Source: Lachnoclostridium sp. UBA1175
Lineage (GTDB): Bacteria; Bacillota; Clostridia; Lachnospirales; Lachnospiraceae
Length of the DNA: 64,000 bases
Assembly: GCA_002311665.1 (NCBI GenBank)
Contig: DBYX01000008.1
Location: 27,268-91,267, forward strand
Reading direction: 5' to 3'
The notes below the pieces were generated by a model, which saw only the letters and a list, made by a program, of their open reading frames with translations, was not told where the DNA came from and did not search any database. Shown here one piece after another: positions 1 through 64,000 of the stretch. The translations under genes were made by a program, and so were the position numbers. Position 1 is the first letter of the stretch, and every line of letters starts with the position of its first letter.

Positions 1-1511
1 GTGATCGCCTGCGTGCAGAAATACACGCCGACCTTCAGGCCGTTGGCCAGAGCGACCTCAATGTTGTCGCGGGCGTATTTGTCGAGCTCGAGTGTGCCCT
101 CACCGGGACCGCGGTAACCGACGCGCACGAACGCGAACTCGATGCCCGCGTCGCGGACCTTCTTCCAGTCGATCCTGCCGTTGTGCTCCGAAACGTCGAC
201 GCCCATGCAGGACGTGATCTTCTTATCGTCGTCCGCAAAATACCGGAATCCCGTCTCGTCCTGCCAGTAGTGGTCCTTATCAAAATTGAAATTGTTCTTC
301 GCGACTTTCTTGTACTCCGGAAGGTACAACCGCTCGTCGGTGCCGTTCGGGATGGACACCGGGTTCTCGATGTAGTTGACCGCCGGCGCGTTCACACCGT
401 TGAAATCCGGGTCCGCGTAGTTGTAGCTCACATAGGCGCCCACCGTCGCGTTGCTCACCTTGAGCGTGCCCTGCACAGGCAGGATAGTCGCGGTGACCTC
501 GCCGTAGTACTCGCCCTCGCGGACGTACAGCGGCGACACGATATGGATACCGTCGTCGGCGACCTCCCACGAGAATCTCTCTCCGAAGGAAAATGCCCCG
601 CTGCCCTTCTCGCGCACCTGCGCCATCACTTCGTCGGATGCGGAAAATGCGTACCTGTTCCCGTGTCCCGTCGTGATCATGATCGTCTTGCGAAGATCCG
701 TTCCGGCCGGGATGTCGAGACCGTCGCCGTCATCGGGCGTCTGCTGCGCCGAGATGTCAGCCCAGACATCCTCGCCGAGCTCGAGGCGAAACCAGTTTTT
801 CACGGCGTCGAAGCAGCCCTGCTCCTTGCCGACGTTCATCAGGCCGGGCTCCAACACGACAACCGACTTCGGCTGCCCGTCCGTCTCCTGCACGAAGAGG
901 ACGTATTTGGTGCCGCCCATGATCACGGGCTCCGGCGTGAGCAGGCTCCAGTCGCTCGCGAGCGTGTACGGAACCTCGTAGTCGATCATCTGTGCGGTGA
1001 CCATCCACGAGCCGTACTCGCGCCGTTCCGCGTCCTCCGCGGAGGCGTACTCGTTGCGGTACAGAAGCGTGTACTCCGGCTTGGAGGCGCTTCCGTAGGC
1101 GAAAGCAATGTATTCCTTGTCCATCACGGTCGTCAGGGACGCCGTGTAGGATCCGTTCTTCGCGTTAAACTGGCGGATCCGCTCCTCCGCGTCGGTGCAG
1201 ACGCGGTAGGATTTGGCTGTGGAAGCCGCCGGGCTCGTCGGCTCGTCCCCGCCGCCGGGCTTATTTTTCTTCATTGTGTACCAGAAGACGCCGCACAGCG
1301 TCAGAAGGATCGCCGCAGTCACCCAGGTGATGATCATCCAGAACTGCTTGCGCCCGCGCAGGCGCTGGTTCTGATCCTCCAGGTAATCGCGCTCCTCCTC
1401 GAGCTCGCGGAGCGTCCTCTTGCCGGACTGTGTCCGCAGTGCCAGCTCTTCGATGTCGTAGCCGCGCTCGTACGCCTCCTGCTCAGTTTTTTCCTTATCG
1501 ATCATATACAT
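1..1511 (-). CDS. Membrane-anchored glycoside hydrolase family 25 muramidase (lysozyme); 3' end runs off the window start
   Basis: Absent from the ORF track because it has no stop in the window. My minus-strand translation from ATG 1511 reads MYMIDKEKTEQEAYERGYDIEEL, then a TM span (RKQFWMIITWVTAAILLTLCGVFWY). At the window edge it reads GVDVSEHNGRIDWKKVRDAGIEFAFVRVGYRG...ALANGLKVGVYFCTQAIT, a GH25 signature. The + ORF 183..1598 is its antisense shadow. Confidence 0.75.
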   Translation of the reverse strand, partial: MYMIDKEKTEQEAYERGYDIEELALRTQSGKRTLRELEEERDYLEDQNQRLRGRKQFWMIITWVTAAILLTLCGVFWYTMKKNKPGGGDEPTSPAASTAKSYRVCTDAEERIRQFNAKNGSYTASLTTVMDKEYIAFAYGSASKPEYTLLYRNEYASAEDAERREYGSWMVTAQMIDYEVPYTLASDWSLLTPEPVIMGGTKYVLFVQETDGQPKSVVVLEPGLMNVGKEQGCFDAVKNWFRLELGEDVWADISAQQTPDDGDGLDIPAGTDLRKTIMITTGHGNRYAFSASDEVMAQVREKGSGAFSFGERFSWEVADDGIHIVSPLYVREGEYYGEVTATILPVQGTLKVSNATVGAYVSYNYADPDFNGVNAPAVNYIENPVSIPNGTDERLYLPEYKKVAKNNFNFDKDHYWQDETGFRYFADDDKKITSCMGVDVSEHNGRIDWKKVRDAGIEFAFVRVGYRGPGEGTLELDKYARDNIEVALANGLKVGVYFCTQAI

Positions 1512-1598
1512 TTCCCCAATACTGCTTCTCTCGCAGCACCCTGCGGTACTACGGTATTCAGTATAACAGGCTTTTCGGAAAATGACAACGATTTGTGA

Positions 1599-1628
1599 TT
1601 GACAAACCCCGAATAATCTGTTTATAAT
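1599..1628 (+). promoter_or_regulatory. Sigma-A-type promoter for the tyrS leader
   Basis: TTGACA (1599-1604), 18-nt spacer, TATAAT (1623-1628), about 350 nt upstream of tyrS. Confidence 0.55.
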
Positions 1629-1639
1629 AGCGCCAAGAC

Positions 1640-1962
1640 AAATGCAACGAAGGAAAAGAGTACCGTCCATACGAACCTACAGAAAGCAGCCGGCCGATGA
1701 GAGGCGCAGGGAACGTGAGCGGGAATACATTCCGGAGCATCGCACCGAAATCCGCGGAAAGTAGGCTGCGACGGCCTGCCGCCGTTACACGGCAGAGTAT
1801 TATCGGAACGACGGACCGCATAGGCGCAGCACAGATGCCGCGTCGCAGGCCCCGCGAGTCCGCGATACTCACAAAGGTCACGGGTGTGAGCCCGCGACGA
1901 AGAAAGGTGGTAACACGAGCGCGCCCTCGTCCTTTTCAACAGGACAGAGGCGCGCTCTTATA
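1640..1962 (+). promoter_or_regulatory. T-box leader (tRNA-sensing riboswitch) with intrinsic terminator, controlling tyrS
   Basis: Conserved T-box sequence AAAGGTGGTAACACGAGCGCGCC (1903-1925) overlaps the 5' arm of a terminator hairpin GAGCGCGCCCTCGTCC / GGACAGAGGCGCGCTC (1917-1957) followed by TTATAAGTTT. A GAAGGAAAAGAGTACCG stem-I-like element lies near 1650-1670. UAC (Tyr) triplets are present, but I cannot assign the specifier by eye. Confidence 0.75.
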
Positions 1963-1982
1963 AGTTTCAGGAGGACGAAACA

Positions 1983-3203
1983 ATGAAAATCTATGAAGAA
2001 CTGCAGGCCCGCGGCCTCATCGCACAGGTCACCGACGAGGAGACCGTGCGCAACCTTGTCAACGAAGGCAAGGCAACCTTCTACATCGGCTTCGACCCCA
2101 CGGCGGACAGCCTTCACGTAGGGCATTTTATGGCTCTGTGCCTGATGAAGCGTCTGCAGATGGCGGGCAACAAGCCCATCGCTCTCTTGGGCGGCGGCAC
2201 CGGAATGATCGGCGACCCCTCGGGCAAGACCGACATGCGGAAAATGCTCACCAAGGAACAGATCTCGCACAACATCGAGTGCTTCAAGAAGCAGATGGCA
2301 CGCTTCATCGACTTCTCCGACGGCAAAGCCCTGATCGTCAACAACGCCGACTGGCTTCTCGACCTCAACTATGTCGAGCTGCTTCGCGAGGTGGGACCTC
2401 ATTTTTCGGTCAATCGTATGCTGACGGCCGAGTGCTACAAGCAACGTATGGAGAGAGGTCTTACATTCCTTGAGTTCAACTACATGATCATGCAGAGCTA
2501 CGACTTCTACAAGCTCTTCCAGGATTACGGCTGCAATCTGCAGTTCGGCGGCGACGACCAGTGGAGCAACATGCTCGGAGGCACGGAGCTCATCCGCCGC
2601 AAACTCGGCAAGGACGCATCCGCGATGACCATCACGCTGCTGCTCAACTCCGAGGGCAAGAAGATGGGCAAGACCGAGAAGGGTGCGGTGTGGCTTGATC
2701 CCGAGAAGACGTCGCCTTTCGAGTTCTACCAGTACTGGAGAAATGTGGCCGATGCCGATGTTCTCAAGTGCATCCGCATGCTCACCTTCCTCCCGCTCGA
2801 GCAGATCGACGCGATGGCCGACTGGGAGGGCAGCAGGCTCAACGAGGCGAAGGAGATCCTCGCGTTCGAGCTCACGAAGCTCGTGCACGGTGAGGAGGAA
2901 GCCGTGAAGGCACAGGCCGCAGCGCGCGCACTCTTCGGCGCGGGCAACGCGGAGGAGGCACCCGAGGCACCGATCGCCGAGGACGCATTTACCGACGGAA
3001 CCATCGATCTCATCTCGATCCTCGTGGCCGCAGGCCTCGCACCGACCCGTTCGGAGGCCCGCCGCAACATCGAGCAGGGCGGCGTCCTTGTGGACGGCGA
3101 GAAGGTGTCCGACATCAAGGCAACCTACACGAAGGAGCAGATCGCCGCAGGCCTTGTCGTCAAGCGCGGCAAGAAGAACTTCAAGAAGGTCGTGCTCGGG
3201 TAA
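1983..3203 (+). CDS. tyrS: Tyrosine--tRNA ligase
   Basis: 406 aa. HIGH motif (DSLHVGH), KMSKS-type motif (KKMGKTEKG), C-terminal S4-like domain ([19 protein letters not shown]). RBS AGGAGGA 8 nt upstream. Confidence 0.97.
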
Positions 3204-3262
3204 GACCCGCCCGGCCGGAAGGTTGCATCTTTACTTCTTCGGTGTTACAATGGACGAGTGAA

Positions 3263-3296
3263 CCGTCGCGGTCTGCGAGGCCGCGACGGTTTTTTC
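3263..3296 (+). terminator. Rho-independent terminator of tyrS
   Basis: CCGTCGCGG (3263-3271) pairs with CCGCGACGG (3281-3289), followed by TTTTTT. Confidence 0.8.
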
Positions 3297-3316
3297 TTGT
3301 CGGAGGAGAAGTTGCC

Positions 3317-3928
3317 ATGAATCCGAGTGTTGGTGAAGCTAATCAGAGTGAAGTCCGGACGATAGAAGCCGGACAGGAAGTCATACGCGAGCCCCGCACT
3401 GTCTGCGGGTACTCGTTCCTTGAGTATATCTATATCTTTTTCTTCTTCGCCATCGCCGGCTGGATCTGGGAGTGCAGTCTCTATCTGATCCGCGACCATG
3501 TCCTGGTAAACCGCGGCACCAAATACGGCCCGTGGATCCCGATCTACGGCTACGGCGGCATCCTTGTGATCCTGCTTCTGTATCGCTTCCGCCACAGCAA
3601 GCTCCGTGTATTTTTCTACGGTATCATCATTTCCACTGCTTTCGAATATCTCACGAGCGTCGTGCTGGAGTACGGCCTGCACGTGGTCTACTGGGACTAC
3701 TCGGAGGATTTTCTCAACTTCCGGGGGCGCATCTCCCTGATGACTTCGCTCGCCTTCGGCGGCTTCAGCCTCCTCGGAACGTACCTCTTCGCTCCGGCCG
3801 CCGTCGCGATCGCACACAAACTGAAACCGAAGCCTCGCCGCATCGTCGCGATCGTCCTGTGCTCCCTCTACGCCCTCGACATCCTCGCCTGCGCGATTTT
3901 CGGATTCAACCCCGCCTCCGGGCTGTGA
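3317..3928 (+). CDS. Polytopic membrane protein, CmpB-like ('putative ABC-transporter type IV' family)
   Basis: Start trimmed to ATG 3317 (RBS GGAGGAGAA at 3302-3310), because the track start 3242 lies inside the tyrS terminator. Motifs FFFAIAGWIWECSLYLI and GPWIPIYGYGGILVI plus 5-6 hydrophobic spans. Confidence 0.6.
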   Translation: MNPSVGEANQSEVRTIEAGQEVIREPRTVCGYSFLEYIYIFFFFAIAGWIWECSLYLIRDHVLVNRGTKYGPWIPIYGYGGILVILLLYRFRHSKLRVFFYGIIISTAFEYLTSVVLEYGLHVVYWDYSEDFLNFRGRISLMTSLAFGGFSLLGTYLFAPAAVAIAHKLKPKPRRIVAIVLCSLYALDILACAIFGFNPASGL

Positions 3929-3973
3929 TCCTCATCGGCCGGTAACAACCGCGCATTTTTCGAATAATGGTCG

Positions 3974-4022
3974 AAAATGGTTCTTGCGGGTGACGAAAAG
4001 CGCCCTTCAAAAAGTGTATAAT
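3974..4022 (+). promoter_or_regulatory. Putative promoter with conserved 20-nt upstream box (copy 1)
   Basis: AAAATGGTTCTTGCGGGTGA (3974-3993) is identical to 7745-7764. TATAAT at 4017-4022, 23 nt downstream of the box, and 74 nt before the 4096 ATG. Confidence 0.45.
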
Positions 4023-4095
4023 CGATTTTGACAGAAACGTCAGAACGCAGGCCCGCCGTGCGCGCCTGTTCGAATCCGGTACGGAGCTATACGCA

Positions 4096-5778
4096 ATGAC
4101 AGTGACGAATCAAAAGCGAAACACCCGGTTGTTTGTCGGCCTCCTGCTGCTGGCCGGCTTGCTTCACATTGCGGCCAACATACTCCACAACACGGTTCCG
4201 CCGCACTACTCCGTCAACACGATGCTCTTCTGTGCGGAGTTTGCGATCTATTCGGCACTTCTGTTCTTCTGGCTCCGGTCCATCCGCGTCCGCCTTCTGC
4301 CGACGCGGGCCAAATCCTACATGATCACACTGGCGCTGCTGATGATCCTCTATCTCTCCCTGCGCGCGTATAAGTACCGCATAGCCGCAAGTGTTGCCGG
4401 CATGCGGTTTTCCTGGTATGTCTTCTATGCGCCGATGATCATGATCCCGACGCTGTTTCTGATGGTCTGCATCCGGATCATACGGGCCGACCGGACCTCG
4501 CGGCTCGACGAGCGCCTGTTGCTCGCGCCTGCCACCGCCCTCTCCGCGATCATCATCACCAATGACCTGCATCATTTGGTGTTCGTTCCGAAGAAGGGCG
4601 TCACGGAATTCTACGGGCAGTCGGGGACCTACACCTACCGCCTGCCGTTCTACCTGACCTACGCGTGGATGATCCTGATGATCCTAATCGGCGTGATCCT
4701 GCTGATCCGGATCGTCGGAAGCGGCCGGAACAAGCGCCGCATTCTGTTCATCCTGGCGGACATCCTGCTGTGTTTCCTTCTGATCAAGCTGCACGACATC
4801 TATTACCTCCGCTTCCGCCTCTTCGGCACGGACCGAAACATCCGCTTCATCCCGCCGTATGAGTCGCCGGAGATCCACGTCTTCTGCATGCTGGCGGCGT
4901 TCGAGTACTGCATCCGCAGGCGACTGATCCCTCACAACGAGGATTACGCCGGCTACATCGCGCAGATCCCGCTGCCGATCCTGATCACCGACAAGAATAT
5001 GCAGCCGGCCTACCGTTCCGCGGGCGAGATCGATGCGTCGAACGATGCACTCGCAGACGCCCTGTCGTCCCCCGTCTACCCGCAGCCCGACCGGAAGCTG
5101 TCCGGGCGGAGCATCGCCGGCGGATACGCGTTCTGGCTCGAGGACGAGAGCGAGGTGCGCAGCGCCAACGAGCGCCTGCGCGAGGCTAACGAGCTGCTGG
5201 AGAGCGAAAATACGCTGATCGAGTACGAGAATCGTCAGAAAGAGGAAAATGCGTACCTCCGCTCGAGGCACCGCATCTTCCACGAGATCGCCGAGGCGAT
5301 GTACCCTTACCAGAAGCGGATTGAGGAACTGCTCACTACAGCGCAGCCGGGTTCCGAGGCGTTCCGCGACCGGATCTCTGACGTCTCCGTGCTCAACGCC
5401 TTCGTAAAACGCAAGACCAACCTACTGCTGCTGTCCTCGGAGCACGACACGATCGAGCTTCGGGAGCTTCAGCTGGCGGTCACCGAGTCCGCGAGGTATC
5501 TGACCTACGCGGGCCTCAGGGCATCCGTTGACGAGAGCGGATGGGTTGAGGAATCACTGCCCTCGGACACCGTCATCGCGCTGTACGACACCTTCGAGCA
5601 GCTCGCGGAGCGGATGCTCGGACGTGCGACGCTTCTGATGATCTCCTACACCGGGGATGGCGTTCGCATGGCCACGGACGCGGAAGTGGATACGATCACT
5701 ACGCCTCTGCCGGTAACGGCGGAGCAGCGGGACGACATCTGGTATCTGACCGTCCCCGCGCAGAAAGGCGGTGATTGA
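4096..5778 (+). CDS. Multi-pass (about 7 TM) sensor protein with histidine-kinase-like DHp region and a degenerate catalytic domain
   Basis: 560 aa. The N-terminal half is hydrophobic helices. Coiled-coil ERLREANELLESENTLIEYENRQKEE is followed by an H-box-like RSRHRIFHEIAEAMYP. I can see no clear N/G1/G2 boxes. The stop overlaps the next gene. Confidence 0.55.
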   Translation: MTVTNQKRNTRLFVGLLLLAGLLHIAANILHNTVPPHYSVNTMLFCAEFAIYSALLFFWLRSIRVRLLPTRAKSYMITLALLMILYLSLRAYKYRIAASVAGMRFSWYVFYAPMIMIPTLFLMVCIRIIRADRTSRLDERLLLAPATALSAIIITNDLHHLVFVPKKGVTEFYGQSGTYTYRLPFYLTYAWMILMILIGVILLIRIVGSGRNKRRILFILADILLCFLLIKLHDIYYLRFRLFGTDRNIRFIPPYESPEIHVFCMLAAFEYCIRRRLIPHNEDYAGYIAQIPLPILITDKNMQPAYRSAGEIDASNDALADALSSPVYPQPDRKLSGRSIAGGYAFWLEDESEVRSANERLREANELLESENTLIEYENRQKEENAYLRSRHRIFHEIAEAMYPYQKRIEELLTTAQPGSEAFRDRISDVSVLNAFVKRKTNLLLLSSEHDTIELRELQLAVTESARYLTYAGLRASVDESGWVEESLPSDTVIALYDTFEQLAERMLGRATLLMISYTGDGVRMATDAEVDTITTPLPVTAEQRDDIWYLTVPAQKGGD

Positions 5779-7099
5779 CATGACAATACGGGAAGCCATG
5801 ACAACCGCCCTCCGCGAAATCCTGGTCGGCGGCTCGATGATCTGGTTACTGCTGCTGTGCCACCTCTGCCTTGCGCTCCACGGCGTGGTGCGCTTCGGAC
5901 GGGCCACGCGTGTCGCTTTGGCGATGGCACTGGCCAACCTTGTGCTCTTTTATTGCCTGCTGGACTGCATCTTCCACTACGGGGAGCCTGAGAAGCCGAG
6001 GACATGGCCCGCAGCGGTCGAGGCGTTCGGCCGGCTGCCGCTTGCCTGCCTGATCGCCGCGGAGGCAACGACCGCCGCATACCTGATCCTGGCCTTCCTC
6101 AGGCTCGCACGCTACCGCAGGGAGCATTTGACGCCGCTGTCCGTCAAGAAGGCGATTGACCTGCTGCCGGCGGGAGTCGCATTTGCCGAGGGCGACGACA
6201 ATGTCGTATTCGCCAACCTCACGATGAACCGGATATCCCGCGCGCTGACGGGGCGCGTGCTCACGGACCTGACGCCGATCCTGGTGCTCGGAGAAGCCGA
6301 AGGCCACAACGCCGCCGAGGCCGACCGGCACAACACCACCTTCCGCCTCACCGAACCGAACGGCACCGCCGCGTGGCAGTTTGCGGCCGACACGGTCGAA
6401 AAGGACGGCGCACAGTACCGCAGGCTGATCGCCACCGACATCTCCGCGCAGGCCGTGATCAATCAGACGCTACAGGAGAAACACGACAAACTGACGGAGC
6501 TCAACCGCCGTCTGGACATATACAACCGCAACGCGGAGCGCATCATCATCTCGCAGGAGCTTCTGAACGCGCGTATGCAGGTGCACAATGAGACGGGACA
6601 CATACTCCTCGCCAGTCGCCATTATATGGACCATCCCAGCGCGGTCGAGGAGGAGGGTCTGTTGCTCGCGCTGAGGCTGACCAACGCCCACCTGCTCAAC
6701 GAGTACGAGAGCGACGACACCGAGCGCGATGCGCTGTCCGAGGCGATCGAGATGGCCGCTTCGATCGGCGTGAAGGTGAAGCTCGGCGGGATCATCCCCG
6801 AGGACGGGGATCCCCGCGCCATCCTCGCCGCAGCCGTAAGCGAGTGCGCGACCAACGTGCGCAAGCACGCCGACGGCGACACCCTGACGGTGACAACCTC
6901 GGAGGCCGAAGGAAGCCTCACGATGACGCTCGCAGGCAACGGCAGGCCCGTGGCCGGGTCGGTCACCGAGTCCGGCGGACTCGCATCCCTGCGAAGGCTC
7001 ACGGAGCAGTCCGGCGGAACGATGGAGATATCCGCAACACCTGATTTTACGCTGACAATGCAAGTGCCGGCGCACCACACGGAAAGGGGGAAACCGTAA
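5771..7099 (+). CDS. Membrane sensor histidine kinase (HisKA_3 / NarL-partner type)
   Basis: 442 aa with N-terminal TM helices. H-box LLNARMQVHNETGHIL, N-box ECATNVRKHA, G-box region GNGRP...ESGGLASLRRLTEQSGGTMEI. GTG 5771 or ATG 5780 could be the start; it overlaps the upstream stop. Confidence 0.8.
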   Translation: MIDMTIREAMTTALREILVGGSMIWLLLLCHLCLALHGVVRFGRATRVALAMALANLVLFYCLLDCIFHYGEPEKPRTWPAAVEAFGRLPLACLIAAEATTAAYLILAFLRLARYRREHLTPLSVKKAIDLLPAGVAFAEGDDNVVFANLTMNRISRALTGRVLTDLTPILVLGEAEGHNAAEADRHNTTFRLTEPNGTAAWQFAADTVEKDGAQYRRLIATDISAQAVINQTLQEKHDKLTELNRRLDIYNRNAERIIISQELLNARMQVHNETGHILLASRHYMDHPSAVEEEGLLLALRLTNAHLLNEYESDDTERDALSEAIEMAASIGVKVKLGGIIPEDGDPRAILAAAVSECATNVRKHADGDTLTVTTSEAEGSLTMTLAGNGRPVAGSVTESGGLASLRRLTEQSGGTMEISATPDFTLTMQVPAHHTERGKP

Positions 7100-7764
7100 T
7101 GTCCGGGAAAATCAAAGTAGTGATCGCCGACGACCAGTACGTCGCGCGCGGATTTTTCGAAATGTACGTGAAGATGTCCGCAGACTATGAGCTTGCGGCG
7201 TCGCTCGCCACCGCGGAGCAGGCAGTCAACTACTGCCGCGCCAACCCGGTCGACCTGGTCATCATGGACGTGATGATGAAGCGGGGCCTGGACGGGTTGA
7301 CTTGCGCCGAGACCATCAAGGCCAACAATCCCGATGTCCGCGTGATACTGGCGACATCGACCGCCGAGTACCAGTGGATTGAGAAGGCAAAGAAGGCGAA
7401 CATCGACAGCTTCTGGTTCAAGGAGTACGACGAGCGCTCACTTCTCGAGGTCATGGACCGCACAATGCACGGTGAGTCGGTCTACCCCGGAGCCGCACCG
7501 AACCCGCGGTTCGGAGACATCGACAAATCCGGCCTCACCGACCGGGAACTCGAGATCCTGCGCGAGCTCACGACCAACCGTTCCAACGAGGAGATCGCGG
7601 AGCGCTGCGGCATCTCGCTCAACACGGTCAAGCGGCACATACAGAACATGCTTGTCAAGACCGGGTACACCAACCGCCTCGAGCTGGCGGTCAACGCCAA
7701 ATCCCTCGGGCTTGTGGTCCACGACGACGACCGCACGGACGGGAAAAATGGTTCTTGCGGGTGA
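7099..7764 (+). CDS. Response regulator, LuxR/NarL family (REC + HTH)
   Basis: 221 aa. KVVIADDQ, DLVIMDVMM (phospho-acceptor Asp), C-terminal LTDRELEILRELTTNRSNEEIAERCGISLNTVKRHIQNM. TAATG overlap with the kinase stop. Confidence 0.9.
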   Translation: MSGKIKVVIADDQYVARGFFEMYVKMSADYELAASLATAEQAVNYCRANPVDLVIMDVMMKRGLDGLTCAETIKANNPDVRVILATSTAEYQWIEKAKKANIDSFWFKEYDERSLLEVMDRTMHGESVYPGAAPNPRFGDIDKSGLTDRELEILRELTTNRSNEEIAERCGISLNTVKRHIQNMLVKTGYTNRLELAVNAKSLGLVVHDDDRTDGKNGSCG

Positions 7765-7792
7765 TGCATCGCAGCCGCGAAAGCACTATAAT
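7745..7792 (+). promoter_or_regulatory. Putative promoter with conserved 20-nt upstream box (copy 2)
   Basis: AAAATGGTTCTTGCGGGTGA (7745-7764) overlaps the last codons and stop of the response-regulator gene. TATAAT at 7787-7792, 22 nt downstream, ahead of the 7901 surface-protein gene. Confidence 0.45.
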
Positions 7793-7900
7793 GGTGCTGT
7801 TGATTCATTTTCCGAAGAATACGCAACAGATTGGGAAGAAAAAGCGTAAGAAAACGAAAGAAACGGAATGCACATTCCGGGAGAAAGGAAACGAGACACA

Positions 7901-10900
7901 ATGAAGAACAAAAAACAACTCCTTTTGAGTATCCTTCTGGTGCTCGCGGCAATACTCGTGCTGATGCCCCGCACGGCGCTTGCCGATCCGCCGGTCATGA
8001 CGATCGCGTATATCGACACGTCCGACGGAAGCTATCTGAAGAGTCTTCTCGAATCGGAAAAGCCTTACACCATTGTCCTCAGGACGGATATCGATTACAA
8101 GATAAACACGGAGGATCCGTACTGGTGCACGATCAAGGGCAAAAAGATCATCGACATGAACGGCCACGGCATCAAAATCCACAATGACGATGTGTACGAG
8201 TCCACGCTGTTCAAGATCCCCGCGGGCGCCACGCTGATCATCACCGCCAACGCAAACGATGATGCGGACGATGTGAAGATCACATACAACGGCTACATCA
8301 ATGATGACAGTGATATAAAATTCCGCAACCTCTTCGAGGTTTACGGTACCCTTGTGAACAACGGCGCCAACCTGCACGCCGGCAGATCCAAGGAGTACTA
8401 CACACACATCGATTACGGATACAAGCAGACACTCGGGCGGGGTGTATGTGTAAAAAACGGAGGGTCTTTTGTGATGAACTACGGCCGTGTATACGGTCGC
8501 GGTGAAACACTAGAACTCATCCAAGTAACCTCCGGTGGAGTCAAAGTATACAAAACGCATAGTCTTTGCGCAATCCTGGCAGATGCCGGTGCCACCGTGC
8601 TGATCAACGGCGGCGAAGTATACGGAAAGGCAGGCGCTGATTGCTTCGATCTGGATGACAACGCAACTGTGCGTGTGGCCTCCGGTTTCTTCGAGACATC
8701 CACCGTGTGGTGTTACATGCAGAACGGAGACGAACATTGGGGAGCTAATACGGTTGGAGACGTCGGTCTCGAGCGAAAGCATATTGCGGAAAACTCGATT
8801 GCATCATACAAGCATGCCGACGGCGAAGCCAACTTGGGGCTCTTTTCTCACTCCTGGGACTATCCCGAGTCCGTCACGGTCACTCTCAAGACACCTTACT
8901 TTAACATCATAGCCGACGGCGCCGAGCCGAACACAACCGGAAACATCTGCTACTACCGGTTCATGGATGATACCGCGACCATCGGCGCCTATGACTACTC
9001 GGAATACTTCCCCGGCACTCCGGACAAAACAAACTACAGTGCGAATACACACGAAGCTGAGCATAAGTACGAGTTTACGTGGGTCATCACGGAAAATAAT
9101 ACCGATGAGCCCATAACGGTGGTCACCGAATCCGACAGGCTCAGCCTGAAGAACGATGTTCCGGGATTTGACCTGCTTCCGGGTAAAATGTATTCTGTAC
9201 GCTGTGTGTCGGCGGAGCGCGTCGTTGACCCCGAGGGTGAGACCGCTCTGGTTCTGTACGGTTTTTCTTCTTCCATCGATGTTCTCGTCGACGTCACGCC
9301 CGGCAGCAGTGTTCCGCTGACGGCGGAGTATTTCCCGGATGACATATTCCGCGCGTACCTGGCCGAACATTACGACTTGGAGGAAGCAACACCCGGCTAT
9401 CTCAGCAAGAGCGAGCTCAAGGACATCGTTAATTTATATATTGCCTCCAAAGGCATCTCCTCGCTTCAGGGTATCGAGTATCTTCCGTATGTGAAGACGC
9501 TTGATGCATCAGACAATCATATCACCTACTATGACGGCTCGGGCAATCCTCACCTTATGGACCTGGATCTTGCTCAGAATCCGCTCACGGGCATCAACCT
9601 CACAAACAACTCGAACCTTCGCATTCTCCATCTGCAGGATTGCGACGGTGCAAGTTCGAACTTGTTCCTGGATCTCACGGGATGTCCGCGAATGAACACA
9701 TTGCACTTGACCTACAGCGATTTTCGGCACATCGACATCAGCAAATGCTGGAATCTGATAAATCTCGTACTGAATCACGACTACGTTGTCAACAGCAATT
9801 CCGGATACCGTCAATATGATGATCCTGAAACAGGCGCTGCGATCTATCAGGGGGAAAACAACCCGGGACTGCTTTATGTTGCCCATTTCGACGAGACGAC
9901 CTTCCCCGACCCCGTATTCCGGGATGAGATCAAGCGGCGCATCCACGATCTGCAGGAGGGTGACTTGCTCAGTTCCGACCTGGCTAAAGCAATTCAGACG
10001 ATCTACATCGAAGACGAGGATGTATACAGCCTGGATGGCATCCGGTATTTTACGAACCTTACATACCTGGACGTCACCGACGGCGAACTGTACCGCGTGG
10101 ACCTCTCAAACAATAAAAAGCTGCAGCAAGTGTATCTGTTCCGCAATCGGCTGTACTCCCTGAATGTGAGCGGACTTACCGAATTGAAAGAACTGTATGT
10201 ATACGGTAACCAGCTGTATTCCCTGGACGTGAGCGGACTCACGGCTCTGGAATGTCTGGATTGCGGAGACAACCGGCTCAACAAGGTGGATGTCTCGGAC
10301 AATGTCAACCTTAAAAAGCTCGTCTGCGGCGGCAACTGTCTGAAAACGCTGGATGTAAGCGGACACACGGCGCTGAAGGAGCTGTACTGCGGCAGCTCAT
10401 TTTTGGAGTCGATCGATCTTTCAGGCTGCACCGAGTTGCTCGATCTCGTCGTTGACTCCAACTGGCTGAGTTCGCTGTCTCTCGCCGGCAATAAGAAGCT
10501 CCGCCTTCTGGACACCCGCTCGAACAATTTAATCACTCTTGACATCAGCAGTTGCAGCGCTCTGAACACGCTCGTGACAGGGACGACCGTGACTCGCCAA
10601 CCCGGCACCGGCGATACCTCCCGACTTAAAACAGACGTCTGGGGCAGTTTCCCGTCGTACGTCAAGGTTGACTCGAGCACGATGCTGATCACGAACCCGC
10701 AGCTGGCCTACGCGGTTGTCACTTTCGAGACCAACGGCGGCAGTGAAGTGCAGCCGGTATCCACACTCAAGGGATACACGCTGAACATGTCCGCACCGCT
10801 CACCTCCAAGCCTTACTACTCCTTCGGCGGCTGGTTCACGGATCCCGGTTGTACGAACCGGTTCATCTTCGACCAAAACGGAACCGTCGTCACCGAAGAC

Positions 10901-12358
10901 ATCACCCTGTACGCAGCGTGGAGCGCGACCGGCCCTGACATTCAATTCCAGCCGGAGGATGTCACTGTCACACCAGACAACGAAGCAGTCTTCAGCATCA
11001 AGGCGACCGGTGAGGGCACGCTGACCTACAAGTGGCAGACGAAAGCTCCGAACTCGTCGACCTGGAAGGACTCGACCAACGCGACCGCGACCAAGGCAAC
11101 CTTCAAGATCAAGGCACAGACAGGCCACGACGGCTTCCGGTTCCGCTGCATCGTCACGGACAGTCAAGGCAGATCTTCGGTCTCGCAATCGGCTATGCTT
11201 TCGGTGGTCAACGTCATAAGCCCGCTGATCGTGACCGATCCGGCTGATGTGACAACGGCCGTCGGCAACACGGCGATCTTCAGTATCGCTGTGACCGGCA
11301 TCGAGCCGATCTCCTACCAGTGGCAGATCCTCACACCCGGCTCGGTAGTATGGAAAGACTCGAACAACACCTCCGCCAAATACTCCACGTTCAAGATCAG
11401 GACCAGTGCCGCTCACAACGGTTACAAGGTGCGCTGCGTCGTGACGGACGCCAACGGAAAGACGAGGATCTCCGGGGTGGCAACCCTTACCCTGACCGGT
11501 GACGTTCCTCCCGTGATCAAGACACAGCCGAAGGACATCACGGTAGCCGCCGGTGCGACGGCCAAGTTCCAGGTGTCTGTGACTGCGAACGGAACGCCCA
11601 CCTACCAGTGGCAGACGAAAGCTCCGAACTCGTCGGCCTGGAAGAACTCGACCAACGCGACCGCGAAGAAGGCAACCTTCCAGATCACCGCACAGGCAGC
11701 CCACAACGGCTACCAGTTCCGATGCATCATTACAAGCTCGACCGGCAAGACCGTAACCTCCAACGCCGCGACACTCACGGTGACCGCTGCGGGTCCGTCC
11801 ATCACGACCCAGCCTGCGGACAAGACCGTCGCCGTAGGTGCGAGTGCGAAATTCACGGTGGCCGCTACCGGCACCGGAACGCTCACCTACCAGTGGCAGA
11901 CGAAGGCTCCGAACTCGTCGACCTGGAAGAACTCGACCAACTCGTACGCGAAGAAGGCGACCTTCCAGATCACCGCACAGGCAGCCCACAACGGCTACCA
12001 GTTCCGCTGCATCGTCACGGACGGTAACGGCGCAACCGCTACCTCCGCTGCCGCGACCCTCACGGTGACCGGCGCCGCTCCCGTGATCACGAAGCAGCCG
12101 GCCAACACAACCGTCAACGCGGGCGAGACCATACGCTTCACCGTCTCCGCGACCGGAACCGGAACGCTCACCTACCAGTGGCAGACGCAGGCTCCGGGCT
12201 CGACGACCTGGAAGAATTCGACCAACACGACCGCGAAGAAGGCAACGTTCCAGATGGTTGCACAGGCAGCCCACAACGGTTACAAGTTCCGCTGCATCGT
12301 GACGGACGCGAACGGCATTGAGACCGCAACGAACGCCGCGACGCTGACGGTAAACTGA
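7901..12358 (+). CDS. Secreted giant surface protein: signal peptide, beta-helix-like N-terminus, leucine-rich repeats, one Listeria-Bacteroides (Flg_new) repeat, five Ig-like repeats
   Basis: Start trimmed to MKNKKQLLLSILLVLAAILVLMPRTALA (RBS GGAGAAAGGA). LRR units LxxLDxSxNxL (for example LKELYVYGNQLYSLDVSGLTALECLDCGDNRLNKVDVS). Flg_new repeat VTFETNGGSEV...FGGWFTD...ITLYAAW. No LPXTG motif or C-terminal anchor seen. Confidence 0.85.
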   Translation: MKNKKQLLLSILLVLAAILVLMPRTALADPPVMTIAYIDTSDGSYLKSLLESEKPYTIVLRTDIDYKINTEDPYWCTIKGKKIIDMNGHGIKIHNDDVYESTLFKIPAGATLIITANANDDADDVKITYNGYINDDSDIKFRNLFEVYGTLVNNGANLHAGRSKEYYTHIDYGYKQTLGRGVCVKNGGSFVMNYGRVYGRGETLELIQVTSGGVKVYKTHSLCAILADAGATVLINGGEVYGKAGADCFDLDDNATVRVASGFFETSTVWCYMQNGDEHWGANTVGDVGLERKHIAENSIASYKHADGEANLGLFSHSWDYPESVTVTLKTPYFNIIADGAEPNTTGNICYYRFMDDTATIGAYDYSEYFPGTPDKTNYSANTHEAEHKYEFTWVITENNTDEPITVVTESDRLSLKNDVPGFDLLPGKMYSVRCVSAERVVDPEGETALVLYGFSSSIDVLVDVTPGSSVPLTAEYFPDDIFRAYLAEHYDLEEATPGYLSKSELKDIVNLYIASKGISSLQGIEYLPYVKTLDASDNHITYYDGSGNPHLMDLDLAQNPLTGINLTNNSNLRILHLQDCDGASSNLFLDLTGCPRMNTLHLTYSDFRHIDISKCWNLINLVLNHDYVVNSNSGYRQYDDPETGAAIYQGENNPGLLYVAHFDETTFPDPVFRDEIKRRIHDLQEGDLLSSDLAKAIQTIYIEDEDVYSLDGIRYFTNLTYLDVTDGELYRVDLSNNKKLQQVYLFRNRLYSLNVSGLTELKELYVYGNQLYSLDVSGLTALECLDCGDNRLNKVDVSDNVNLKKLVCGGNCLKTLDVSGHTALKELYCGSSFLESIDLSGCTELLDLVVDSNWLSSLSLAGNKKLRLLDTRSNNLITLDISSCSALNTLVTGTTVTRQPGTGDTSRLKTDVWGSFPSYVKVDSSTMLITNPQLAYAVVTFETNGGSEVQPVSTLKGYTLNMSAPLTSKPYYSFGGWFTDPGCTNRFIFDQNGTVVTEDITLYAAWSATGPDIQFQPEDVTVTPDNEAVFSIKATGEGTLTYKWQTKAPNSSTWKDSTNATATKATFKIKAQTGHDGFRFRCIVTDSQGRSSVSQSAMLSVVNVISPLIVTDPADVTTAVGNTAIFSIAVTGIEPISYQWQILTPGSVVWKDSNNTSAKYSTFKIRTSAAHNGYKVRCVVTDANGKTRISGVATLTLTGDVPPVIKTQPKDITVAAGATAKFQVSVTANGTPTYQWQTKAPNSSAWKNSTNATAKKATFQITAQAAHNGYQFRCIITSSTGKTVTSNAATLTVTAAGPSITTQPADKTVAVGASAKFTVAATGTGTLTYQWQTKAPNSSTWKNSTNSYAKKATFQITAQAAHNGYQFRCIVTDGNGATATSAAATLTVTGAAPVITKQPANTTVNAGETIRFTVSATGTGTLTYQWQTQAPGSTTWKNSTNTTAKKATFQMVAQAAHNGYKFRCIVTDANGIETATNAATLTVN
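10931..12355 (+). repeat. Five tandem ~285-nt (95-aa) coding repeats (Ig-like modules)
   Basis: Each unit contains ...TYQWQTKAPNSS(T/A)WKNSTN..AKKATFQITAQAAHNGYQFRCIVTD...ATLTV. Units 3 and 4 share long near-identical DNA stretches (for example around 11600-11720 versus 11885-12005). Confidence 0.9.
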
Positions 12359-12390
12359 GTTATCCGCGAATTTAAATAAGCCATAAGCGA

Positions 12391-12434
12391 AAAAATACAC
12401 CCCGGATGGTTCTCATCCGGGGTGTTCGTGTTTC
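12391..12434. terminator. Bidirectional rho-independent terminator between convergent genes
   Basis: Perfect 12-bp stem ACACCCCGGATG (12397-12408) / CATCCGGGGTGT (12414-12425), 5-nt loop, A-run upstream and a T-rich tail downstream. Confidence 0.75.
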
Positions 12435-12484
12435 TGTCAAATTGTGCGATCCCGTAAGCGCTCCTGCGCTTTCCGGACGCTCCC

Positions 12485-13939
12485 CTACTGCTTCTCGATC
12501 ACGTTCGGAACGATATCCTTGACATCGTCCACGATGATCGTGCACAGCTGCTCCTCGGTCGGCTCCTTGATGGAGACGACGCGGGTCGCGTGGTTGGTGA
12601 TCGCCTTCTCGAGGAAGTTGCGCACCTCGCGCGCGTTCGCAAAATTTTCCGCCTGGGTCCTGAGGCAGTTGTCGAAGTAGTCGATCGCCGCCTGGCGCGC
12701 CTCGGGCGAAAGCTTGTAGTCCTTGCCGCTGCACATACCCTCGAGGATCTTGATCAGCTGCTCCGGCGAGTAGTCGTCGAAGCGGATATACTTGTTGAAG
12801 CGGGACTTGAGACCGGGGTTCGAATCGAGGAACTCGTCCATCGGCTCCTCGTAGCCCGCCACGATCACGATCAGGCGGTCGCGGTTGTCCTCCATCGCCT
12901 TCAGAAGCGTGTCCACCGCCTCCTGGCCGAAGTCGTTCTCACCCTTGCCCACATTGAGCGTGTATGCCTCGTCGATGAACAGCACGCCGTCCATCGCCTT
13001 GTCGATCACTTCCTGCGTCTTGATCGCCGTCTGGCCGACATAGCCGCACACCAGGCCGCCGCGGTCCACCTCGATCAGCTGCCCTCCCTTCAGGACGCCG
13101 AGGCCCTGGAAGATCTTGCCGAGCAGTCGGGCGACCGTCGTCTTGCCGGTACCGGGGTTGCCGTAGAAAACCATATGCTTGCTGATGTCCGCGGTCTTCA
13201 TACCCTTCGCCTCGCGCATTTTCTGCACGCGGATGAGGTCCACGATGCCCGCGATGTCCTTCTTCACGCGCTCGAGACCGATGAGGGAGTTGAGGCTCTC
13301 CATCAGCTTATCGACGTTCTCCTGGTCGCTGGGGTCGACGACCTTGCGCTCCACGAGAAGCGGTTTCGCCTTGATGATCTTGAAGTTGCTCGTGTAAAAT
13401 ACGCCGTACTCCTTGAGGAACGTCTCCAGCATGGTGATGTACTGCGTCATGCGGTTCGTTTCCTTCTCGCTCGTGTTGTCCTTCGTCGCGAGTATGTGCT
13501 CCGCGAACAGCTTGTAGGTGTCCGCGAGGATCTGCGCGTTCTGGTACTTGTTCGGGTCGTTGCCGATCTTCTTGCCGGCGTCGGCGAGGATGAAATACTT
13601 CATCGCGCGCGGCCTTGTCGAGCCGTACGCACCACCCTGAGCCGCGAGGCGACGGCGCATCTCCGTAACTTCGTCGGCGCGCATCTTGAGCTGCAGCGTA
13701 TCCTTGATGAGATCCTGCTCCTCCTGCGAGATGACGCCGTCGGCGTCCGCGAGATAGAGAGCGAATTCCATCATTTCCCGATGCAACAGCACTTTAAGCG
13801 GCATGCTCAAAGCGAGCACGCCGCCAATGTTTAACCGACTGATTGTCATGCATATGGAATCGCAGATCGTCATCAATTCCTGCAATGATTTTTCCAATGG
13901 TGAATCCTCCGTTGCCGTCGGGTTAGTCCGGGAAGGCAC
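12485..13939 (-). CDS. AAA+ ATPase of the SpoVK/CbxX type with TerB-like N-terminal domain
   Basis: Walker A GNPGTGKTTVARLLG, Walker B GVLFIDEAYTL, LIVIVAGY. The N-terminal EFALYLADADGVISQEEQDLIKDTL resembles TerB. The start (GTG 13939) is uncertain. Confidence 0.85.
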   Translation of the reverse strand: MPSRTNPTATEDSPLEKSLQELMTICDSICMTISRLNIGGVLALSMPLKVLLHREMMEFALYLADADGVISQEEQDLIKDTLQLKMRADEVTEMRRRLAAQGGAYGSTRPRAMKYFILADAGKKIGNDPNKYQNAQILADTYKLFAEHILATKDNTSEKETNRMTQYITMLETFLKEYGVFYTSNFKIIKAKPLLVERKVVDPSDQENVDKLMESLNSLIGLERVKKDIAGIVDLIRVQKMREAKGMKTADISKHMVFYGNPGTGKTTVARLLGKIFQGLGVLKGGQLIEVDRGGLVCGYVGQTAIKTQEVIDKAMDGVLFIDEAYTLNVGKGENDFGQEAVDTLLKAMEDNRDRLIVIVAGYEEPMDEFLDSNPGLKSRFNKYIRFDDYSPEQLIKILEGMCSGKDYKLSPEARQAAIDYFDNCLRTQAENFANAREVRNFLEKAITNHATRVVSIKEPTEEQLCTIIVDDVKDIVPNVIEKQ

Positions 13940-13969
13940 CGACCGGGCCGGCGCTTCCGCAATATCGTG

Positions 13970-15127
13970 CTACTGAAGGACACGCACCTTCAGCACACCG
14001 TCGAGAGCCGAGAGCTTCGTAACGATCGCGGCCTCGTCAACCTTGCCGCAGACGTCGAGCACGCTGTACGCGAAATCCCCTCTGCTCTTGTTGTACATAT
14101 TCTCGATGTTGATGCCGGCCACAGCGGTCGTGAACTGCGAGAGCATGTTCGGAACGTTGCGGTGCAGGATGCAGATACGGCTTGCCACGCGGCATACGCC
14201 TGCGTCCAGCATCGGGTAGTTCACGGAGTTGATGATGTTGCCGTGCTCAACGTACTCACGAAGCTCGCGGACAGCCATCACAGCGCAGTTGTCCTCGGAC
14301 TCCTGCGTTGAAGCGCCGAGGTGAGGGATCGCGATCACGCCCTTCATGCCGGCCGTTCTTGCATTCGGAAAATCGGTGATGTACTTCGCAACCTTGCCCG
14401 AAGCAAGAGCTGCCTCTATCGCGTCGTCGTCCACCAGCAGGTCGCGCGCGAAGTTGAGGATAACGACGCCGTCCTTCATCGTAGCGATGGTCTCGGCGTT
14501 GATCATCTTCTTCGTGTCGTCGAGAAGCGGCACGTGAACCGTGATGTAATCGCACTCGGTGAAGATCTCCTCACGGCTGTTTACGTGGATGACGCTGCGG
14601 GAGAGCTTCCATGCATTTTCCACAGAGATGTAAGGGTCGCAGCCGTATACGGTCATACCCATAGCGGAAGCTGCGTTGGCAACCAGAACGCCGATGGCGC
14701 CGAGGCCGATGACACCGAGCTTCTTGCCCTGGATCTCGCGGCCTGCGAACTGGCCCTTGCCTTTCTCGATGAGCTTTGCAACGTTCTCATCATCCTTGAT
14801 CGTCTGAACCCAGTTGATGCCGCCGAGGATGTCGCGGGAGGTCAGCAGAAGGCCGGCCATCACGAGCTCCTTCACGCCGTTCGCGTTCGCGCCGGGCGTG
14901 TTAAATACAACGACACCTTTCTCCGCAAGCTTGTCAAGCGGAATGTTATTGACACCGGCGCCTGCTCTCGCAACAGCGAGAAGCTTGTCGCCGAACTCCA
15001 TCTCGTGCATCGCCGCGCTGCGCACCAGGGCAACGTCAGCGTCCGCAAAATTGTCGGTCTGCTCGTAAGCAGCGCCGAACTCATCCAAACCGATCTTAGC
15101 GATCGCATTCAGGCAATTATATTTCAT
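13970..15127 (-). CDS. serA: D-3-phosphoglycerate dehydrogenase
   Basis: Start trimmed to MKYNCLN (RBS GGAGGAAATCACA-ATG). NAD-binding GVIGLGAIG, 2-hydroxyacid dehydrogenase core (HLGAST), C-terminal ACT-like tail. Adjacent to serC. Confidence 0.9.
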   Translation of the reverse strand: MKYNCLNAIAKIGLDEFGAAYEQTDNFADADVALVRSAAMHEMEFGDKLLAVARAGAGVNNIPLDKLAEKGVVVFNTPGANANGVKELVMAGLLLTSRDILGGINWVQTIKDDENVAKLIEKGKGQFAGREIQGKKLGVIGLGAIGVLVANAASAMGMTVYGCDPYISVENAWKLSRSVIHVNSREEIFTECDYITVHVPLLDDTKKMINAETIATMKDGVVILNFARDLLVDDDAIEAALASGKVAKYITDFPNARTAGMKGVIAIPHLGASTQESEDNCAVMAVRELREYVEHGNIINSVNYPMLDAGVCRVASRICILHRNVPNMLSQFTTAVAGINIENMYNKSRGDFAYSVLDVCGKVDEAAIVTKLSALDGVLKVRVLQ

Positions 15128-15200
15128 TGTGATTTCCTCCGTTTCTGTGTTCCGGCGGAGGGGTTTCTTCCGCAATCATCCGCCGGTTGCGAAAGCCGTC

Positions 15201-16283
15201 TCAGGCGTTCTCCGCCTCAAACTTCTTCATAAACTCAACGAGCTTCTCAACGCCCTCGATCGGCATCGCGTTGTAGATGGACGCGCGCATGCCGCCGACA
15301 CTTCTGTGACCCTTGAGGTTCACGAAACCGGCCTCGGTAGCCTCCTTGATGAACTTCGCGTCGAGATCGGCGTCACCGGTCACGAACGGCACGTTCATAA
15401 GGGAGCGGGAGTTCTTCTCAACGGTGCCCTTGAAGAGCTTGCTCTCGTCAAGGAAATCGTAGAGGATCTTCGCCTTCTTCTCGTTGTACTCCTTCATAGC
15501 CTCAAGACCGCCCTGCTTCTTGAGCCACTTGAATACCTTGCCGCAGATGTAGATGCCGTAGCAGGGAGGAGTGTTGTAGAGGGAATCATTGTCCGCATGA
15601 GTCTTGTACTGAAGCATCGTAGGCGTGCCCGGAAGCACATCCTCGGTGATCAGATCCTCGCGGATGATGGCGATCACAACGCCGGCAGGTCCGATGTTCT
15701 TCTGAGCGCCGCCGTAGATCACCGCATACTTGGAAACGTCCATCGGCTCGCTGAGGAAGCAGGAGGATACGTCAGCGACGAGATCCTTGCCCTTCGTGTT
15801 CGGCAGAGTCTTGAACTTCGTACCGTAGATGGTGTTATTCTCGCAGATATACACATAGTCCGCATTGTCGTCGATCGGAAGATCGGAGCAATCCGGAATA
15901 TAGGAAAATGTCTTGTCCTCGCTGGATGCGATGCACTTCGCATCACCGAACTTCTGAGCCTCCTTGAAGGCTCTCTTAGCCCACTGGCCGGTCACGATGT
16001 AGTCCGCAACCTTGTTCTTCATCAGGTTCATCGGGATCATGGCGAACTGCAGATGAGCGCCGCCCTGAAGGAACAGCACCTTGTAGTTGTCCGGGATGTT
16101 CAGAAGATCCCGAAGATCCTGCTCAGCGTCCTTGATGATCTTGTCAAATACTTTGGAGCGATGGCTCATCTCCATAACGGACTGGCCGCTCCCCTGGTAG
16201 TCGAGCATCTCTGCTGCGGCTTCCTTCAATACCTCTTCCGGCAGAACGGCCGGACCTGCAGAAAAGTTATACACTCTTCCCAT
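15201..16283 (-). CDS. serC: Phosphoserine aminotransferase
   Basis: 360 aa. N-terminus YNFSAGPAVLPEEVL...QGSGQSVMEMSHRSK; C-terminus GGMRASIYNAMP is typical of SerC. Confidence 0.95.
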   Translation of the reverse strand: MGRVYNFSAGPAVLPEEVLKEAAAEMLDYQGSGQSVMEMSHRSKVFDKIIKDAEQDLRDLLNIPDNYKVLFLQGGAHLQFAMIPMNLMKNKVADYIVTGQWAKRAFKEAQKFGDAKCIASSEDKTFSYIPDCSDLPIDDNADYVYICENNTIYGTKFKTLPNTKGKDLVADVSSCFLSEPMDVSKYAVIYGGAQKNIGPAGVVIAIIREDLITEDVLPGTPTMLQYKTHADNDSLYNTPPCYGIYICGKVFKWLKKQGGLEAMKEYNEKKAKILYDFLDESKLFKGTVEKNSRSLMNVPFVTGDADLDAKFIKEATEAGFVNLKGHRSVGGMRASIYNAMPIEGVEKLVEFMKKFEAENA

Positions 16284-16328
16284 AGTTTAGTACCTCCTAA
16301 AAGAATATATCGTGTCCGCATAAAGCGG

Positions 16329-16389
16329 AAAATTGGTAAGCGGTTCCTCCCCGGGAGAAGAAACTATCTTCCTCAGGGCCGCTTACCAA
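16329..16389 (-). terminator. Long terminator-like hairpin between ilvB-like gene and serC
   Basis: On the minus strand, TTGGTAAGCGG ... CCGCTTACCAA (arms 16379-16389 and 16333-16343) is followed by TTTT. The inner loop is partly self-complementary. Confidence 0.45.
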
Positions 16390-16391
16390 TC

Positions 16392-16420
16392 ATTCTATAC
16401 CCGCGCACGCGCGAAGTCAA
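16392..16420 (-). promoter_or_regulatory. Sigma-A-type promoter for serC-serA
   Basis: The minus strand reads TTGACT, 17 nt, TAGAAT, immediately upstream of the hairpin above. Confidence 0.5.
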
Positions 16421-16458
16421 GTATTGTTATTCCCATACAACGGTATCAAGCCATTCCC

Positions 16459-18147
16459 CTACCGCAGCTCACACACGATCACCATCGGACCGTCCTTCGC
16501 GAGCGCCCTCTCCAGGGCCTTGCGTGCATCGTCACGCGTGGCGACGCGGACTGCAGGGACGCCGAGCGCCTCCGCGATCTTCACATAGTCCGCGTGGTCC
16601 TCGAAGCTGGTCTGGTAGTAGCGGTCGTTATAGTACACGTGCTGCCAGTGGCGCACCATCTCGAGGCCGTGGTTGTCGCACACGATCTCCACGATCGGAA
16701 GGCGGTATTTGGCGGCCACGGAGAGCTCGTTCATATTCATGCGGTAACAGCCGTCGCCGGCCACGTTGATGACGCGGGTGTGCGGGCAGCCGAAGGCCGC
16801 ACCGATGGCCGCGGGAAGGCCGTAGCCCATCGTGCCGAGACCGCCCGACGTCAGCAGCTGGCGTGGGCTGTGAACGCGGTAATTCTGCGCGACATCCATC
16901 TGGTGCCGGCCGACTTCCGTGGTGATGATGCAGTTGCCGCCCGTAAGGTCATCCAGAAGCAGCGCCATCCACTGGGATGAAAGCGCCGTCGTGGAACGGT
17001 CGTTGTAGATTGCCGCGCGCTCCGCGAGGTCACCCGCGAAACGCTTCTTGTTCGTCGCCATCCAGGTCGCGTGCGTCGCCGCGGGAATCTCCGGAAGAAG
17101 CGCCGAGAGCACCTCCTTCACGTCACCCACCGCGTGCGCGGCCGTCTCAATATTCTTGTCGATCTCCGCAGCGTCGATATCGATCTGTAAAATGCTCGCC
17201 TGCGCACACCAGTCGGGCTTGTTGTCCGTCACACGCTCGCTGAACCGGACGCCCAGCGCGATCAGGCAGTCGCACTCCGCGATCGCGGCATTGGCCGCCT
17301 TCGTGCCGTGCGTGCCCACCATACCGAGATAGCGCTCGCCGGTCCCGCCGTACACGCCCTTGCCCATCAGCGTCTCACACACCGGCGCATCGATCTTCTC
17401 CGCAAGCGCCGCTACAACCTCCTCGGCGCCGGAGATCACACAGCCGCCGCCCACCAGGAGAAGCGGTCTCTTTGCTTTGCGTAAAATGCCGCGAAACGCC
17501 TTGGCGGTAGCCGCCGCGGTTGCGCCTGCCGCACCGCTCCATACCGAGTCGTCCTCCCTGCCGTCCGCCGAGAGCACGCGCCCGTCGTGGTTGTCGTCCG
17601 AGCGCTTCGAGGCGCGGTACGCCTCCTCCATCTCCTCGGTCCACTCCGCCGTCGTCACGTCGCGCGCGATGTCCACGAGCACCGGCCCGGGGCGTCCGCC
17701 CGCCGCGATCGCATACGCCGCGTCCATCACGCCGCGCAGCTCGCGGATGTCCTTCACGAGGAAGTTATGTTTTGTGATCGGCAGAGTAATGCCGAATATG
17801 TCAATCTCCTGGAAACTGTCGCGCCCGATCGCGTCCACGGTCACGTTGCACGTGATCGCGATGATCGGAACGCTGTCCATCATCGCCGTCGCGATGCCCG
17901 TCACGAGGTTCGTCGCGCCGGGGCCGCTCGTCGCCATGCACACGCCGACTCGCCCGGTAGCCCTCGCGTAGCCGTCCGCCGCGTGTGCCGCACCCTGCTC
18001 GTGGGCCGTCAGCACGTGGCGCACCGCAGTCTGCCGATACATCGCGTCGTAAAGCGCAAGGTTGGTCGCACCGGGGTAGCCGAACACTAGGTCCGTCCCG
18101 TGCTCACGCAGGCATTCGATCACCAGTTCACTGCCGTTCATGTGCAT
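16459..18147 (-). CDS. ilvB: Acetolactate synthase large subunit-like thiamine-diphosphate enzyme
   Basis: 562 aa. N-terminus NGSELVIECLREHGTDLVFGYPGATNL; TPP-binding GGLGTMGYGLPAAIGA...NVAGDGCYRMN. A roughly 50-aa Ala/Asp-rich insertion sits in the middle. Confidence 0.85.
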   Translation of the reverse strand: MHMNGSELVIECLREHGTDLVFGYPGATNLALYDAMYRQTAVRHVLTAHEQGAAHAADGYARATGRVGVCMATSGPGATNLVTGIATAMMDSVPIIAITCNVTVDAIGRDSFQEIDIFGITLPITKHNFLVKDIRELRGVMDAAYAIAAGGRPGPVLVDIARDVTTAEWTEEMEEAYRASKRSDDNHDGRVLSADGREDDSVWSGAAGATAAATAKAFRGILRKAKRPLLLVGGGCVISGAEEVVAALAEKIDAPVCETLMGKGVYGGTGERYLGMVGTHGTKAANAAIAECDCLIALGVRFSERVTDNKPDWCAQASILQIDIDAAEIDKNIETAAHAVGDVKEVLSALLPEIPAATHATWMATNKKRFAGDLAERAAIYNDRSTTALSSQWMALLLDDLTGGNCIITTEVGRHQMDVAQNYRVHSPRQLLTSGGLGTMGYGLPAAIGAAFGCPHTRVINVAGDGCYRMNMNELSVAAKYRLPIVEIVCDNHGLEMVRHWQHVYYNDRYYQTSFEDHADYVKIAEALGVPAVRVATRDDARKALERALAKDGPMVIVCELR

Positions 18148-18234
18148 GTCTCTCCTTTCCCATCCGTCTGACTAATTGAATTTGTTTCGTTGCGCCGGTT
18201 CATTTTCCGCGGTCGCGTTACGCACCGCGCCGGC

Positions 18235-19677
18235 TCAGTCCTCGTGGTCAGTCTCTTCCTCGCCGCTCCAGTCCACGATCTTTATGTAATCGCCCCAAAG
18301 CTTCTCGGCGACCTTGTAGATCCTTGAGTAGGAAAATGATTTGCCGTTGCTGTACTTGATGCAGCCGTGCCCCCGGGCGAGCTCCTCGGTGTAGTCCTGA
18401 AGCGCGTACACGCGGTAGTTCTTGCCCTGCTTCGTCTTGCCCTGGTTGCCGAGCTTCTCGTTGCTGTACTCCCAGTGGTTGATGATCGGGATCATGGAAC
18501 CCTCGCGCACGTAGCACTCGTCGCCGTCCTTATAGAACTCGAGGTACGCCATACCCTCTACGTTACAGTCCGCCTCCTTGAAGTTGGAGATGAAATTGCC
18601 GAGGGAGTAGTATACGACCATCTTGTGACCGTCCGCGCCGGTCAGCCACTCCATAGTCTGTCCGATGTGCGGATGCGCGCCCACAACGGCGTCCACGCCG
18701 CACTCGAGGAAAATCTTCGTAAACTTCTTCTGCGTGGAATTGAGGGTATCCATCGCGTACTCCTCGCCCCAGTGCGGGAATACAACGACGAAATCGGCCA
18801 TCTCCTTCGCCCGCGCGATGTCGCTGCGGACGCGGTCCTCCTTGAGGATGTCCACACAGTACGCGGCCTCGTCGGTCGCGGACTTCTTGTTCAATCCGTA
18901 GGTGTAGTTCAGCAGCGCGATCTTAATGCCGTATTTTTCGACGACCGTGATCTTGTTCTGATCCTCCACACTGTCGTGGATACCGAGAAGCGTCACATCC
19001 GGGTAGTTGTTGCGCCAGAACTCGATTGATTTCCGGACCGCCTTGTAGCCGTGGTCCGAGGTGTGGTTCGTCGCCATTGTGATGATGTTGAAGCCCGCCT
19101 TCACAAGCTCGTGGCCGACCTCGTCCGGCGTGTTGAAGGATGCGTATCCGTGGTAGGAGCCCCACATCGTCCGATTGCCGAAGTACTTCTCCTCCCAGCT
19201 GTCGCCGATGTACCCTTCATCGCCGCCGAGCGGCGTCTCCTGGTTCACGACCGCAAAATCCGCCATCTGAATGTAAGGCTTGATATAATCGTAATTGTGG
19301 CTGAAATCGAAGGTGCCGTCCTCGCGGTCGTAACCGTCCTCCAGCAGATACCAGTCATACAGGTTGTCGCCCACCGCGACCATGCTCACAAAATTCGGCA
19401 TCGGCGTGGGCGTCGGCGTCGGGCTCGGGCTCGGTGTCGGGCTCGGCGTGCTCGTCGGCGTCGCCTCGGCAATCTTGTCCGTGGGCTTCGGCGTGACCGT
19501 GTTCGTCCCGCCACCGCCGTTGTTGCCGCGCTTCGGGCCGATCACGCCCGCGAGCACAAGCCCGCACACGGCGAGCAGCACGATCGCAACCGCAAGCAGA
19601 GTCGCTGTGATCCGGCGCTGTCTGCGCTTGCGCTTCTTGTATTTCAGGTATTGTGCCCTAGTCATCTTCTCTGCCAA
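18235..19677 (-). CDS. CapA-family (PGA_cap) metallophosphatase-like protein, membrane anchored
   Basis: N-terminal TM, Pro/Thr/Ser linker (TPTSTPSPTPSPSPTPTPTP). Motifs VAVGDNL, MATNHTSDHG, FPHWGEEY, GAHPHIG, YSLGNFISN. Confidence 0.85.
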   Translation of the reverse strand: MAEKMTRAQYLKYKKRKRRQRRITATLLAVAIVLLAVCGLVLAGVIGPKRGNNGGGGTNTVTPKPTDKIAEATPTSTPSPTPSPSPTPTPTPMPNFVSMVAVGDNLYDWYLLEDGYDREDGTFDFSHNYDYIKPYIQMADFAVVNQETPLGGDEGYIGDSWEEKYFGNRTMWGSYHGYASFNTPDEVGHELVKAGFNIITMATNHTSDHGYKAVRKSIEFWRNNYPDVTLLGIHDSVEDQNKITVVEKYGIKIALLNYTYGLNKKSATDEAAYCVDILKEDRVRSDIARAKEMADFVVVFPHWGEEYAMDTLNSTQKKFTKIFLECGVDAVVGAHPHIGQTMEWLTGADGHKMVVYYSLGNFISNFKEADCNVEGMAYLEFYKDGDECYVREGSMIPIINHWEYSNEKLGNQGKTKQGKNYRVYALQDYTEELARGHGCIKYSNGKSFSYSRIYKVAEKLWGDYIKIVDWSGEEETDHED

Positions 19678-19715
19678 GGTATCCGTCCTCCGTACTCAAA
19701 TCTCGGCTGATCCGT

Positions 19716-21059
19716 CTATGCCAGCCCCGGCTTGCACGGCTTACCGTCGCGCCGCCGGTAGTAATAATACAATTCCTCCGTGGCGAGGGCCATCTTCGTG
19801 ATCGCAAAATCCCGCCCGTGCGGGTAGGTGTACCACGTGTCCTCGAGCGTGTTGAGGTCCACGCAGTCCCCGAACTTGCCGAGATACTCGTACTCGATGT
19901 GCACCGAGTACTGCGTCTCCGCCGCGATCTCCATCGAGAACGGATATCCCTCGTCATCCGTCCCGTTCACATGAAAACCGGTCATATCGTGGCGCATCGT
20001 GCCGTTGCCGAGCCGCACGAACTTCTTCGCGTTCGGCAGCGAATCGACGTGCACCTCGAGGTCGCCGGACGAGTACGTCCCCGCCTCGACCTCCGCGCGC
20101 ACGTTCGCGCGCTCCCACTCATACCAGTCAGGAATATGTGTCATATCAAACCCTGCCGAGTCGGCAAGCGCCTTCGCGCCGGTCGCCGCGGTCTCGGCAC
20201 CGATCTCGCCAGCCGCACCGCTCCCCTCATCGCGGCTCAGCTCCGAGAGCGGACTCATCGTCCAGCTCGCGCCGCACGCCTCGCAGAAGAGCTTCGAGCC
20301 CTTGCTGTTCATGCGGAACTCCGTCCCGCAGGCCGGGCACTGGTAGAGCACCTTGTGAAGGCCCTCCGCGCGCCCCTCGTACTTCGTCGCGATGCCGCGC
20401 TCCTTCTGCCACGCATAATCGTCGTACTGAAACATCTCGACGATCCGCCGGTTGATCTCGTCCACCGGCGTCGCCGCGAGCTCCTCGGGCGTGAAGATAC
20501 ACGTCATCTCCGCCTCGGTCGGCTTGATGCCGCGGTCGTGCAGGTTCCAGAAAGGCGAGTTCACGTGGTGGCCGTGGCAGATCATCGTCACGACAGGCAC
20601 CTTCAGGAACTTGCATAATTTGCCGAGCGACTCGGGCAGCACGGCCGTCGTCCCGCACAGGGAGTAGCGTGCCTCGGGATAGATCACCGCGATGTCGCCG
20701 TTCTTGATCACCTGATGCAGCTGCCGCACGAGAACAACGTCGTTCGTGAACTTGCGCTTGCAGATGCAACCGACGTTGCGAAGCAGTTTCTCTCGTCCTA
20801 TAAAACCGTCGATCGCCACGACATAGTTTGCCCTCTTGGGGAAAATGGCCTTCGTCGCGACCTTGAAATCCATAAATGCGTTGTGGTTGCACAGCAGCAC
20901 GAACGGCGGCTTGAGCCCCTCCGTGCGGACCTTCGTGATCCTCGCGCGGTGCTTCCACACATCCGGAAGACTTAAGAGGATAGTGATCGGGCGCAGGTAC
21001 CAGCGTGTGCGCACCGGCGGCTTCGCCATATCAAACCGTTCAAAGTTCTTGTGATCCAT
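19716..21059 (-). CDS. PlsC-family acyltransferase with C-terminal zinc-ribbon region
   Basis: Start trimmed to MDHKNFERF (RBS GGAAGGAG). HX4D motif CNHNAFMD. CPACG...CEACG ribbon. Confidence 0.7.
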   Translation of the reverse strand: MDHKNFERFDMAKPPVRTRWYLRPITILLSLPDVWKHRARITKVRTEGLKPPFVLLCNHNAFMDFKVATKAIFPKRANYVVAIDGFIGREKLLRNVGCICKRKFTNDVVLVRQLHQVIKNGDIAVIYPEARYSLCGTTAVLPESLGKLCKFLKVPVVTMICHGHHVNSPFWNLHDRGIKPTEAEMTCIFTPEELAATPVDEINRRIVEMFQYDDYAWQKERGIATKYEGRAEGLHKVLYQCPACGTEFRMNSKGSKLFCEACGASWTMSPLSELSRDEGSGAAGEIGAETAATGAKALADSAGFDMTHIPDWYEWERANVRAEVEAGTYSSGDLEVHVDSLPNAKKFVRLGNGTMRHDMTGFHVNGTDDEGYPFSMEIAAETQYSVHIEYEYLGKFGDCVDLNTLEDTWYTYPHGRDFAITKMALATEELYYYYRRRDGKPCKPGLA

Positions 21060-21186
21060 CGCAGCTCCTTCCGGGGTAACAAGGTATTGAATATCCGCTT
21101 CACCTCGCGGGTGACAACAGATAATCAACAGTATCATACCACAGAATCCGTTTGGCGACAATAGTCACGCCCCGGGAACACGCGCA

Positions 21187-21240
21187 AAAACCTCCCGACC
21201 CCGCATAAGACACTCATTTTGCGGTAGGTCGGGAGGTTTT
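21187..21240 (-). terminator. Rho-independent terminator downstream of the TldD/PmbA pair
   Basis: AAAACCTCCCGACC ... GGTCGGGAGGTTTT; the minus-strand reading ends in TTTTT. Confidence 0.7.
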
Positions 21241-21290
21241 GATCATACATCGTGCGGTTTTCTCTCAGGTGCGGCTGTCACCGGCGGCTG

Positions 21291-22511
21291 TCACACCTTA
21301 TACACCTTGAGCAGGATCACCTTGTCGTTGAAGAACGGCGAATCGTCCGAACCGACGCCGATGTAATCCTTTCCGAGAATGTCGAAGAAATTCATGTTCA
21401 CGCGGAACTCCGGCAGGCGTCCGACGACGCGCTCACCGTCCCACAGAAGCGACGTGTGGATGATCATGCTCGCGTTGCCCTTGTTGTCCATCGGGCTGCC
21501 CGTGCTGCTCATAGGGATGACCGCCGGTCTGCCCGCCAGCAGCTCCCGGATCGTCTTCTCACTCCTGCGGATGCGGAGGTTCAGGCCGCCCGGATACGGG
21601 AGATCCGAGTAGTTGTGCCCTGCCGTCCTCGTGTGCGGCACACCGTACTTCTGCGCAACACGCTTGTCGGAATACCCGGTCTTGATCACGCCGTTCTCGA
21701 TCAGCACGAGCTTATCGTTTGGGATCACGCAGCCCTCGCCGTCCCAGAACCGTCCGAACCACGACTCCTTGTCGGTCACGTCATGCTCGAGCGTAAAATT
21801 CTCACTGAACACCTGCTCGCCGACCTTCCCCGTGAGATGCGATGTGCCGAGCGCGAGATTTTCCGCATTGAGCTCGTCCGCGAGCGCCCCGGTGAGCGAG
21901 TAGTACTGGATGCTCAGAATGATCTCCTCCGGCACCTCGGTCATCGTCTCGTACTGCCCGAGATACAGGTCCGCCATCGTGCGGAATACCGAGCCGTCGT
22001 CGAGGGTTCGCATGTTGTAGCCGAAGTAGCCGTTCATAATGTCCTTACTGTCTTTGTGCTTGAACGCGATGCCCGCGCCGAAACACGCGTCGGACTCCTC
22101 GAAGTCCGTGCCGATGTCGCTTGTGAGCGAGTGGCGGCACGTTTCCGCGGTGAAGTTTCCGGTAAATGTGAACTGCGGGTATTTCTCGAGGATGTACTTC
22201 ATATACTCCCCGGCAACGTCCATCAGCTCGCGGTCCGACACGTGGCTCTCACTCTTGTCGCGCCTGCGCTCTCCACCCGCCTCCGGCGTGAACGGATACG
22301 GTCTCGCGCGCTCCGGATCGGCCTGCGCTCTCGCGAAGCCCTCCTCGTCCGCGATCTCCCCGATGCTGTAGCAGATGCCGACCTTCTCGCCGTCGTACAC
22401 GCGGTACGAGGTCTCGACGGTGTTGGTGCGCTCGAACGCCTTCGGCTTATTTTCCTCGTAGGACATTTTGGAAACCGTCCTGCGGGTGCTGTGTTTTTCC
22501 TTGATCGTCAT
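21291..22511 (-). CDS. TldD/PmbA-family metallopeptidase subunit (PmbA-like)
   Basis: 406 aa immediately downstream of tldD. C-terminal GNASMIIHTSLLWDGERV and FFNDKVILLKV regions resemble the PmbA/TldD fold. No HExxxH motif. Confidence 0.75.
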   Translation of the reverse strand: MTIKEKHSTRRTVSKMSYEENKPKAFERTNTVETSYRVYDGEKVGICYSIGEIADEEGFARAQADPERARPYPFTPEAGGERRRDKSESHVSDRELMDVAGEYMKYILEKYPQFTFTGNFTAETCRHSLTSDIGTDFEESDACFGAGIAFKHKDSKDIMNGYFGYNMRTLDDGSVFRTMADLYLGQYETMTEVPEEIILSIQYYSLTGALADELNAENLALGTSHLTGKVGEQVFSENFTLEHDVTDKESWFGRFWDGEGCVIPNDKLVLIENGVIKTGYSDKRVAQKYGVPHTRTAGHNYSDLPYPGGLNLRIRRSEKTIRELLAGRPAVIPMSSTGSPMDNKGNASMIIHTSLLWDGERVVGRLPEFRVNMNFFDILGKDYIGVGSDDSPFFNDKVILLKVYKV

Positions 22512-22524
22512 AGTAAAATCCCCC

Positions 22525-23868
22525 TTAATTCACATGTAATTTGCGCACGCGGATGCTCGGGCCTCCCGCGGAAACCCTGACAATCTGGTTCATTTTCCCA
22601 CACGTGTACGAGTCGAACAGCTCGAAATCCGAGCCGACGCGATCGATGTCGAACAGCGTCTGGAACACCGAGCCGGTCAGCTGGTGTACGCGCAGCGGTT
22701 CGCAGATCTTGCCGTCGCGGATGCGGTAGCAGACCCTCGCGTTCATAACGAAAGTGGCGCCGCCGGTGCCGTCCGAGACCATATGCACATAGATGCCGTC
22801 CTTCGTGTCGGCGATGATGTCCTCGAACGAGTCCTTGCCGGGCTGTAAGAACGTGTTGGTCATACGCACGATCGGTCTCTTGCGGTAGCTCTGCGCGCGG
22901 CAGTTGCCGGTCAGTTCCTCGGAGAGCACCGCCGCCGAGTTGGAATCGTGCAGACGCCCGGTCAGCACACCGTTCTTGATCAGCCATGTCTCGCGGGCCT
23001 TCGTGCCCTCATCGTCGTACGGGACATAGCCGTGGTTTTGCATATCGCCGCTGTCCACGATCGACACAAGGTCCGAACCGACCTTCTTGCCGAGCACCCA
23101 CTCGTCGCGGAGCGTCTTGTCGTTGAGCATAAAATCCGCCTCGCTCTTGTGGCCGAAGCTCTCGTGCGCGAACATCGCCGTCGTGATCGGAGAGAGCACG
23201 CACGTGTACTCGCCGGGCTCCACATCCACCGCATTCGCGAGGTAATCGACGCAGCGGGCGCGCTCCGCAAGGATCTCCGCCTCGTGCCCCGTCAGCTCCT
23301 CCGGCACCGCGCCGAAGATCTGTTTGCCGCAGTTCATCGGCTCACCGTTCCCGCCGAGCGTGTACCACACACCGGCGGCACACATCTGATAGTCGTAGAC
23401 GATCTCGCTCCCCTTCGAGGAGTAGAAACTCAGCTTCGAATACTCGCCGCCCGCGCCGATCGACCAGGAGTTCACACCGGGCATCTCATCCTCGATACAC
23501 GCGCCGGCATAGTAGTCGATCACATTCATAAACCGCTGCCGCGCGATGTCCGCAAGCTTGTCGCCCTCGTACCGCAGCCGCTCCTCGCGGTTAACCTCCA
23601 GAAGTTTGATCGCCGGATCGTCATAGATCGCCGGGTTCGGCTGCGCCAGCTCCGCAAGCGCGTCCAGCTCCTCCTGCAGCCTGTCGAGCTCGTTCGTCGA
23701 CGTCGTGTACCATAATTTTCCGTCGTATACGCGGATCAGCGCACCGCACTCCTGCGTGGCTCTGTCATTCACCAGTTCACCGTTGAACTTCATCAGGTTC
23801 ACGGTGTATTTTTCCTCGATCCGGATGTCGGCGTACAGACCTTCCGGAAAATGAAACTTCTCTCCCAT
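22525..23868 (-). CDS. tldD: TldD-family zinc metallopeptidase
   Basis: Start trimmed to MGEKFHFPEGLY (RBS GGAGGAACCGAA-ATG). Metal-binding motif AHESFGHKSEAD; GNCRAQSYRKRPIVRMTNTF. Confidence 0.85.
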   Translation of the reverse strand: MGEKFHFPEGLYADIRIEEKYTVNLMKFNGELVNDRATQECGALIRVYDGKLWYTTSTNELDRLQEELDALAELAQPNPAIYDDPAIKLLEVNREERLRYEGDKLADIARQRFMNVIDYYAGACIEDEMPGVNSWSIGAGGEYSKLSFYSSKGSEIVYDYQMCAAGVWYTLGGNGEPMNCGKQIFGAVPEELTGHEAEILAERARCVDYLANAVDVEPGEYTCVLSPITTAMFAHESFGHKSEADFMLNDKTLRDEWVLGKKVGSDLVSIVDSGDMQNHGYVPYDDEGTKARETWLIKNGVLTGRLHDSNSAAVLSEELTGNCRAQSYRKRPIVRMTNTFLQPGKDSFEDIIADTKDGIYVHMVSDGTGGATFVMNARVCYRIRDGKICEPLRVHQLTGSVFQTLFDIDRVGSDFELFDSYTCGKMNQIVRVSAGGPSIRVRKLHVN

Positions 23869-23946
23869 TTCGGTTCCTCCGATAATCTTAATATTCATAC
23901 AGTCCCCCTGCTGAGCAACCTCAGCGCCTGCCGCTGCCGCGGCCGT

Positions 23947-24852
23947 TTACCTGCACTCCCCGAGCTTCGAGCGGTCCACCCAGCTACGCGTTCTGCTGTT
24001 CGACTGCATCGAATAGCCCTGCGGCGAATGCACATACGAATCCGCCAGCGCGAAAATCCCCACAAACAAGCCGCCCAACGTCATATTCACGCCGTATGCC
24101 TTCTGGTTGTCCTCATCGTTCCCGACAAGCTGTACCTCCACAATCGGTGATTCGCCGTCCCTGCCGATCGAACACACCATAAAGTCAAGCATGGCCGTGA
24201 TCTTCTCCTTCGGCACTCGCGTCGCCTTCTCGATCGTCGAAAGGCTCGCCAGCTCGCCGATGCCGAGCGTGTACAGAAAGCCCAGGACCTTCAGATTGTC
24301 CCGGTCCGCAAGCATCCCGAAGAACTTCCGAACCTCGGTCGTGTCACGGAACCAGCGCTCAAAGCCCTTGTCCTCCTCCGGCTGGCGCAGGAAAAGGAAA
24401 CAGTCCTTGAACTTGTCCAGGCGCATGAACGTGTATCCCGTGTCAAATGAGACCGCGCTCGACATCCGCGCGCTGTTCTCCTCATGCTGCGGCCGATCGT
24501 AATAGTCGATGGGATTCTTCCAGCTGCTGATCTGCATCGCCCACAGCAGACGGTGAACCTTATCGATATACACCTTTTTCCTGTCATCGAAGGTTCCTTC
24601 GCCTCTCCAGACCGATGACAACTCATTTACGACCTGCTGTTCGATCGAGGCGCGGCGTCCCTCACGCCCGTACAAATAATCGGTGGAAACGCTGAAGAAA
24701 TCCGCGATCTTCGGGATCAGGTCCCCCTCCGGAAAACTGCCGTTCTCCCATTTGGAGACCGCCTGCGCGCTCACCCCCAGGTGACTCGCGAGCTGCTCCT
24801 GCGTCACTTTCTTCTCCTTGCGGAGCGCCTGCAGAGATTCCCCAAAACTCAT
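23947..24852 (-). CDS. XRE-family HTH transcriptional regulator with ~240-aa C-terminal domain
   Basis: Start trimmed to MSFGESLQALRKEKKVTQEQLASHLGVSAQAVSKWENG (RBS AAAGGAG). Confidence 0.8.
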   Translation of the reverse strand: MSFGESLQALRKEKKVTQEQLASHLGVSAQAVSKWENGSFPEGDLIPKIADFFSVSTDYLYGREGRRASIEQQVVNELSSVWRGEGTFDDRKKVYIDKVHRLLWAMQISSWKNPIDYYDRPQHEENSARMSSAVSFDTGYTFMRLDKFKDCFLFLRQPEEDKGFERWFRDTTEVRKFFGMLADRDNLKVLGFLYTLGIGELASLSTIEKATRVPKEKITAMLDFMVCSIGRDGESPIVEVQLVGNDEDNQKAYGVNMTLGGLFVGIFALADSYVHSPQGYSMQSNSRTRSWVDRSKLGECR

Positions 24853-25030
24853 ATGTGACTCCTTTCCGGGAGCTTGTGATTCGCTCCCCCACTCGCCTCT
24901 CGGTTGATTTGTCTGCATTATAGCACAATTTACGGTTGAGCGTTAGCGCTAATTCAAATGTAAGTTTAGTTTTGAGTGGAATTTTCCGCGTAAAATCAAC
25001 CAAGCGTTGACAGAAATAGCGAAAACAACC

Positions 25031-25066
25031 GAAAAAATCGGGCTTCCCAACCGCGGAAAGCCCGAT
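25031..25066 (-). terminator. Rho-independent terminator of the 25111..26403 gene
   Basis: ATCGGGCTT (25037-25045) / AAGCCCGAT (25058-25066); T-run on the minus strand (A-run 25032-25037). Confidence 0.65.
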
Positions 25067-25110
25067 CCTGTTTCAAAAACTCAGAAAAACCCCAAAACAA
25101 TTGACGACGA

Positions 25111-26403
25111 TCATTCCAAGCCCGACAATCTCCAATACCCGTCCTCGTCCATCCACAGCTTATGCGTTTCCTCTTGACCGCCGCCGACCGGAGTGCGCTT
25201 GACGACAAGCTTGCCGTTCTCTTCAACAAATCTCAGATCATACCCCGGATCTTCAACCTGACGCCTATTCTGACTGTATATCAAAAGGCAAGTCTCTTCA
25301 CTGCGATAGCTTGTGGGACTGTACTGAAAAGTCAGGCAAAGCTCCCGGACATCATCCCCGTCCAGATCGGCCACGTAGGCATTCAGAATCTTCTCGCATT
25401 GATTGGACCATCTGCTGAAAATCTCCACGATGCCCGCATCCGAATTGTACTTAAGCCAGTACGCGTCCGGGTTCGGGTAGTAGCCATAGAAGTTCCCGCC
25501 GTCCGCGACGAACACCGCCGGCAGATCATCGCTTTCGTATTCCTCCACGCGAATCAGCTGACGCGCCACCGCATCCCCCTTCGTGTAGTCAAACCAGCAC
25601 TCAACCGGCTTGCCGTTCATCGGGATCAACTTGATCGAATCCACCGAAGTCGGGTTTGTGATCGGCTGATATACCAGTGCATTGTCGGAGATAACGAGCC
25701 TGCCGCGCTCCACGGACTTCCGTTTTTCACTGCTTTTCTTACGGATCACAATATCCTCGTCTGTCTCCTCGCACCAGGCATAGGAAATGTTCTTTTCCGG
25801 GTTCAACTCGCAGGCCGTCTGCGTGACGAATACAAATGCATCGGCTCTGTCCGACTCCACGGCAACAAACTCCTGGATCCCGTCCCCGTTCAGATCCGCA
25901 AAATGCAGTGCTCCGATGGTCGTGTTTCCGTGGAAGACATCTTGGCCGCAATGAAGAACCTTATAGAAACCGACATTCGTAATCCGATAGTCATCCCGTT
26001 CCCATGTAAACTTGTAATCCGGAAGGTTGGTGCAGGTAACCTCCGCGCTCGTAATGACCAGACCTCTCCGCTTCAGTTCCGGCACTTCCGACATCGTCCA
26101 CGTCTTTCTCTCATTCGGTCTTGTCACCGTCGTCATACCCGATTCCGATATGCCGTCGAGCTCAAAGGTGTATTTGATGACGTAGGTCACTTCCTTGTCT
26201 TCCGTCACAGGCTCCGGAGTCGCCGACACCTCTTTGGTATCATTGTTGTCCGACTTGCCGTCCGGCTTACTGTCCGGCCCGCAGCCCGTCAACAGTAGCA
26301 TCGCCATACAGATCAACGCCGCGACACACACCACGGTGATCCGAATGCGGCGAAGTTTCCCGGCCCCCTCGGCTGAGTAGGTTTCGTTCAGAACTTTGTA
26401 CAT
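25111..26403 (-). CDS. Lipoprotein with FG-GAP/VCBS-like Ca-binding motifs
   Basis: Lipobox LLLTGC after a TM-like signal. DLNGDGIQEF and DLDGDDVRE motifs. Confidence 0.6.
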   Translation of the reverse strand: MYKVLNETYSAEGAGKLRRIRITVVCVAALICMAMLLLTGCGPDSKPDGKSDNNDTKEVSATPEPVTEDKEVTYVIKYTFELDGISESGMTTVTRPNERKTWTMSEVPELKRRGLVITSAEVTCTNLPDYKFTWERDDYRITNVGFYKVLHCGQDVFHGNTTIGALHFADLNGDGIQEFVAVESDRADAFVFVTQTACELNPEKNISYAWCEETDEDIVIRKKSSEKRKSVERGRLVISDNALVYQPITNPTSVDSIKLIPMNGKPVECWFDYTKGDAVARQLIRVEEYESDDLPAVFVADGGNFYGYYPNPDAYWLKYNSDAGIVEIFSRWSNQCEKILNAYVADLDGDDVRELCLTFQYSPTSYRSEETCLLIYSQNRRQVEDPGYDLRFVEENGKLVVKRTPVGGGQEETHKLWMDEDGYWRLSGLE

Positions 26404-26499
26404 AAAATCTCCCCCTTGAAAGATATATTATTCCACGCATATTGCGTGGTTACGGCTCACCGGTTCATTGCTCCTTAACTCAAGCAGCACACCGATCCG

Positions 26500-27231
26500 T
26501 TACTGCGCCTTCAGCTCGAGCAGCACGCCGTTACGGTTCGGCGCAGTCACATTGTCCGAATGATTCGCGGAGCGCACGTAATTGCGGACATCGAGCCACT
26601 CATCCGGCGTGTCCGCCCTGATGGCCTGCTCAACCCCGTCGCTGCCCTTGGCGGCATAGTAGAAGCCGTCTTCCGCGTGCCACACCACCTTGCAGGGGAA
26701 CGCGATGCTGTTGCCGTACTGTGCCTGCTTCTCGCGCACGGCGATGTCACGCAGACCGGCCAGAAACGCGTTGACCTTGCCAAGCTGCTCCTCCGAGGCA
26801 TTGTCCTTAATCGCGAGCGTAAACTCCGAAAGCCGGTCAAACTGCGGCGAGTACACGACGGGCTTCAGCCCGCAGTCCTCGATCAGCTTCTCGAGGTCCT
26901 TGCGGTACAGGTTGTACACGCCGTCCTCGAAGTCGGCGGCTATCCCGTAATCGCTTGTGTAGCAGACGTGCGAACCGTCAACCTGCACCTCGCTGCCGAA
27001 CGTCCACACGTCAAATGCGATCCCGCGGTCCTTCGTGACGCAGTGGATCCGCCGCTCGCTGATCACCTCAAACGACCCGATCTCCTCCCCGTTCGCCACC
27101 TCGGCCGCATACTCCTTCATCCGGTCCGTCGACGCCAGATGCTCCCCGCACCCCGCGAGCACCGCCGCCGCGAAGAACAACAGCAGCGCGGCAGTAAGGG
27201 GGCGGCGAAGCGCCCTCATACATTTTACCAT
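26500..27231 (-). CDS. Hypothetical lipoprotein
   Basis: Start trimmed to MVKCMRALRRPLTAALLLFFAAAVLAGC (RBS GGGAGGA 9 nt upstream). The lipobox is LAGC. Confidence 0.6.
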   Translation of the reverse strand: MVKCMRALRRPLTAALLLFFAAAVLAGCGEHLASTDRMKEYAAEVANGEEIGSFEVISERRIHCVTKDRGIAFDVWTFGSEVQVDGSHVCYTSDYGIAADFEDGVYNLYRKDLEKLIEDCGLKPVVYSPQFDRLSEFTLAIKDNASEEQLGKVNAFLAGLRDIAVREKQAQYGNSIAFPCKVVWHAEDGFYYAAKGSDGVEQAIRADTPDEWLDVRNYVRSANHSDNVTAPNRNGVLLELKAQ

Positions 27232-27267
27232 AGTCCGATTTCCTCCCATCACGCAATTATATCACAA

Positions 27268-27462
27268 TCAATCGTCGAAGAAAGCATCGATCGCTTCCAT
27301 CTCATCCACCCAGCCCTGATCGCCCTTCGCGCCCTTCATCACGGCGCCGCAACCCGGGCAGGTCTTCTTCGCCTTCCCGCACACCTCACCGCACGCGGAG
27401 CACTCGTACTCGTCGCTTCGGAAAATGTGCGTGTGCCGGATCCAGTGAGCGGTGTGCTTCAT
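27268..27462 (-). CDS. Small zinc-ribbon protein (64 aa)
   Basis: MKHTAHWIRHTHIFRSDEYECSACGEVCGKAKKTCPGCGAVMKG... with CxxC-x9-CxxC. RBS GGAGGGGG; ATGA overlap with the bcp stop. The longer track ORF (to 27795) is a shadow of bcp. Confidence 0.5.
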   Translation of the reverse strand: MKHTAHWIRHTHIFRSDEYECSACGEVCGKAKKTCPGCGAVMKGAKGDQGWVDEMEAIDAFFDD

Positions 27463-27923
27463 ACCCCCTCCTTGACCGTCGTCAGCATCTCCTCCGGGTT
27501 CTCCGCGGCCTTCACCTTGTCCGCCGCGCGGATGATCACGCCGTTCTCGTCGATCAGGTACGTCGTGCGCACCACGCCCATCGAGACTTTGCCGTAATTC
27601 ACTTTCTCCTTCCAGACATCGTACGCCTCGAGCACCTTGCGCTCCGGGTCCGCCAGCAGCGTAAACGCGAGCCCGTACTTGTCGGCAAATCGCCTGTGCG
27701 ACTCGACGCTGTCCTTGCTGACCCCGAGGATCTCGACGCCCTGCTCCCGGAAGAGCGGCATGCGCTCCGAGAACCCGCACGCCTGCTTCGTGCACCCCGA
27801 CGTGTTGTCCTTCGGGTAGAAATACAGGATCACTTTCCTCCCGCGGTAATCCGCGAGCGAATGAAGCTTGCCGTCCTGATCCGGCAGCGTGAAATCAGGT
27901 GCTTTAGTTCCAACCGTTAACAT
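27459..27923 (-). CDS. bcp: Thiol peroxidase / peroxiredoxin Bcp
   Basis: 154 aa. FTLPDQDGK, YFYPKDNTSGCTKQAC (peroxidatic Cys), GVSKDS. Confidence 0.92.
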   Translation of the reverse strand: MLTVGTKAPDFTLPDQDGKLHSLADYRGRKVILYFYPKDNTSGCTKQACGFSERMPLFREQGVEILGVSKDSVESHRRFADKYGLAFTLLADPERKVLEAYDVWKEKVNYGKVSMGVVRTTYLIDENGVIIRAADKVKAAENPEEMLTTVKEGV

Positions 27924-27965
27924 ATTGTTGCTCCTTTATTATACGCTTAGTGCGGCATAAAATGC

Positions 27966-29108
27966 TCAAAGATCGATCAAAACCGCCCTGCACGGCGCGC
28001 CGTCCGCGCCCCCGAGGTTGATCGGCGCCGCGTTCAGCAGATACTTCCCGACCGGCACCTCCGCGAGCCTGATGCCCTCCAGCAACACGATCTCCGCCCC
28101 GAGCATCACAAGATGCACCGCCATCGGCGCATCCTCCGGCCCAACCGTCTGCGACTCGTTGCCGAACAGCTTGATCCCGGCCTCCGCGAACACCTTTGCC
28201 GCCTCCGGCGTCACCGTCGCCTTGCCCTTCACAAGGATCCGCTCCGCCGCCTCGGCATCGCACTCCCGCGCCTCCCGCAGGATCCGCGCCGCATCCGCCG
28301 CCGAAATCTCGCCCGCCGCCTCCGCGACATAGGCGAACCCGACAAACCGCTCCATATCCACCTGATCGATCTTCTTCCCGTCCTTTAGAAAATGAAACGG
28401 AGCATCCACGTGCGTCCCATTGTGCGCGCACATCCGAAACGCCGTCAGATTGCACACAGCCCCGTCTGCAATGCTCAACATAACCTCCCGCACCGGGCTC
28501 GGATCGCCCGGGTACACGGCGCAGGAGAAAACTTCCTGGGAGATGTCGTAGAGTTTCATACCGGTTTTCTTTCTCGCAGGCTCAGCCCCCTTACTCAGAT
28601 CCGCAAGCGTCTGCTCGCCCACCGCCTTAATCTTATCATCCAGCACGGCAAATACAATCTCCATCTCATAGTCCGGATACTCCGCCAGAAAATCCCGACA
28701 AGCCTGGATTGCCTTCCTCCACGCCCCATCCAACGGATACCCGTAGATCCCCGCCGAGATCAGCGGAAAACCGATCGAATGCAGCCCGTTCTCCATCGCA
28801 AGCAACAGCGACTTCTTATACGCGCTGTACAGAAGCTTCGGCTCACCCTGCTTCCCATCCGTATACTGCGGCCCGACCGCGTGGATCACAAACTTCGCCG
28901 GTAAATTGAACCCCGGCGTAATCACCGCATCCCCAACATCGCAGTGCCCGATCTTGTTGCACGCAGCCGACATCTCATTAACGCCCGCGTCTCGGAAAAT
29001 GTAACCGCACACGCCGCTGCCGTGCCACAGCCCGGTGTTTGCCGCATTAACCACGGCGTCAGTAGCGAGTTTGGTGATATTGTTTTTTTGGATGGTGATA
29101 GAGGACAT
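27966..29108 (-). CDS. Fusion protein: N-terminal macro domain + C-terminal cyclase/arylformamidase-family domain
   Basis: Macro domain: DAVVNAANTGLWHGSGVCGYIF...IGFPLISAGIYGYP. Cyclase family: HNGTHVDAPFHF, EGIRL. Confidence 0.8.
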   Translation of the reverse strand: MSSITIQKNNITKLATDAVVNAANTGLWHGSGVCGYIFRDAGVNEMSAACNKIGHCDVGDAVITPGFNLPAKFVIHAVGPQYTDGKQGEPKLLYSAYKKSLLLAMENGLHSIGFPLISAGIYGYPLDGAWRKAIQACRDFLAEYPDYEMEIVFAVLDDKIKAVGEQTLADLSKGAEPARKKTGMKLYDISQEVFSCAVYPGDPSPVREVMLSIADGAVCNLTAFRMCAHNGTHVDAPFHFLKDGKKIDQVDMERFVGFAYVAEAAGEISAADAARILREARECDAEAAERILVKGKATVTPEAAKVFAEAGIKLFGNESQTVGPEDAPMAVHLVMLGAEIVLLEGIRLAEVPVGKYLLNAAPINLGGADGAPCRAVLIDL

Positions 29109-29211
29109 ATTTCGAACCTCCTTTTTCCATTTTTTGGATTATCATATTCAAAACATGTCCATTCTCAGTTACAACGTTTGATATACGCTGGTCAAAATAA
29201 GAACACCTTCA

Positions 29212-30285
29212 TTATAATATTATATTATTGACCCACGTTGTAACATCTCTATCTGGCATGCCAGGTCTACAAGAATTAATCATGTGTGCCCACATAACGC
29301 TTTCTCTGAAAGGACTACTCATAGATGCGACTCGGAAATAAGCTTTTTCTTCCTTTGCTTGTTCATCCAGTGCTATATCCGCCAGATCGATTAAAGATAA
29401 TGACTTCAAGTCTATCGTCATATACGGAATTTTCGTCGGTAACTCGGGCAAAGGAACCTTTGCATAATTGTATCCTGTGTGAATATATCTGGTAACTAAG
29501 TTATGCAATTCTTCACCACTTGGCATATTCCCAGAAGAATAATATAAATCTTTTGCCGCTTTACACTCGGCAACCAGAATTTTCTTGTTAGGCTTGGCGC
29601 GAGCCATATCGCAGGAAGGCGTAAGAACCACGCAGTACTGAGTTGCCTTTGCTATAGAAGAGCAGTTATTATTATTATTCTTTCTAAGGATATCAGCCGC
29701 CATTAAAGTCTTACTAATCGGAGGATATTCATATTCCATCCAAGCGGGAGGGAAAAAATCTTCCTCATCTTTGGGGAATGCGCTTTGAATTCTTTTTCTA
29801 AGCATATACTTCACTATATCAACATCAAGATTATTGATTGAAAAGTAATATGCCATTGCCTTGGCCGAAAGCAGAAGCGAACTGTTAAGTTCTTTCTTGG
29901 ATTCTTTTACAGCTTGTATATATGGTTCCCATTGTTCGATTTTGTCGATAACTACTTGTTCATCGCCTTTTGGGAGAATCTCAATCATCGGGTTTCCTTC
30001 TGCAATACTAACCACATCGTCTGATATCGTGGATGCAATTGCAGAAAAAACAATTACAGGAACAAAATCGTTTTCGTATAACGCCTTAAAAATCGGATCC
30101 CCTTCATGTGTGTTTTCAGCGTCATACATCCAATCCATTACTACCAAGTCGGGATTGTACAGCAGTAATTCTTTTGGTGCCTCCTGGAAAGTACAGTTCT
30201 TGTAATCCCAATCACCCTTATCTTCCACATAATCCATGATTCCTTGTACAGCCTCTTGCCGATCTTCAATAAAAAGTATTTTCAT
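29212..30285 (-). CDS. Receiver (REC) domain protein with uncharacterised ~230-aa C-terminal domain (possible PD-(D/E)XK nuclease effector)
   Basis: 357 aa. KILFIEDRQ (E7-D8), DLVVMDW (D51), VIVFSA (S81), ILPKG (K106). The C-terminus has no HTH. YCVVLTPSCD(226)-x13-VAE(240)CK(242) resembles a restriction-endonuclease core. The ATG overlaps the kinase stop (ATGA). Confidence 0.7.
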   Translation of the reverse strand: MKILFIEDRQEAVQGIMDYVEDKGDWDYKNCTFQEAPKELLLYNPDLVVMDWMYDAENTHEGDPIFKALYENDFVPVIVFSAIASTISDDVVSIAEGNPMIEILPKGDEQVVIDKIEQWEPYIQAVKESKKELNSSLLLSAKAMAYYFSINNLDVDIVKYMLRKRIQSAFPKDEEDFFPPAWMEYEYPPISKTLMAADILRKNNNNNCSSIAKATQYCVVLTPSCDMARAKPNKKILVAECKAAKDLYYSSGNMPSGEELHNLVTRYIHTGYNYAKVPLPELPTKIPYMTIDLKSLSLIDLADIALDEQAKEEKAYFRVASMSSPFRESVMWAHMINSCRPGMPDRDVTTWVNNIIL

Positions 30286-32402
30286 TTTGTTTCACTAATT
30301 GGAAAATCCACCACCAGAGATGCTCCACCAATTTTCCCGGGTTGCAGAACACCAACTTTTCCTCCGTATGATTTTATGATTTCTGTGACAATTACTAACC
30401 CCATTCCAATTCCTTTAGGTTTTGAAGTCACTCCTGGTACAAATATCCTTTCCGAATCTTTTTCGGCAATGCCCTTGCCGGTATCATTAACGGAAACACA
30501 ACATCTATCACCCTTAATCTCCTCAATAACAACAGATATCTTTTTGCGAACATCATTATCCTGCATCCAATAACAAGAATTATCGAACAAATTGATAAAA
30601 ACTGTCTGCAACTCACTAATAGGCACTACCACAAGAATATCATCACTTATACCGTTTTCCAATTCGACTCCCTCGCACATTTTTTTTGCGGAAATCAATT
30701 CAAAACTCTGCCTTACCGCCTCTTTTAGACTTACAGGCGGAACACGTTTTCTTAAGTCTCGTTTATAAAGCGGTGCAAAACTGTTTGTCACCTCAAGAAT
30801 TCGTTTATGACTTTTCAATGAGCTTTCATAATATCTTTCTGTCTTTACATCCATCGGCAACGTTTTCTTTACTCGATCCAAAAAACGTTTTATCGTAGTC
30901 ATACCCGTTAGTATTTCGTGCATAATAACTATTGCTACAGATCCCAAAGAAGCCGTTTGAGCATAGTAAATAAGCCGCTCATTCAATTCCTGTAACTGTA
31001 GTTCATTCTTTTCATGAAAGTCCCTGATATACTTTACAAGTTCTTCTGCATTTGCACCGTTTTTTGCAGCATTTTCTACTGATTCTACCAATTCGCCTGA
31101 AGATAAGGGTGTGAGCATTTCTGATAAAGATTCACCCTTTTTCCCTTCTTCTTTATCATTATTCCGCTCCCGCTGCAATGCATCAACGACCTCTAACATA
31201 GTCTCTACAAACTGCTTATATTGAGCTGTATCGGCAAGTTTCTCTCTGTCGGTTGTATCTTTAATGTCTGGGTTTCTTTCATTACTTATTTGAACTATCC
31301 CAATAATCTGATTAGTGCTCAGTCTACGTCCTATTTGACTTATTCGCTTGGCATCCAATCCCAGCCAGTCTCTACCTGCTTCAGACTTTGGCAAAACCAG
31401 CACCTTATCGCGATAAACAGAAATACCTTTATATAGTTTAATACTTGCTCTAATATCCCTTTTCCCAATTTCGAAGCGGTCAGACACCCCCTGAAGGCTC
31501 TCAGCGTCCATATCCCAAGCCCTCAATTCAAAGGAATAGGGCCCCGCAGAATATTTTTTTAGCTCTTTTTGATCGTGCAATAAATCTGCATTATTGTAGT
31601 TTTCAGCAGTCCACTCTATAGTTCCGCTGTTTTCTCTTTTTCTGTTTCCCTCTTCAAAATAATACTTGTATTCTATAGTGCCTTTTTCATTTACCTCTCC
31701 GATTATTTTATACGTTGGATTACCAATAAAGTTCTTGGATTCAACACGTATTCCTTCTGTATCACCTAGTGCTGTAACAAAAACATTGAAATCATTTATT
31801 TCCTCAAAAGGCGAAATCAACCGGGATAACTCATTCATAAGATCAGCTAACTTTTCACGATTGTCCCAATTGTCATTTAGATCTTGAATAATAATAGTGG
31901 TTCCTACACTCTCTACACTGTCTAGTACTCTCAACTTCATTTTACAATCGTCTAGTTTTTCTATTTCATTAAAGAGTTCCCAGTCAAAATAAGCCTCCAT
32001 TGCTGGGCCATCCTCTGTCTTAGTAATCATAGTCATAGTACGACCAAGTCGAGCAGCCGAAAACCGACCCAAGCCTTTGTTCCCGGAAACAATTCGTGTA
32101 TGTTCCACCCCGTCTATTACTCTTTTTACGTATGGATTATTCTTTTTGTACGGTGTTGCTATTGTCGCCCAGGCATTAACAATCACGTCCTTTGTCATCC
32201 CGTGACCATCATCCTTAATTACAATTCTCGGATTTCCATCCTTATCCTTTTCAAATATCAAGTTTACTGTTAGTGCATACGCATCATAAGCGTTCTTCAC
32301 CAGTTCTAATATCGCAACACTGTCACTGGTTACTAATTCTTCGCCAAATGCCGCGAATGCTCGCGGATGAATCTTTATATTAATGCTTTCTTCTTTATTC
32401 AC
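30282..32402 (-). CDS. Soluble hybrid protein: N-terminal GHKL (HATPase_c_3/MORC-like) ATPase module + C-terminal histidine kinase core (HisKA + HATPase_c)
   Basis: 706 aa, GTG start with RBS GGAGGTGA, no TM spans. N-terminal ILELVKNAYDA / KDDGHGM / GNKGLGRFS. C-terminal H-box TASLGSVAIVIMHEILTGMTTIKRFL, N-box INLFDNSCYW, G1 VNDTGKGI, G2 KPKGIGMGLVIV. Confidence 0.8.
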   Translation of the reverse strand: MNKEESINIKIHPRAFAAFGEELVTSDSVAILELVKNAYDAYALTVNLIFEKDKDGNPRIVIKDDGHGMTKDVIVNAWATIATPYKKNNPYVKRVIDGVEHTRIVSGNKGLGRFSAARLGRTMTMITKTEDGPAMEAYFDWELFNEIEKLDDCKMKLRVLDSVESVGTTIIIQDLNDNWDNREKLADLMNELSRLISPFEEINDFNVFVTALGDTEGIRVESKNFIGNPTYKIIGEVNEKGTIEYKYYFEEGNRKRENSGTIEWTAENYNNADLLHDQKELKKYSAGPYSFELRAWDMDAESLQGVSDRFEIGKRDIRASIKLYKGISVYRDKVLVLPKSEAGRDWLGLDAKRISQIGRRLSTNQIIGIVQISNERNPDIKDTTDREKLADTAQYKQFVETMLEVVDALQRERNNDKEEGKKGESLSEMLTPLSSGELVESVENAAKNGANAEELVKYIRDFHEKNELQLQELNERLIYYAQTASLGSVAIVIMHEILTGMTTIKRFLDRVKKTLPMDVKTERYYESSLKSHKRILEVTNSFAPLYKRDLRKRVPPVSLKEAVRQSFELISAKKMCEGVELENGISDDILVVVPISELQTVFINLFDNSCYWMQDNDVRKKISVVIEEIKGDRCCVSVNDTGKGIAEKDSERIFVPGVTSKPKGIGMGLVIVTEIIKSYGGKVGVLQPGKIGGASLVVDFPISETK

Positions 32403-32522
32403 CTATCTCACCTCCAATAAATCTGATTCATTCTATTAATCTACTCTTATTCGCTCACTGCCCGTTACTCTTTGCCTCTTTCTGGTTTACAACAACTATG
32501 CATTGCAGTTCTTTTTTTCTTT

Positions 32523-33704
32523 TTATTTCTCAACGGGCTTTTCACTACTATCTGTCAAATAGACTAGTTGGTCATATATAAACTCTGCCATCGTTTCTAT
32601 AACTGGAATCGAAACCGAATTCCCAAACTGTTTATATTTCTGCCCTTCAGGTATATTTTCAGGAAAAGAGAATCCCTCAGCTCCCGTTATAGGATCGACA
32701 AATCCATATCCTATAAACCCTTGAAGCCTTCCCCATTCAGTAGGAGTCATCATTCGAATATTTTTTTTATTTATCCCCCCTTTTTTCTTTAATGTTTTTT
32801 CTTCCTCATACGTATGAACCGGCATCTTTTGTATAACAAGATTTCGTTCCTTCCCGGAACCCCCAGTCGCCATTATAGTATTGGCATACTCCCGATTATG
32901 TTCTCGATTGTTTAGAACATAGTAACCGAACCCATTTCCATGTTCTTTTTGTCGTCTCGCGTGCTTTTCCAACGTATCCAGATAAGTTGCTGACAGATAG
33001 TATTTCAAATCAACTGACGCCTCTAAGATTTCGTTCAAATTCTTATTTAGGTACGGATGATCCAAAAGCCGCTGGCTTAGCTGTGATGGCAATTCATTTA
33101 CAAATCCCTCTGAATCCAATCGTGCTCCATACAAGTCTCTATTAAAAGCAATAAAATACGCACGGGGGCGATTCTGGGGCAACCCAAAATTTTTCGTGTT
33201 TCTTACAAACGATTTTTTATCATAAACCAACTCTCCATCATCTTCCTGAACAACCCCAATGACTTTATAGTTCAATTTCTTCTCTATCGTATCTATAATA
33301 ACCTTTATCGTTCTTTTCTTATCGTGAGATACGATATTCTGAACATTCTCCAAAAAAATAGCCTTGGGTCTACTTAATTCGACAATCTGTGCGATATGAA
33401 AAAAAATAGTGCCTTTTGTTAAATCACTAAATCCATCTAGGTTTCCCTGACTACTGAATGGTTGACAAGGGAAACCTGCCATTAGCACATCATACTTACA
33501 ATGAGACACCTTCTCTTTGAATTCGTCCGATGTCAGGTCATTTCTGGGGTCATCCCCAAACAAATGCTCATATGTCCTCGCCGCATATTCATCGACCTCT
33601 GCGGAGAGGACATTAACAAAATGTCCGGTTAATTCAAATCCTCTCCTAATTCCGCCGATTCCCGCACATAAATCTATTGTTCTATACATTTCCTTGTTTC
33701 TCAC
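32523..33704 (-). CDS. dcm: DNA (cytosine-5)-methyltransferase
   Basis: Motif I DLCAGIGG, IV GFPCQPFS, VI FLENVQN, VIII QNRPRAYFIAF, X QFGNSVSIPV. The start is GTG 33704 or ATG 33689. Confidence 0.95.
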   Translation of the reverse strand: MRNKEMYRTIDLCAGIGGIRRGFELTGHFVNVLSAEVDEYAARTYEHLFGDDPRNDLTSDEFKEKVSHCKYDVLMAGFPCQPFSSQGNLDGFSDLTKGTIFFHIAQIVELSRPKAIFLENVQNIVSHDKKRTIKVIIDTIEKKLNYKVIGVVQEDDGELVYDKKSFVRNTKNFGLPQNRPRAYFIAFNRDLYGARLDSEGFVNELPSQLSQRLLDHPYLNKNLNEILEASVDLKYYLSATYLDTLEKHARRQKEHGNGFGYYVLNNREHNREYANTIMATGGSGKERNLVIQKMPVHTYEEEKTLKKKGGINKKNIRMMTPTEWGRLQGFIGYGFVDPITGAEGFSFPENIPEGQKYKQFGNSVSIPVIETMAEFIYDQLVYLTDSSEKPVEK

Positions 33705-33707
33705 ATT

Positions 33708-34625
33708 CTAGTTTATTATTTCACCTATTATTCCATCTAGAGTAACTGTATATGTGATGTTCATAACACCTTCCGGCAAATCTCCTCCGATAAACGAAGA
33801 CCGTCTGATTGCCGGAAAGTTCTCATCGATAAGATACTTTGTAACAGCTATAATGGCATAGTTTCTTTTTCGTGCTGTCTTCCCCTTTTCCAACCCGAGT
33901 TTACTCAGTTTTTCATTCAATCCGGAAGAACTATATCCAAGTTCTTCCAAATCTTGAACCAAACTGTTAATACTGATTCCCTCTTGTGCTGATTCGAACT
34001 GACAAAGCATTAGATAGAGTTTTGCTCCGTCCGGAGGATCCAGTTGGAACAAATTACTGAGGGTTATTTGCTTTTTGTTTCTTGCTGTAGTTGATTTAAC
34101 TTCCGCATAATAACCACCGCAATCTATATCATATGTCGCTCCGTTAGGACCGTTCCATTCTGCCTGCTCTCCGTGTTCGGCAAGATACTTTAAAACCCAC
34201 AGTTCTCCAAGAACATCGTATGCGCGAAAATCAACATTCTTGTTGCCGAGTAATTCCCTCCATCGAGCCCACCAAGCCAGCGGATTGCTCTCCAGTTCTC
34301 TTCGCAATTCTCCGTTCTGTCCCGGAGTTATCATCTCGGCACACAATGCCGAAAACGGCTCGATTATGTCTTCTTTATCACTGGTTAAAAACAGAAAATT
34401 CTTTTCGGTTTCTCCATTTAATACTCTTTTATCTGTGTATAGGTGGGCTCCCGAAAAATACTCCGAAATATCCTCGTCCGTTTCTATCGGTACTGCCACT
34501 CCGTACTCAGAGCGATTTTTCAACGTCCAGGTCTCGTACCCCTCTTTTGAAAGACTCACCACGCTCATAAACATGCCGGAAGGTGTTCCCGCCCAATTAT
34601 TCATTAGTTCTTCTGTCAACATCAT
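33708..34625 (-). CDS. PD-(D/E)XK motif protein (putative restriction endonuclease component)
   Basis: 305 aa. ATYDID-x8-AEVKST core, typical of the 'PD-(D/E)XK motif protein' that accompanies Z1/GHKL/dcm clusters. 3 nt from dcm. Confidence 0.7.
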   Translation of the reverse strand: MMLTEELMNNWAGTPSGMFMSVVSLSKEGYETWTLKNRSEYGVAVPIETDEDISEYFSGAHLYTDKRVLNGETEKNFLFLTSDKEDIIEPFSALCAEMITPGQNGELRRELESNPLAWWARWRELLGNKNVDFRAYDVLGELWVLKYLAEHGEQAEWNGPNGATYDIDCGGYYAEVKSTTARNKKQITLSNLFQLDPPDGAKLYLMLCQFESAQEGISINSLVQDLEELGYSSSGLNEKLSKLGLEKGKTARKRNYAIIAVTKYLIDENFPAIRRSSFIGGDLPEGVMNITYTVTLDGIIGEIIN

Positions 34626-35358
34626 CGATTTCTATGGAAAGTTGCCTGAAAAGCATTCCCAAATATCCTTTCTCCGCATCTTTTACAAGCGCGGGTTCTG
34701 TAGTTCTGCAGTTAACCAGGTTCTGCTTTTGAATAGTATTGAAGAGGTCTGTGTTTTTGTTCTTCACACGAGAATAATCATACATTAGCTGCCGGTATAA
34801 CGCCAACCTGTAACCTTGTCCTGTTCGTTCAATAAGATCACTTATTGTATCAACCCCGAATCTGCGAAGCACATCATATGTCTCGGCTTCTGAACCTTGC
34901 CAGGAAAGAAAAATATACCACCACAGCGTTTTGAGCCAAATTCTTCGTGTGTGCGAGTAAAATCTCTTATGATTAATATGTCCGCCCTGTTCCAGTATCT
35001 CTTTTTCCGGAGTCGGGTATCTTTCATAAGTAATATCTGGGAACACTTTGCAAGACAGGTAACGCCATATATCATCATCACTCGCTAATACAAAGGAAAA
35101 ACCGTTCGCTGGATTGAACTCCCTATATAACGCGAATCCGACTTTTAAATCCGTTTCATACCATCCAAATGGTTTTGATTCTTTATAAACGGCAATAACC
35201 TTGTTTCTTAACTCATTATATTCAAAACTGAAATCGTCGACAATATTGTTCTTCCATTTGGCAATCAACTCGTCAAATAACGGTGCAGACAATTTGTCAA
35301 TATCATCGATCAAATGCTTTGCTTGGTCCTTTGTAAGTTTTTTGGTCGGAATCATCAA
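34597..35358 (-). CDS. Hypothetical protein (253 aa), no recognisable domain
   Basis: Long ORF with island-like codon usage. ATGA overlap with the upstream gene, and 8-29 nt overlap with the downstream gene. Confidence 0.6.
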   Translation of the reverse strand: MMIPTKKLTKDQAKHLIDDIDKLSAPLFDELIAKWKNNIVDDFSFEYNELRNKVIAVYKESKPFGWYETDLKVGFALYREFNPANGFSFVLASDDDIWRYLSCKVFPDITYERYPTPEKEILEQGGHINHKRFYSHTRRIWLKTLWWYIFLSWQGSEAETYDVLRRFGVDTISDLIERTGQGYRLALYRQLMYDYSRVKNKNTDLFNTIQKQNLVNCRTTEPALVKDAEKGYLGMLFRQLSIEIDDVDRRTNE

Positions 35359-36284
35359 TCATCGCCTCCGTTAATCATATCAGCAACATTCATCCAAATA
35401 GTTTTATGCATCCTTTCTTCCGTAGAAAAATCAATGTCCGTTTTGCAACTGTCTTTAAAATAATAAAGTATTTTGCTGATGCTTCCTTCCTCCAAATCAA
35501 CATCATTAATGGTGTTTGCAAGGCAACCGCAGTCCGATACCTTCCTATACAGCATCACATAAACCGTCGTTATGATATCTATCAAGACATCAGCATACTT
35601 TACCGTCTCACCCATTTTGGGACACAGTTCATATGCTGTATTCAGATAAATACAAAGACTATCTTCATCAAACAAATCTTTTTGGGGTTCACTCCAATCA
35701 GACAATTCCAGCCACCACATAGGAAGTTTCTTATCATTTATCTCCGCAATAGGGAACTCCATGTACATGCTTCCGAGATCAAGATGAACCTCATCCAGAA
35801 CACCTACCTTAACACCTTCATCGTTCATTAAAGATTCCTCGCCCAAAAGAATCTTTTCGGCGGCTTTTTTGATATACAGTTGAGTCTCGAGGCATAAATC
35901 CCCTTTGATTGTGCCGGGTTCAAACAAATAATCAAACTCGTACACACTAGATGCTTCATTCCTGTAAGTGTTCCCTGGAAGAATAGTACCCATTTGCTTC
36001 AGTGTTTTATTAGTCCAAATAATGCAAATTCCAAGCTCCGCATCTTCACACGCGATGCCCGATTTTCCATACAAGTATTCCGGATACTCAATGACAATAC
36101 TTCGTCTTATTCTCAAACCATCTCGTTCGATTCTCCAGGTATCATCATCGAATTTGACTACATTCTTGCCTTTTCCGATAAGCCTGCAGTCAAGATCATT
36201 AACGTTGTAACTGTATATATACGATGTCAATGAGAACCCTGCAGTTTCCAATAATTCATCTGTTAATGTCGGGTAAAAAAACAT
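35355..36284 (-). CDS. Hypothetical protein (309 aa), no recognisable domain
   Basis: Long ORF with island-like codon usage. It lies 17 nt downstream of the GHKL gene and overlaps the next gene by 4 nt. Confidence 0.6.
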   Translation of the reverse strand: MFFYPTLTDELLETAGFSLTSYIYSYNVNDLDCRLIGKGKNVVKFDDDTWRIERDGLRIRRSIVIEYPEYLYGKSGIACEDAELGICIIWTNKTLKQMGTILPGNTYRNEASSVYEFDYLFEPGTIKGDLCLETQLYIKKAAEKILLGEESLMNDEGVKVGVLDEVHLDLGSMYMEFPIAEINDKKLPMWWLELSDWSEPQKDLFDEDSLCIYLNTAYELCPKMGETVKYADVLIDIITTVYVMLYRKVSDCGCLANTINDVDLEEGSISKILYYFKDSCKTDIDFSTEERMHKTIWMNVADMINGGDD

Positions 36285-36301
36285 GATCGTCGCTCTCCCG
36301 G

Positions 36302-38419
36302 TTATTTATTGAATTCCTCAAGTATCTTATCAGACTTCATTTCCTTTAGTGTGAAACAATACTTTTTATCAGATGAAGTCAAAACAAGTCTTCCTGTAAC
36401 AATCGCATTTGTAATCTCGTTTTTCACTCTGATACCAAACGCGCTTCCTTCCTTTGTGTAAAGCAGTTCCAATTGCGTATAAGAGTTCTGAATCTGTCTG
36501 TTGTCAGGGCCGCAACTCGCCTCAATCTTTTCGGTTTTTCCCAGATCAACCGAATACGTTTTGCAATTACAGATAAGCGGAACCGCAATCGGAAATGCCG
36601 TACCGATATCAGATGCCCAAGTTTTAGCATCAACAAATCCTACCTCTGATTCAACAAACAGCCCTATAAGCGTTGACTTCAATTCGTTTTTGAATGTCAT
36701 TTTAAAGTCCATAGAAACACTGTTTCCATCAAACGTACTCGGTGAGAACTCCAGTATAAAATTACTGCTTTTTCCTCCTCCGCCTCCTGCGCCACCCGAT
36801 CCGGCTCCTCTTCTCTTGCCATAACCGAGTTTCGGCAACAATCTGTGCCCCAGCTTGCTGGAAAGTCTGCTGGCCGCTCCGGAAAGACTCGATACATCCT
36901 GCTTTTTGTAACAGTTATTTATCTTCTTGACGAGCTGATTCTTTATATTTGTGATTATCGTCTGCTTTGATTCATCATTCCAATCCATGTGGTCGGATTT
37001 TTCGCATCTTCTTAAGTACTCACCGAAATCGTTCTTTGCTAATCCGCTATCCCAATAAACACGCTTCACCTGAAGGGCACAATTCGGAACAAAGAAAACA
37101 AACAAAAAACTATCATCTCCCTCTGGCTTAACCAATCCCTTTGTCCAGTCCCCATCGACTTTATAATCAAGAACCACTCCTGCGGCTCTCGCAAACATAA
37201 CTATCGGATCATTATTAGTGAGCGTATTAAACATCCGAAGGTATGCTTTGGGCGGTATTATAGTACCGGTATTGCTTAGCTTCGAACTACTGACAACTAC
37301 AGATGCCGCATAGCCTGCCTGTCCGCCTTCGATTTTATTTGACGGTATTTGCACGCACTTAATATCACCGAATTTTGCCGAGTAATAGTCTTGACGTCCG
37401 TATTTATTTGCACTGAGAGCAGCAGTATACAGCTCTTGAATCAAAAGAAACAGCAAACGCATATCCTGTATCCTGAGCGGATCGCCGTTAACTCTTACGA
37501 CCAGCCTTTTTTGATCGGAATACGCTTTCAAGTTTTTGTTGTCAAGTTTCGGCGCATACCACTTCTGTGCAGCAAGTTTTGTATATTCGACAATGTCATC
37601 CTTAAACGAACACATTGCGATAACATCGTCTGAAATATCACAATTCTCAGGGAAGATGCCTTCCATTAGCCTTCTTTTGTCAATGTACGGTATGATAATC
37701 GAAGTGCCTGTTTCATCCTCACCAAACGGTGCAATTCCAAAAATATCCAGTATCTCCGATATCTCCTTTTCATCGGTTAACGGACCGATCTCATCGTCTC
37801 GATTACCATACTTCATTCCCCACCATGCTCTTCCGATTGAATCTTTGCGAATTTTGGTAAGAAGAGCATCCTGACTGCCTTCTCTTTCGACCAAAGCAAC
37901 TATAAGACGTGATTCGTAGCCGGTATCTATTTTAATGTGCGAATAAAAAACTACCAGCCCTATTCCCACTCTGAAATAAACGCTCTTTCCGTAGCCCCAG
38001 CTTCCTCCTGCTTTTCCGCCGTCACTGTTCGTTTGCTCTTTACCAGTATCGAAAACTAGTTTAAAAAAGTTTCCATGATCATTCGGGTCAATCTCACCGA
38101 CTTTTGTTTTTCCGGTTAAGCCAGATGTTTTCAGATCTCGTATTTCGAGATAATCCGCAGTAGCTGAAGGATACTTCTCATCCAAAATCACACCGATATC
38201 CTTCAACACCCGATTTAGTTTTGACGGACTGAATTCACTATAATTAAAGTTTACGCAGAAGAAGTTTTCAGGTTCGTTCAACGAAGCGTCCGAACTGTTC
38301 TGTATTGCCTCCCGAACAAGCAAGTCAACATCGGGAATATGGTCATTCTGCAATGCCTTCAGGGCTCCGCTTCCATATGACGAATTAATCGTTGTTCCTA
38401 AAATGCAACTGTCAAGCAT
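36302..38419 (-). CDS. GHKL-superfamily (MORC/Hsp90/sacsin-like, HATPase_c_3) ATPase
   Basis: 705 aa. Bergerat motif I LLVREAIQNSSDA, motif II-like IRDLKTSGLTG, motif III GGSWGYGKSVYF. Gly-rich GKRRGAGSGGAGGGGGK linker. 8-nt overlap with Z1. Confidence 0.75.
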   Translation of the reverse strand: MLDSCILGTTINSSYGSGALKALQNDHIPDVDLLVREAIQNSSDASLNEPENFFCVNFNYSEFSPSKLNRVLKDIGVILDEKYPSATADYLEIRDLKTSGLTGKTKVGEIDPNDHGNFFKLVFDTGKEQTNSDGGKAGGSWGYGKSVYFRVGIGLVVFYSHIKIDTGYESRLIVALVEREGSQDALLTKIRKDSIGRAWWGMKYGNRDDEIGPLTDEKEISEILDIFGIAPFGEDETGTSIIIPYIDKRRLMEGIFPENCDISDDVIAMCSFKDDIVEYTKLAAQKWYAPKLDNKNLKAYSDQKRLVVRVNGDPLRIQDMRLLFLLIQELYTAALSANKYGRQDYYSAKFGDIKCVQIPSNKIEGGQAGYAASVVVSSSKLSNTGTIIPPKAYLRMFNTLTNNDPIVMFARAAGVVLDYKVDGDWTKGLVKPEGDDSFLFVFFVPNCALQVKRVYWDSGLAKNDFGEYLRRCEKSDHMDWNDESKQTIITNIKNQLVKKINNCYKKQDVSSLSGAASRLSSKLGHRLLPKLGYGKRRGAGSGGAGGGGGKSSNFILEFSPSTFDGNSVSMDFKMTFKNELKSTLIGLFVESEVGFVDAKTWASDIGTAFPIAVPLICNCKTYSVDLGKTEKIEASCGPDNRQIQNSYTQLELLYTKEGSAFGIRVKNEITNAIVTGRLVLTSSDKKYCFTLKEMKSDKILEEFNK

Positions 38420-41204
38420 CTACGTATTCCTCTCTGATTTTTATTCTAAGTGACTTTGCATGGCTCTCACCGATACTGTCACCTGATACAATAATGCTTA
38501 TTCCGATAATATCACATTCTGTATTCAACGGCACTCTGTGAGTAGAATTGGCGCGAGGAGTACCGCCGTCTTTTTTGATTCGATATATCAATAAAAGAGG
38601 GATATCCTCAAGATTATAGTTTGCACGTTCTGCTATAACATCTTTTTTTTTCTTTATGACCGCTTTTATCGCTTCTTTCTGTTCCGGGGTCATCAATGAA
38701 ATATTCGCATCACTTAACGCATCCACACCAGAACGTAACGAACCGATATCTACATAGTCCTTTTCCTTTTTTCTGGTACGCTCAATAACGCCCGCCGTGA
38801 TTCCTTCCGTAATAACCCATGGATTTTCATTGTTGTCTCCGTCAACAACTGCAACATTCCAATTCACAAATCTTCCTTCTTTGTTCATTGCCTCTATCCA
38901 CTGAGAAAAATAAGGCAAGTTAGTATACAGAGAAGAATGCTTGGAAACAATAAACCTGCTTAAAAATCTGTCCCTTATCTCTGCATAAGGTATTTCATCC
39001 CATATCCATGCTTTTGCGGTGTCCGAACGTCTCGGCCGTTTCTTTTTTGCCAAATCTGCTACGTATCCCACAGTTGTACACAAGTTCGATCTGATTTGTG
39101 CCCCATCTTCAAAATCGGTGGTTTCATAGCTGTCTCCGCAAAAATCAAAGTCGTCATACTCAGCCATCTGACCTTTACGTTTTGATGTTATTCTGAACTT
39201 AGCAATCTCGGGAATATTACGGATTCTCGGTCCGAATTTCGAGGGAGAAACTCCTTGTTTCATAAATCTCTCTACTTCTCGCTTGAGATCCATGTCAACC
39301 TTTGTCAAAGCTTCAAACTTTTCCGTTACGGAATCCGTCATCCATATCCTTTGTAACAACTCATAACCTTTTCGATATCCAAACCATCTGGCCATTTGCA
39401 TAAGCGTATCCGCAAGGTTCGAGTTGCGAGAGAAATAAGTACATACAAGACCGTCAATCGTCAATCCTCGCGACAACGTATTTCCACCTATAACTATAAA
39501 TACCGGCGCCTTGCTCATTGCCTTCAATTGCTCATCGGTTGGATAAACAATTCTCAAATATGTCCCTTCTTCCGCTTCTTTATTTGCGCGACAATTGTCC
39601 ACGCACAAATGAATGCCTTCACCATACTCCAGGTTTTTATCATCTCCGAGTGCAATATTCCTTACATCCCCAAGTAATTCTATGATTTCACACTTCAGTT
39701 CAATAAACGCAGGATAGTCCTCAACCACCTCTCCAATGAAACCATATTCGGGATTAGCCGTTACTAAATCTTCCTTTGTTACACTCTTAATTTCCGCATC
39801 GTATATGTTTTCACACGTTAGCAAAACCTCGCTGGTTTTCGACAACCAGTTCTGAATTCTTTCATAAACAACAAAATGATATTTCTGTATTGCTGCCGTA
39901 TGAATCAACATACTGATCGGCTTTTTCCAAGCTCGCTTTCTCAATAAAGCAACTGAACACAAGAACCAGGCTATAGATTCCTTAAAGCTCCCCGGCAGAT
40001 CGAGTATTTGCTCTTTATGCAGTTTCATCAACTGCTTTTCATCTTCAGATGATATTCTTCTGGTTATAGGAAATCCGGGACAATCTTCTTCATCATTGCC
40101 AAAAATAACCTTCGCTCCGAAATACTCATGTGCCTCCGGTAATGTACAGATAAAATCCTTAGGATACAGAGATTCTCCCGGCACCTCATTTAACACATTA
40201 GCATATGGAGTTGCCGTGTAACTGATATAGTTCATTGATTGAAACTTCGCTTTGCCGGGAGGCGTTGATCCATCTGACATCTTCCCATTAACCAGATTGA
40301 CAATCATTCTATTTATTGCACATCGTTCCTGTTCTTCATCAGGAGTAATTTCGGCGGTATTAATACTTGCCTGATCCGCCTCATCATCAATAACAACTAT
40401 ACGCAATTTACTTGTTCTCTTTGGATCACTGTATAACCAGTCGATTAACCGTTCAAGACGTGTCCTGTTCTTAAGGCATACCGTAAGATATCTGTTCGCG
40501 TAGTTTTTGCTCCCAGACAATGTATTTAATTTCATTTCATCTGCTAAAAACCCCTTATCATCAGCGGTAAAATCAAGGACTTTCCAAAGAACGCCTCCTT
40601 CGCTGTTTCGAAGGTCTTTTTTGAACCTATCACGAGTCTGTTTTCTTAAGTTATCAATTGTGCCTGAAAGAATAATAAAAAAGTTCCAGTCATAATCAGC
40701 CGCCATACTGATTAATCCTTCCATGTTCGCCGTTTTGCCCGATTGGACACTACCGGTAACAAGACCCTTAACCTCACCGTAATTTCGAGTATCTTCCAGT
40801 AAATGATTGAGTATCCAATGACAACTCTTCTGTAAATTTGCTATTGATTCGGAACTCATCTTGTTTCTCAAATATGTCTTGTAATTCTCCCAAGATGACT
40901 CACGTCCGCAAGGAATGGGATGATGGTTTGAGAGCACTCCGTTATCAACAGCAATTACTTCTTCACCTTCAACTACGCTTACAATAACCACTATACTTTT
41001 GTAGTACTCAACAAAATCGAGCCACACTGCTCTGTTCATATTCAGCGGCCAAGATTCCTCATCAATCAAAAACCGCAATGCACTATCAAAATCCGAAGGT
41101 TCTACACATAATCCTTCGATTTCATCCCAGGTCTTGTTTTTATTCAGCATTGACGCTATCCATTCTTTACACGGCTGAAATGCTTTGCTTTCATAATCTA
41201 CCAT
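38412..41204 (-). CDS. Z1-domain protein (SF2 helicase-like ATPase fused to Z1 domain)
   Basis: 930 aa. Walker A TGSVQSGKTAN, DEAD-like VVIDDEADQASI, IGGNTLSRGLTIDGL and MQMARWFGYR (Z1 signature). Confidence 0.85.
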   Translation of the reverse strand: MVDYESKAFQPCKEWIASMLNKNKTWDEIEGLCVEPSDFDSALRFLIDEESWPLNMNRAVWLDFVEYYKSIVVIVSVVEGEEVIAVDNGVLSNHHPIPCGRESSWENYKTYLRNKMSSESIANLQKSCHWILNHLLEDTRNYGEVKGLVTGSVQSGKTANMEGLISMAADYDWNFFIILSGTIDNLRKQTRDRFKKDLRNSEGGVLWKVLDFTADDKGFLADEMKLNTLSGSKNYANRYLTVCLKNRTRLERLIDWLYSDPKRTSKLRIVVIDDEADQASINTAEITPDEEQERCAINRMIVNLVNGKMSDGSTPPGKAKFQSMNYISYTATPYANVLNEVPGESLYPKDFICTLPEAHEYFGAKVIFGNDEEDCPGFPITRRISSEDEKQLMKLHKEQILDLPGSFKESIAWFLCSVALLRKRAWKKPISMLIHTAAIQKYHFVVYERIQNWLSKTSEVLLTCENIYDAEIKSVTKEDLVTANPEYGFIGEVVEDYPAFIELKCEIIELLGDVRNIALGDDKNLEYGEGIHLCVDNCRANKEAEEGTYLRIVYPTDEQLKAMSKAPVFIVIGGNTLSRGLTIDGLVCTYFSRNSNLADTLMQMARWFGYRKGYELLQRIWMTDSVTEKFEALTKVDMDLKREVERFMKQGVSPSKFGPRIRNIPEIAKFRITSKRKGQMAEYDDFDFCGDSYETTDFEDGAQIRSNLCTTVGYVADLAKKKRPRRSDTAKAWIWDEIPYAEIRDRFLSRFIVSKHSSLYTNLPYFSQWIEAMNKEGRFVNWNVAVVDGDNNENPWVITEGITAGVIERTRKKEKDYVDIGSLRSGVDALSDANISLMTPEQKEAIKAVIKKKKDVIAERANYNLEDIPLLLIYRIKKDGGTPRANSTHRVPLNTECDIIGISIIVSGDSIGESHAKSLRIKIREEYVDA

Positions 41205-41205
41205 C

Positions 41206-41619
41206 TCATCTCTCCTTCAATGCTTTTTCGATGATATCTGCACACTCCGAACAATGTTTCTTGATATCGTTACCCCAAAAACGAATAACCTTCCAGCCAT
41301 TCGCTTCCAATTGTTCGTTTACTTCCGAATCTCTCTGCATGTTTCGTTCAATTTTGGGAATCCAAAAATCACGATTTGATTTAATATCGTTTTTTTGTTC
41401 TTCCCAATTATATCCGTGCCAGAATTCACTGTCACAAAATACTGCTACCTTTTTTCCGAGAAAAGCAATATCAGGGTGTCCGAACACTTTATTGGTGTTT
41501 TTCTGATATCTTATTCCTCGATTCCACAATTCTTTTCGCAGCATAAGTTCTATCTGTGAATTCTTATTGTGAACGGCTTTCATATTTTTCTTTCTTTGTT
41601 CGGGTGTATGATTATCCAT
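41206..41619 (-). CDS. vsr: Very short patch repair endonuclease
   Basis: Start trimmed to MDNHTPEQRKKNMKAV. GHPDIAF...AVFCDSEFWHG...FWIPKIERNMQRD...GWKVIRFW. The stop is 1 nt from the Z1 start. Confidence 0.9.
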   Translation of the reverse strand: MDNHTPEQRKKNMKAVHNKNSQIELMLRKELWNRGIRYQKNTNKVFGHPDIAFLGKKVAVFCDSEFWHGYNWEEQKNDIKSNRDFWIPKIERNMQRDSEVNEQLEANGWKVIRFWGNDIKKHCSECADIIEKALKER

Positions 41620-41918
41620 ATTTTGTTTCGCTGCTCTTTCGAATCCATTCTCACATTGTGATAATAAATCATTTACAATATTCGAGCACCATCTTTTGCT
41701 CACTATTATTGCAAATAGCACGTATCAACTCAAAGTAGACTTTTCCGTTCTTGACAATCAAAAGAATAGCTTATCCGTTCGTCATTCTACACAAACACAT
41801 TGGATTGAACCATCAAAAGCAAAACCTTTTGGGTTATTGTACTATAGTCAATTATTTTACATCAATAAGCTATTGCCTTTTTCCTGTACATCAGCCGTCT
41901 TTCCTTCAACCCGCACCA

Positions 41919-43232
41919 CTACTTCTTCACTTCCACATACACGTACCCGCAATAATGGTCCGAAATGTATCCGTCATCGTAAATCAGGTAATAATTGCCG
42001 GTTTCTTTTGCGCAGTCAAATGCGAAATAAATGTTAGCTGACATTCCCGGCTCTATATGATCTACATCATAGATGTTGGTATATCCGTCGATTTTTTCAT
42101 TTGTCAGAAAGCTTGCGGTATCGATATAATAGTTGTCCTTATACGCCCGCATGTTGTATCCCATCAATCTTGTTTCAAGCGCCGATGTTCCGGTGTTCGT
42201 TAGCTTAAACTTGAACACAAGATAATTGTCTTTTGTGTAGTTATCCGCGCGATGATGCTTCGCTCCCTTAAACTGGATCGTATAGTTGCCTTGATAGATG
42301 ATCTCGTCTTCCTTGGTATAGGACAGATCCTTGTTCAGCGGGAACATCGGGGATACCTTAAATTCCTTTGTGCTGACCTCTTCCGATGTGACCGTCCAAA
42401 CGCACTCGGATTTGAAGAAGAACTTCAACTCCTTCCATCCCTTGGGTACTTCGAAGTCCAAAGCGGTCAGCAGCTGAAACGAGTGGTCGAACGTGGTTAT
42501 TGTTTCGCCTGTGACTCCGTCGACGTAGCTCAGTAAAAAGTTTTCAACCTCAGTTACCTGGATTCCGTCCGCATAGCAGGAAATCGAGCTCCGATTGAAT
42601 ACCAGCTCCTTCCCGGTGTTGTTATAAATGTCAAAGAATCCGATGATCACTTCGTGATCTGCCGGGACGGTTTCTTTACCAAAAGCCGTCGGAAGATACG
42701 ACATTGACTTTACATATTGCAGTCCCACGTACTCCTTGCCGACTCGTCCGATATCGCCGATCTTCAGATCCTTGAATGATGTCTTGTGCCCTACGATCGG
42801 ATCCGGCGTCGGGGTCGGCGCAGGTGTGTTTGTGGGCGTCGGTGCCTTGGTCGGTTTCGGAGCGGAAGTACTTTTCGGAGTGTCGGTTTGCGTGCTTGTC
42901 TTGGTATCATCGGGTTTGTCGGAATCTTTTGATTCAATTCCGTTCATTATCACTGCGAACACTCCCACCAAGACAATGATAAGCACAATAACGCTTACCG
43001 ACGACCTTTTGTTCGTCGGCGTGTTATTGTTGTATCTTGTCGCTCCCGTAATAGGGTTACCGCAGTTCGGACAGAAATACTGCCGCGCCTGCGGATTGTA
43101 AGGGATCATCGCACCACAACTTTGGCACTGCTGCACCGGCTGCGACGAACTCATCCCCCTTACGTTTCCGCACCTGGGGCACTGACTGACACCGTCATTC
43201 AGCATACATCCGCATTTTGTGCATATTCTCAT
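41919..43232 (-). CDS. Zinc-ribbon / TM / Pro-Thr linker / DUF4352-like extracellular domain protein
   Basis: Start trimmed to MRICTKCGCMLNDGVSQCPRCGN (RBS GAGGAAGG). Second ribbon CQSCG...CPNCG. TM VIVLIIVLVGVFAVIM. Linker PKPTKAPTPTNTPAPTPTP. Confidence 0.65.
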   Translation of the reverse strand: MRICTKCGCMLNDGVSQCPRCGNVRGMSSSQPVQQCQSCGAMIPYNPQARQYFCPNCGNPITGATRYNNNTPTNKRSSVSVIVLIIVLVGVFAVIMNGIESKDSDKPDDTKTSTQTDTPKSTSAPKPTKAPTPTNTPAPTPTPDPIVGHKTSFKDLKIGDIGRVGKEYVGLQYVKSMSYLPTAFGKETVPADHEVIIGFFDIYNNTGKELVFNRSSISCYADGIQVTEVENFLLSYVDGVTGETITTFDHSFQLLTALDFEVPKGWKELKFFFKSECVWTVTSEEVSTKEFKVSPMFPLNKDLSYTKEDEIIYQGNYTIQFKGAKHHRADNYTKDNYLVFKFKLTNTGTSALETRLMGYNMRAYKDNYYIDTASFLTNEKIDGYTNIYDVDHIEPGMSANIYFAFDCAKETGNYYLIYDDGYISDHYCGYVYVEVKK

Positions 43233-43355
43233 AACCGGCACCGCCTTCCTCATACTCCTCAACCATCTCCGGCCGAACGACTCACTACCCTCGTATGCAA
43301 ATCGTTCGGCCGATCCGGCGTTCACTCAGAACCTTAATATGCTTTTATAGTCCGC

Positions 43356-44402
43356 TCACGGCTTATACGTCAGCTTCTCCTCGAAGAGATGGTCTGCCAT
43401 CCAGTCGTCGTCATCGTAGATGTCCAGCGTGTATTCGATCTCCTCGACTGTCGTGATCCCATTTTCCTCAAGGTGTGTGTCGGAAAATGTTATTTCCGAA
43501 TAGCCCTTCATCTTAGGCCCTACGCCCATGCTCCAGTAGGGATCGAGCATAAAGCCGTTCACACTGACGTCGTCCCAGTCGAACATCAGATTCTTGTCCG
43601 TCTTGTTCTCGACGTAGCACTTTAAGGTGTAGCCCCAGAAATCGTCATTAACCGCGCTGAGGATGATGAAGGTATAGTCGCTGTTGTCGACGACTACCTG
43701 TTCCGTTGCCGTTGTCTTTCTCGCCGGATACTGCACGGTTTCCGCGCTCTTGCCGGTGGGATAGATAGCGTAGAAGTCATCCACGATCCGGTCATCCAGC
43801 AAGTTGTTGTCGTCATAGATCCTCAGATTCCACTTGATCTCGTCTACGACGGAAAATCCTGCCTCTTCGAATCTTGTGGACGAGAAAGATATATCGCTGG
43901 TGGCTTTCTTGCCCGCGTCCACGGATTTGGCCCAGAACGGGTCGATCAGATAACCGTTGACGCTTACGCTCTCCACCGCAAACATCAGCTTCTTGTCCGC
44001 GGTCTTGTTCTCGCAGAGAACCTTGACCGTGAAGCCCCAGAAGTTGTCCTCCTCGATGCTGACGATCTTGAAGGTGCAGTATTCATTGTCTACCAGAACT
44101 TCGTCCGCGAGCGTGTATTCCGTCTTCGCCGGTGCCTTCGTAGGCTCCTTGGTCGGCTCTGCGGGCGGGGCTTCCGTGGGATCGGCGTTCGGTCCCTCCG
44201 TCGGCTGCGTGTCCGGGTTTGTCGGCTTGGCTTCATCCGTCGGTGTCGGCTTCTTGTCGTCCGTATCTTCCGTGCTGGTGTTCTTCTTGCTGTCCGACTT
44301 TCTGTCGTCGTCATCGTCGTCAGCGCCGCAACCGACCGCCATTGCCGCCAGCAGGCAGATCACGAGGATGAGGCTGAGTAGTCTTGCCACATTGTTCTTC
44401 AT
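43356..44402 (-). CDS. Lipoprotein with two internal ~125-aa repeats; paralogue of 59964..60953
   Basis: Start trimmed to MKNNVARLLSLILVICLLAAMAVGC (RBS AAAGGAG). Repeats VDNEYCTFKIVSIEEDNFWGFTVKVLCENKT... and VDNSDYTFIILSAVNDDFWGYTLKCYVENKT... Confidence 0.65.
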   Translation of the reverse strand: MKNNVARLLSLILVICLLAAMAVGCGADDDDDDRKSDSKKNTSTEDTDDKKPTPTDEAKPTNPDTQPTEGPNADPTEAPPAEPTKEPTKAPAKTEYTLADEVLVDNEYCTFKIVSIEEDNFWGFTVKVLCENKTADKKLMFAVESVSVNGYLIDPFWAKSVDAGKKATSDISFSSTRFEEAGFSVVDEIKWNLRIYDDNNLLDDRIVDDFYAIYPTGKSAETVQYPARKTTATEQVVVDNSDYTFIILSAVNDDFWGYTLKCYVENKTDKNLMFDWDDVSVNGFMLDPYWSMGVGPKMKGYSEITFSDTHLEENGITTVEEIEYTLDIYDDDDWMADHLFEEKLTYKP

Positions 44403-44436
44403 TGGATTGATCTCCTTTCGCGTTCTCGCTTGTGTC

Positions 44437-45426
44437 TCACTTGTACATCGTTCCAACCTGTTTCAAAACTTCTCTGAATTCCTCCACCACCTCGGCCGGT
44501 CCGAGGATGCGCACATTATCCCCTAATGCAAATATCCAGCCGAGAAACTGGGCGCTCATCGCCACTTCCGTAAATGTCTCCGACCAGCCGGGCTGCGCTG
44601 CCGGGTGGACGGGGATGTCGCGCCCGAAGCGGTCGAGCATCACGCCGACCAGATCGTTGCGGAAGGCGAGGCGGACCCGCTTGCTCTCGCCGCCGAACAT
44701 GCTGAAGTTCATCTTGGAGTACTGCGCGAGGTTGAACTCGCGGAAGCGGTCGCGGCCGACGCGCTTCTCGTCGAGCACCCGGATGTTCTTCATCTTGTCG
44801 ACCCGAAAATGCTTGATGTAGCCGGCTTCCTCGTCGTAGGCGATCAGGTAGTAATTCTCGTCGTCCCACGAGAGTGCCCACGGGCTCACCTGGTACGGCT
44901 CCTCGCGGTGCGGCTCCATCCGCTTGTCGGTGTTCCACTGCATATACTCAAAGCGGATCTGCCGGTTCTCGGCGATCGCCCGGTGCACGTCGTCCACGTA
45001 GTAGTAGATGCTCTCGTTCATCGTCTTGACGCGGCCCTGCACGAAGACCTGGCGCCGCAGCTGCTCGGCCTCGTACCGGCTCGCCATGCTAGTGAGCTTC
45101 TTGATCAGCTCGTTGGACTTCTTCTCCGTGATGAATTTGGAGGACTGGATGGCGTCCACGAGCAGCTTCAGCTCCGCGATCTCGAACTTCTTGGCGCCTA
45201 CGTGGTAGTAATAGTTCCGGCCGACCTTCTCGCCGATGATCTCGATGCCGAGCACCTTGAGCGCCTCCAGGTCGTCGTAGAGGCTCTTTCGGTCCGCCGT
45301 GACGCCGTACGCCTCCAGCGCCTTCTGGATCTCGGGCATCGTGATCATATGCTCGTCGTCGGTTTTCTCTGTCATGATCTGACTCAGATAATATAATTTC
45401 AGCTTCTGGTTGGTACCTTTGGGCAT
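44437..45426 (-). CDS. WYL-domain transcriptional regulator (wHTH + WYL)
   Basis: 329 aa. N-terminal KLKLYYLSQIMTEKTDDEHMITMPEIQKALEAYGVTADRKSLYDDLEAL. Central PWALSWDDENYYLIAYDEE (WYL-like). Confidence 0.8.
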   Translation of the reverse strand: MPKGTNQKLKLYYLSQIMTEKTDDEHMITMPEIQKALEAYGVTADRKSLYDDLEALKVLGIEIIGEKVGRNYYYHVGAKKFEIAELKLLVDAIQSSKFITEKKSNELIKKLTSMASRYEAEQLRRQVFVQGRVKTMNESIYYYVDDVHRAIAENRQIRFEYMQWNTDKRMEPHREEPYQVSPWALSWDDENYYLIAYDEEAGYIKHFRVDKMKNIRVLDEKRVGRDRFREFNLAQYSKMNFSMFGGESKRVRLAFRNDLVGVMLDRFGRDIPVHPAAQPGWSETFTEVAMSAQFLGWIFALGDNVRILGPAEVVEEFREVLKQVGTMYK

Positions 45427-45644
45427 AACCTCATCCTCGCGTTCTTTCTCTGTCTCGATGTACTTCCGCCGCGCTCGCGCCGGCCCGCGGCTTGATGCTT
45501 TAGTATACCACAGTTCCGGTGCTCATTCCTACCGTTTGAAGGAAGATTATTGGACAGCGAGGCAAGATTTTCCGCGCGCGCGTTACGATGTCAAATATCC
45601 CGTCCGTATCGCGGAATTTTTTCGCCGCGTAACCGAATATTTAC

Positions 45645-46040
45645 TCAGAAATCGACGAGGAAAATGCTGATGTTGATCTGACGGAACGACCGCTTCTCCT
45701 CCAGGCGGACGATCTTCGCGCTCAGACATTTGCCGGCGTCCATCAGCCGCGCGAAGACGATGTTGTCCTTCTCCGGGATGTAGCCGAGTTTCCGCTGCTC
45801 CCCGTCCAGCACGAGGATCGCGTTCGCGTCAAACCGGTTGTCCGGCTCGCGGCGAAGCCACAGCACGTCGCCGACCTTCAGCGCGTCAAGGATCGTCTCG
45901 TCCTCGATGTAGCCCGTCCCCGCCACGTACGAGTCGAACAGCAGGATCTCGCGGCTGAGCGGCTTCAGCATGGCCGCCAGGTCGCCGCCGGTCGCCATTG
46001 CGAGCATATTTTTCTTATCGATCATCAATTCGTTAGCCAT
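45645..46040 (-). CDS. HIRAN-domain protein
   Basis: 131 aa. FDSYVAGTGYI...GDVLWLRREPDNRFDANAILV...KLGYIPEKDN. Confidence 0.75.
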   Translation of the reverse strand: MANELMIDKKNMLAMATGGDLAAMLKPLSREILLFDSYVAGTGYIEDETILDALKVGDVLWLRREPDNRFDANAILVLDGEQRKLGYIPEKDNIVFARLMDAGKCLSAKIVRLEEKRSFRQINISIFLVDF

Positions 46041-46079
46041 ATTTTCTGCGCCTCCCGCGCCTGTGCCGCGCCGCGGCCG

Positions 46080-46904
46080 TCACAGATTCATATTCCAGAC
46101 GAGCTTCGCCTCGCCGCCGCTGAGCATTTCCTCGAGCGTCTTCTCGAGCATATGCAGGTACTGCTCGTAGTCGTCGTGCTCCTCCTGCAGCCGGGTGCGG
46201 TACGCCGCCTTCTGCTCCTCGTCGCGCAGCAGCTCGCCGTAGGTGTACGGCTCCGTCGTCAGGATGTCGTTAATCTGGCACTCCACGCGCTCGATCCGCC
46301 GCTCGAGGTCGTCGCAGTCAGGCAGGAACATCTCCTCGCCGAGCCTCGCCATCGCCCGGCGCACGAGGATCTCGAGGTCCTCGAGCTCGTCCACATCGCT
46401 CTGCTGATACGCGTGCACGACCTTCGCCCAGAGCTCCTGCAGCTCCTCGTCGGTCGCGGCGTGCCGGTTGATATCCGGGTGCATCACCTTGGCCAGTCTG
46501 CGGTAAATCTTTCTCGACCGGCTGGAGCGGTACTCGTCCACCGTCTCGGCCTCCTTCGCCGCATTGGTCTCCTTGATCAAATCCTGCAGCTGCACGTAGT
46601 AAAGCTTCATCTCCTCGTCGAGCTCGGCCTGCATCCGCCGCACATCCACCGCCAGCCCGCGGTTCATCCGCCGCCGGCAGTAGCTGATCGCCTTCTTCTT
46701 CCCGATGCACTCGATCTTCAGCTCAAAATTGGCGACGATCAGGTCGCCGAACTCCTGCGTGTACAGGATCATATACGTTTCGGACTCCTTGTAAAGCTGG
46801 TCCCGCCGCACCAGCAGATCCTCAAGTTCCTCGAGGAGGGCCCGGTTGCCGTCCCCGTTCATCATAGTGTCCATATCCGCAGTCATCATAACAGTCTCCT
46901 TCAT
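46080..46904 (-). CDS. J-domain (DnaJ-like) coiled-coil protein
   Basis: 274 aa. KIYRRLAKVMHPDIN (HPD motif) embedded in coiled-coil sequence. Confidence 0.75.
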   Translation of the reverse strand: MKETVMMTADMDTMMNGDGNRALLEELEDLLVRRDQLYKESETYMILYTQEFGDLIVANFELKIECIGKKKAISYCRRRMNRGLAVDVRRMQAELDEEMKLYYVQLQDLIKETNAAKEAETVDEYRSSRSRKIYRRLAKVMHPDINRHAATDEELQELWAKVVHAYQQSDVDELEDLEILVRRAMARLGEEMFLPDCDDLERRIERVECQINDILTTEPYTYGELLRDEEQKAAYRTRLQEEHDDYEQYLHMLEKTLEEMLSGGEAKLVWNMNL

Positions 46905-47013
46905 AGTTGATCTCCTTGAATTCTCTCTCGCCGCGCGTCGCCGCGGCTCCTTCTCTCCGGCGTCGGCGTCTCCCTCCGCGGCGTCGCATCCTCCGCGGCC
47001 GGCGCCCCGCGCC

Positions 47014-48021
47014 TTACGAAAGCTTCCTCACCTCGTAAAATTCATCGTACAGCTCCGTCACCCTGCGCCCGTCGATCTTCATCTTCCCGCACAGATCCGC
47101 AAAATCCCGGTAGAACCGGCCATCGCACTCGATCGCCGCCCCGCGAACGCTCTCGTACTGCGACGCACCTGTTCCGGCGCTGCCGGTTTCCGCGGCGGTT
47201 GTCCCGGCCGTACCGGTTTCCGCGGCGGTTGTTCCGGCCGCGCCGCCGTTCGCGAAGTCCGCGTTCACGTCGAGCACGAGACTCTTCCCCGCGCGCGTTA
47301 TGCCGTAGCGCCCCGGCGTCCGCGTCAGGTGGAAGAGGTCGTAGAAATCCGCCTCATCCTCGTCGAACGGCGTCAGCTCGTACAACAGCCGCACGATCCG
47401 ACCCATCACCTCGATGTGCCCCCAGAAAGCGTCGTAGGACAGCCGCTCCGCGAGAAATGCTTTCGCTCGCCGCAGCAGCGCCACCGCCACCGCCGACTCG
47501 CCCTGCTCCGCGCGGATGCCCGCCAGGCGATACGCGATCTCCGGGTACGGCTCGCTAAGCCGCCTCGCGCTCTTCACCAGCCCGTACGCCTCCTCGATCA
47601 TCTTGCGGTACCGCGCCTCGTCCTTCTCCACGAAGCACCCGAACCGGTACATATCGGCAAGCTTGTAGCGGCACCACAGGCTCCCCTCGTTGCCGAACCG
47701 GTCGGGCTCCGCCCCCTTGGTGAAGCACTCGAACGCCTTCCGGTAATCCTTCACGCCGTTCTGCCCGAAATAATACATATACCCGAGCTCCTCGAACGCC
47801 GGCCCGAACCCGCACTCCGCCGCCATCGTCAAATATTTCTCCTCGAGGTCGAACCGCTTCCGGTCGCAATAGAACCACGCCAGCTCGGCCATATACTTCG
47901 GCTCCCCCGTCGACTCGATCAGCATCGCCATCGCCTCCGTGTACGCAAACTCCTCGTCGGCCGACGGCACCGACAGCTCGTGAAAATCGTCCCTGATCGC
48001 CAGCGCATCCTTGAATTTCAT
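47014..48021 (-). CDS. Sel1/TPR-like repeat protein
   Basis: Start trimmed to MKFKDALAIRDDF (RBS GGGAGGAAAA). Sel1-like LGYMYYFGQNGVKDYRKAFECFTKGAE and YKLADMYRFGCFVEKDEARY. Confidence 0.7.
   Translation of the reverse strand: MKFKDALAIRDDFHELSVPSADEEFAYTEAMAMLIESTGEPKYMAELAWFYCDRKRFDLEEKYLTMAAECGFGPAFEELGYMYYFGQNGVKDYRKAFECFTKGAEPDRFGNEGSLWCRYKLADMYRFGCFVEKDEARYRKMIEEAYGLVKSARRLSEPYPEIAYRLAGIRAEQGESAVAVALLRRAKAFLAERLSYDAFWGHIEVMGRIVRLLYELTPFDEDEADFYDLFHLTRTPGRYGITRAGKSLVLDVNADFANGGAAGTTAAETGTAGTTAAETGSAGTGASQYESVRGAAIECDGRFYRDFADLCGKMKIDGRRVTELYDEFYEVRKLS
47183..47242 (-). repeat. Two tandem 30-nt coding repeats
   Basis: CCGGTTTCCGCGGCGGTTGTCCCGGCCGTA / CCGGTTTCCGCGGCGGTTGTTCCGGCCGCG, 3 mismatches, encoding GTAGTTAAETG x2 in the Sel1-repeat protein. 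Confidence 0.85.
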
Positions 48022-48228
48022 AGCATTTTCCTCCCTTTCCCGGGCCATCTCTCCCGTCCTCTGCCCCAAGGATACTCTCGAATGTGTACAATAAAAACGC
48101 CGCAAATAAAGGCGCGCCCCGGCGATCGGCCCGGAAACCCGGAGCTCATCACCGAAAGACGCGCCTTGACGGCCCTCGGCCGCCGGCTATAGCAGCCGCG
48201 GCAGCCTCAGAATGTGTTGTGGGTCAAA

Positions 48229-51200
48229 TTATTTCTTGAATTTGATATCCATAATGGTCGAGAATGTCGTCTTGCCTCCTCTGCCATAGAAGAATTCTTC
48301 GTAGCAGATGTACATTTTCCGACCCCAGGTCGATACCTCAAGGAAGTGCTTGTCAGGGCAAGCCGGGTTCTCATACACACCCGTTACAACCCAGTAATGC
48401 TCGTCTGCCCATCCGCCTTGCGTGAGAGTATTCCCGTTCTGATAGTAGAAGCGCAATCTTGCTCCATCTTCTCGATACAGCGCCATTATGACAGGAATGT
48501 CCTGTTTCAGAATACTCTTGATCTTATTGTAGCAAGCATACATATCGAGTGTGCTAGCTACTGCATCCTCAACATCCCACCATATAGCATTGCAACCTCT
48601 GCTACTCAGCTTATTCTGAAGGAATTTGCATATGCTCACGATACCATCGCCGTGCGACCAGTTCCTTTCAATCCAATCTTGCGTACTTCCGGTCATTCGG
48701 AGATACTCTTTGAGCAATTCCTGTACGGAATCTACCGTGAAAATATGGTTGTTACCGCTCAAGTAGAGGTATGTATTGACCGCTGCATAGATTCCGCAGG
48801 AGCCTTCTATGAATTTTTGATATTCAGCTCCATAGTATTCCTTGATCAATCGTGATGTCGCTCCATCGTCCCCGAACAAATTGTCAATAGCTGCAAACAA
48901 CTCAGTAAAAGTGACTTTTTCAATATTGTTGACGACGATTTCTCCGAGCTGATAGGTGTCCGGGTATTTTTCTGTCAGAAAACTCATCAATTGATTGTAT
49001 TTGAGTGGCATGAGGTGATGGAACAGATAATCCTTTAATCCGTTATTTGCACGGAGCTCATCTCTGACAGTATCTTCCATAAACGGATATCGGGTTATAA
49101 ACATCTCCCACGCCAGATCTGCACTATGATACTCAGCATAATGATAGTTTGCCTTATCGCCAAAGAAACCCTGATTGAAGCCATAATCGTTGGAATCACC
49201 CGGTGTTTCGGATGCGATGAAAGATTCGTCTTTCAATCCGGTCACCTGCGTATAACCTGTAAAATCATGGGTTCTTTTTTTATCATCATCCCTGCGTGTT
49301 GTGCCATAAAACTCAATGTTTTTCAGGACGATATAGGCTTCCCCGTCATTCCAGGTAAGGCTCCCTGTTACCGAATCTGCATGCCAGACTATCCTATCTT
49401 TACCGGGAATGCAGTATTTTCCTTCCGGCATATTAATCTCCGTGTCGTACGCATAATACTTTTCCTCGGTATAATACTTCACTTCATTTTTCGTGGTCGT
49501 ATCAGGATCCGGGAAGTGGAACACAATCTTGCAATCCGCCATCTTTTCCCAAATTGCGTACAATGTAACATTTCCGGTTAGAGTAATTTCCCTGCCGGGG
49601 CCATACTTCACCGTGGTACTGTTTTTTGAAGTAGTCCAGCCTTTGAAACGATATCCGACCTTTCTGGGGCTTTCTGTATTGATCTGAACCGTTGTACCGT
49701 GCTTATAGGTTTTCTCCTCGAACTTCTTCGAATCGGTGACCTTTCCGCCGTTCAATACATACTTTACTTTGTACTTTTTGGGCACCCATACGGCATACAA
49801 TAAGATATCCTCATCCCACTCGTACGACCCGCCAATACTCCAAGTCGCTACTGTAGCATCGGATTTACGAGACCATCCGATGAAGTCATATCCCGTTTTC
49901 TGGAGTTCCATATCTGACAATGTCAGAGGCACGCCGGGCTGCTTGTACTGCGTTGCAGGCGCTTCGGAGCCACCGTTTGCATTGTATTCAACGCGATATC
50001 CATACTGCTCCCAGATTGCATAAAGATTAAGCTTAGCATTCTTTGTATAGGTATCCCCGGGCTGATAGTTCACATCGGTTTTGTTCGTGCTCCAACCCTT
50101 AAAGATATATCCCTCACGTGTCGGTTTCTTAGAGGACAGTTTGATGCTGACACCGGCAGTTTTAGTCTGATTCGCCGGTATGCTTGCAGAGTTCCCGCCA
50201 TTTGCGTTGTAGGAAATGAGATACAGATTTCTCGTCTTCTCCACCGCATCGCAGTAAGAGCACATATAACTTTCGACACCGACAGCATTTTTCGTAGGCT
50301 GCGTTGTAACAACCCAACGATAGGTGTGAGCGGTCGGCGGAATGTTGGCTTCCTTCTTGGTCGCCTTGCAACCGTCGTTGCTGCATCGGTAGTACGTATA
50401 ACCCCACGCAATGCAGTTTCCGGGCTCTGTATGATCCTCCACCCAGTTGTGTTTGCCCGTTGCCGGTATATCACGTCCGTTCGTGGAATGCTGCTCGCAT
50501 GCGCATTTGTACTCTTCCTTACCTCCGTAGTAGCAGGTAGGTTCTTGCACAACTACCCAGTGGGTTCCGACATGGCCGGTCGCCTTCTGGTCAATCTTAC
50601 CGCATCGTGTACACTTCTTGTCCTCCGTGCAGGTCGCTGCGTTTCGGTTCCAGTTATGCCCGAGAGCTCCCTGAATTACGTAACCGCAGGAAGTGCACCG
50701 GCGATCCTGTGTACAGGTCGCTGTCGGTATGTCGAAGTGATGACCGTAGCAAGGAATCGTTTCTGTCTGGCCCACATAGCCGCAGGTAGCGCATCGATTC
50801 ACCTTCTGTCCGTTGGTCGTGCAGGTCGCCGGTGTGGTGCATACCCACTGCATCGCGTGCCCCTTTGCAGGCTCGGCAACCACACCGCATCTGGTGCAGG
50901 ATTTGGACGCCGTGCAGGTCGCGGAACTTCTGTTCCAGCTGTGCCCGAGAGCTCCCTGGATCACGTATCCGCAATATATGCATTTCCGCGCGGCTGTACA
51001 GGTCGGCGAAGATCTGTCGTAAGTGTGCGGCGTCCTCGGGATCGTCTGTGAGTTGATGCAGGAACCGCAAGCACACTCATAGTTTCTGTACCCCTCGGAA
51101 GTGCAGCTTGCCGCCTTCTTGACGACCCACCGGTACGAGTGCGTGTGCGCCTTCGCCTCCGCAGGCTTGACGGCGTACAGGACACCGCCGGCCAGGAGCG

Positions 51201-51255
51201 CGATCAGCGCCAGAGCAATGACAATGTTGCGACTGAAAAACTTTTGTTTTTTCAC
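48229..51255 (-). CDS. Large membrane-anchored extracellular protein: about 10 Cys-rich modules, Flg_new repeats, C-terminal papain-like (putative cysteine peptidase) domain
   Basis: Start trimmed to GTG 51255 (VKKQKFFSRNIVIALALIALLAGGVLYAV; RBS AAGGGGGT). Cys-rich modules GH.W......ATCT....C..CG. Flg_new repeats YIFKGWSTN, YDFIGWSRK, YRFKGWTTS. C-terminus GSCGIYAAVN ... DEHYWVVTG. Confidence 0.7.
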   Translation of the reverse strand: MKKQKFFSRNIVIALALIALLAGGVLYAVKPAEAKAHTHSYRWVVKKAASCTSEGYRNYECACGSCINSQTIPRTPHTYDRSSPTCTAARKCIYCGYVIQGALGHSWNRSSATCTASKSCTRCGVVAEPAKGHAMQWVCTTPATCTTNGQKVNRCATCGYVGQTETIPCYGHHFDIPTATCTQDRRCTSCGYVIQGALGHNWNRNAATCTEDKKCTRCGKIDQKATGHVGTHWVVVQEPTCYYGGKEEYKCACEQHSTNGRDIPATGKHNWVEDHTEPGNCIAWGYTYYRCSNDGCKATKKEANIPPTAHTYRWVVTTQPTKNAVGVESYMCSYCDAVEKTRNLYLISYNANGGNSASIPANQTKTAGVSIKLSSKKPTREGYIFKGWSTNKTDVNYQPGDTYTKNAKLNLYAIWEQYGYRVEYNANGGSEAPATQYKQPGVPLTLSDMELQKTGYDFIGWSRKSDATVATWSIGGSYEWDEDILLYAVWVPKKYKVKYVLNGGKVTDSKKFEEKTYKHGTTVQINTESPRKVGYRFKGWTTSKNSTTVKYGPGREITLTGNVTLYAIWEKMADCKIVFHFPDPDTTTKNEVKYYTEEKYYAYDTEINMPEGKYCIPGKDRIVWHADSVTGSLTWNDGEAYIVLKNIEFYGTTRRDDDKKRTHDFTGYTQVTGLKDESFIASETPGDSNDYGFNQGFFGDKANYHYAEYHSADLAWEMFITRYPFMEDTVRDELRANNGLKDYLFHHLMPLKYNQLMSFLTEKYPDTYQLGEIVVNNIEKVTFTELFAAIDNLFGDDGATSRLIKEYYGAEYQKFIEGSCGIYAAVNTYLYLSGNNHIFTVDSVQELLKEYLRMTGSTQDWIERNWSHGDGIVSICKFLQNKLSSRGCNAIWWDVEDAVASTLDMYACYNKIKSILKQDIPVIMALYREDGARLRFYYQNGNTLTQGGWADEHYWVVTGVYENPACPDKHFLEVSTWGRKMYICYEEFFYGRGGKTTFSTIMDIKFKK

Positions 51256-51431
51256 TTTAATATAACCCCCTTTTTGATTGTTTGACGACTGCGTGGTTCT
51301 GAACTCCCCAAACCTCCTTTCCTCCGTATTCACGCCCGTCGTCGGTGTTTGTTGTTGGGTAAAACCCATTTACATTATATGTTCCGCCAAACGAGTTGTA
51401 AAGATTATTTACTATGCATTGCATTTTCATA

Positions 51432-51452
51432 CGCGGAAAATGGCATTTTCCG
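51432..51452. repeat. Perfect 10+10 inverted repeat (operator- or terminator-like)
   Basis: GCGGAAAATG-G-CATTTTCCGC followed by ATCATTTTTT, in the divergent intergenic region. Confidence 0.7.
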
Positions 51453-51737
51453 CATCATTTTTTAGCACTTTACCACGCTACAATGACAGAATATCCGTCA
51501 GAAATGAATTTTTACAAAATCTTTTGGAAGGGGTGGAATAGTGCCTTTTTTATGTATATTTTCTCCGGCACTGCCGGGTCCTCCGTTCGACAGCAAATCT
51601 CGTTATATGAGAAAAGCAGCCCCACGGCCGCTGCCTTTATTTTCCGATTCGTCCATCTCGATTCGACCAATTCGCTCTTGCTTTCTCATGTGGCGTATAG
51701 TATCATATAACAAGGTATTTTAATTACCGTTTCTCGG

Positions 51738-51835
51738 GGAAGCACTGACGGGGCAAATCTGCGAAAACGCAGAGACGCAAAGCTTGAAGTCTAACGCGGT
51801 GATGGGATGGACGAGAACCTTATCGGCGCTATGAT
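51738..51835 (+). promoter_or_regulatory. c-di-GMP-I (GEMM-I)-like riboswitch aptamer
   Basis: GCACTGACGGGGCAAATCTGCGAAAACGCAGAGACGCAAAGCTTGAAGTCTAAC contains the diagnostic GGCAAA, GAAA-type capped hairpin, GACGCAAAGC and CTAA receptor arrangement. It lies in the 5' leader of 51936..55376. Confidence 0.65.
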
Positions 51836-51840
51836 CGTTC

Positions 51841-51875
51841 GGCTGCAATAATTTCGGATTATTGCGGCCTTTTTT
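51841..51875 (+). terminator. Intrinsic terminator (expression platform of the riboswitch)
   Basis: GGCTGCAATAAT (51841-51852) / ATTATTGCGGCC (58-69), loop TTCGG, then TTTTTT, about 60 nt before the ATG. Confidence 0.7.
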
Positions 51876-51935
51876 GTTGGTCTTCGCCCGTGAGAAGGTA
51901 ATCATTTGCCGAATAAAACAAAGGAGAATGGTGGC

Positions 51936-54900
51936 ATGAAGAGGTTTATCAGCATTCGCAACGTAGTACGGCTGTTGTGTGCTCTGACTCTGGCGGTCCT
52001 TCTGATCAGCCCGAAGACGGCGCACGCGGGCTCCGCAACGATCAATCAGGGGGAGACCAAGCCGTACACCGCCAATTCCGGCGGTGAAACCATCAATGTA
52101 ACCCTGAACAACGCATACACGAGCGTGCAGTTGCAGGGAAAGGAGATGTGGATCGATTGCGAAAAGGCGGGTTCCAAGTTCACCCTGACGGTGAAGAAGA
52201 ACGCAACCGGAAACGCGCGCAAGTGCGACGTTGTGTTCCGCGACGGGTCCAAATTGTGGACTCTGCGCATCACGCAGAACCCTGTAGTAGTGTATGTGAG
52301 TTTCAATGTCAACGGCGGAAGCGGCAGCATAGGAAGCAAAACATACACGGTTTCGAAAACCTACGGCAGTCTCCCGGCAGGACCGACCCCGCCCAAGGGA
52401 CACTCATTTGACGGATGGTACACCGCGAAATCAGGCGGTTCGAAGATCACTGCATCCTCGACTGTATCCGCGTCCTACACGACGCTGTACGCGCACTACA
52501 GTGCCAAGAAATATACTGTAACCTTCAACAGCAACGGCGGTTCCTCCGTCTCGTCGCAGAAGGTAACGTATGGCAACACGTACGGCTCGCTCCCGACGCC
52601 CAAGAGAACGAACTACATTTTCGTCGGCTGGTACACGGCGAAGAGCGGCGGTACCAAGATCACATCCTCTTCAAAGCACACGACCGCGTCGGACATCACG
52701 CTGTACGCGCACTGGGATAACTCCATCCTTGTCAAATTCGACAACAACGGCGGCTACGGCAACGTTCCGAGCGAGACCTACTATCTCGGCAAGACATACG
52801 GGCACCTTCCTGCCGGGTCCACCCCGCCCTCGGGAAGTTACAAATTCGAAGGATGGTACACGGCAAGCAGCGGTGGAACCAAGATCACTGTGGACACCTC
52901 TGTTTCGGCTTCGTACACCACCCTGTACGCGCACTATGTAGCGAAAGAACTGACCGTTACGTTCGACAGCAATGGTGGTTCGGCCGCTTCCTCCAAAAAA
53001 GTTACCTGTCAAGGCACCTACGGCTCGCTTCCGACGACCTCGTGGAAGGGCCACACCTTCCTCGGCTGGTACACGGCCAGTTCCGGCGGGACCAAAGTGA
53101 CTTCAAGCACAACAGTAACCAACACGGTGGATCACAAACTATATGCGCATTGGAGGGCCGACACCTACAAAGTATCCTTCAACACCGACGGCGGATCGTC
53201 CGTCTCGGCGATTACGGTTACCTACGGTCAAAAATACGGTACTCTGCCGACGACCAAGAAGGATGGTTACACGTTCCTGGGCTGGTACACGGCGAAGTCC
53301 GGCGGCTCCAAGGTGACTGCATCCACCGTTGTGACCAAGACCGCCGACCACACGCTCTACGCGCGCTGGCAGGGCAATCCGATCACAGTCCAGTTCAACA
53401 ACAACGGCGGCTACGGCAATGTTCCGAGTCAGACCTACACTATCGGTGATCAATACGGTTCGCTTCCTGCAGGCTCCACGCCTCCCAACGGTGGATACAA
53501 GTTCGACGGATGGTACACGGCGAGTATCGGCGGCATCAAGATCACTGTAGACACGATCGTGTCCAAGTCTTACACGACGCTGTATGCCCAATATACAGCT
53601 CGCGAATTTACCGTAACCTTCGATAGCTGCGGCGGCTCCAAAACCACGTCGAAGAAGGTCACCTACGACAGCGAGTACGGCTCCCTCCAGGTGACGCATA
53701 AAGACGGTTACACCTTCAAAGGCTGGTTCACGGCCAAGACCGGCGGCACCGAGATCACGCAGCACTCGGATGTCAAGACAGCAGCCAACCACACGCTTTA
53801 TGCGCAGTGGACTCCTAAAAAATACATTGTCAAATTTGACAGCTGCGGCGGTTCTGCCGTAACTGCCAAGGAAGTGACTTTCGACAAAACATACGGCAAG
53901 CTCGATTCGACTTCGCGCACCGGCTACACCTTCAAGGGCTGGTTCACAGCCAAGACCGGTGGCTCCAAGGTAACCGCTTCCACGAAAGTCACGACCGCGT
54001 CCGACCACACCCTTTACGCGCACTGGGAGGGCATCTCCTACAAGCTTTCCTTCGACACTAAGGGCGGTAATACCCTCAACCCGATTGATGTGAAATACGG
54101 CGACCCCTACGGATCGCTGCCGACGCCCAAGAAAGCGCACTACACATTCCAGGGTTGGTTCACGAGTTCCGGTCTTCAGGTACTGCCCTCCACGATTGTG
54201 GCAACGGCCAATGACCACACCCTGATCGCGCATTGGCGGAAAATAGAAGCCGTCATCACTTTCGATGTCAACGGCGGTACCGGATCAATTCCCAATAAGG
54301 TTATAAAAACCGACTCCCAATTGGGGATTCTGATCGCTCCGAAACGAACCAACTATACCTTCGTCGGCTGGTACACGGCCAAAACCGGCGGCGAGCAGGT
54401 CTATTCCATTACAAGAATTTCGGACACCAAAGACCGAACCTTCTACGCACACTGGGTGAAGAACAGCGATTTCGTGTTTGAAGACCTTGTGGATCTCGAC
54501 GGTGTCAAAAAGGATGCTTATAAGAAAGGCTGGAAGGCACATAACATATACTGTAACCCGGATCTTACACCTGCCGAGAAAAGCAACGGTTTCACGGAGT
54601 TTGTGATTGAATTCCGCACCGACAGGAAGACCACCGGAACATATTGGGCTCTGTGCCAATGCAAAATGGATACCTCCAACCTCACCAAAAGAGGTTACCG
54701 GGTATACAGCGACTCAGCCACACTTTATGCCGGTCTGCAATTCACAGAGGACAATCCCATGGTTGATCTTGCGCTGTGGAGAACCGCATACGAAGCAAAA
54801 TACAGCAACTACAATGTGATAAATGCAGCGACCAAGACGGTATACCCCGGTGACGATATGGGAAGTTATGACAACGAGGGCTCCGGAAGAAATTATCTGA

Positions 54901-55376
54901 GAAAGTTCACTTGGAAACCGAACACCTGGTACCGCCTGTACCTTCGGAGTTTCCGAGGGGACAACGGAAACACTTTCGTAGAGCTTCAGATTCAGGAAGT
55001 CGGAACTTCGACATGGAAGAAAATCGTTGTCATCGACACGAACCTCCAAGATTCCTGCTTTGTAGGAAACATGTCTCAATTCATGGAGAATTTCAGTGAC
55101 AAAAAGTGTAACGAACTCCGTACTTTCGCTTACCGAAACATTTGGGTAAAGCCGAAAGGAGGCAACTGGAAGTTCATCGATTCCGTAACTTTGAGCTCCG
55201 ACAGTACATACGAGAAGTTGAAGGGCCGCGTAGGTCTCGGCCGAAACAACACAACAGTATTCGGCATTACCAGCGGCTACGGAGCAAAGGATTACTCCAC
55301 ATACGCAGGCCTGTCACTCAAGTGCAACGGTCTGCAGAAGACGACCTCCGAACCAATCATACCGAAGACCCATTAA
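51936..55376 (+). CDS. Secreted giant protein: signal peptide, BACON-like domain, about 10 Flg_new repeats, C-terminal DUF3472-like domain (paralogue A)
   Basis: Start trimmed to MKRFISIRNVVRLLCALTLAVLLISPKTAHA (RBS AAAGGAGAA). Repeats ...F.GWYTAKSGG.K.T......LYAHW. C-terminus TGTYWALCQCKM...LYAGLQF. Confidence 0.85.
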   Translation: MKRFISIRNVVRLLCALTLAVLLISPKTAHAGSATINQGETKPYTANSGGETINVTLNNAYTSVQLQGKEMWIDCEKAGSKFTLTVKKNATGNARKCDVVFRDGSKLWTLRITQNPVVVYVSFNVNGGSGSIGSKTYTVSKTYGSLPAGPTPPKGHSFDGWYTAKSGGSKITASSTVSASYTTLYAHYSAKKYTVTFNSNGGSSVSSQKVTYGNTYGSLPTPKRTNYIFVGWYTAKSGGTKITSSSKHTTASDITLYAHWDNSILVKFDNNGGYGNVPSETYYLGKTYGHLPAGSTPPSGSYKFEGWYTASSGGTKITVDTSVSASYTTLYAHYVAKELTVTFDSNGGSAASSKKVTCQGTYGSLPTTSWKGHTFLGWYTASSGGTKVTSSTTVTNTVDHKLYAHWRADTYKVSFNTDGGSSVSAITVTYGQKYGTLPTTKKDGYTFLGWYTAKSGGSKVTASTVVTKTADHTLYARWQGNPITVQFNNNGGYGNVPSQTYTIGDQYGSLPAGSTPPNGGYKFDGWYTASIGGIKITVDTIVSKSYTTLYAQYTAREFTVTFDSCGGSKTTSKKVTYDSEYGSLQVTHKDGYTFKGWFTAKTGGTEITQHSDVKTAANHTLYAQWTPKKYIVKFDSCGGSAVTAKEVTFDKTYGKLDSTSRTGYTFKGWFTAKTGGSKVTASTKVTTASDHTLYAHWEGISYKLSFDTKGGNTLNPIDVKYGDPYGSLPTPKKAHYTFQGWFTSSGLQVLPSTIVATANDHTLIAHWRKIEAVITFDVNGGTGSIPNKVIKTDSQLGILIAPKRTNYTFVGWYTAKTGGEQVYSITRISDTKDRTFYAHWVKNSDFVFEDLVDLDGVKKDAYKKGWKAHNIYCNPDLTPAEKSNGFTEFVIEFRTDRKTTGTYWALCQCKMDTSNLTKRGYRVYSDSATLYAGLQFTEDNPMVDLALWRTAYEAKYSNYNVINAATKTVYPGDDMGSYDNEGSGRNYLRKFTWKPNTWYRLYLRSFRGDNGNTFVELQIQEVGTSTWKKIVVIDTNLQDSCFVGNMSQFMENFSDKKCNELRTFAYRNIWVKPKGGNWKFIDSVTLSSDSTYEKLKGRVGLGRNNTTVFGITSGYGAKDYSTYAGLSLKCNGLQKTTSEPIIPKTH

Positions 55377-55420
55377 TTTAAGTATAAATGTACAGAAAAA
55401 GAACAAAGGAGAATGGTGGC

Positions 55421-58400
55421 ATGAAGAGGTTTATCAACATTCGCAATGCAGTACGTTTGCTGTGCGCCATGACCCTGGCGATCCTTCTGATCAGCCCGAA
55501 GACGGCGCACGCGGGCTCCGCAACGATCAATCAGGGGGAGACCAAGCCGTATACCGCAACTTCTGCCGGTGAGAACATCACGGTGACCCTGAACAACGCA
55601 TACACCAGTGTGCAATTGAGGGGCAAACCGTCGTGGATCACATACAAGAAAGACGGCTCCAAATTTATCCTGACGTTGTCCAAAAATGCAAGCGGGGAGA
55701 AGCGTACAGGCGATGTCGCATTCGTCGACGGCTCCAAAGTATGGACCCTGCGCGTTACGCAGAACCCTGTAGTTGTGTATGTGAGCTTCAACGTTAACGG
55801 CGGAAGCGGAAACATTTCAAGCAAAACATACACGGTTTCGAAAACCTATGGCAGCATTCCGGCGGGACCTACCCCGCCCAAGGGACACTCATTTGACGGA
55901 TGGTACACCGCAAAATCAGGCGGTTCGAAGATTACTGCCTCCTCGACCGTGTCCGAGTCTGTCACGACGCTGTACGCACACTATAGTGCAAAGAAATACA
56001 ATGTATCCTTCAACAGCAACGGCGGTTCCTCCTGCTCGTCGCAGAAGGTAACATACAACAGCACGTACGGTACGCTCCCGACGCCCGGCAGAACAGGCTA
56101 CAAGTTCGTCGGCTGGTATACCGCGTCAAGCGGCGGTACCAAGATCACATCCTCATCAAAGCACACGTCCGCATCGGACATCACGCTGTACGCACATTGG
56201 GAGGCTTCGCCTATCGTCGTCACGTTCTACAGCAACAACGGCACCGACGATGCTACGAGCCGTACCTACTATTACGGCCAGAAGTTCGGCAGCCTTCCGG
56301 CAAGTCCTGCTTTGCCTTCAGCAGGCTACAAGTTCGTCGGTTGGTTCACCGCCAAGTCCGGCGGTACCCAGATTACCGCGGACACTACAGTCACGACCTC
56401 TTACACATCGCTGTACGCACAGTTCAAGGCGAAAGAGCTGATTGTTTCGTTCGACAGCTGCAACGGCTCGGCCGCCTCCTCCAAAAATGTGATCTTCGAC
56501 AGCGCATACGGTTCCCTTCCGACGACTGAGAGGAACGGTTATAAGTTCGTCGGCTGGTACACGGCCAAGTCCGGCGGCACCAAGATCACCGCGTCCACGA
56601 TCGTATCGATCACCAATGATCACACGCTCTACGCGCACTGGAAAGCCAACACTTACAAGGTGACCTTTGATTCTGACAATGGCTCTGCAGTTTCGGCGAT
56701 AACTGTAACCTTCGGCGGAAAATACGGTGACCTCGAAACCCCTACGAAGGATGGTTACACCTTCAAAGGCTGGTACACGTCTAAAACCGGCGGCAGTCAG
56801 GTGACCCCTCAGACGGTCGTCAAGATAGCTGCCGACCACACTCTTTACGCTCGCTGGCAGGGTGATCCGATCACCGTCAAATTCAGCAATAACGGCGGCT
56901 ACGGCACAGTTCCGGATCAGACCTACATCATCGGCGACCCCTACGGGCATCTTCCCGCAGGCACCACGGCTTCCGATGGCGGTTACAAGTTCGGCGGATG
57001 GTACACGGCCAAGGTGGGCGGTGTCAGGATCTTCAAGGACACGATCGTTTCCAAGATGTATAAGACACTGTACGCCCACTACATCGCGCGCACATTTACC
57101 GTAACCTTCGACAGCTGCGGCGGCTCCGAAACCACCACGAAGAAGGTAACCTATGACAGCGCGTATGGCACGCTTCAGCAGACCACCCGAGAAGGCTACG
57201 CCTTCCGAGGCTGGTACACCGAGCCGGACGGCGGCACACGAGTGACTGCACAGTCGATCGTCACAACCGCAGCCGACCACACGCTCTACGCGCGCTGGGA
57301 AGCACGACATTTCAGAGTCACATTTGACACCAACGACGGATCCGACGTTGCCACCAAAATCGTGACCTACGACAGCGCCTACGGCAAGCTCGAAATGCCC
57401 AAACGTCTTGGTTACACCTTCACCGGCTGGTACACTGACCCCGACAAAGGCACTCGAGTAACCGCGGCCACAATCGTCAAAACCGCAGCGGACCACACCC
57501 TGTACGCACGCTGGAGGGCTAACACCTACACCGTTACCTTCGACTCCAGAGGCGGTACTCCCATCGATCCGATCCAGGTGTCATACGGCGGCACATACGG
57601 AGCACTTCCGACCCCCAAGAACGATCATTACACATTCGTCGGCTGGTTTACGTCTTCCGGCCTTCAGGTGCTGCCCTCCACAGTGGTGACAACAACCAAC
57701 GATCATACACTGGTCGCGCACTGGCGAAGATTGGAAGCTTACATCACCTTCGATGTTAACGGAGGAACCGGGGTGATTCCGAGCAGGTGGTTAAAACCCG
57801 ACTCCCGTTTAGACATTCTCATTGCTCCGAAGCGAACCAACTATACCTTTATCGGATGGTACACGGAAAAAACAGGTGGTGAGCAAGTCTATTCCACCAC
57901 AAGAATTCATGATATCAAAAACCACACTTTCTATGCACACTGGGTAAGAAACAGTGATTTTGTGTTCAAGGATCTGCTTCCTGTCGAGATTGATGAAAAA
58001 ACACCATTAGCGTCTGCGATGTCTCACAATTTACGTATCACGTCGGACCTTTCACAGACAGAAAAGTACTCTGAATTTGTGGTCGACTTCTACACTAACA
58101 GCAGACCGATCGGAACATATTGGTGTTTAATACAATGCAATATGTCTACCTCTGATCTTGTCAGACAAGGCTTCAAGCCATCGGGAGGAAGACTCTACGC
58201 CGGCCTGCAGTATACACCTGAAGGTGCAAAGAGCGATCTTGCTATGTGGAGAGTAAGAATCAACAACGGAAACACTTCTATTTACGCAGAAACCAAGACC
58301 GTATATCCCGGCGATGATATGCAGCATTACAACAACGAAGAACTGGGTATGAAATACCAGCGGAAGTTCGAATGGAATGCAAACACCTGGTATCGTATGT

Positions 58401-58828
58401 ACCTCCGCTGCTACGAAGGTGACAACGGAAACACCTATGTAGCACAATGGGTTCAAGCTATCGGCGACAAAGACTGGCACCTGATTGTAATCATTGATAC
58501 GAACCTTAAAGACTCCTACTTCACCGGTCAAATACAGCAGTTTATGGAAGACTACAAAGTTGACGGTGACAAAGGCACCCGGACGATTGCCCTCCGTAAT
58601 ATGTGGGTAAGAAAGAAAAGCGGTGATTGGGTGTTCGTTGACTCTATAACACTGGAATCCAACAGCGCATCGAGAGGCGTCGCAGGGCTTGGACGGAACA
58701 ACACAACAGTATATGGTATTACAACCGAATACGGTGCAGATACACAGAATTTATACGACGAGATAAAGCTCAAGTGCAACGGCCTGCAGAAGACGACCAC
58801 CAGACCGATCACACCGTACTCGAACTAA
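55421..58828 (+). CDS. Secreted giant protein, tandem paralogue B of 51936..55376
   Basis: MKRFINIRNAVRLLCAMTLAILLISPKTAHA. Same architecture and an identical RBS context (AACAAAGGAGAATGGTGGCATGAAGAGG). Confidence 0.85.
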   Translation: MKRFINIRNAVRLLCAMTLAILLISPKTAHAGSATINQGETKPYTATSAGENITVTLNNAYTSVQLRGKPSWITYKKDGSKFILTLSKNASGEKRTGDVAFVDGSKVWTLRVTQNPVVVYVSFNVNGGSGNISSKTYTVSKTYGSIPAGPTPPKGHSFDGWYTAKSGGSKITASSTVSESVTTLYAHYSAKKYNVSFNSNGGSSCSSQKVTYNSTYGTLPTPGRTGYKFVGWYTASSGGTKITSSSKHTSASDITLYAHWEASPIVVTFYSNNGTDDATSRTYYYGQKFGSLPASPALPSAGYKFVGWFTAKSGGTQITADTTVTTSYTSLYAQFKAKELIVSFDSCNGSAASSKNVIFDSAYGSLPTTERNGYKFVGWYTAKSGGTKITASTIVSITNDHTLYAHWKANTYKVTFDSDNGSAVSAITVTFGGKYGDLETPTKDGYTFKGWYTSKTGGSQVTPQTVVKIAADHTLYARWQGDPITVKFSNNGGYGTVPDQTYIIGDPYGHLPAGTTASDGGYKFGGWYTAKVGGVRIFKDTIVSKMYKTLYAHYIARTFTVTFDSCGGSETTTKKVTYDSAYGTLQQTTREGYAFRGWYTEPDGGTRVTAQSIVTTAADHTLYARWEARHFRVTFDTNDGSDVATKIVTYDSAYGKLEMPKRLGYTFTGWYTDPDKGTRVTAATIVKTAADHTLYARWRANTYTVTFDSRGGTPIDPIQVSYGGTYGALPTPKNDHYTFVGWFTSSGLQVLPSTVVTTTNDHTLVAHWRRLEAYITFDVNGGTGVIPSRWLKPDSRLDILIAPKRTNYTFIGWYTEKTGGEQVYSTTRIHDIKNHTFYAHWVRNSDFVFKDLLPVEIDEKTPLASAMSHNLRITSDLSQTEKYSEFVVDFYTNSRPIGTYWCLIQCNMSTSDLVRQGFKPSGGRLYAGLQYTPEGAKSDLAMWRVRINNGNTSIYAETKTVYPGDDMQHYNNEELGMKYQRKFEWNANTWYRMYLRCYEGDNGNTYVAQWVQAIGDKDWHLIVIIDTNLKDSYFTGQIQQFMEDYKVDGDKGTRTIALRNMWVRKKSGDWVFVDSITLESNSASRGVAGLGRNNTTVYGITTEYGADTQNLYDEIKLKCNGLQKTTTRPITPYSN

Positions 58829-58862
58829 CACCCGATTCAAATTCATAAGCTCCAAAAAACAT

Positions 58863-58906
58863 CACCGCCGCCCGACTGCATAACGCAACGGACGGCGGTG
58901 TTTTTT
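58863..58906 (+). terminator. Rho-independent terminator
   Basis: CACCGCCG (58863-58870) ... CGGCGGTG (58893-58900) followed by TTTTTT. Confidence 0.85.
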
Positions 58907-59255
58907 GTACTCATTTTCCGAATAAAACATGGCTTTATGCGCCCCGCAGGGCCGGCTCAGAGTGACATAATCCAGGCGACTACGGCGATATAGTATATGA
59001 CGATCAGGGCCGCCGAGCAGCTTCAGCTATTACATCGCACATTACAGACGATCAGTATATTCCTTCAACAACCATAAAATGCAACATATCACTGCAATCC
59101 AATGCTTTTTCCTGGAATCAACACCTTAAGCCCCTTGTCCTCTGCACTAACAACCAATTGTTGGCCATCCCGATAATTGATATAATAAACAAACAAAAAC
59201 ACGCTTTGAAACAATACTCTTCCCTGTTGATTACCCACGGTTACACGAAAGGAAC

Positions 59256-59849
59256 ATGCCTATGCGTACGCCAAAGTCCATTCTATTGATTGTCCTTATG
59301 CTTGCTTTTATCCTGTGTATTGGCTGTGAATATCCTAATGCTACAAAAGAGGATGCAATGACGGACGCGATTGGATCAGACGATCCTTCTCCGACGAAAA
59401 CCGATTCGAAGTCCGCATCACCATCCACAGAAGCTACGGCGAGCCCCTCGCTGACGGAGTCACCGGGTGAGAATAACGTTCGTGATTTACCTCAGGATAC
59501 TCTGAGTTCTACTCCGACTCCGAGCAACACACCGTCACCGTCTCCCAAGCCTACCAATACACCGTCACCCAAACCCACAAAAACGCCGACCCCTAGGCCC
59601 ACCAGCACACCAACACCTAAACCGATCAAGCTTACCGGAAAATTGGACACCTCTGAAGGCGATTATTATGTCTTCTATGTAGTCAACATCAATACCGGTA
59701 AGTTCCATCGCCCCAAATGCAGACACGTCAAAAAGATGTATGAATCCAACACAAATTACGCGACAGAGCACGGTTTTGCTGACGCTGAATCCGCACGAAA
59801 CTGGCTGATCAAGCAAAGTTACGATACTTGCGGAACCTGTAGTCCATAA
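59256..59849 (+). CDS. Lipoprotein with Pro/Thr/Ser linker and C-terminal Cys-containing (Ada-Zn-like) module
   Basis: Lipobox FILCIGC. Linker TPTPSNTPSPSPKPTNTPSPKPTKTPTPRPTSTPTPKP. C-terminus GKFHRPKCRHVKKM...YDTCGTC. Confidence 0.65.
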   Translation: MPMRTPKSILLIVLMLAFILCIGCEYPNATKEDAMTDAIGSDDPSPTKTDSKSASPSTEATASPSLTESPGENNVRDLPQDTLSSTPTPSNTPSPSPKPTNTPSPKPTKTPTPRPTSTPTPKPIKLTGKLDTSEGDYYVFYVVNINTGKFHRPKCRHVKKMYESNTNYATEHGFADAESARNWLIKQSYDTCGTCSP

Positions 59850-59889
59850 AAAGAAAGCTAAATACAGTTTTCAAATATAACAAAACACC

Positions 59890-59917
59890 AACGGCCACCG
59901 GTTCCCCGGTGGCCGTT
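59890..59917. terminator. Terminator hairpin between convergent genes
   Basis: Perfect 12-bp stem AACGGCCACCGG / CCGGTGGCCGTT with loop TTCC. T-rich tail on the minus strand. Confidence 0.7.
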
Positions 59918-59963
59918 GTCATTCATCCTTATCCTTTTATCCTGTTCGTCCCTCACTGTTTTA

Positions 59964-60953
59964 TCACGGCTTGTACGTAAACTCGTCGTCGACCAAGTCT
60001 TCCGCTGTCCAATCCTGTGAATCGTAGATGCGCATCGTGTATACGATCTCGCTGACGGATGTGATCTCATATTCCTCAAGATCTTCGGTGTCGAAGCAGA
60101 TGGAGGTGTAGGCGCGCGTGCCGGGCGACAGAGACTTAGCCCAGTAGGGGTCAATGTCCGCCCCGTTGACGGTTACGTCGTCCCAAGTGTAGAGCAGGAT
60201 GACGTCGGTCTTGTTCTCAATATAGCAGTCGAGCGTGTAGCCCCAGAGCGAGTCGTTGCGCGTGCCGAGGATGATGAAGCTGATCTTGTCGTTGTCGATC
60301 ACGACCTGCTCCGAGTCCGAGGTGATGCGCGCGGGGTACTTAACTGCGCTTGCGGTGAGGCCGGTCGGATAGACGGTGTACGACTCTTTCAGAACGTCTT
60401 CGCCTCCTCCATTTTCCGAATCATAGACGCGAAGCACGAAGCGCATCTCATCTATGGTTTCGCCCATCTTCTTCAGGTCTTCCGAGCCGAACATAATCTT
60501 GCTGTTGAACGTCTCACCGGCCGCGACGGGTCCACCCCAGTAGGGCTCCGCCAGGTAGCCGTTCACGCACACATTGTTCAGCGAGAACGTCAGGCTCTTG
60601 TCGGTCTTGTTTTTGCACTCCACATTCACCGCCGTGCCCATCTTGCCGTCGTCCTCAACGGAAACGATCTTGAAGGCGACGCTCTCGTTGTCGACGATCA
60701 CCTTGTCTTTGATCGCGTAGTCCGTCTTGGAGGCATCGGGCGTAGGCGTGGGCGTGTCCTCCACAGGCGGTGTGGTCTCACCCGGATTGTTCGTGGGCGT
60801 AACGTTGTTTTCGGTTTTATTGCCTGTCTCGGTCTTTTTGTCGGTCTCTGTTTTCTTGTCATCGCCGCTGTCAGATCCGCAGCCGAGCACCATTACCGCT
60901 GCGAGACATACAACAAGGACGAGGCAGAGAAGCTTGTGTACCGGTTTTCTCAT
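59964..60953 (-). CDS. Lipoprotein with two internal repeats; paralogue of 43356..44402
   Basis: Lipobox VLGC. VDNESVAFKIVSVEDDGKMGTAVNVECKNKT... and IDNDKISFIILGTRNDSLWGYTLDCYIENKT... Confidence 0.7.
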   Translation of the reverse strand: MRKPVHKLLCLVLVVCLAAVMVLGCGSDSGDDKKTETDKKTETGNKTENNVTPTNNPGETTPPVEDTPTPTPDASKTDYAIKDKVIVDNESVAFKIVSVEDDGKMGTAVNVECKNKTDKSLTFSLNNVCVNGYLAEPYWGGPVAAGETFNSKIMFGSEDLKKMGETIDEMRFVLRVYDSENGGGEDVLKESYTVYPTGLTASAVKYPARITSDSEQVVIDNDKISFIILGTRNDSLWGYTLDCYIENKTDVILLYTWDDVTVNGADIDPYWAKSLSPGTRAYTSICFDTEDLEEYEITSVSEIVYTMRIYDSQDWTAEDLVDDEFTYKP

Positions 60954-61178
60954 TGTCGATTCTCCCTTTCCGGTGTAAGCGATTACCTGTTGCGGAAGCT
61001 CCTGTTTCTTCCGCTTGGCCGCAACAACACCGCATATACAATAACGGATTATCGCGCAGTTGTAAAGTACTGTCGCCGATATTTCACATCATTTTCATCT
61101 CTCTGCCCATATTTCCCTGCATAAATCGGGCGAGGCATCTCTGCCTCGCCCTTCACCCGGAATCAATTGTGTCTTGCG

Positions 61179-62540
61179 TTACGGAAGGATATTACCATAT
61201 CCGAGAACATTACTCGCCTTGATTGTGGTACTCACCTTCTTAATGCAAGAAATCTTCTTGCCGTTACTGTCCGTTCCGTATGTCATATTGCCTTCGATCA
61301 TCGTGATATTTTCGCCGCTGACGGAGATAATGATGCCTACATGATCCGCATACCCGGTTGCATCCGGCGTTCCTGCAGCGCCGCCTGTTCTTCGATCATA
61401 GAAGACAAGCATTCCGGGTTTGATATTGCTCGTGGTTGCATCCTTCTTCGCGATATACCTGTTCTGCCCGCTGAGCCAGTTAACAATCTCAAAGCAGGTC
61501 GGATTTACCGTCATCGCCTTCACGCCGGTATTATCGATCAATCCTGCATAATATGCGCAATAGGAAGCAAAGCATGCGCACCATTTGGTGCTCGAGCTTA
61601 CCCAACTGTATGTGCTGCTGTAGTTGTGAACAAAATTCTTGTACGTGTCACCCTCGTAACTTCCGGGGTGAAGATTCAGCTCCTGGGTCGCAACATTAAT
61701 AATGCTTCCCAACTGAACGATCCTTGTCGTGGCCGTGAGATTACCGCACTTAACGGTAAGGGTTGCCGTACGGTATGATCCGCCATTGTATGCACACTGC
61801 AGATTGATCGTGGTTCCCGACCAGGAGACCACCTTCAGCCAGCTTGCACTGGACTTTACATCCGACAGAACACCGGCCGGTGTCGAAGCGCTGATCGTAA
61901 GATTATGTTGGGCGTAAGACTCTTTGGTGTACGATCCGTAGATGTACAGTGCGTTCGCCGCCTGCTCTACCGTGATCACTTTCTTCGCTCCGCCGTACAG
62001 GAGAGTAAACGTTCCGGTTCTCTTGCCGTTGGTCGGATTCATCGTCACGGAGACTTTGAAATTTTTCGCGCTGGTCTTAGTGACCGTGATCCACGATGCA
62101 CTCGTTCCGCAGCAGTAACCGTCATAGTTCGTAGTGACCGTGCTGCTATTCGCCTTCGGCGTCGTGAACGTGACTTTGGAAGTGGATGCGGTAAATGCAT
62201 ACTGCTTAATCTTCAGTGTCCACGTCTTGGTGCCTTCTCCGAATACAATCGAGCCGTCTCTCGTCTTCCCGGAGGAGTTAGAAGTGACCGTCACATCGTA
62301 CTTGGCGCCCTTCTTCGTACAATTGATCCAGGTATCCTTTCCGCGAAGCGTAACATTGGTGGATGCCCCCGTCAAGGTAACCGTATAAGTCACCTGCGCC
62401 GGATCGAGAGTCTTCTGAACTGTCTTGTTCTGCCCGATCGTAATCCCGGTTGCGGCCTGCGCCGTCTTGGCAAGCGGTCCGAGCATACCGATGATCATCA
62501 AACCGCACAACAATAAACCCCAAAACTTTTTTGCTTTCAT
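61179..62540 (-). CDS. Secreted cell-wall hydrolase: BACON-like domains + C-terminal CHAP domain
   Basis: Start trimmed to MKAKKFWGLLLCGLMIIGMLGPLAKTAQA. CHAP Cys in KWCACFASYCAYYAG and His in YADHVGIIISVSGENITMIEGN. Confidence 0.8.
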   Translation of the reverse strand: MKAKKFWGLLLCGLMIIGMLGPLAKTAQAATGITIGQNKTVQKTLDPAQVTYTVTLTGASTNVTLRGKDTWINCTKKGAKYDVTVTSNSSGKTRDGSIVFGEGTKTWTLKIKQYAFTASTSKVTFTTPKANSSTVTTNYDGYCCGTSASWITVTKTSAKNFKVSVTMNPTNGKRTGTFTLLYGGAKKVITVEQAANALYIYGSYTKESYAQHNLTISASTPAGVLSDVKSSASWLKVVSWSGTTINLQCAYNGGSYRTATLTVKCGNLTATTRIVQLGSIINVATQELNLHPGSYEGDTYKNFVHNYSSTYSWVSSSTKWCACFASYCAYYAGLIDNTGVKAMTVNPTCFEIVNWLSGQNRYIAKKDATTSNIKPGMLVFYDRRTGGAAGTPDATGYADHVGIIISVSGENITMIEGNMTYGTDSNGKKISCIKKVSTTIKASNVLGYGNILP

Positions 62541-62773
62541 AACACTACCCCTTATTCCAATATTCATGGCATGGCTATGCAAATACCGTTATATGATTCC
62601 GGGTTTCATAGCGCTTAGCACCGCATAACGCCTGCCATTGGCGATACTATAACAGGTTCTAAATTGGAGTTCAAGGGGTTTTGATTAGATTTCTAATTTA
62701 ATACAATGATGCACTGATACGTGTGCCCTGTAATGCTGTCATACACAGATAATCAGGGCCATTTTCCGCCGCC

Positions 62774-62801
62774 AAAAAACCGCAGAGATCTCTCCCTGCG
62801 G
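62774..62801 (-). terminator. Rho-independent terminator of metG
   Basis: The minus strand reads CCGCAGGGAGAGATCTCTGCGG followed by TTTTTT. Confidence 0.75.
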
Positions 62802-62825
62802 CCTTGTAATTTGTCTGTTCGGTTG

Positions 62826-64000
62826 TCACTGTTCCTTCGCTGCGAGCTGCGTCTCGTGCATCTTGAAGAAGTCGACTCTGGGCTCGAGGAACTTGAACTC
62901 GTGGTTCGCGGGATCGGGCATCAGCTCCGTGAGTGTGGAGAAGATGTAATCCCAGTTGTAGATCCGTTCGTCCACGTTCAGGTATTCGCGGATCTTCTCG
63001 CAGCCGGTCGGCGCGATCGGATGGATGAGCGCGGTCGCAACGCGGATCCCGTAGAAAGCGTCCGCGAGAACCTGCGCCTTGAGCTCCATATCGTTGTTGG
63101 CATCGGCGGTGCGAAGGTTGTTCACGAGGTACTTGTTCATATTGCGGATCAGCGTGTCAAGTACGTAGGTGATCTTGTGGAACTGATGATCGTACATGTT
63201 CTGCTCGTAGGTGAGGATGGCGTCCTTCGCCTCAGCGAGCACGCTCTCCGAGATGTCGCGAAGCGGAAGCTTGCCGTCGAAATCCTTCTGCAGCGTGTAG
63301 AAGCATGTGCGTATGATCTTGTTGAACACGTTGGTGAGCAGGTTGCCGTCCTTGAGCACGGGGTCCGCGCCCTGGCGCTCCTCCTCCGGCAGGTAAACCT
63401 GCGGGTCGAACGAAACGCTCTTGTTCGCAAGTCCGAGGCTCAGGAAATGCATGCGCATCTGCTCCGCGGTGTAGTACTCCAGCAGGTCCTTGGCCATAGG
63501 CGGCTTGATCGAGCCCGAGCTGGAGGCTTTCTTGTTCATAAAGAGAATATGGTTGTTGGGCACGAGGAAGGTCTTCTTCAGCCCCAACGTCTCCCACATC
63601 GCCTGCTGTGCAATTCCGTAAAATGAGATGTTGTCCTGTCCGATGAACTGGTACACGGTCGCGTCGTCCGAGTTCCAGTACTTCTTCCACTCATCGGGAT
63701 CCGCGCCCTTGCTCTCGAGGTAGGCTCTGGAAAATGAGATCGGTGCCCAGAGGGACTCGGGCCATACCCAGAAGGTCAGGTCCTTCAGGCCTTCCTTCTC
63801 CGGGAACGGAACGCCCCACTCGATGTTGCCGGAGAGGCGGAACGGCACGAGCGTCTTGCCGGTGCGGTAGTTGATCTCCATCCCGTCAAGCACCTTGCGC
63901 GCCGCGTCTCTATCGTCGAGATTCTTGAACACGAACGTGTAGGAATTCTTGTTATCATCGATGATCTCGTGCGCCGGGAACTTGGCCCGGAGCGCGTCGA
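62826..64000 (-). CDS. metG: Methionine--tRNA ligase, C-terminal part (5' end beyond window)
   Basis: The reading frame stays open to nt 64000 (DALRAKFPAHEIIDDNKNSYTFVFKNL...). WGVPFP, FWVWPESLWAPISF, QFIGQDNISFY (equivalent to the GKDI..FH block), anticodon-domain IHPIAPTGCEKIREYL. The KMSKS position reads NKKASSSGS (divergent). Confidence 0.72.
   Translation of the reverse strand, partial: DALRAKFPAHEIIDDNKNSYTFVFKNLDDRDAARKVLDGMEINYRTGKTLVPFRLSGNIEWGVPFPEKEGLKDLTFWVWPESLWAPISFSRAYLESKGADPDEWKKYWNSDDATVYQFIGQDNISFYGIAQQAMWETLGLKKTFLVPNNHILFMNKKASSSGSIKPPMAKDLLEYYTAEQMRMHFLSLGLANKSVSFDPQVYLPEEERQGADPVLKDGNLLTNVFNKIIRTCFYTLQKDFDGKLPLRDISESVLAEAKDAILTYEQNMYDHQFHKITYVLDTLIRNMNKYLVNNLRTADANNDMELKAQVLADAFYGIRVATALIHPIAPTGCEKIREYLNVDERIYNWDYIFSTLTELMPDPANHEFKFLEPRVDFFKMHETQLAAKEQ

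Follow-up and report, generated by a model that had tools for sequence, protein, structure and literature searches.

In a rumen bacterium, nine foreign genes, g1 to g9, form a block of 12.6 kb within the stretch of DNA analyzed here (the window, 64 kb in length). The following features were assigned to the block and its borders.

29095..29211, no strand: left junction between island and core chromosome, at the end of homology to the related strain L108 (29094) and a drop in G+C.
29212..30285, minus strand: g1, receiver-domain protein of 357 aa with a conserved C-terminal domain of approximately 190 aa, a predicted phosphorylation-gated effector.
30282..32402, minus strand: g2, soluble histidine kinase of 706 aa; a GHKL ATPase of the paraMORC type makes up its "sensor" half.
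32403..32522, no strand: gap of 120 bp between the Dcm and kinase genes, the seam of two modules.
32523..33704, minus strand: g3, C5-cytosine DNA methyltransferase (Dcm; Pfam DNA_methylase 2.4e-66, TIGR00675 2.5e-68).
33708..34625, minus strand: g4, DUF4420 PD-(D/E)XK nuclease of 305 aa, the predicted DNA-cutting subunit (Pfam DUF4420 1.2e-30).
34597..35358, minus strand: g5, DUF6339 protein of 253 aa (Pfam DUF6339 6.3e-6).
35355..36284, minus strand: g6, conserved protein of 309 aa, always located between the GHKL gene and DUF6339.
36302..38419, minus strand: g7, paraMORC2-like GHKL (Bergerat-fold) ATPase of 705 aa; its AlphaFold model also displays a transducer domain and, at the C-terminus, a beta-sandwich.
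38412..41204, minus strand: g8, DEAD-type SF2 ATPase of 930 aa with a Z1 domain, predicted to drive the restriction block as its motor.
41206..41721, minus strand: g9, Vsr very-short-patch repair endonuclease (Pfam Vsr 5.5e-25, NCBIfam vsr 8.7e-42).
41722..41918, no strand: AT-rich region upstream of Vsr, probably containing the promoter, where the abrupt composition change has its right edge.

The G+C content of the island (29130–41900) is 0.397 by composition count, compared to 0.584 in the left flank (20000–29100), 0.614 in 44500–48000, and 0.561 in the rest of the window. The abrupt change of composition at 29.1–41.9 kb pointed out in the initial annotation is thus confirmed (39.7% G+C vs. 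58–61% in the flanks). The sliding-window profile proposed there, computed here in 500-bp windows, revealed an abrupt left edge, with a decrease from 0.564 to 0.404 across 28500–29500, and a graded right edge (0.36, 0.44, 0.50, 0.52, and 0.57 along 41500–44500), which spans two genes of intermediate composition. As also stated there, all nine genes lie on the minus strand; the ORFs are intact, of full length compared to their homologues, and tightly packed, mostly overlapping or abutting, with a single sizeable gap (120 bp, 32403–32522). The described absence of mobility genes held up in the scans: integrase and transposase domains were found neither in the nine island proteins nor in a further 20 large ORFs elsewhere in the window, the 64 kb contained no tRNA, and flanking direct repeats were limited to short chance matches.

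Nucleotide similarity with related cassettes is confined to positions 30215–41618 of the window, and these cassettes are embedded in DNA of 0.35–0.47 G+C. In strain L108, the close genome compared for site and junction, the flanks are 93.6–98.5% identical, and the homology stops at 29094, which is 14 bp inside the Macro-cyclase gene. Beyond this point, the site is occupied in L108 by other defence cargo, likewise AT-rich, which is a new observation. Together with the composition, these sequence comparisons support a foreign origin, in accordance with the earlier view of a horizontally acquired, methylation-linked defence-type island in a G+C-rich chromosome. The source may have been a low-G+C Firmicute, and the site would be a variable defence hotspot in a rumen Clostridia genome of roughly 59% G+C.

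The NCBIfam vsr score of g9 exceeds the curated cutoff, and the protein is 67–70% identical to the Vsr proteins (136–139 aa) of the related loci L008, L010, and L106. Translation of g9 probably begins at Met35, near 41619, which would result in a protein of 137 aa like the homologues. The methyltransferase g3, whose start is probably 33689, contains the motifs DLCAGIGG, GFPCQPFS, ENV, QNRPR, and GNSVSIPV. It shares 74.7% identity with the Dcm of L105 and L106, 61% with that of L008, and 57% with that of L010. The winged-helix tail of approximately 55 aa carried by its relatives is missing in g3, and the small HTH gene preceding Vsr in relatives is absent here; regulation may therefore differ or be impaired.

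The genes g8 to g4 constitute the restriction block (module 1). For g8, matches to Pfam Z1 (2e-49) and to the PADLOC models MzaC (2.3e-59) and Helicase_II (4.9e-35) were obtained. Because it scored 256 bits against NCBIfam MzaC (cutoff 1500), g8 is a relative of MzaC rather than an equivalog. No PDB chain matched g8 by sequence. Its translation contains the Walker A sequence GSVQSGKT, DDEADQ, and DTLMQMARWFG, the last of which agrees with the motif DThhQXuRhFG given by Iyer 2008. While g7 had no sequence match in Pfam or PDB, a match to topoisomerase VI-B was obtained with its AlphaFold model of pLDDT 79.7 (9o0g_D, E = 1.7e-7, probability 1.0), and by the fold of this model g7 is a GHKL ATPase. 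Among 27 sequences, E37..N41..D44, GGSWGYGK, and E473xxxH477 are invariant. The g6 protein is found in every complete cassette and had no match in Pfam, PADLOC, NCBIfam, or PDB-profile searches. For g5, a weak match to PADLOC PDC-M33C was obtained, and the PDB profile search returned nothing meaningful. The translation of g4 displays a YDID...AEVK motif (D...ExK), and its match to NCBIfam MzaD (2e-12) is under the cutoff (47 vs. 420 bits).

The kinase–receiver pair g2–g1 forms module 2. Pfam HATPase_c_3 was located at residues 28–144 of g2 (6.3e-21) and HATPase_c at 597–701 (2e-19). Residues 462–702 align with ZraS, FixL, and HK853 over their DHp and catalytic core (5e-14), an alignment by which the kinase core is genuine, and the N-terminus is similar to that of the BbrUII/HgiDII restriction enzymes (NCBIfam, 1.8e-17). 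The domains listed in the initial annotation (Vsr, Z1, DUF4420 PD-(D/E)XK, C5 methyltransferase, and HATPase_c_3 plus HATPase_c) are all recognized by Pfam. Instead of the two GHKL ATPases counted there, the total is three Bergerat-fold modules, since g7 is also GHKL by predicted fold. The receiver domain of g1 is likewise genuine: the N-terminus of the model, which has a pLDDT of 86.8, can be superposed on receiver domains (TM about 0.7–0.75, normalized to the receiver), and D51 and K106 are invariant among homologues. The C-terminal domain, with the invariant residues D198, C225–D226, E328, and R340, yields 324 clusters when grouped at 50% identity and almost always follows a receiver domain. 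It had no match in Pfam, PDB, or PADLOC and no recognizable nuclease fold or motif; an E-x-K-like stretch is not conserved. This conserved domain without a detectable relative is a further new observation. In 67 of 68 genomes, the immediate upstream neighbor of the receiver gene is a kinase gene of the g2 type. A Dcm directly adjoins the pair in 55 of 60 genomes belonging to many phyla, and Vsr is located within 5 kb in 37 of these 60.

Among 56 metagenome loci, the order Z1-GHKL-g6-DUF6339-DUF4420-Dcm is strictly colinear in 41, and Vsr immediately precedes Z1 in 37. The gene order of module 1 is identical in L007–L011. The fused layout, in which both modules share one Dcm, is complete in L111, L112, and L135; it was also found in L105, where the contig is cut at Z1, and partially in L116 (kinase match only). 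The recurring fusion of both modules around one shared Dcm and Vsr is likewise new. Of the Z1 cassettes with enough downstream sequence, only 4 out of 28 contain the pair, and the fusion could be ordinary defence-gene clustering. Moreover, kinase–receiver pairs typically possess their own Dcm of approximately 345 aa, directly downstream in 43 and upstream in 14 of the 60 genomes. This Dcm shares only about 26% identity with g3, so the pair may be g3-independent or stranded here without a partner. The separate Dcm, the 24 of 28 Z1 cassettes without a pair, and the 120 bp separating Dcm and kinase gene would favor two independent systems that became adjacent through defence-island clustering. 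In this reading, the Z1 block together with Dcm and Vsr would be a self-contained system resembling restriction-modification, the pair being either g3-independent after the loss of its own Dcm or an inactive remnant. A consensus scan for promoters and terminators retrieved 35 sites with 35.4 expected. We consider two independent systems rather unlikely, because the fusion recurs in L105, L111, L112, and L135 (partly L116) in cassettes of only 57–78% identity to that of the window. In addition, L106 and L107 carry Vsr-Dcm-kinase-receiver without the Z1 block, and the sole methyltransferase beside the pair is a Dcm of the g3 type (74.7% identity to g3). Dcm, kinase, and receiver are closer to L105/L106 (75%, 78%, and 66%, respectively) than the proteins of the Z1 block (57–64%), as if these three travel together. 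Against a remnant, both g2 and g1 are intact and retain all catalytic residues.

Judged by sequence, two kinds of systems are combined in the island, both already predicted computationally; experiments on either kind were not found in the searched literature. Module 1 corresponds to the putative "Type I" defence system predicted computationally by Miller, Stern and Burstein 2022, which comprises proteins of 925, 704, 298, 231, and 310 aa with an associated C5 methyltransferase and repair endonuclease (PMC9523054). The match rests on the described gene set and sizes: Z1 925/930 aa, MORC-like 704/705, DUF4420 298/305, DUF6339 231/253, and an unknown protein 310/309 (g6) for Miller Type I and the island, respectively. 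Unlike the island, the described system is without a kinase–receiver pair. In the available part of their computational study, Iyer, Abhiman and Aravind 2008 described paraMORC/MORC-Z1 helicase-RE-fold nuclease-DCM-VSR operons (PMC2292703). These resemble the island in the Z1 protein with DThhQXuRhFG, the RE-fold nuclease, the GHKL protein with a transducer/S5-type module, DCM, and VSR. The same part assigns the ExxxH signature, which g7 bears, to paraMORC2, a family of Gram-positives and cyanobacteria, and describes no g6 or DUF6339 partner and no link to a His-Asp phosphorelay.

The mzaABCDE system (Gao et al. 2020) is referred to as validated by Miller et al. (PMC9523054). As in the island, an MzaC-like Z1 protein and an MzaD-like DUF4420 protein share one operon. 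However, the island scores far under the equivalog cutoffs (256 vs. 1500 and 47 vs. 420 bits), additionally contains g6 and DUF6339, and has Dcm and Vsr as integral parts. No Pfam AIPR was detected in the island, and MzaC and MzaD were the only PADLOC Mza models matched. CglI, NgoAVII, and BceSIV represent the sole experimentally studied Z1-motor mechanism; cleavage by a separate nuclease subunit requires the DEAD-Z1 ATPase and NTP hydrolysis (PMC4267653, PMC5737866). They share a 5-methylcytosine methyltransferase and a DEAD-Z1 ATPase with the island. Their nuclease belongs to the PLD family, whereas the island encodes a PD-(D/E)XK DUF4420 protein, a GHKL ATPase, and two more proteins.

For module 2, Bellieny-Rabelo et al. 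2021 described a two-component-like pair, HEF_HK (PF19191) and Response_reg_2 (PF19192), and proposed a paraMORC origin for it (PMC8011034). The pair is strongly associated with Vsr, C5 methyltransferases, and genes of type II restriction-modification. As in g2–g1, a soluble kinase (HATPase_c_3, DHp histidine, HATPase_c) adjoins a divergent receiver protein. Neither g2 nor g1 reaches the PF19191 or PF19192 model; relatives of g1 (38–40% identity) score 25–30 bits on PF19192 (cutoff 27), and PF19191 never matches. By these scores, g2–g1 looks like a borderline or sister lineage of this pair. That study (PMC8011034) describes neither the conserved domain at the C-terminus of the receiver protein nor a link to Z1/DUF4420.

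Detocs resembles g2–g1 in that its defence pairs a histidine kinase with a receiver-effector protein; no Detocs-named PADLOC model matched g1 or g2. To our knowledge, it is the only validated two-component-based defence. Its reported parts are a TPR-type sensor, a receiver protein that acts as a buffer, and a PNP effector that is an ATP nucleosidase; a methyltransferase is not among them. Its description as a defensive two-component system is found in bioRxiv 10.1101/2023.01.24.525353.

The initial annotation had suggested a Firmicutes relative or variant of MADS (Maestri et al. 2023/2024). This system is an eight-gene operon that was removed with a deletion of approximately 22 kb. Its N6-methyltransferase, specificity subunit, and kinase are flagged by PADLOC as DNA-modification components, and it modifies the bipartite motif TCAGNNNNTCC, as detected by PacBio; the reported hosts are Proteobacteria, Actinobacteria, and Nostocales, not Firmicutes (bioRxiv 10.1101/2023.03.30.534895). 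Like MADS, the island is multi-gene and would discriminate self from non-self by methylation and sit in a defence hotspot. The suggestion draws only on a comparable number of genes and on a shared list of general functions (nuclease, ATPase, kinase, methyltransferase). In contrast to the N6-adenine methyltransferase with specificity subunit, the only methyltransferase of the island is of the C5-cytosine type and is accompanied by Vsr. Models of N6-methyltransferases and specificity subunits in Pfam, PADLOC, and NCBIfam matched none of the nine proteins, the island "kinase" is a two-component histidine kinase, and other families account for every island protein. The common list of functions is a generic likeness, not homology, and no similarity emerged between individual components. 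Kinship to MADS, set apart here by its published description, was rejected because of the methyltransferase type, and we regard it as extremely improbable.

With slightly better than even confidence, we favor the view that the block is a composite locus for defence, obtained by horizontal transfer and keyed to 5-methylcytosine, in which two modules are arranged around Dcm and Vsr. The sequence data show the gene content, the folds, the catalytic motifs, the conserved order of the genes, the recurring fusion, and the foreign origin. We infer the biochemical steps throughout, including that both modules read the mark of g3. Thereby, g3 would mark host DNA, and g9 would repair T:G mismatches arising from the deamination of 5-methylcytosine. 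Two separate predicted effector modules would be attached to this marking-and-repair pair. Module 1 may act as an NTP-driven restriction complex composed of the DEAD-Z1 motor, a paraMORC2-type GHKL clamp, and the DUF4420 nuclease, with g6 and DUF6339 possibly providing site recognition or assembly. By analogy to CglI/NgoAVII/BceSIV and Mza, it would bind unmethylated sites, communicate along the DNA driven by ATP, and then cut. Module 2 is a putative cytoplasmic His-Asp phosphorelay. The N-terminal paraMORC-like GHKL half of g2 would serve as the sensor, presumably of DNA state, and drive autophosphorylation of the DHp histidine; phosphotransfer to D51 of g1 would then activate the conserved C-terminal domain.

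Alternatively, g2–g1 might be a regulator rather than an effector, sensing DNA damage, infection, or methylation state and controlling the expression or activity of the neighboring restriction genes or the methyltransferase. Such a role would be comparable to that of C-proteins or BrxR/WYL regulators. Two-component systems are mostly regulatory, and a signaling role with a probable "regulatory outspread" was considered by Bellieny-Rabelo et al. (PMC8011034). Another regulator could also be needed here with the HTH gene and the winged-helix tail of Dcm missing, and the output domain of g1 is without a recognized enzymatic fold. Nevertheless, we assign a low probability to a regulatory role of the pair. 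No DNA-binding domain was detected in g1, and its invariant polar set (D198, C225–D226, E328, and R340) is typical of an active site. Furthermore, many genomes possess the pair with Dcm and Vsr alone and thus contain no other restriction gene to be controlled.

The island (nine genes, 29212-41721) consists of two modules and is not one nine-gene system. Numbered by rising coordinate and transcribed from g9 towards g1, its genes are:

g1, minus strand, stop codon at 29212: receiver protein, 357 aa, no Pfam match
g2, minus strand: 706 aa, N-terminal HATPase_c_3 domain and C-terminal histidine-kinase core
g3, minus strand: C5-cytosine methyltransferase, Dcm (PF00145, 2.4e-66; TIGR00675)
g4, minus strand: DUF4420 PD-(D/E)XK nuclease, 305 aa (DUF4420, 1.2e-30; D...ExK)
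g5, minus strand: DUF6339 protein, 253 aa
g6, minus strand: orphan, 309 aa
g7, 36302-38419, minus strand: 705 aa, without a sequence-level family
g8, minus strand: DEAD-type SF2 ATPase with Z1 domain, 930 aa (Pfam Z1, 2e-49; motif DTLMQMARWFG)
g9, minus strand: Vsr, first transcribed

The translations show the DEAD box, the D...ExK of the nuclease, and the catalytic motifs of the methyltransferase and of Vsr. The ORF coordinates bear out the nine minus-strand genes of the initial annotation; the ORFs fill a 12.6-kb block, the majority overlap or abut, and the sole sizeable gap measures 120 bp (32403-32522). A promoter and terminator scan returned sites no more frequent than in shuffled sequence.

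Homologues of g7 at 52-63% identity lie in a seven-gene cassette, Vsr-Z1-GHKL-g6-DUF6339-DUF4420-Dcm, without a kinase or receiver gene. A metagenome scan recovered 56 loci of this Z1 cassette, with the six-gene core colinear in 41 and Vsr directly before Z1 in 37; the remaining loci are mainly on short or truncated contigs. The relatives derive chiefly from gut and rumen metagenomes and belong, where named, to the Eubacteriales and Lachnospiraceae. The homologues of g1 are found in a different conserved trio comprising the kinase, the receiver protein and a Dcm of about 345 aa. Scanning one genome per species yielded 80 loci of the kinase-receiver pair in many phyla (Firmicutes, Spirochaetes, Fibrobacteres, Bacteroidetes, Acidobacteria, Planctomycetes, Chloroflexi, Proteobacteria, Verrucomicrobia and others). 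In 67 of 68 loci the receiver gene is immediately preceded by the kinase gene. A Dcm gene directly adjoins the pair in 55 of 60 (43 downstream, 14 upstream), and 37 of 60 have a Vsr no more than 5 kb away. Both modules are thus widespread, with more than 600 relatives of g7 and the pair in 80 species-level genomes. In a Bacteroidetes MAG (L097, 3-5705), the pair stands directly before a GHKL-like gene and a Z1 gene, a second and distant instance of adjacency between the two kinds of module, with a different layout.

By fold, g7 is a GHKL ATPase that has a transducer module and, after it, a beta-sandwich domain: its AlphaFold model (pLDDT 79.7) matches topoisomerase VI-B (E=1.7e-7). Invariant in 27 family sequences are E37/N41/D44, GGSWGYGK and E473xxxH477, corresponding to the Bergerat motifs and an ExxxH motif. 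A glycine-rich disordered linker (GKRRGAGSGGAGGGGGK, residues ~507-550) is conserved in the family and separates the GHKL-transducer part from the C-terminal beta-sandwich. Sequence searches against the PDB gave nothing useful for g8, for g7 (single sequence and profile) or for profiles of the g1 C-terminal domain, g6 and DUF6339. Pfam searches at E up to 10 found no additional domains in the g7 N-terminus, g6, g5 or g1, and over 14 relatives of g6 gave scattered weak matches only.

Gene by gene, and in protein sizes too, the Z1 cassette corresponds in composition to the putative defence system 'Type I' predicted by Miller, Stern and Burstein (2022; PMC9523054). 'Type I' comprises a Z1 protein (~925 aa), a MORC-like protein (~704 aa), DUF4420 (~298 aa), DUF6339 (~231 aa), an unknown protein (~310 aa), a C5 methyltransferase and an associated repair endonuclease, and the island encodes the same domains in proteins of 930, 705, 305, 253 and 309 aa together with Dcm and Vsr. 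The cassette likewise agrees with the paraMORC/Z1/RE-fold/DCM/VSR operons that Iyer, Abhiman and Aravind described (2008; PMC2292703). Their features are the Z1 motif DThhQXuRhFG, matched by DTLMQMARWFG of g8; a GHKL ATPase with an S5/transducer domain and the paraMORC2 ExxxH motif, all present in g7; and an RE-fold nuclease (E-D-ExK), DCM and VSR in one neighbourhood, as are DUF4420, Dcm and Vsr here. On motif and taxonomy, g7 is classed as paraMORC2-like.

The cassette is a relative of Mza and not a member of it: the NCBIfam scores for MzaC (256 bits, cutoff 1500) and MzaD (46.9 bits, cutoff 420) are far below the equivalog cutoffs and an AIPR protein is missing. Mza has an AIPR protein (MzaE) and the MutL-like MzaB, whereas none of the nine island proteins matched the Pfam AIPR family, and neither MzaB nor MzaE was matched in PADLOC or NCBIfam. 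The only biochemistry of Z1 motors comes from CglI, NgoAVII and BceSIV, in which a separate nuclease requires the DEAD-Z1 ATPase and NTP hydrolysis in order to cleave (PMC4267653, PMC5737866). The island shares the DEAD-Z1 ATPase with these systems, but their nuclease is of the PLD family, for which the island proteins gave no match, and the nuclease candidate here is PD-(D/E)XK.

In the second module, the g2 and g1 genes overlap by 4 bp, and residues 462-702 of g2 align with the DHp domain and catalytic core of solved histidine kinases. The model of g1 (pLDDT 86.8) contains a genuine receiver domain with invariant D51 and K106, continued by a long helix and a domain of about 190 aa with the invariant residues D198, C225-D226, E328 and R340. 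At 50% identity, the receiver-effector domain falls into 324 clusters. A fold search with the full model returned matches to the receiver domain only and none for the C-terminal domain, and PADLOC gave no consistent model over eight g1 relatives. A PD-(D/E)XK reading of this domain (D226 ... A-E-C-K) was dropped because E240 and K242 are not conserved. A 399-aa protein (P0225) with a DNA_methylase Pfam match, related to g1 at 41% identity over 65% of its length, may represent a fusion of Dcm with the receiver-effector or else an artefact of gene calling.

Bellieny-Rabelo et al. (2021; PMC8011034) described the HEF_HK/Response_reg_2 class, in which a soluble kinase (HATPase_c_3, DHp histidine, HATPase_c) is encoded beside a divergent receiver protein, and found such pairs enriched near C5 methyltransferases and Vsr. 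Adjacent kinase and receiver genes, the three kinase domains and the Dcm/Vsr neighbourhood are all true of the g2-g1 lineage. Neither g1, g2 nor ten relatives matched PF19191 or PF19192, and six g1 relatives scored 25-30 bits on PF19192 (cutoff 27); the lineage lies at or below the thresholds of these families and is probably a borderline member or sister lineage of the class. The published account describes neither the conserved C-terminal domain of the receiver protein nor a link to Z1 (PMC8011034). The island encodes neither a second receiver nor a PNP domain, and no PADLOC model for Detocs was matched. Detocs consists of the kinase DtcA, the buffer receiver DtcB and the receiver-PNP effector DtcC.

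The kinship with the methylation-associated defence system (MADS) proposed in the initial annotation was not supported. MADS is an eight-gene operon (knocked out by a deletion of ~22 kb) of Proteobacteria, Actinobacteria and Nostocales, in which MAD6, MAD7 and MAD8 are mandatory; its N6 methyltransferase (mad2) acts with a type-I-like specificity subunit and modifies the bipartite motif TCAGNNNNTCC, as detected by PacBio sequencing (bioRxiv 10.1101/2023.03.30.534895). In contrast, the sole methyltransferase of the island is a C5-cytosine enzyme, models of N6 methyltransferases and specificity subunits matched none of the nine proteins, and the nine genes occupy 12.6 kb, with relatives of the Z1 cassette mainly from gut and rumen metagenomes (Eubacteriales and Lachnospiraceae where named). 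Compared with the published description of MADS, the island differs in methyltransferase type and operon size, and kinship is rejected as very unlikely. A PADLOC scan matched no model bearing the MADS name, and all nine proteins are accounted for by non-MADS families. For annotation, this corrects a tempting mislabel: having a nuclease, an ATPase, a kinase and a methyltransferase in common with MADS is not enough to assign a system to it.

In the island, two kinds of system that had already been predicted computationally are joined around a single methyltransferase that they share, and this fusion recurs elsewhere. The window contains a single Dcm and a single Vsr. Plain Z1 cassettes have a Dcm with 61% and 57% identity to g3, whereas the usual Dcm of the kinase-receiver pair shows only about 26%. 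The fused layout is complete in three other loci (L111, L112 and L135), present in L105, on a contig that begins within Z1, and partial in L116, with a kinase match alone after Dcm; it was found in 4 of the 28 Z1 cassettes with enough downstream sequence, and the fused loci are on low-G+C contigs. Two further loci (L106 and L107) carry Vsr-Dcm-kinase-receiver without the Z1 block, and their Dcm is 74.7% identical to g3. In L008 a methyltransferase of the g3 type is accompanied by the Z1 block only, in L106 by the pair only, and in the window and L105 by both modules. Between the window and L105/L106, Dcm (75%), kinase (78%) and receiver protein (66%) are more similar than the proteins of the Z1 block (57-64%). 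A less likely reading is that the modules simply lie side by side. We read the fusion as a marking-and-repair frame, Vsr...Dcm, which accepts a five-gene restriction cartridge and can also have a kinase-receiver cartridge joined to it.

Methyltransferase control may differ here from that in the relatives, because the window lacks two elements seen there. An HTH gene (56-69 aa) lies just before Vsr in three relatives (L008:6620-6829, L010:6593-6799, L106:1470-1640) and is absent from the window (41620-41918), and the Dcm of L105 and L106 bears a winged-helix tail of ~55 aa that g3 is without. In three Firmicutes loci the pair is followed by genes for proteins of ~600 and ~820 aa (L105:11121-15363, L106:6715-10963, L017:10183-14499), which in L105 and L106 come immediately after it, whereas in L017 a Dcm lies in between; these genes are not in the window. 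In L105 and L106 they encode an McrB-like protein (MrcB_N and AAA_5) and a DUF2357/PDDEXK_7 protein, and in L017 only the latter is annotated.

In the proposed mechanism, g3 would methylate a cytosine motif in the host DNA and Vsr would correct the T:G mismatches arising from deamination. The first module would form an ATP-dependent restriction complex acting on unmethylated sites, with Z1 as motor, the GHKL protein as clamp, DUF4420 as nuclease, and g6 and DUF6339 possibly serving in recognition or assembly. In the second, the state of the DNA would be sensed by the paraMORC-like half of the kinase, and phosphotransfer would activate the receiver-fused effector. A possible, if rather doubtful, extension is that one Dcm writes and one Vsr maintains a 5-methylcytosine mark common to two mechanistically unrelated and exchangeable effector arms that read it, the Z1/paraMORC2 block being the first-line cutter and the arm run by a His-Asp phosphorelay a second, signal-amplified layer of restriction-like immunity. 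The soluble histidine kinase would then sense through a paraMORC-type DNA clamp, and its phosphotransfer would turn on a receiver-fused effector domain of a not-yet-described fold. That the pair instead regulates and does not execute is a less likely reading.

No experimental test of either module was found in the literature searched, and both are computational predictions. The fused loci are a natural experiment, in which one type of methyltransferase is combined with the Z1 block, the pair or both, and they open two questions directly to experiment. One is whether restriction-type immunity can have a phosphorelay as its effector; the other is how the DNA methylation state is coupled to a response by GHKL/MORC ATPases, which also bears on eukaryotic MORC proteins. 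The value of the locus lies in the testable idea of phosphorelay restriction and in the putative effector domain of g1, not in a new class of system.

The sharp drop in G+C content first described at 29.1-41.9 kb was reproduced: the island (29130-41900) has 39.7% G+C, against 58.4% in the left flank, 61.4% at 44.5-48 kb and 56.1% in the remaining window. The left edge is abrupt and lies between the start codon of a Macro-cyclase gene (29108) and the stop codon of the first island gene (29212). On the right, composition changes sharply at ~41.9 kb, followed by two genes of intermediate G+C content (41919-44456, 44-52%). The initial annotation had seen no integrase, transposase, tRNA or flanking repeats, and window-wide scans agreed: no tRNA was detected in the whole 64 kb, no repeats above chance flank the island, and no integrase or transposase domains were found among the island proteins or 20 other large ORFs of the window, which encode housekeeping and surface proteins. 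An identical Z1 protein (g8) occurs in the same context on six public contigs, the source organism being from cow rumen, and members of the 90% identity cluster of the flanking Macro-cyclase protein are labelled as Lachnospiraceae MAGs.

Nucleotide similarity to related cassettes is limited to 30215-41618 of the window. The related cassettes sit in DNA (0.35-0.47 G+C) near their own G+C content (0.37-0.39), so the block is native to low-G+C Firmicutes and foreign in this host. No tblastn match to g7 or g1 was obtained in 72,556 plasmids, and none to g7 in 50,697 phage records or in IMG/VR; plasmid-borne Z1 proteins are at most 30% identical. In one relative, the Z1 cassette lies within a conjugative element, beside TrbL, PrgI, VirB4, sortase and CHAP genes. 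A decayed Z1 cassette (L012/L148, GCA_015473145.1), in which frameshifts split Z1, the GHKL gene and Dcm, adjoins recombinase, rve transposase and reverse-transcriptase genes.

The insertion site is a variable defence hotspot. In a closely related strain (L108), the flank is 98.5% and 93.6% identical to the window and homology is lost at 29094; from the position corresponding to ~29095 onward, L108:1-2085 holds a different AT-rich cargo (0.34-0.39 G+C) encoding a TIR-like protein (373 aa or more) and a membrane protein of 269 aa that carries a ThsA_Macro domain, which may be a Thoeris-like system. L108 was therefore ruled out as an empty site, since other cargo occupies it. The comparison with related genomes suggested at the outset thus fixed the left junction; no empty site was recovered, as all contigs encoding the identical flank protein bear the island or stop at the junction, nor was the right-hand junction among the contigs and strains compared. 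L108 also contains an extra gene of 468 aa (4002-5408, 0.43 G+C), repeat-rich and TPR-like in appearance, inserted between genes adjacent in the window (~27212 and 27270), a second small variable spot.

Just past the island (44437-46904), the window encodes a WYL+WCX regulator, a 131-aa HIRAN protein and a 269-aa protein with an HPD (J-domain-like) motif; in L008, a 266-aa and HIRAN pair (28% and 41% identity) is found ~6 kb upstream of the cassette. Further on (48229-58828) are three large surface proteins (1046-1156 aa) with Listeria-Bacteroides (Flg_new) repeats, two of which were checked and both also contain DUF3472. A second low-G+C patch (48.5-50 kb) falls within the first of these surface protein genes and is not another island.

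Follow-up and report, generated by a model that had tools for sequence, protein, structure and literature searches.

A vsr- and dcm-bracketed operon with a DEAD-Z1 motor and a divergent GHKL ATPase: a probable restriction-modification-like defence system of gut and rumen bacteria

A seven-gene operon of Lachnoclostridium sp. UBA1175 probably encodes a multi-subunit, ATP-dependent, restriction-modification (R-M)-like defence system that is guarded by m5C methylation. Most likely, the system would restrict unmethylated DNA in an ATP-dependent manner. The genes follow each other in a fixed order that recurs across gut and rumen bacteria, and for five of the seven products a catalytic function is indicated by sequence or by predicted structure.

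Gene organisation and conservation

The window analysed is a stretch of 64,000 nucleotides of contig DBYX01000008.1. According to the list of open reading frames and their translations, its minus strand carries at 32523-41619 seven co-directional, tightly packed ORFs spanning about 9 kb. The unit has no clean end at dcm, since a 120-nt spacer, in which no terminator was detected, leads to two further co-directional genes. All nine genes lie within an island of low GC content:

41206-41619, minus strand: vsr, predicted mismatch endonuclease, 137 aa from ATG 41619 (GTG 41721 is a possible longer start)
38412-41204, minus strand: Z1 gene, predicted DEAD-Z1 helicase-like motor, 930 aa
36302-38419, minus strand: orf705, predicted divergent GHKL ATPase, 705 aa
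35355-36284, minus strand: orf309, 309 aa
34597-35355 or 34597-35358, minus strand: orf253 (DUF6339), 252 aa from ATG 35355 (alternative start TTG 35358)
33708-34625, minus strand: DUF4420 gene, predicted PD-(D/E)XK nuclease, 305 aa (288 aa as called)
32523-33704, minus strand: dcm, predicted C5 methyltransferase, 393 aa (start GTG 33704) or 388 aa (start ATG 33689)
30282-32402, minus strand: GHKL/histidine-kinase-like gene, 706 aa, with N-terminal HATPase_c_3 and C-terminal HATPase_c domains (Pfam 6e-21 and 2e-19)
29212-30285, minus strand: receiver-like gene, 357 aa, with a receiver-like N-terminus and a C-terminal domain, overlapping the kinase-like gene by 4 nt
29109-41918, no strand: low-GC island of 13 kb, 38-42% GC against a background of about 59% (composition profiles)

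The junctions could be read directly from the sequence. A single nucleotide separates vsr from the Z1 gene (TGA-g-ATG), the Z1 gene overlaps orf705 by 8 nt (ATGcTTGA), and a gap of 17 nt containing GGGAGAG precedes orf309. The orf309 and orf253 genes meet at TGATG with an overlap of 1 nt (ATG 35355) or 4 nt (TTG 35358), and GGAGG lies 8 nt upstream of the orf253 start. The DUF4420 gene overlaps orf253 by 29 nt; its start is placed at 34625 because homologues keep the N-terminus ML..E...NW. The gap to dcm is 3 nt (GTG 33704) or 18 nt (ATG 33689). The intergenic distances given in the initial annotation are thus borne out as 1, -8, 17, -1/-4, -29 and 3 nt. A scan of the 26-46 kb region revealed no convincing flanking direct repeats, and the window has no tRNA gene.

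About 17 genomes from bacteria of the gut and the rumen share the seven-gene order and coupling, at 38-95% identity; they belong to the Lachnospiraceae, Oscillospirales, Erysipelotrichaceae, Acidaminococcaceae and Bacteroides/Parabacteroides. All seven genes stand in this order in every locus long enough to hold them (L001, L004-L007, L011, L013, L014, L016, L017, L019, L021, L022), while further loci contain a partial cluster. In almost all long-enough loci, neighbouring genes overlap or lie no more than about 28 nt apart, as judged from automatic start calls with three outliers (-59, -86 and 39 nt). The recurrence of order and tight junctions places the arrangement beyond chance, and the description of the locus as a translationally coupled operon in which vsr comes first and dcm last holds in these roughly 17 loci. 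Every complete locus has both dcm and vsr, which bracket the other five genes. A variant with 27-35% identity (L002/L003) has the C5 methylase embedded between the DUF6339 and DUF4420 genes.

Six of the genes (vsr, Z1, orf705, orf309, DUF6339 and DUF4420) co-diverge with r between 0.74 and 0.98. The values for vsr against the five restriction genes are 0.74-0.79, and DUF4420 follows Z1 at 0.98, as tightly as orf705 does. The divergence of dcm is discordant with that of the other six, which makes it the least tightly integrated part; by sequence comparison, the gene has been exchanged between otherwise near-identical clusters. The target-recognition region of the methylase is conserved across clusters despite this exchange, which fits a fixed restriction specificity.

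Predicted motor, nuclease, methylase and repair endonuclease

The vsr product is predicted to be a bona fide very-short-patch T:G mismatch endonuclease. It matches Pfam Vsr (3e-25) and TIGR00632 (142.8 bits, cut-off 97.85), and its homologues measure 136-150 aa. Likewise, the dcm product matches Pfam DNA_methylase (2e-66) and TIGR00675 (231 bits), and its translation displays the motifs CAGIGG, GFPCQ, ENV, QNRPR and GNSV, as expected of a bona fide, catalytically intact C5 cytosine DNA methyltransferase. It lacks a C-terminal tail of about 45 aa that seven aligned homologues carry.

The 930-aa protein consists of an N-terminal region, a DEAD domain, a Z1 domain (residues 406-665) and a C-terminal domain. 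It matches Pfam Z1 (2e-49) and the PADLOC models MzaC (2e-59) and Helicase_II (5e-35), and scores 256.4 bits against NCBIfam MzaC, for which the equivalog cut-off is 1500. It also matches the gonococcal chromosome, at a locus that lists no annotation and that we take to be NgoAVII. Walker A (G151..GKT158), DDE 273-275, TATP 330-333, R579 and R606 are invariant in 15 Z1 proteins, those of Mza systems included. The protein is thus predicted to be a DEAD-Z1 motor like the H-subunit of CglI, with all ATPase motifs intact.

The DUF4420 protein (Pfam DUF4420, 1e-30; NCBIfam MzaD, 46.9 bits against a cut-off of 420) is the predicted cleavage subunit. Residues E141, D166, E175-V-K177 and Q194 are invariant in 13 DUF4420 sequences, three of them from Mza-type or Z1-paired loci, and would form the intact E-D-ExK-Q site of a PD-(D/E)XK nuclease. 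The Pfam and NCBIfam matches therefore agree with the initial annotation in its identification of Z1, PD-(D/E)XK (DUF4420), Dcm and Vsr.

The predicted divergent GHKL ATPase and its two putative partner proteins

The orf705 protein is predicted to combine a GHKL domain with a transducer-like domain; a disordered, Gly-rich linker takes up residues 507-551, and residues 554-694 form a beta-sandwich at the C-terminus. No sequence match was found for it in Pfam, NCBIfam or the PDB, and none of the 33 sequences formed by orf705 and 32 homologues matches a Pfam HATPase_c (GHKL) model at E<=1. Its assignment relies on the predicted fold and on invariant motifs rather than on sequence homology. All 16 Foldseek matches of the AF2 model (mean pLDDT 77) in the PDB at E<1e-3 are to topoisomerase VI-B, a GHKL-plus-transducer protein, the best at 3.7e-8 with probability 1.0; the alignments extend over more than 540 columns with low TM-scores of 0.24-0.39. 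The four Bergerat motifs are invariant: E37/N41/D44, D95/G100/G103, G138-G139/G142/G144/K145 and T237-G238-T239. The model and these motifs together identify orf705 as a probable divergent GHKL ATPase that has kept its ATP site and carries a transducer-like domain.

The initial annotation had called this protein MORC-type, which is not demonstrable, as no GHKL sequence model is matched and the significant fold matches are all to topoisomerase VI-B. Nor could orf705 be assigned to MORC or to paraMORC1-5 by sequence, given the missing HATPase_c matches and an hhalign probability of 0.3% between the orf705 family and the neighbouring HATPase_c_3 protein. Against the L026 and L027 ATP-binding proteins at the MzaB position the probability was 0.1%, with a shallow profile of only these two sequences.

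No match for orf309 was found in Pfam, NCBIfam or PADLOC, nor in a Foldseek search of the PDB with its AF2 model at E<1e-3. The model (pLDDT 85) has one or more N-terminal beta-sandwich regions and a C-terminal helical bundle. The family counts 608 representatives at 50% clustering; the 150 listed members either stand alone, at about 300-340 aa, or are shorter fragments. Across loci the gene is always positioned between orf705 and DUF6339, and orf309 is a stand-alone protein family. The orf253 protein belongs to DUF6339 (Pfam PF19866, 26.5 bits against a cut-off of 23.2), as do 20 of 20 homologues, and the family has invariant Arg/Trp-rich motifs, RF..HTRRIWLKTLWWY and ERxGxGYR; no PDB sequence match was found for it. 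Of the two ORFs initially described as having no recognisable domain, only orf309 fits that description, since it has no Pfam match, whereas orf253 carries DUF6339.

Whether the two could be a split or divergent AIPR protein (PF10592), a check that the initial annotation proposed, was addressed by sequence and profile comparison, which gave no support. The hhalign probabilities were 0.15% for orf309 and 0.04% for orf253, against an AIPR profile of only three sequences, and none of 52 members of the two families matches Pfam AIPR at E<=1; this rejection leaves room for very remote homology. None of the nine island proteins has a Pfam AIPR match, and the operon can accordingly still be described as an R-M-like relative of the Z1/GHKL/AIPR (Mza-type) clusters that lacks AIPR.

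Distant relatives of two members of this trio occur in the PADLOC candidate system PDC-M33. The match of orf705 to PDC-M33A is weak (8.7e-9, about 80 residues) and orf253 matches PDC-M33C at 3e-4. Both matches cover small parts of the profiles, while orf309 matches nothing. They suggest a wider class of modules with GHKL-like and DUF6339-like proteins.

Related systems, alternative readings and a possible mechanism

The operon is not new, as its gene set was already listed as the 'Type I' putative defence system, a computational prediction, by Miller, Stern & Burstein 2022 (Nat Commun 13:5731; PMC9523054, section 11, Suppl. Table 11); the novelty implied by the initial annotation was overstated. 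The Type I proteins measure 925, 704, 310, 231 and 298 aa, accompanied by a C5 methylase, and are strongly associated with DNA repair endonucleases. The match is one of composition and protein lengths only: Z1 has 925 aa there and 930 here, the protein with only a non-significant HHpred match to MORC2 has 704 aa there and orf705 has 705, the domain-less protein has 310 and 309, DUF6339 has 231 and 252, and DUF4420 has 298 and 305 (288 as called). Both share a C5 methyltransferase core, and the repair endonuclease is Vsr here. The downstream kinase-like/receiver-like GHKL pair and the tail-less Dcm are differences.

Among other systems, mzaABCDE has been validated as a defence system, according to Miller et al. 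citing Gao 2020 (PMC9523054). Like Mza, the operon has a MzaC-like DEAD-Z1 protein (2e-59) followed by a MzaD-like DUF4420 protein, with the active-site residues of both conserved, and a GHKL ATPase. Unlike Mza, it stays below the equivalog cut-offs (256 against 1500 bits for MzaC, 47 against 420 for MzaD), lacks the AIPR protein (MzaE) and the sigma factor (MzaA), and has orf309 and DUF6339 instead; dcm and vsr are integral to it, and orf705 has no detectable sequence similarity to the MzaB-position ATPases. With CglI and NgoAVII (R2H2; PMC5861437, PMC4267653) the operon shares a C5 methylase, a separate nuclease subunit and a DEAD-Z1 motor of the H-subunit type with intact Walker A/B and motif VI, which also matches the REBASE-derived 'Type II helicase domain protein' model (5e-35). 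The nuclease is different, being PD-(D/E)XK (DUF4420) here and B3-like plus PLD there; no operon protein has a PLD or B3 domain. The operon moreover has three extra proteins (GHKL, orf309 and DUF6339) and Vsr, and its Z1 protein of about 930 aa has additional N- and C-terminal regions. The CglI motor is a dsDNA translocase that activates its partner nuclease (PMC5861437). The view that the mechanism of the whole class is essentially uncharacterised is therefore fair for this type, but it overlooks the biochemistry of the CglI motor (PMC5861437) and the validation of mzaABCDE (PMC9523054). The R-M systems predicted by Iyer, Abhiman & Aravind 2008 (PMC2292703) likewise combine a GHKL+S5-type ATPase, an SF2 helicase, a RE-fold nuclease (E-D-ExK), Dcm and Vsr; orf705 resembles their MORC/paraMORC ATPases in its Bergerat motifs and modelled transducer domain, and differs in matching no HATPase_c model and in a predicted structure whose significant matches are to topoisomerase VI-B, not to MORC or MutL.

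The two genes after dcm resemble the two-component-like (TCS-like) pairs of Bellieny-Rabelo 2021, who described this type of kinase-like protein and reported a strong association of such histidine kinase/receiver pairs with C5 methylases and Vsr. A protein with HATPase_c_3 and kinase-type HATPase_c domains, a receiver-like neighbour and an adjoining C5 methylase are common to both; neither PF19191 (HEF_HK) nor PF19192 (Response_reg_2) was found at E<=0.01 in the proteins of the window, L007 or L027. The N-terminus of the 706-aa protein resembles the BbrUII/HgiDII restriction enzymes (1.8e-17), and along its full length the protein shares 27% identity with the kinase-like protein beside dcm on a Hymenobacter plasmid (L027). 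Its 357-aa neighbour has a weak PhoB receiver match (residues 2-84, 5.8e-4), a C-terminal domain similar to the L027 partner protein (4e-6) and a homologue in L007 (1e-39). These observations, together with the distance of only 120 nt without a detected terminator and the published association, might indicate that dcm belongs to the pair and that the six upstream genes are independent. This is improbable, because at least 12 complete clusters keep dcm in its position without the pair, which follows dcm only in the window and L007, and four clusters have an adjoining HNH endonuclease instead (after dcm in three, before vsr in one). It follows that dcm is a fixed component of the seven-gene unit and that the adjacent slot varies; that one methylase is common to two restriction modules is more likely than its exclusive ownership by the pair.

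The cluster might also consist of two separable, co-transcribed systems, a methylation-independent module of Z1, orf705, orf309 and DUF6339 and a Type II-like R-M system of DUF4420, Dcm and Vsr. An Agrobacterium plasmid (L025) indeed carries, between Gabija-like and Septu-like genes, a four-gene module of Z1, an orf705-like gene, a 298-aa protein and DUF6339 without methylase, DUF4420 or vsr, so that the trio and the motor may act independently of methylation. The independent divergence of dcm and the separate occurrence of distant orf705 and DUF6339 relatives in PDC-M33 point the same way. However, the co-divergence of DUF4420 with Z1 is as tight as that of orf705, the other five genes lie between vsr and dcm in every locus, and L002 has a dcm inside the unit. 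The Z1 and DUF4420 genes are adjacent without the trio in Mza-type loci and in L024, which links Z1 to both halves; this pair also recurs beside dcm and in canonical sigma-factor/ATPase/Z1/PD-(D/E)XK/AIPR clusters. Separate systems are thus decidedly unlikely. A role outside defence, in DNA repair or as an epigenetic chromosome-organising module whose topoisomerase VI-B/MutL-like GHKL protein, helicase and nucleases process methylation-linked mismatches or topology, is very improbable. Such a role would accord with the co-divergence of Vsr and the five core genes, with the functional interaction of MutL with Vsr and UvrD (Iyer 2008, PMC2292703) and with the topoisomerase-like fold of orf705. 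It is at odds with the patchy distribution across phyla, lateral transfer and the low-GC island, with the lack of a TOPRIM or Spo11-like partner among the operon proteins, and with the membership of Z1 and DUF4420 relatives in Mza, described as a validated defence system (PMC9523054). Related loci also carry other defence genes, namely EcoRII, Gabija-like and Septu-like genes and an AAA_5 ATPase with a PD-(D/E)XK protein, which we read as McrBC-like.

In the favoured reading as a single R-M-like defence system, Dcm would label a fixed short site in the host DNA, where Vsr would repair the T:G mismatches left by m5C deamination. The DEAD-Z1 and DUF4420 proteins would form the restriction core, in which the motor, by analogy with CglI R2H2, would translocate on unmethylated foreign dsDNA and thereby activate the nuclease. 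The orf705 ATPase, orf309 and DUF6339 may act as an ATP-gated dimerising clamp or adaptor that captures or loops DNA, or licenses cleavage, taking the place of MzaB (GHKL) and AIPR in Mza systems. The whole unit would be a cassette passed on horizontally among anaerobes of the gut and the rumen. A bolder reading, unlikely as a whole, would make the trio a self-contained ATP-gated DNA clamp or sensor on DEAD-Z1 motors, with a topoisomerase VI-B-like architecture lacking a Spo11/TOPRIM partner, as an alternative to MzaB plus AIPR for which a methylase is optional, as the Agrobacterium plasmid suggests. Two unrelated GHKL restriction modules of this island, the Z1/DUF4420 machine and the kinase-like/receiver-like pair, would in that case share the 'self' mark set by one exchangeable Dcm.

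In 2008, GHKL ATPases of MORC-, MutL- or topoisomerase VI-B-like type were predicted to take part in bacterial restriction systems, and the eukaryotic MORC chromatin regulators presumably descend from prokaryotic MORCs. The operon poses, in a compact 9-kb form, the question of what such a GHKL ATPase does beside a helicase and a nuclease. It is strongly conserved and occurs widely among bacteria of the gut and the rumen, with catalytic sites clear enough to mutate and three enigmatic partners, the divergent GHKL protein, orf309 and DUF6339. Its value is that of a test system and not of a discovery, the gene set having been catalogued in 2022. In gut Firmicutes and Bacteroidetes the operon is likely to hinder the transfer of phages and plasmids, and such a predicted barrier would matter for the genetic manipulation of gut bacteria and for phage therapy.

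Layout, gene starts and genomic setting of the operon

The cluster consists of seven genes on the minus strand, at 32523-41619 of the window:

41206-41619, minus: vsr, 137 aa
38412-41204, minus: Z1 gene, 930 aa
36302-38419, minus: orf705, 705 aa
35355-36284, minus: orf309, 309 aa
34597-35358, minus: orf253, 253 aa
33708-34625, minus: DUF4420 gene, 305 aa
32523-33704, minus: dcm, 393 aa

The initial annotation had described a seven-gene operon and listed the distances between its genes, and direct reading of every junction bears this out. The vsr and Z1 genes meet at TGA-g-ATG, Z1 and orf705 overlap by 8 nt, and orf309 follows orf705 after a gap of 17 nt that contains GGGAGAG. The orf309/orf253 junction reads TGATG, with GGAGG 8 nt upstream; orf253 and the DUF4420 gene overlap by 29 nt, and a gap of 3 nt separates the latter from dcm. 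For orf253, the ATG at 35355, with an overlap of 1 nt, is the more likely start. N-terminal conservation supports the DUF4420 start that generates the 29-nt overlap. The vsr reading frame can be extended to a GTG at 41721 (window 41620-41721), giving the 171-aa version chosen by some gene callers. The ATG at 41619 is preferred because Vsr homologues have 136-150 aa and the Vsr model aligns from the first residue of the 137-aa form. Promoter and terminator scans of the region gave counts at chance level, so that no transcript boundaries can be claimed. The 120-nt spacer 3' of dcm contains GGAGG ahead of a GTG start, and no terminator was found in it.

In a scan of one genome per species, relatives of orf309 were encoded at 20 loci. 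Wherever the contig is long enough the gene order is identical, with 38-70% identity to the window (tblastn, all seven proteins), and at nearly all related loci the junctions are overlaps or short gaps. The seven-gene arrangement is not a chance feature of a single genome, and the operon holds up as a real, well-delimited and conserved unit. Its hosts are gut and rumen Lachnospiraceae, Oscillospirales (Flavonifractor, Agathobaculum, Butyricicoccaceae), Erysipelotrichaceae, Acidaminococcaceae and Bacteroides/Parabacteroides; contigs from bovine rumen metagenomes match the window itself.

The nine-gene stretch at 29.1-41.9 kb has 38-42% GC against a background of about 59% and is therefore regarded as a laterally acquired island. 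The window contains no tRNA gene, and no convincing direct repeats flank the island; tblastn searches of phage and plasmid collections with orf705 found no match. GC dips (about 46%) at about 48000-50000 and 58000-60000 of the window may represent other acquired segments.

About 2.7 kb upstream of vsr lies a gene for a WYL-WCX transcription regulator (44437-45426, minus), which we take to belong to the BrxR/CapW type of regulator found in defence islands. A HIRAN-domain gene is found beyond the WYL regulator (locus L029). In a related locus, L005, the cluster likewise has a homologous WYL gene upstream, there divided into two ORFs. Two genes of intermediate GC content (41919-43325 and 43356-44456, minus) separate the regulator from vsr. 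The product of one has zinc ribbons, a hydrophobic segment and a Pro/Thr-rich linker, and shows weak matches of the DUF5067/DUF4352 kind; that of the other is probably a lipoprotein and contains a Pro/Thr-rich region.

ATPases, predicted nuclease and two further protein families

The initial annotation had called orf705 a GHKL/MORC protein. At the sequence level, neither term finds support: no Pfam model matched orf705 or its 32 homologues (33 members), the family profile had no PDB match, and hhalign comparisons with the ATPases in the MzaB position of Mza-type systems and with a neighbouring HATPase_c_3 protein were negative. The AlphaFold2 model of orf705 (pLDDT 77), by contrast with these searches, gave 16 Foldseek matches in the PDB with E<1e-3. 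All 16 are topoisomerase VI-B, the best with 3.7e-8 and a probability of 1.0, and more than 540 columns are aligned. The Bergerat motifs are invariant in the family, with E37-x3-N41-x2-D44 as motif I, D95...G100..G103 as motif II, and G138-G139..G142-x-G144-K145 and T237-G238-T239 as motifs III and IV. The GHKL assignment is thus supported by fold and motifs and not by sequence searches; MORC membership is not supported. From the predicted structure and the motifs we conclude that orf705 is a highly divergent GHKL ATPase, in which a transducer-like domain, a disordered linker rich in Gly and, at the C-terminus, a beta-sandwich can be distinguished.

The two proteins encoded next had been described as lacking any recognisable domain, and a split or divergent AIPR had been raised as a possibility to check. 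For orf253 the former description is incorrect, as the protein is a DUF6339 member above the Pfam cut-off, like 20 of 20 homologues. All 120 DUF6339 relatives among the matches listed have a single domain and roughly 200-285 aa, and a PDB search with the DUF6339 profile found nothing. No family library contains a match for orf309. Its predicted structure (pLDDT 85) is rich in beta-sandwich and ends in a helical bundle at the C-terminus; searching the PDB with it gave no significant match. A full HMM search at 50% clustering collected 608 representatives of the orf309 family, of which 519 reach E<=1e-10; those among the matches listed (150 of the 608) either stand alone, with about 300-340 aa, or are shorter fragments.

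Mza-type loci from a Neorhizobium plasmid (sigma factor, ATPase, Z1, PD-(D/E)XK, AIPR) and a Hymenobacter plasmid (ATPase, Z1, PD-(D/E)XK, AIPR) served for comparison. Against an AIPR profile of three sequences, hhalign gave probabilities of 0.15% for the orf309 family and 0.04% for the orf253 family, and no member of either family matched Pfam AIPR at E<=1. With no PDB fold match for orf309 either, a split or divergent AIPR is rejected, though very remote homology might escape a profile of three sequences. The cluster thus lacks an AIPR partner, as originally proposed, and orf309 and orf253 each represent a family of their own. The 240-aa protein following AIPR in the Neorhizobium locus was considered as a DUF6339-like candidate and is not one.

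The 930-aa protein carries a Pfam Z1 domain and matches the PADLOC MzaC model (2e-59) as well as a REBASE-derived "Type II helicase domain protein" model (5e-35). An alignment of 15 sequences, Mza-type proteins among them, shows Walker A, the Walker B DDE, TATP and two arginines to be invariant. In the restriction enzyme CglI, the DEAD-Z1 unit translocates on dsDNA, and its hydrolysis of ATP activates the nuclease, which is a separate subunit (PMC5861437). PDB sequence searches found no match for Z1, as a single sequence or as a 15-sequence profile, or for DUF4420; the evidence linking Z1 to CglI is accordingly the match to the PADLOC Helicase_II model, together with matches in the plasmid collection. 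In DUF4420, E141, D166, E175-x-K177 and Q194 are invariant, MzaD-like proteins included, which makes an active PD-(D/E)XK nuclease a credible prediction.

Methylase exchange and genes adjoining the cluster

Vsr scores above the TIGR00632 cut-off and Dcm above that of TIGR00675, with every classical C5-methylase motif visible in the translation. Among 13 complete clusters, vsr, Z1, orf705, orf309, DUF6339 and DUF4420 co-diverge (all-pairs identity, r 0.74-0.98), whereas dcm is discordant with these six (r 0.30-0.41). The discordance is evident when locus L004 is compared with L005 and L007; in the L004/L007 pair, identity reaches 95% for Z1 and 94% for Vsr, against 52% for Dcm. We conclude that otherwise near-identical clusters have exchanged the methylase gene. 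The exchanged genes are probably iso-specific, because all eight aligned enzymes share a conserved target-recognition region; for the same reason a change of specificity is set aside. Iso-specific exchange fits a fixed restriction specificity. The window Dcm (393 aa, 32523-33704) is without a C-terminal tail of about 45 aa (consensus ITKRDVMExL..A.YLLRK...G.L....GR.AKY) that is present in all seven compared homologues (L001, L004, L005, L007, L011, L016 and L021), in two copies in L016. From its sequence pattern, the tail looks like a winged-helix motif.

A second GHKL-based module adjoins dcm on its downstream side, within the same low-GC island (29212-32402, minus). Its 706-aa protein has an N-terminal HATPase_c_3 domain, resembling the restriction enzymes BbrUII/HgiDII in this part, and a C-terminal kinase-type HATPase_c domain; the gene for a 357-aa receiver-like protein comes next, with an overlap of 4 nt. 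The pair matches the "TCS-like" pair linked to C5 methylases and Vsr in R-M contexts (Bellieny-Rabelo et al. 2021). Among the clusters, it follows dcm in the window and in L007 only, and a dcm/kinase-like/receiver-like trio adjoins a canonical Mza-type system on a Hymenobacter plasmid (L027). A single dcm may be common to the Z1 system and the 706/357-aa pair.

An optional eighth gene on the same strand, encoding an HNH/HNH_2 endonuclease of about 245 aa, adjoins the cluster in four loci. In three of them it follows dcm and in the fourth it precedes vsr; the window lacks it.

HNH/HNH_2 genes adjoining the cluster
L001, 9454-10203
L013, 3887-4621
L014, 10665-11435
L019, 14193-14906

The kinase-like pair thus follows dcm in two clusters only and the HNH gene lies beside four others, so that dcm belongs to the seven-gene unit. 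It may serve additional adjacent restriction modules.

Relation to known systems and proposed mechanism

The general theme of a GHKL ATPase, an SF2 helicase, a RE-fold nuclease, Dcm and Vsr was predicted by Iyer et al. 2008. Miller et al. 2022 (PMC9523054) predicted a defence system from gene-context embeddings, with a core of a 925-aa Z1 protein, a DUF4420 PD-(D/E)XK nuclease and a C5 methylase. In their "Type I" this core is joined by three genes, for a 704-aa protein (HHpred MORC2, non-significant), a 231-aa DUF6339 protein and a 310-aa domain-less protein; their "Type II" has AIPR instead and resembles mzaABCDE. The window has the gene set of "Type I" with sizes within a few residues, a match by composition. 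The initial interpretation is mostly correct, except that the "missing AIPR" architecture is not new and matches this published, purely computational prediction. The window proteins score far below the PADLOC/NCBIfam cut-offs for MzaC and MzaD and match PADLOC PDC-M33A/C only weakly, and the type is named by neither PADLOC nor NCBIfam. A literature search on PDC-M33, DUF6339 and the Mza mechanism found nothing beyond Miller 2022.

Parts of the cluster also occur separately. A Priestia plasmid and Mza-type loci have Z1 plus DUF4420 without the trio of orf705, orf309 and DUF6339. The reverse combination is a four-gene relative on the Agrobacterium salinitolerans plasmid NZ_CP109970 (L025), which is without methylase, DUF4420 and vsr:

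7644-13828: Z1 (899 aa), orf705-like protein (631 aa), 298-aa protein, DUF6339

Its orf705-like protein aligns with orf705 at an hhalign probability of 97.9% over 340 residues, its DUF6339 aligns only weakly, and similarity of orf309 to the 298-aa protein is not detectable. Gabija-like (AAA ATPase plus UvrD-type helicase) and Septu-like (PtuA-type ATPase) genes flank the module. Two metagenome contigs (L002/L003) carry a 27-35% identical variant with a C5 methylase between DUF6339 and DUF4420, followed by a second dcm, EcoRII, vsr, and an AAA_5 ATPase with a DUF2357/PDDEXK_7 protein, a pair read as McrBC-like; this is a dense defence island. Since Z1 with DUF4420 and Z1 with a trio-like set each occur without the other, Z1 looks like a hub taking either nuclease or clamp modules. 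The main rival explanation, which we consider unlikely, is that the operon unites two separable systems.

The best-supported reading, which we hold to be somewhat probable, is an ATP-dependent R-M-like system. The components are identified and their sites intact; we infer that they would form a complex. Dcm would mark self DNA, and Vsr would offset the mutational cost of m5C. Acting like CglI, the DEAD-Z1 motor and the DUF4420 nuclease would together restrict DNA that lacks this methylation. The GHKL ATPase, orf309 and DUF6339 may act as an ATP-gated clamp or adaptor, the role of MzaB plus AIPR in Mza. The cluster would be well suited to testing what GHKL ATPases do in restriction.
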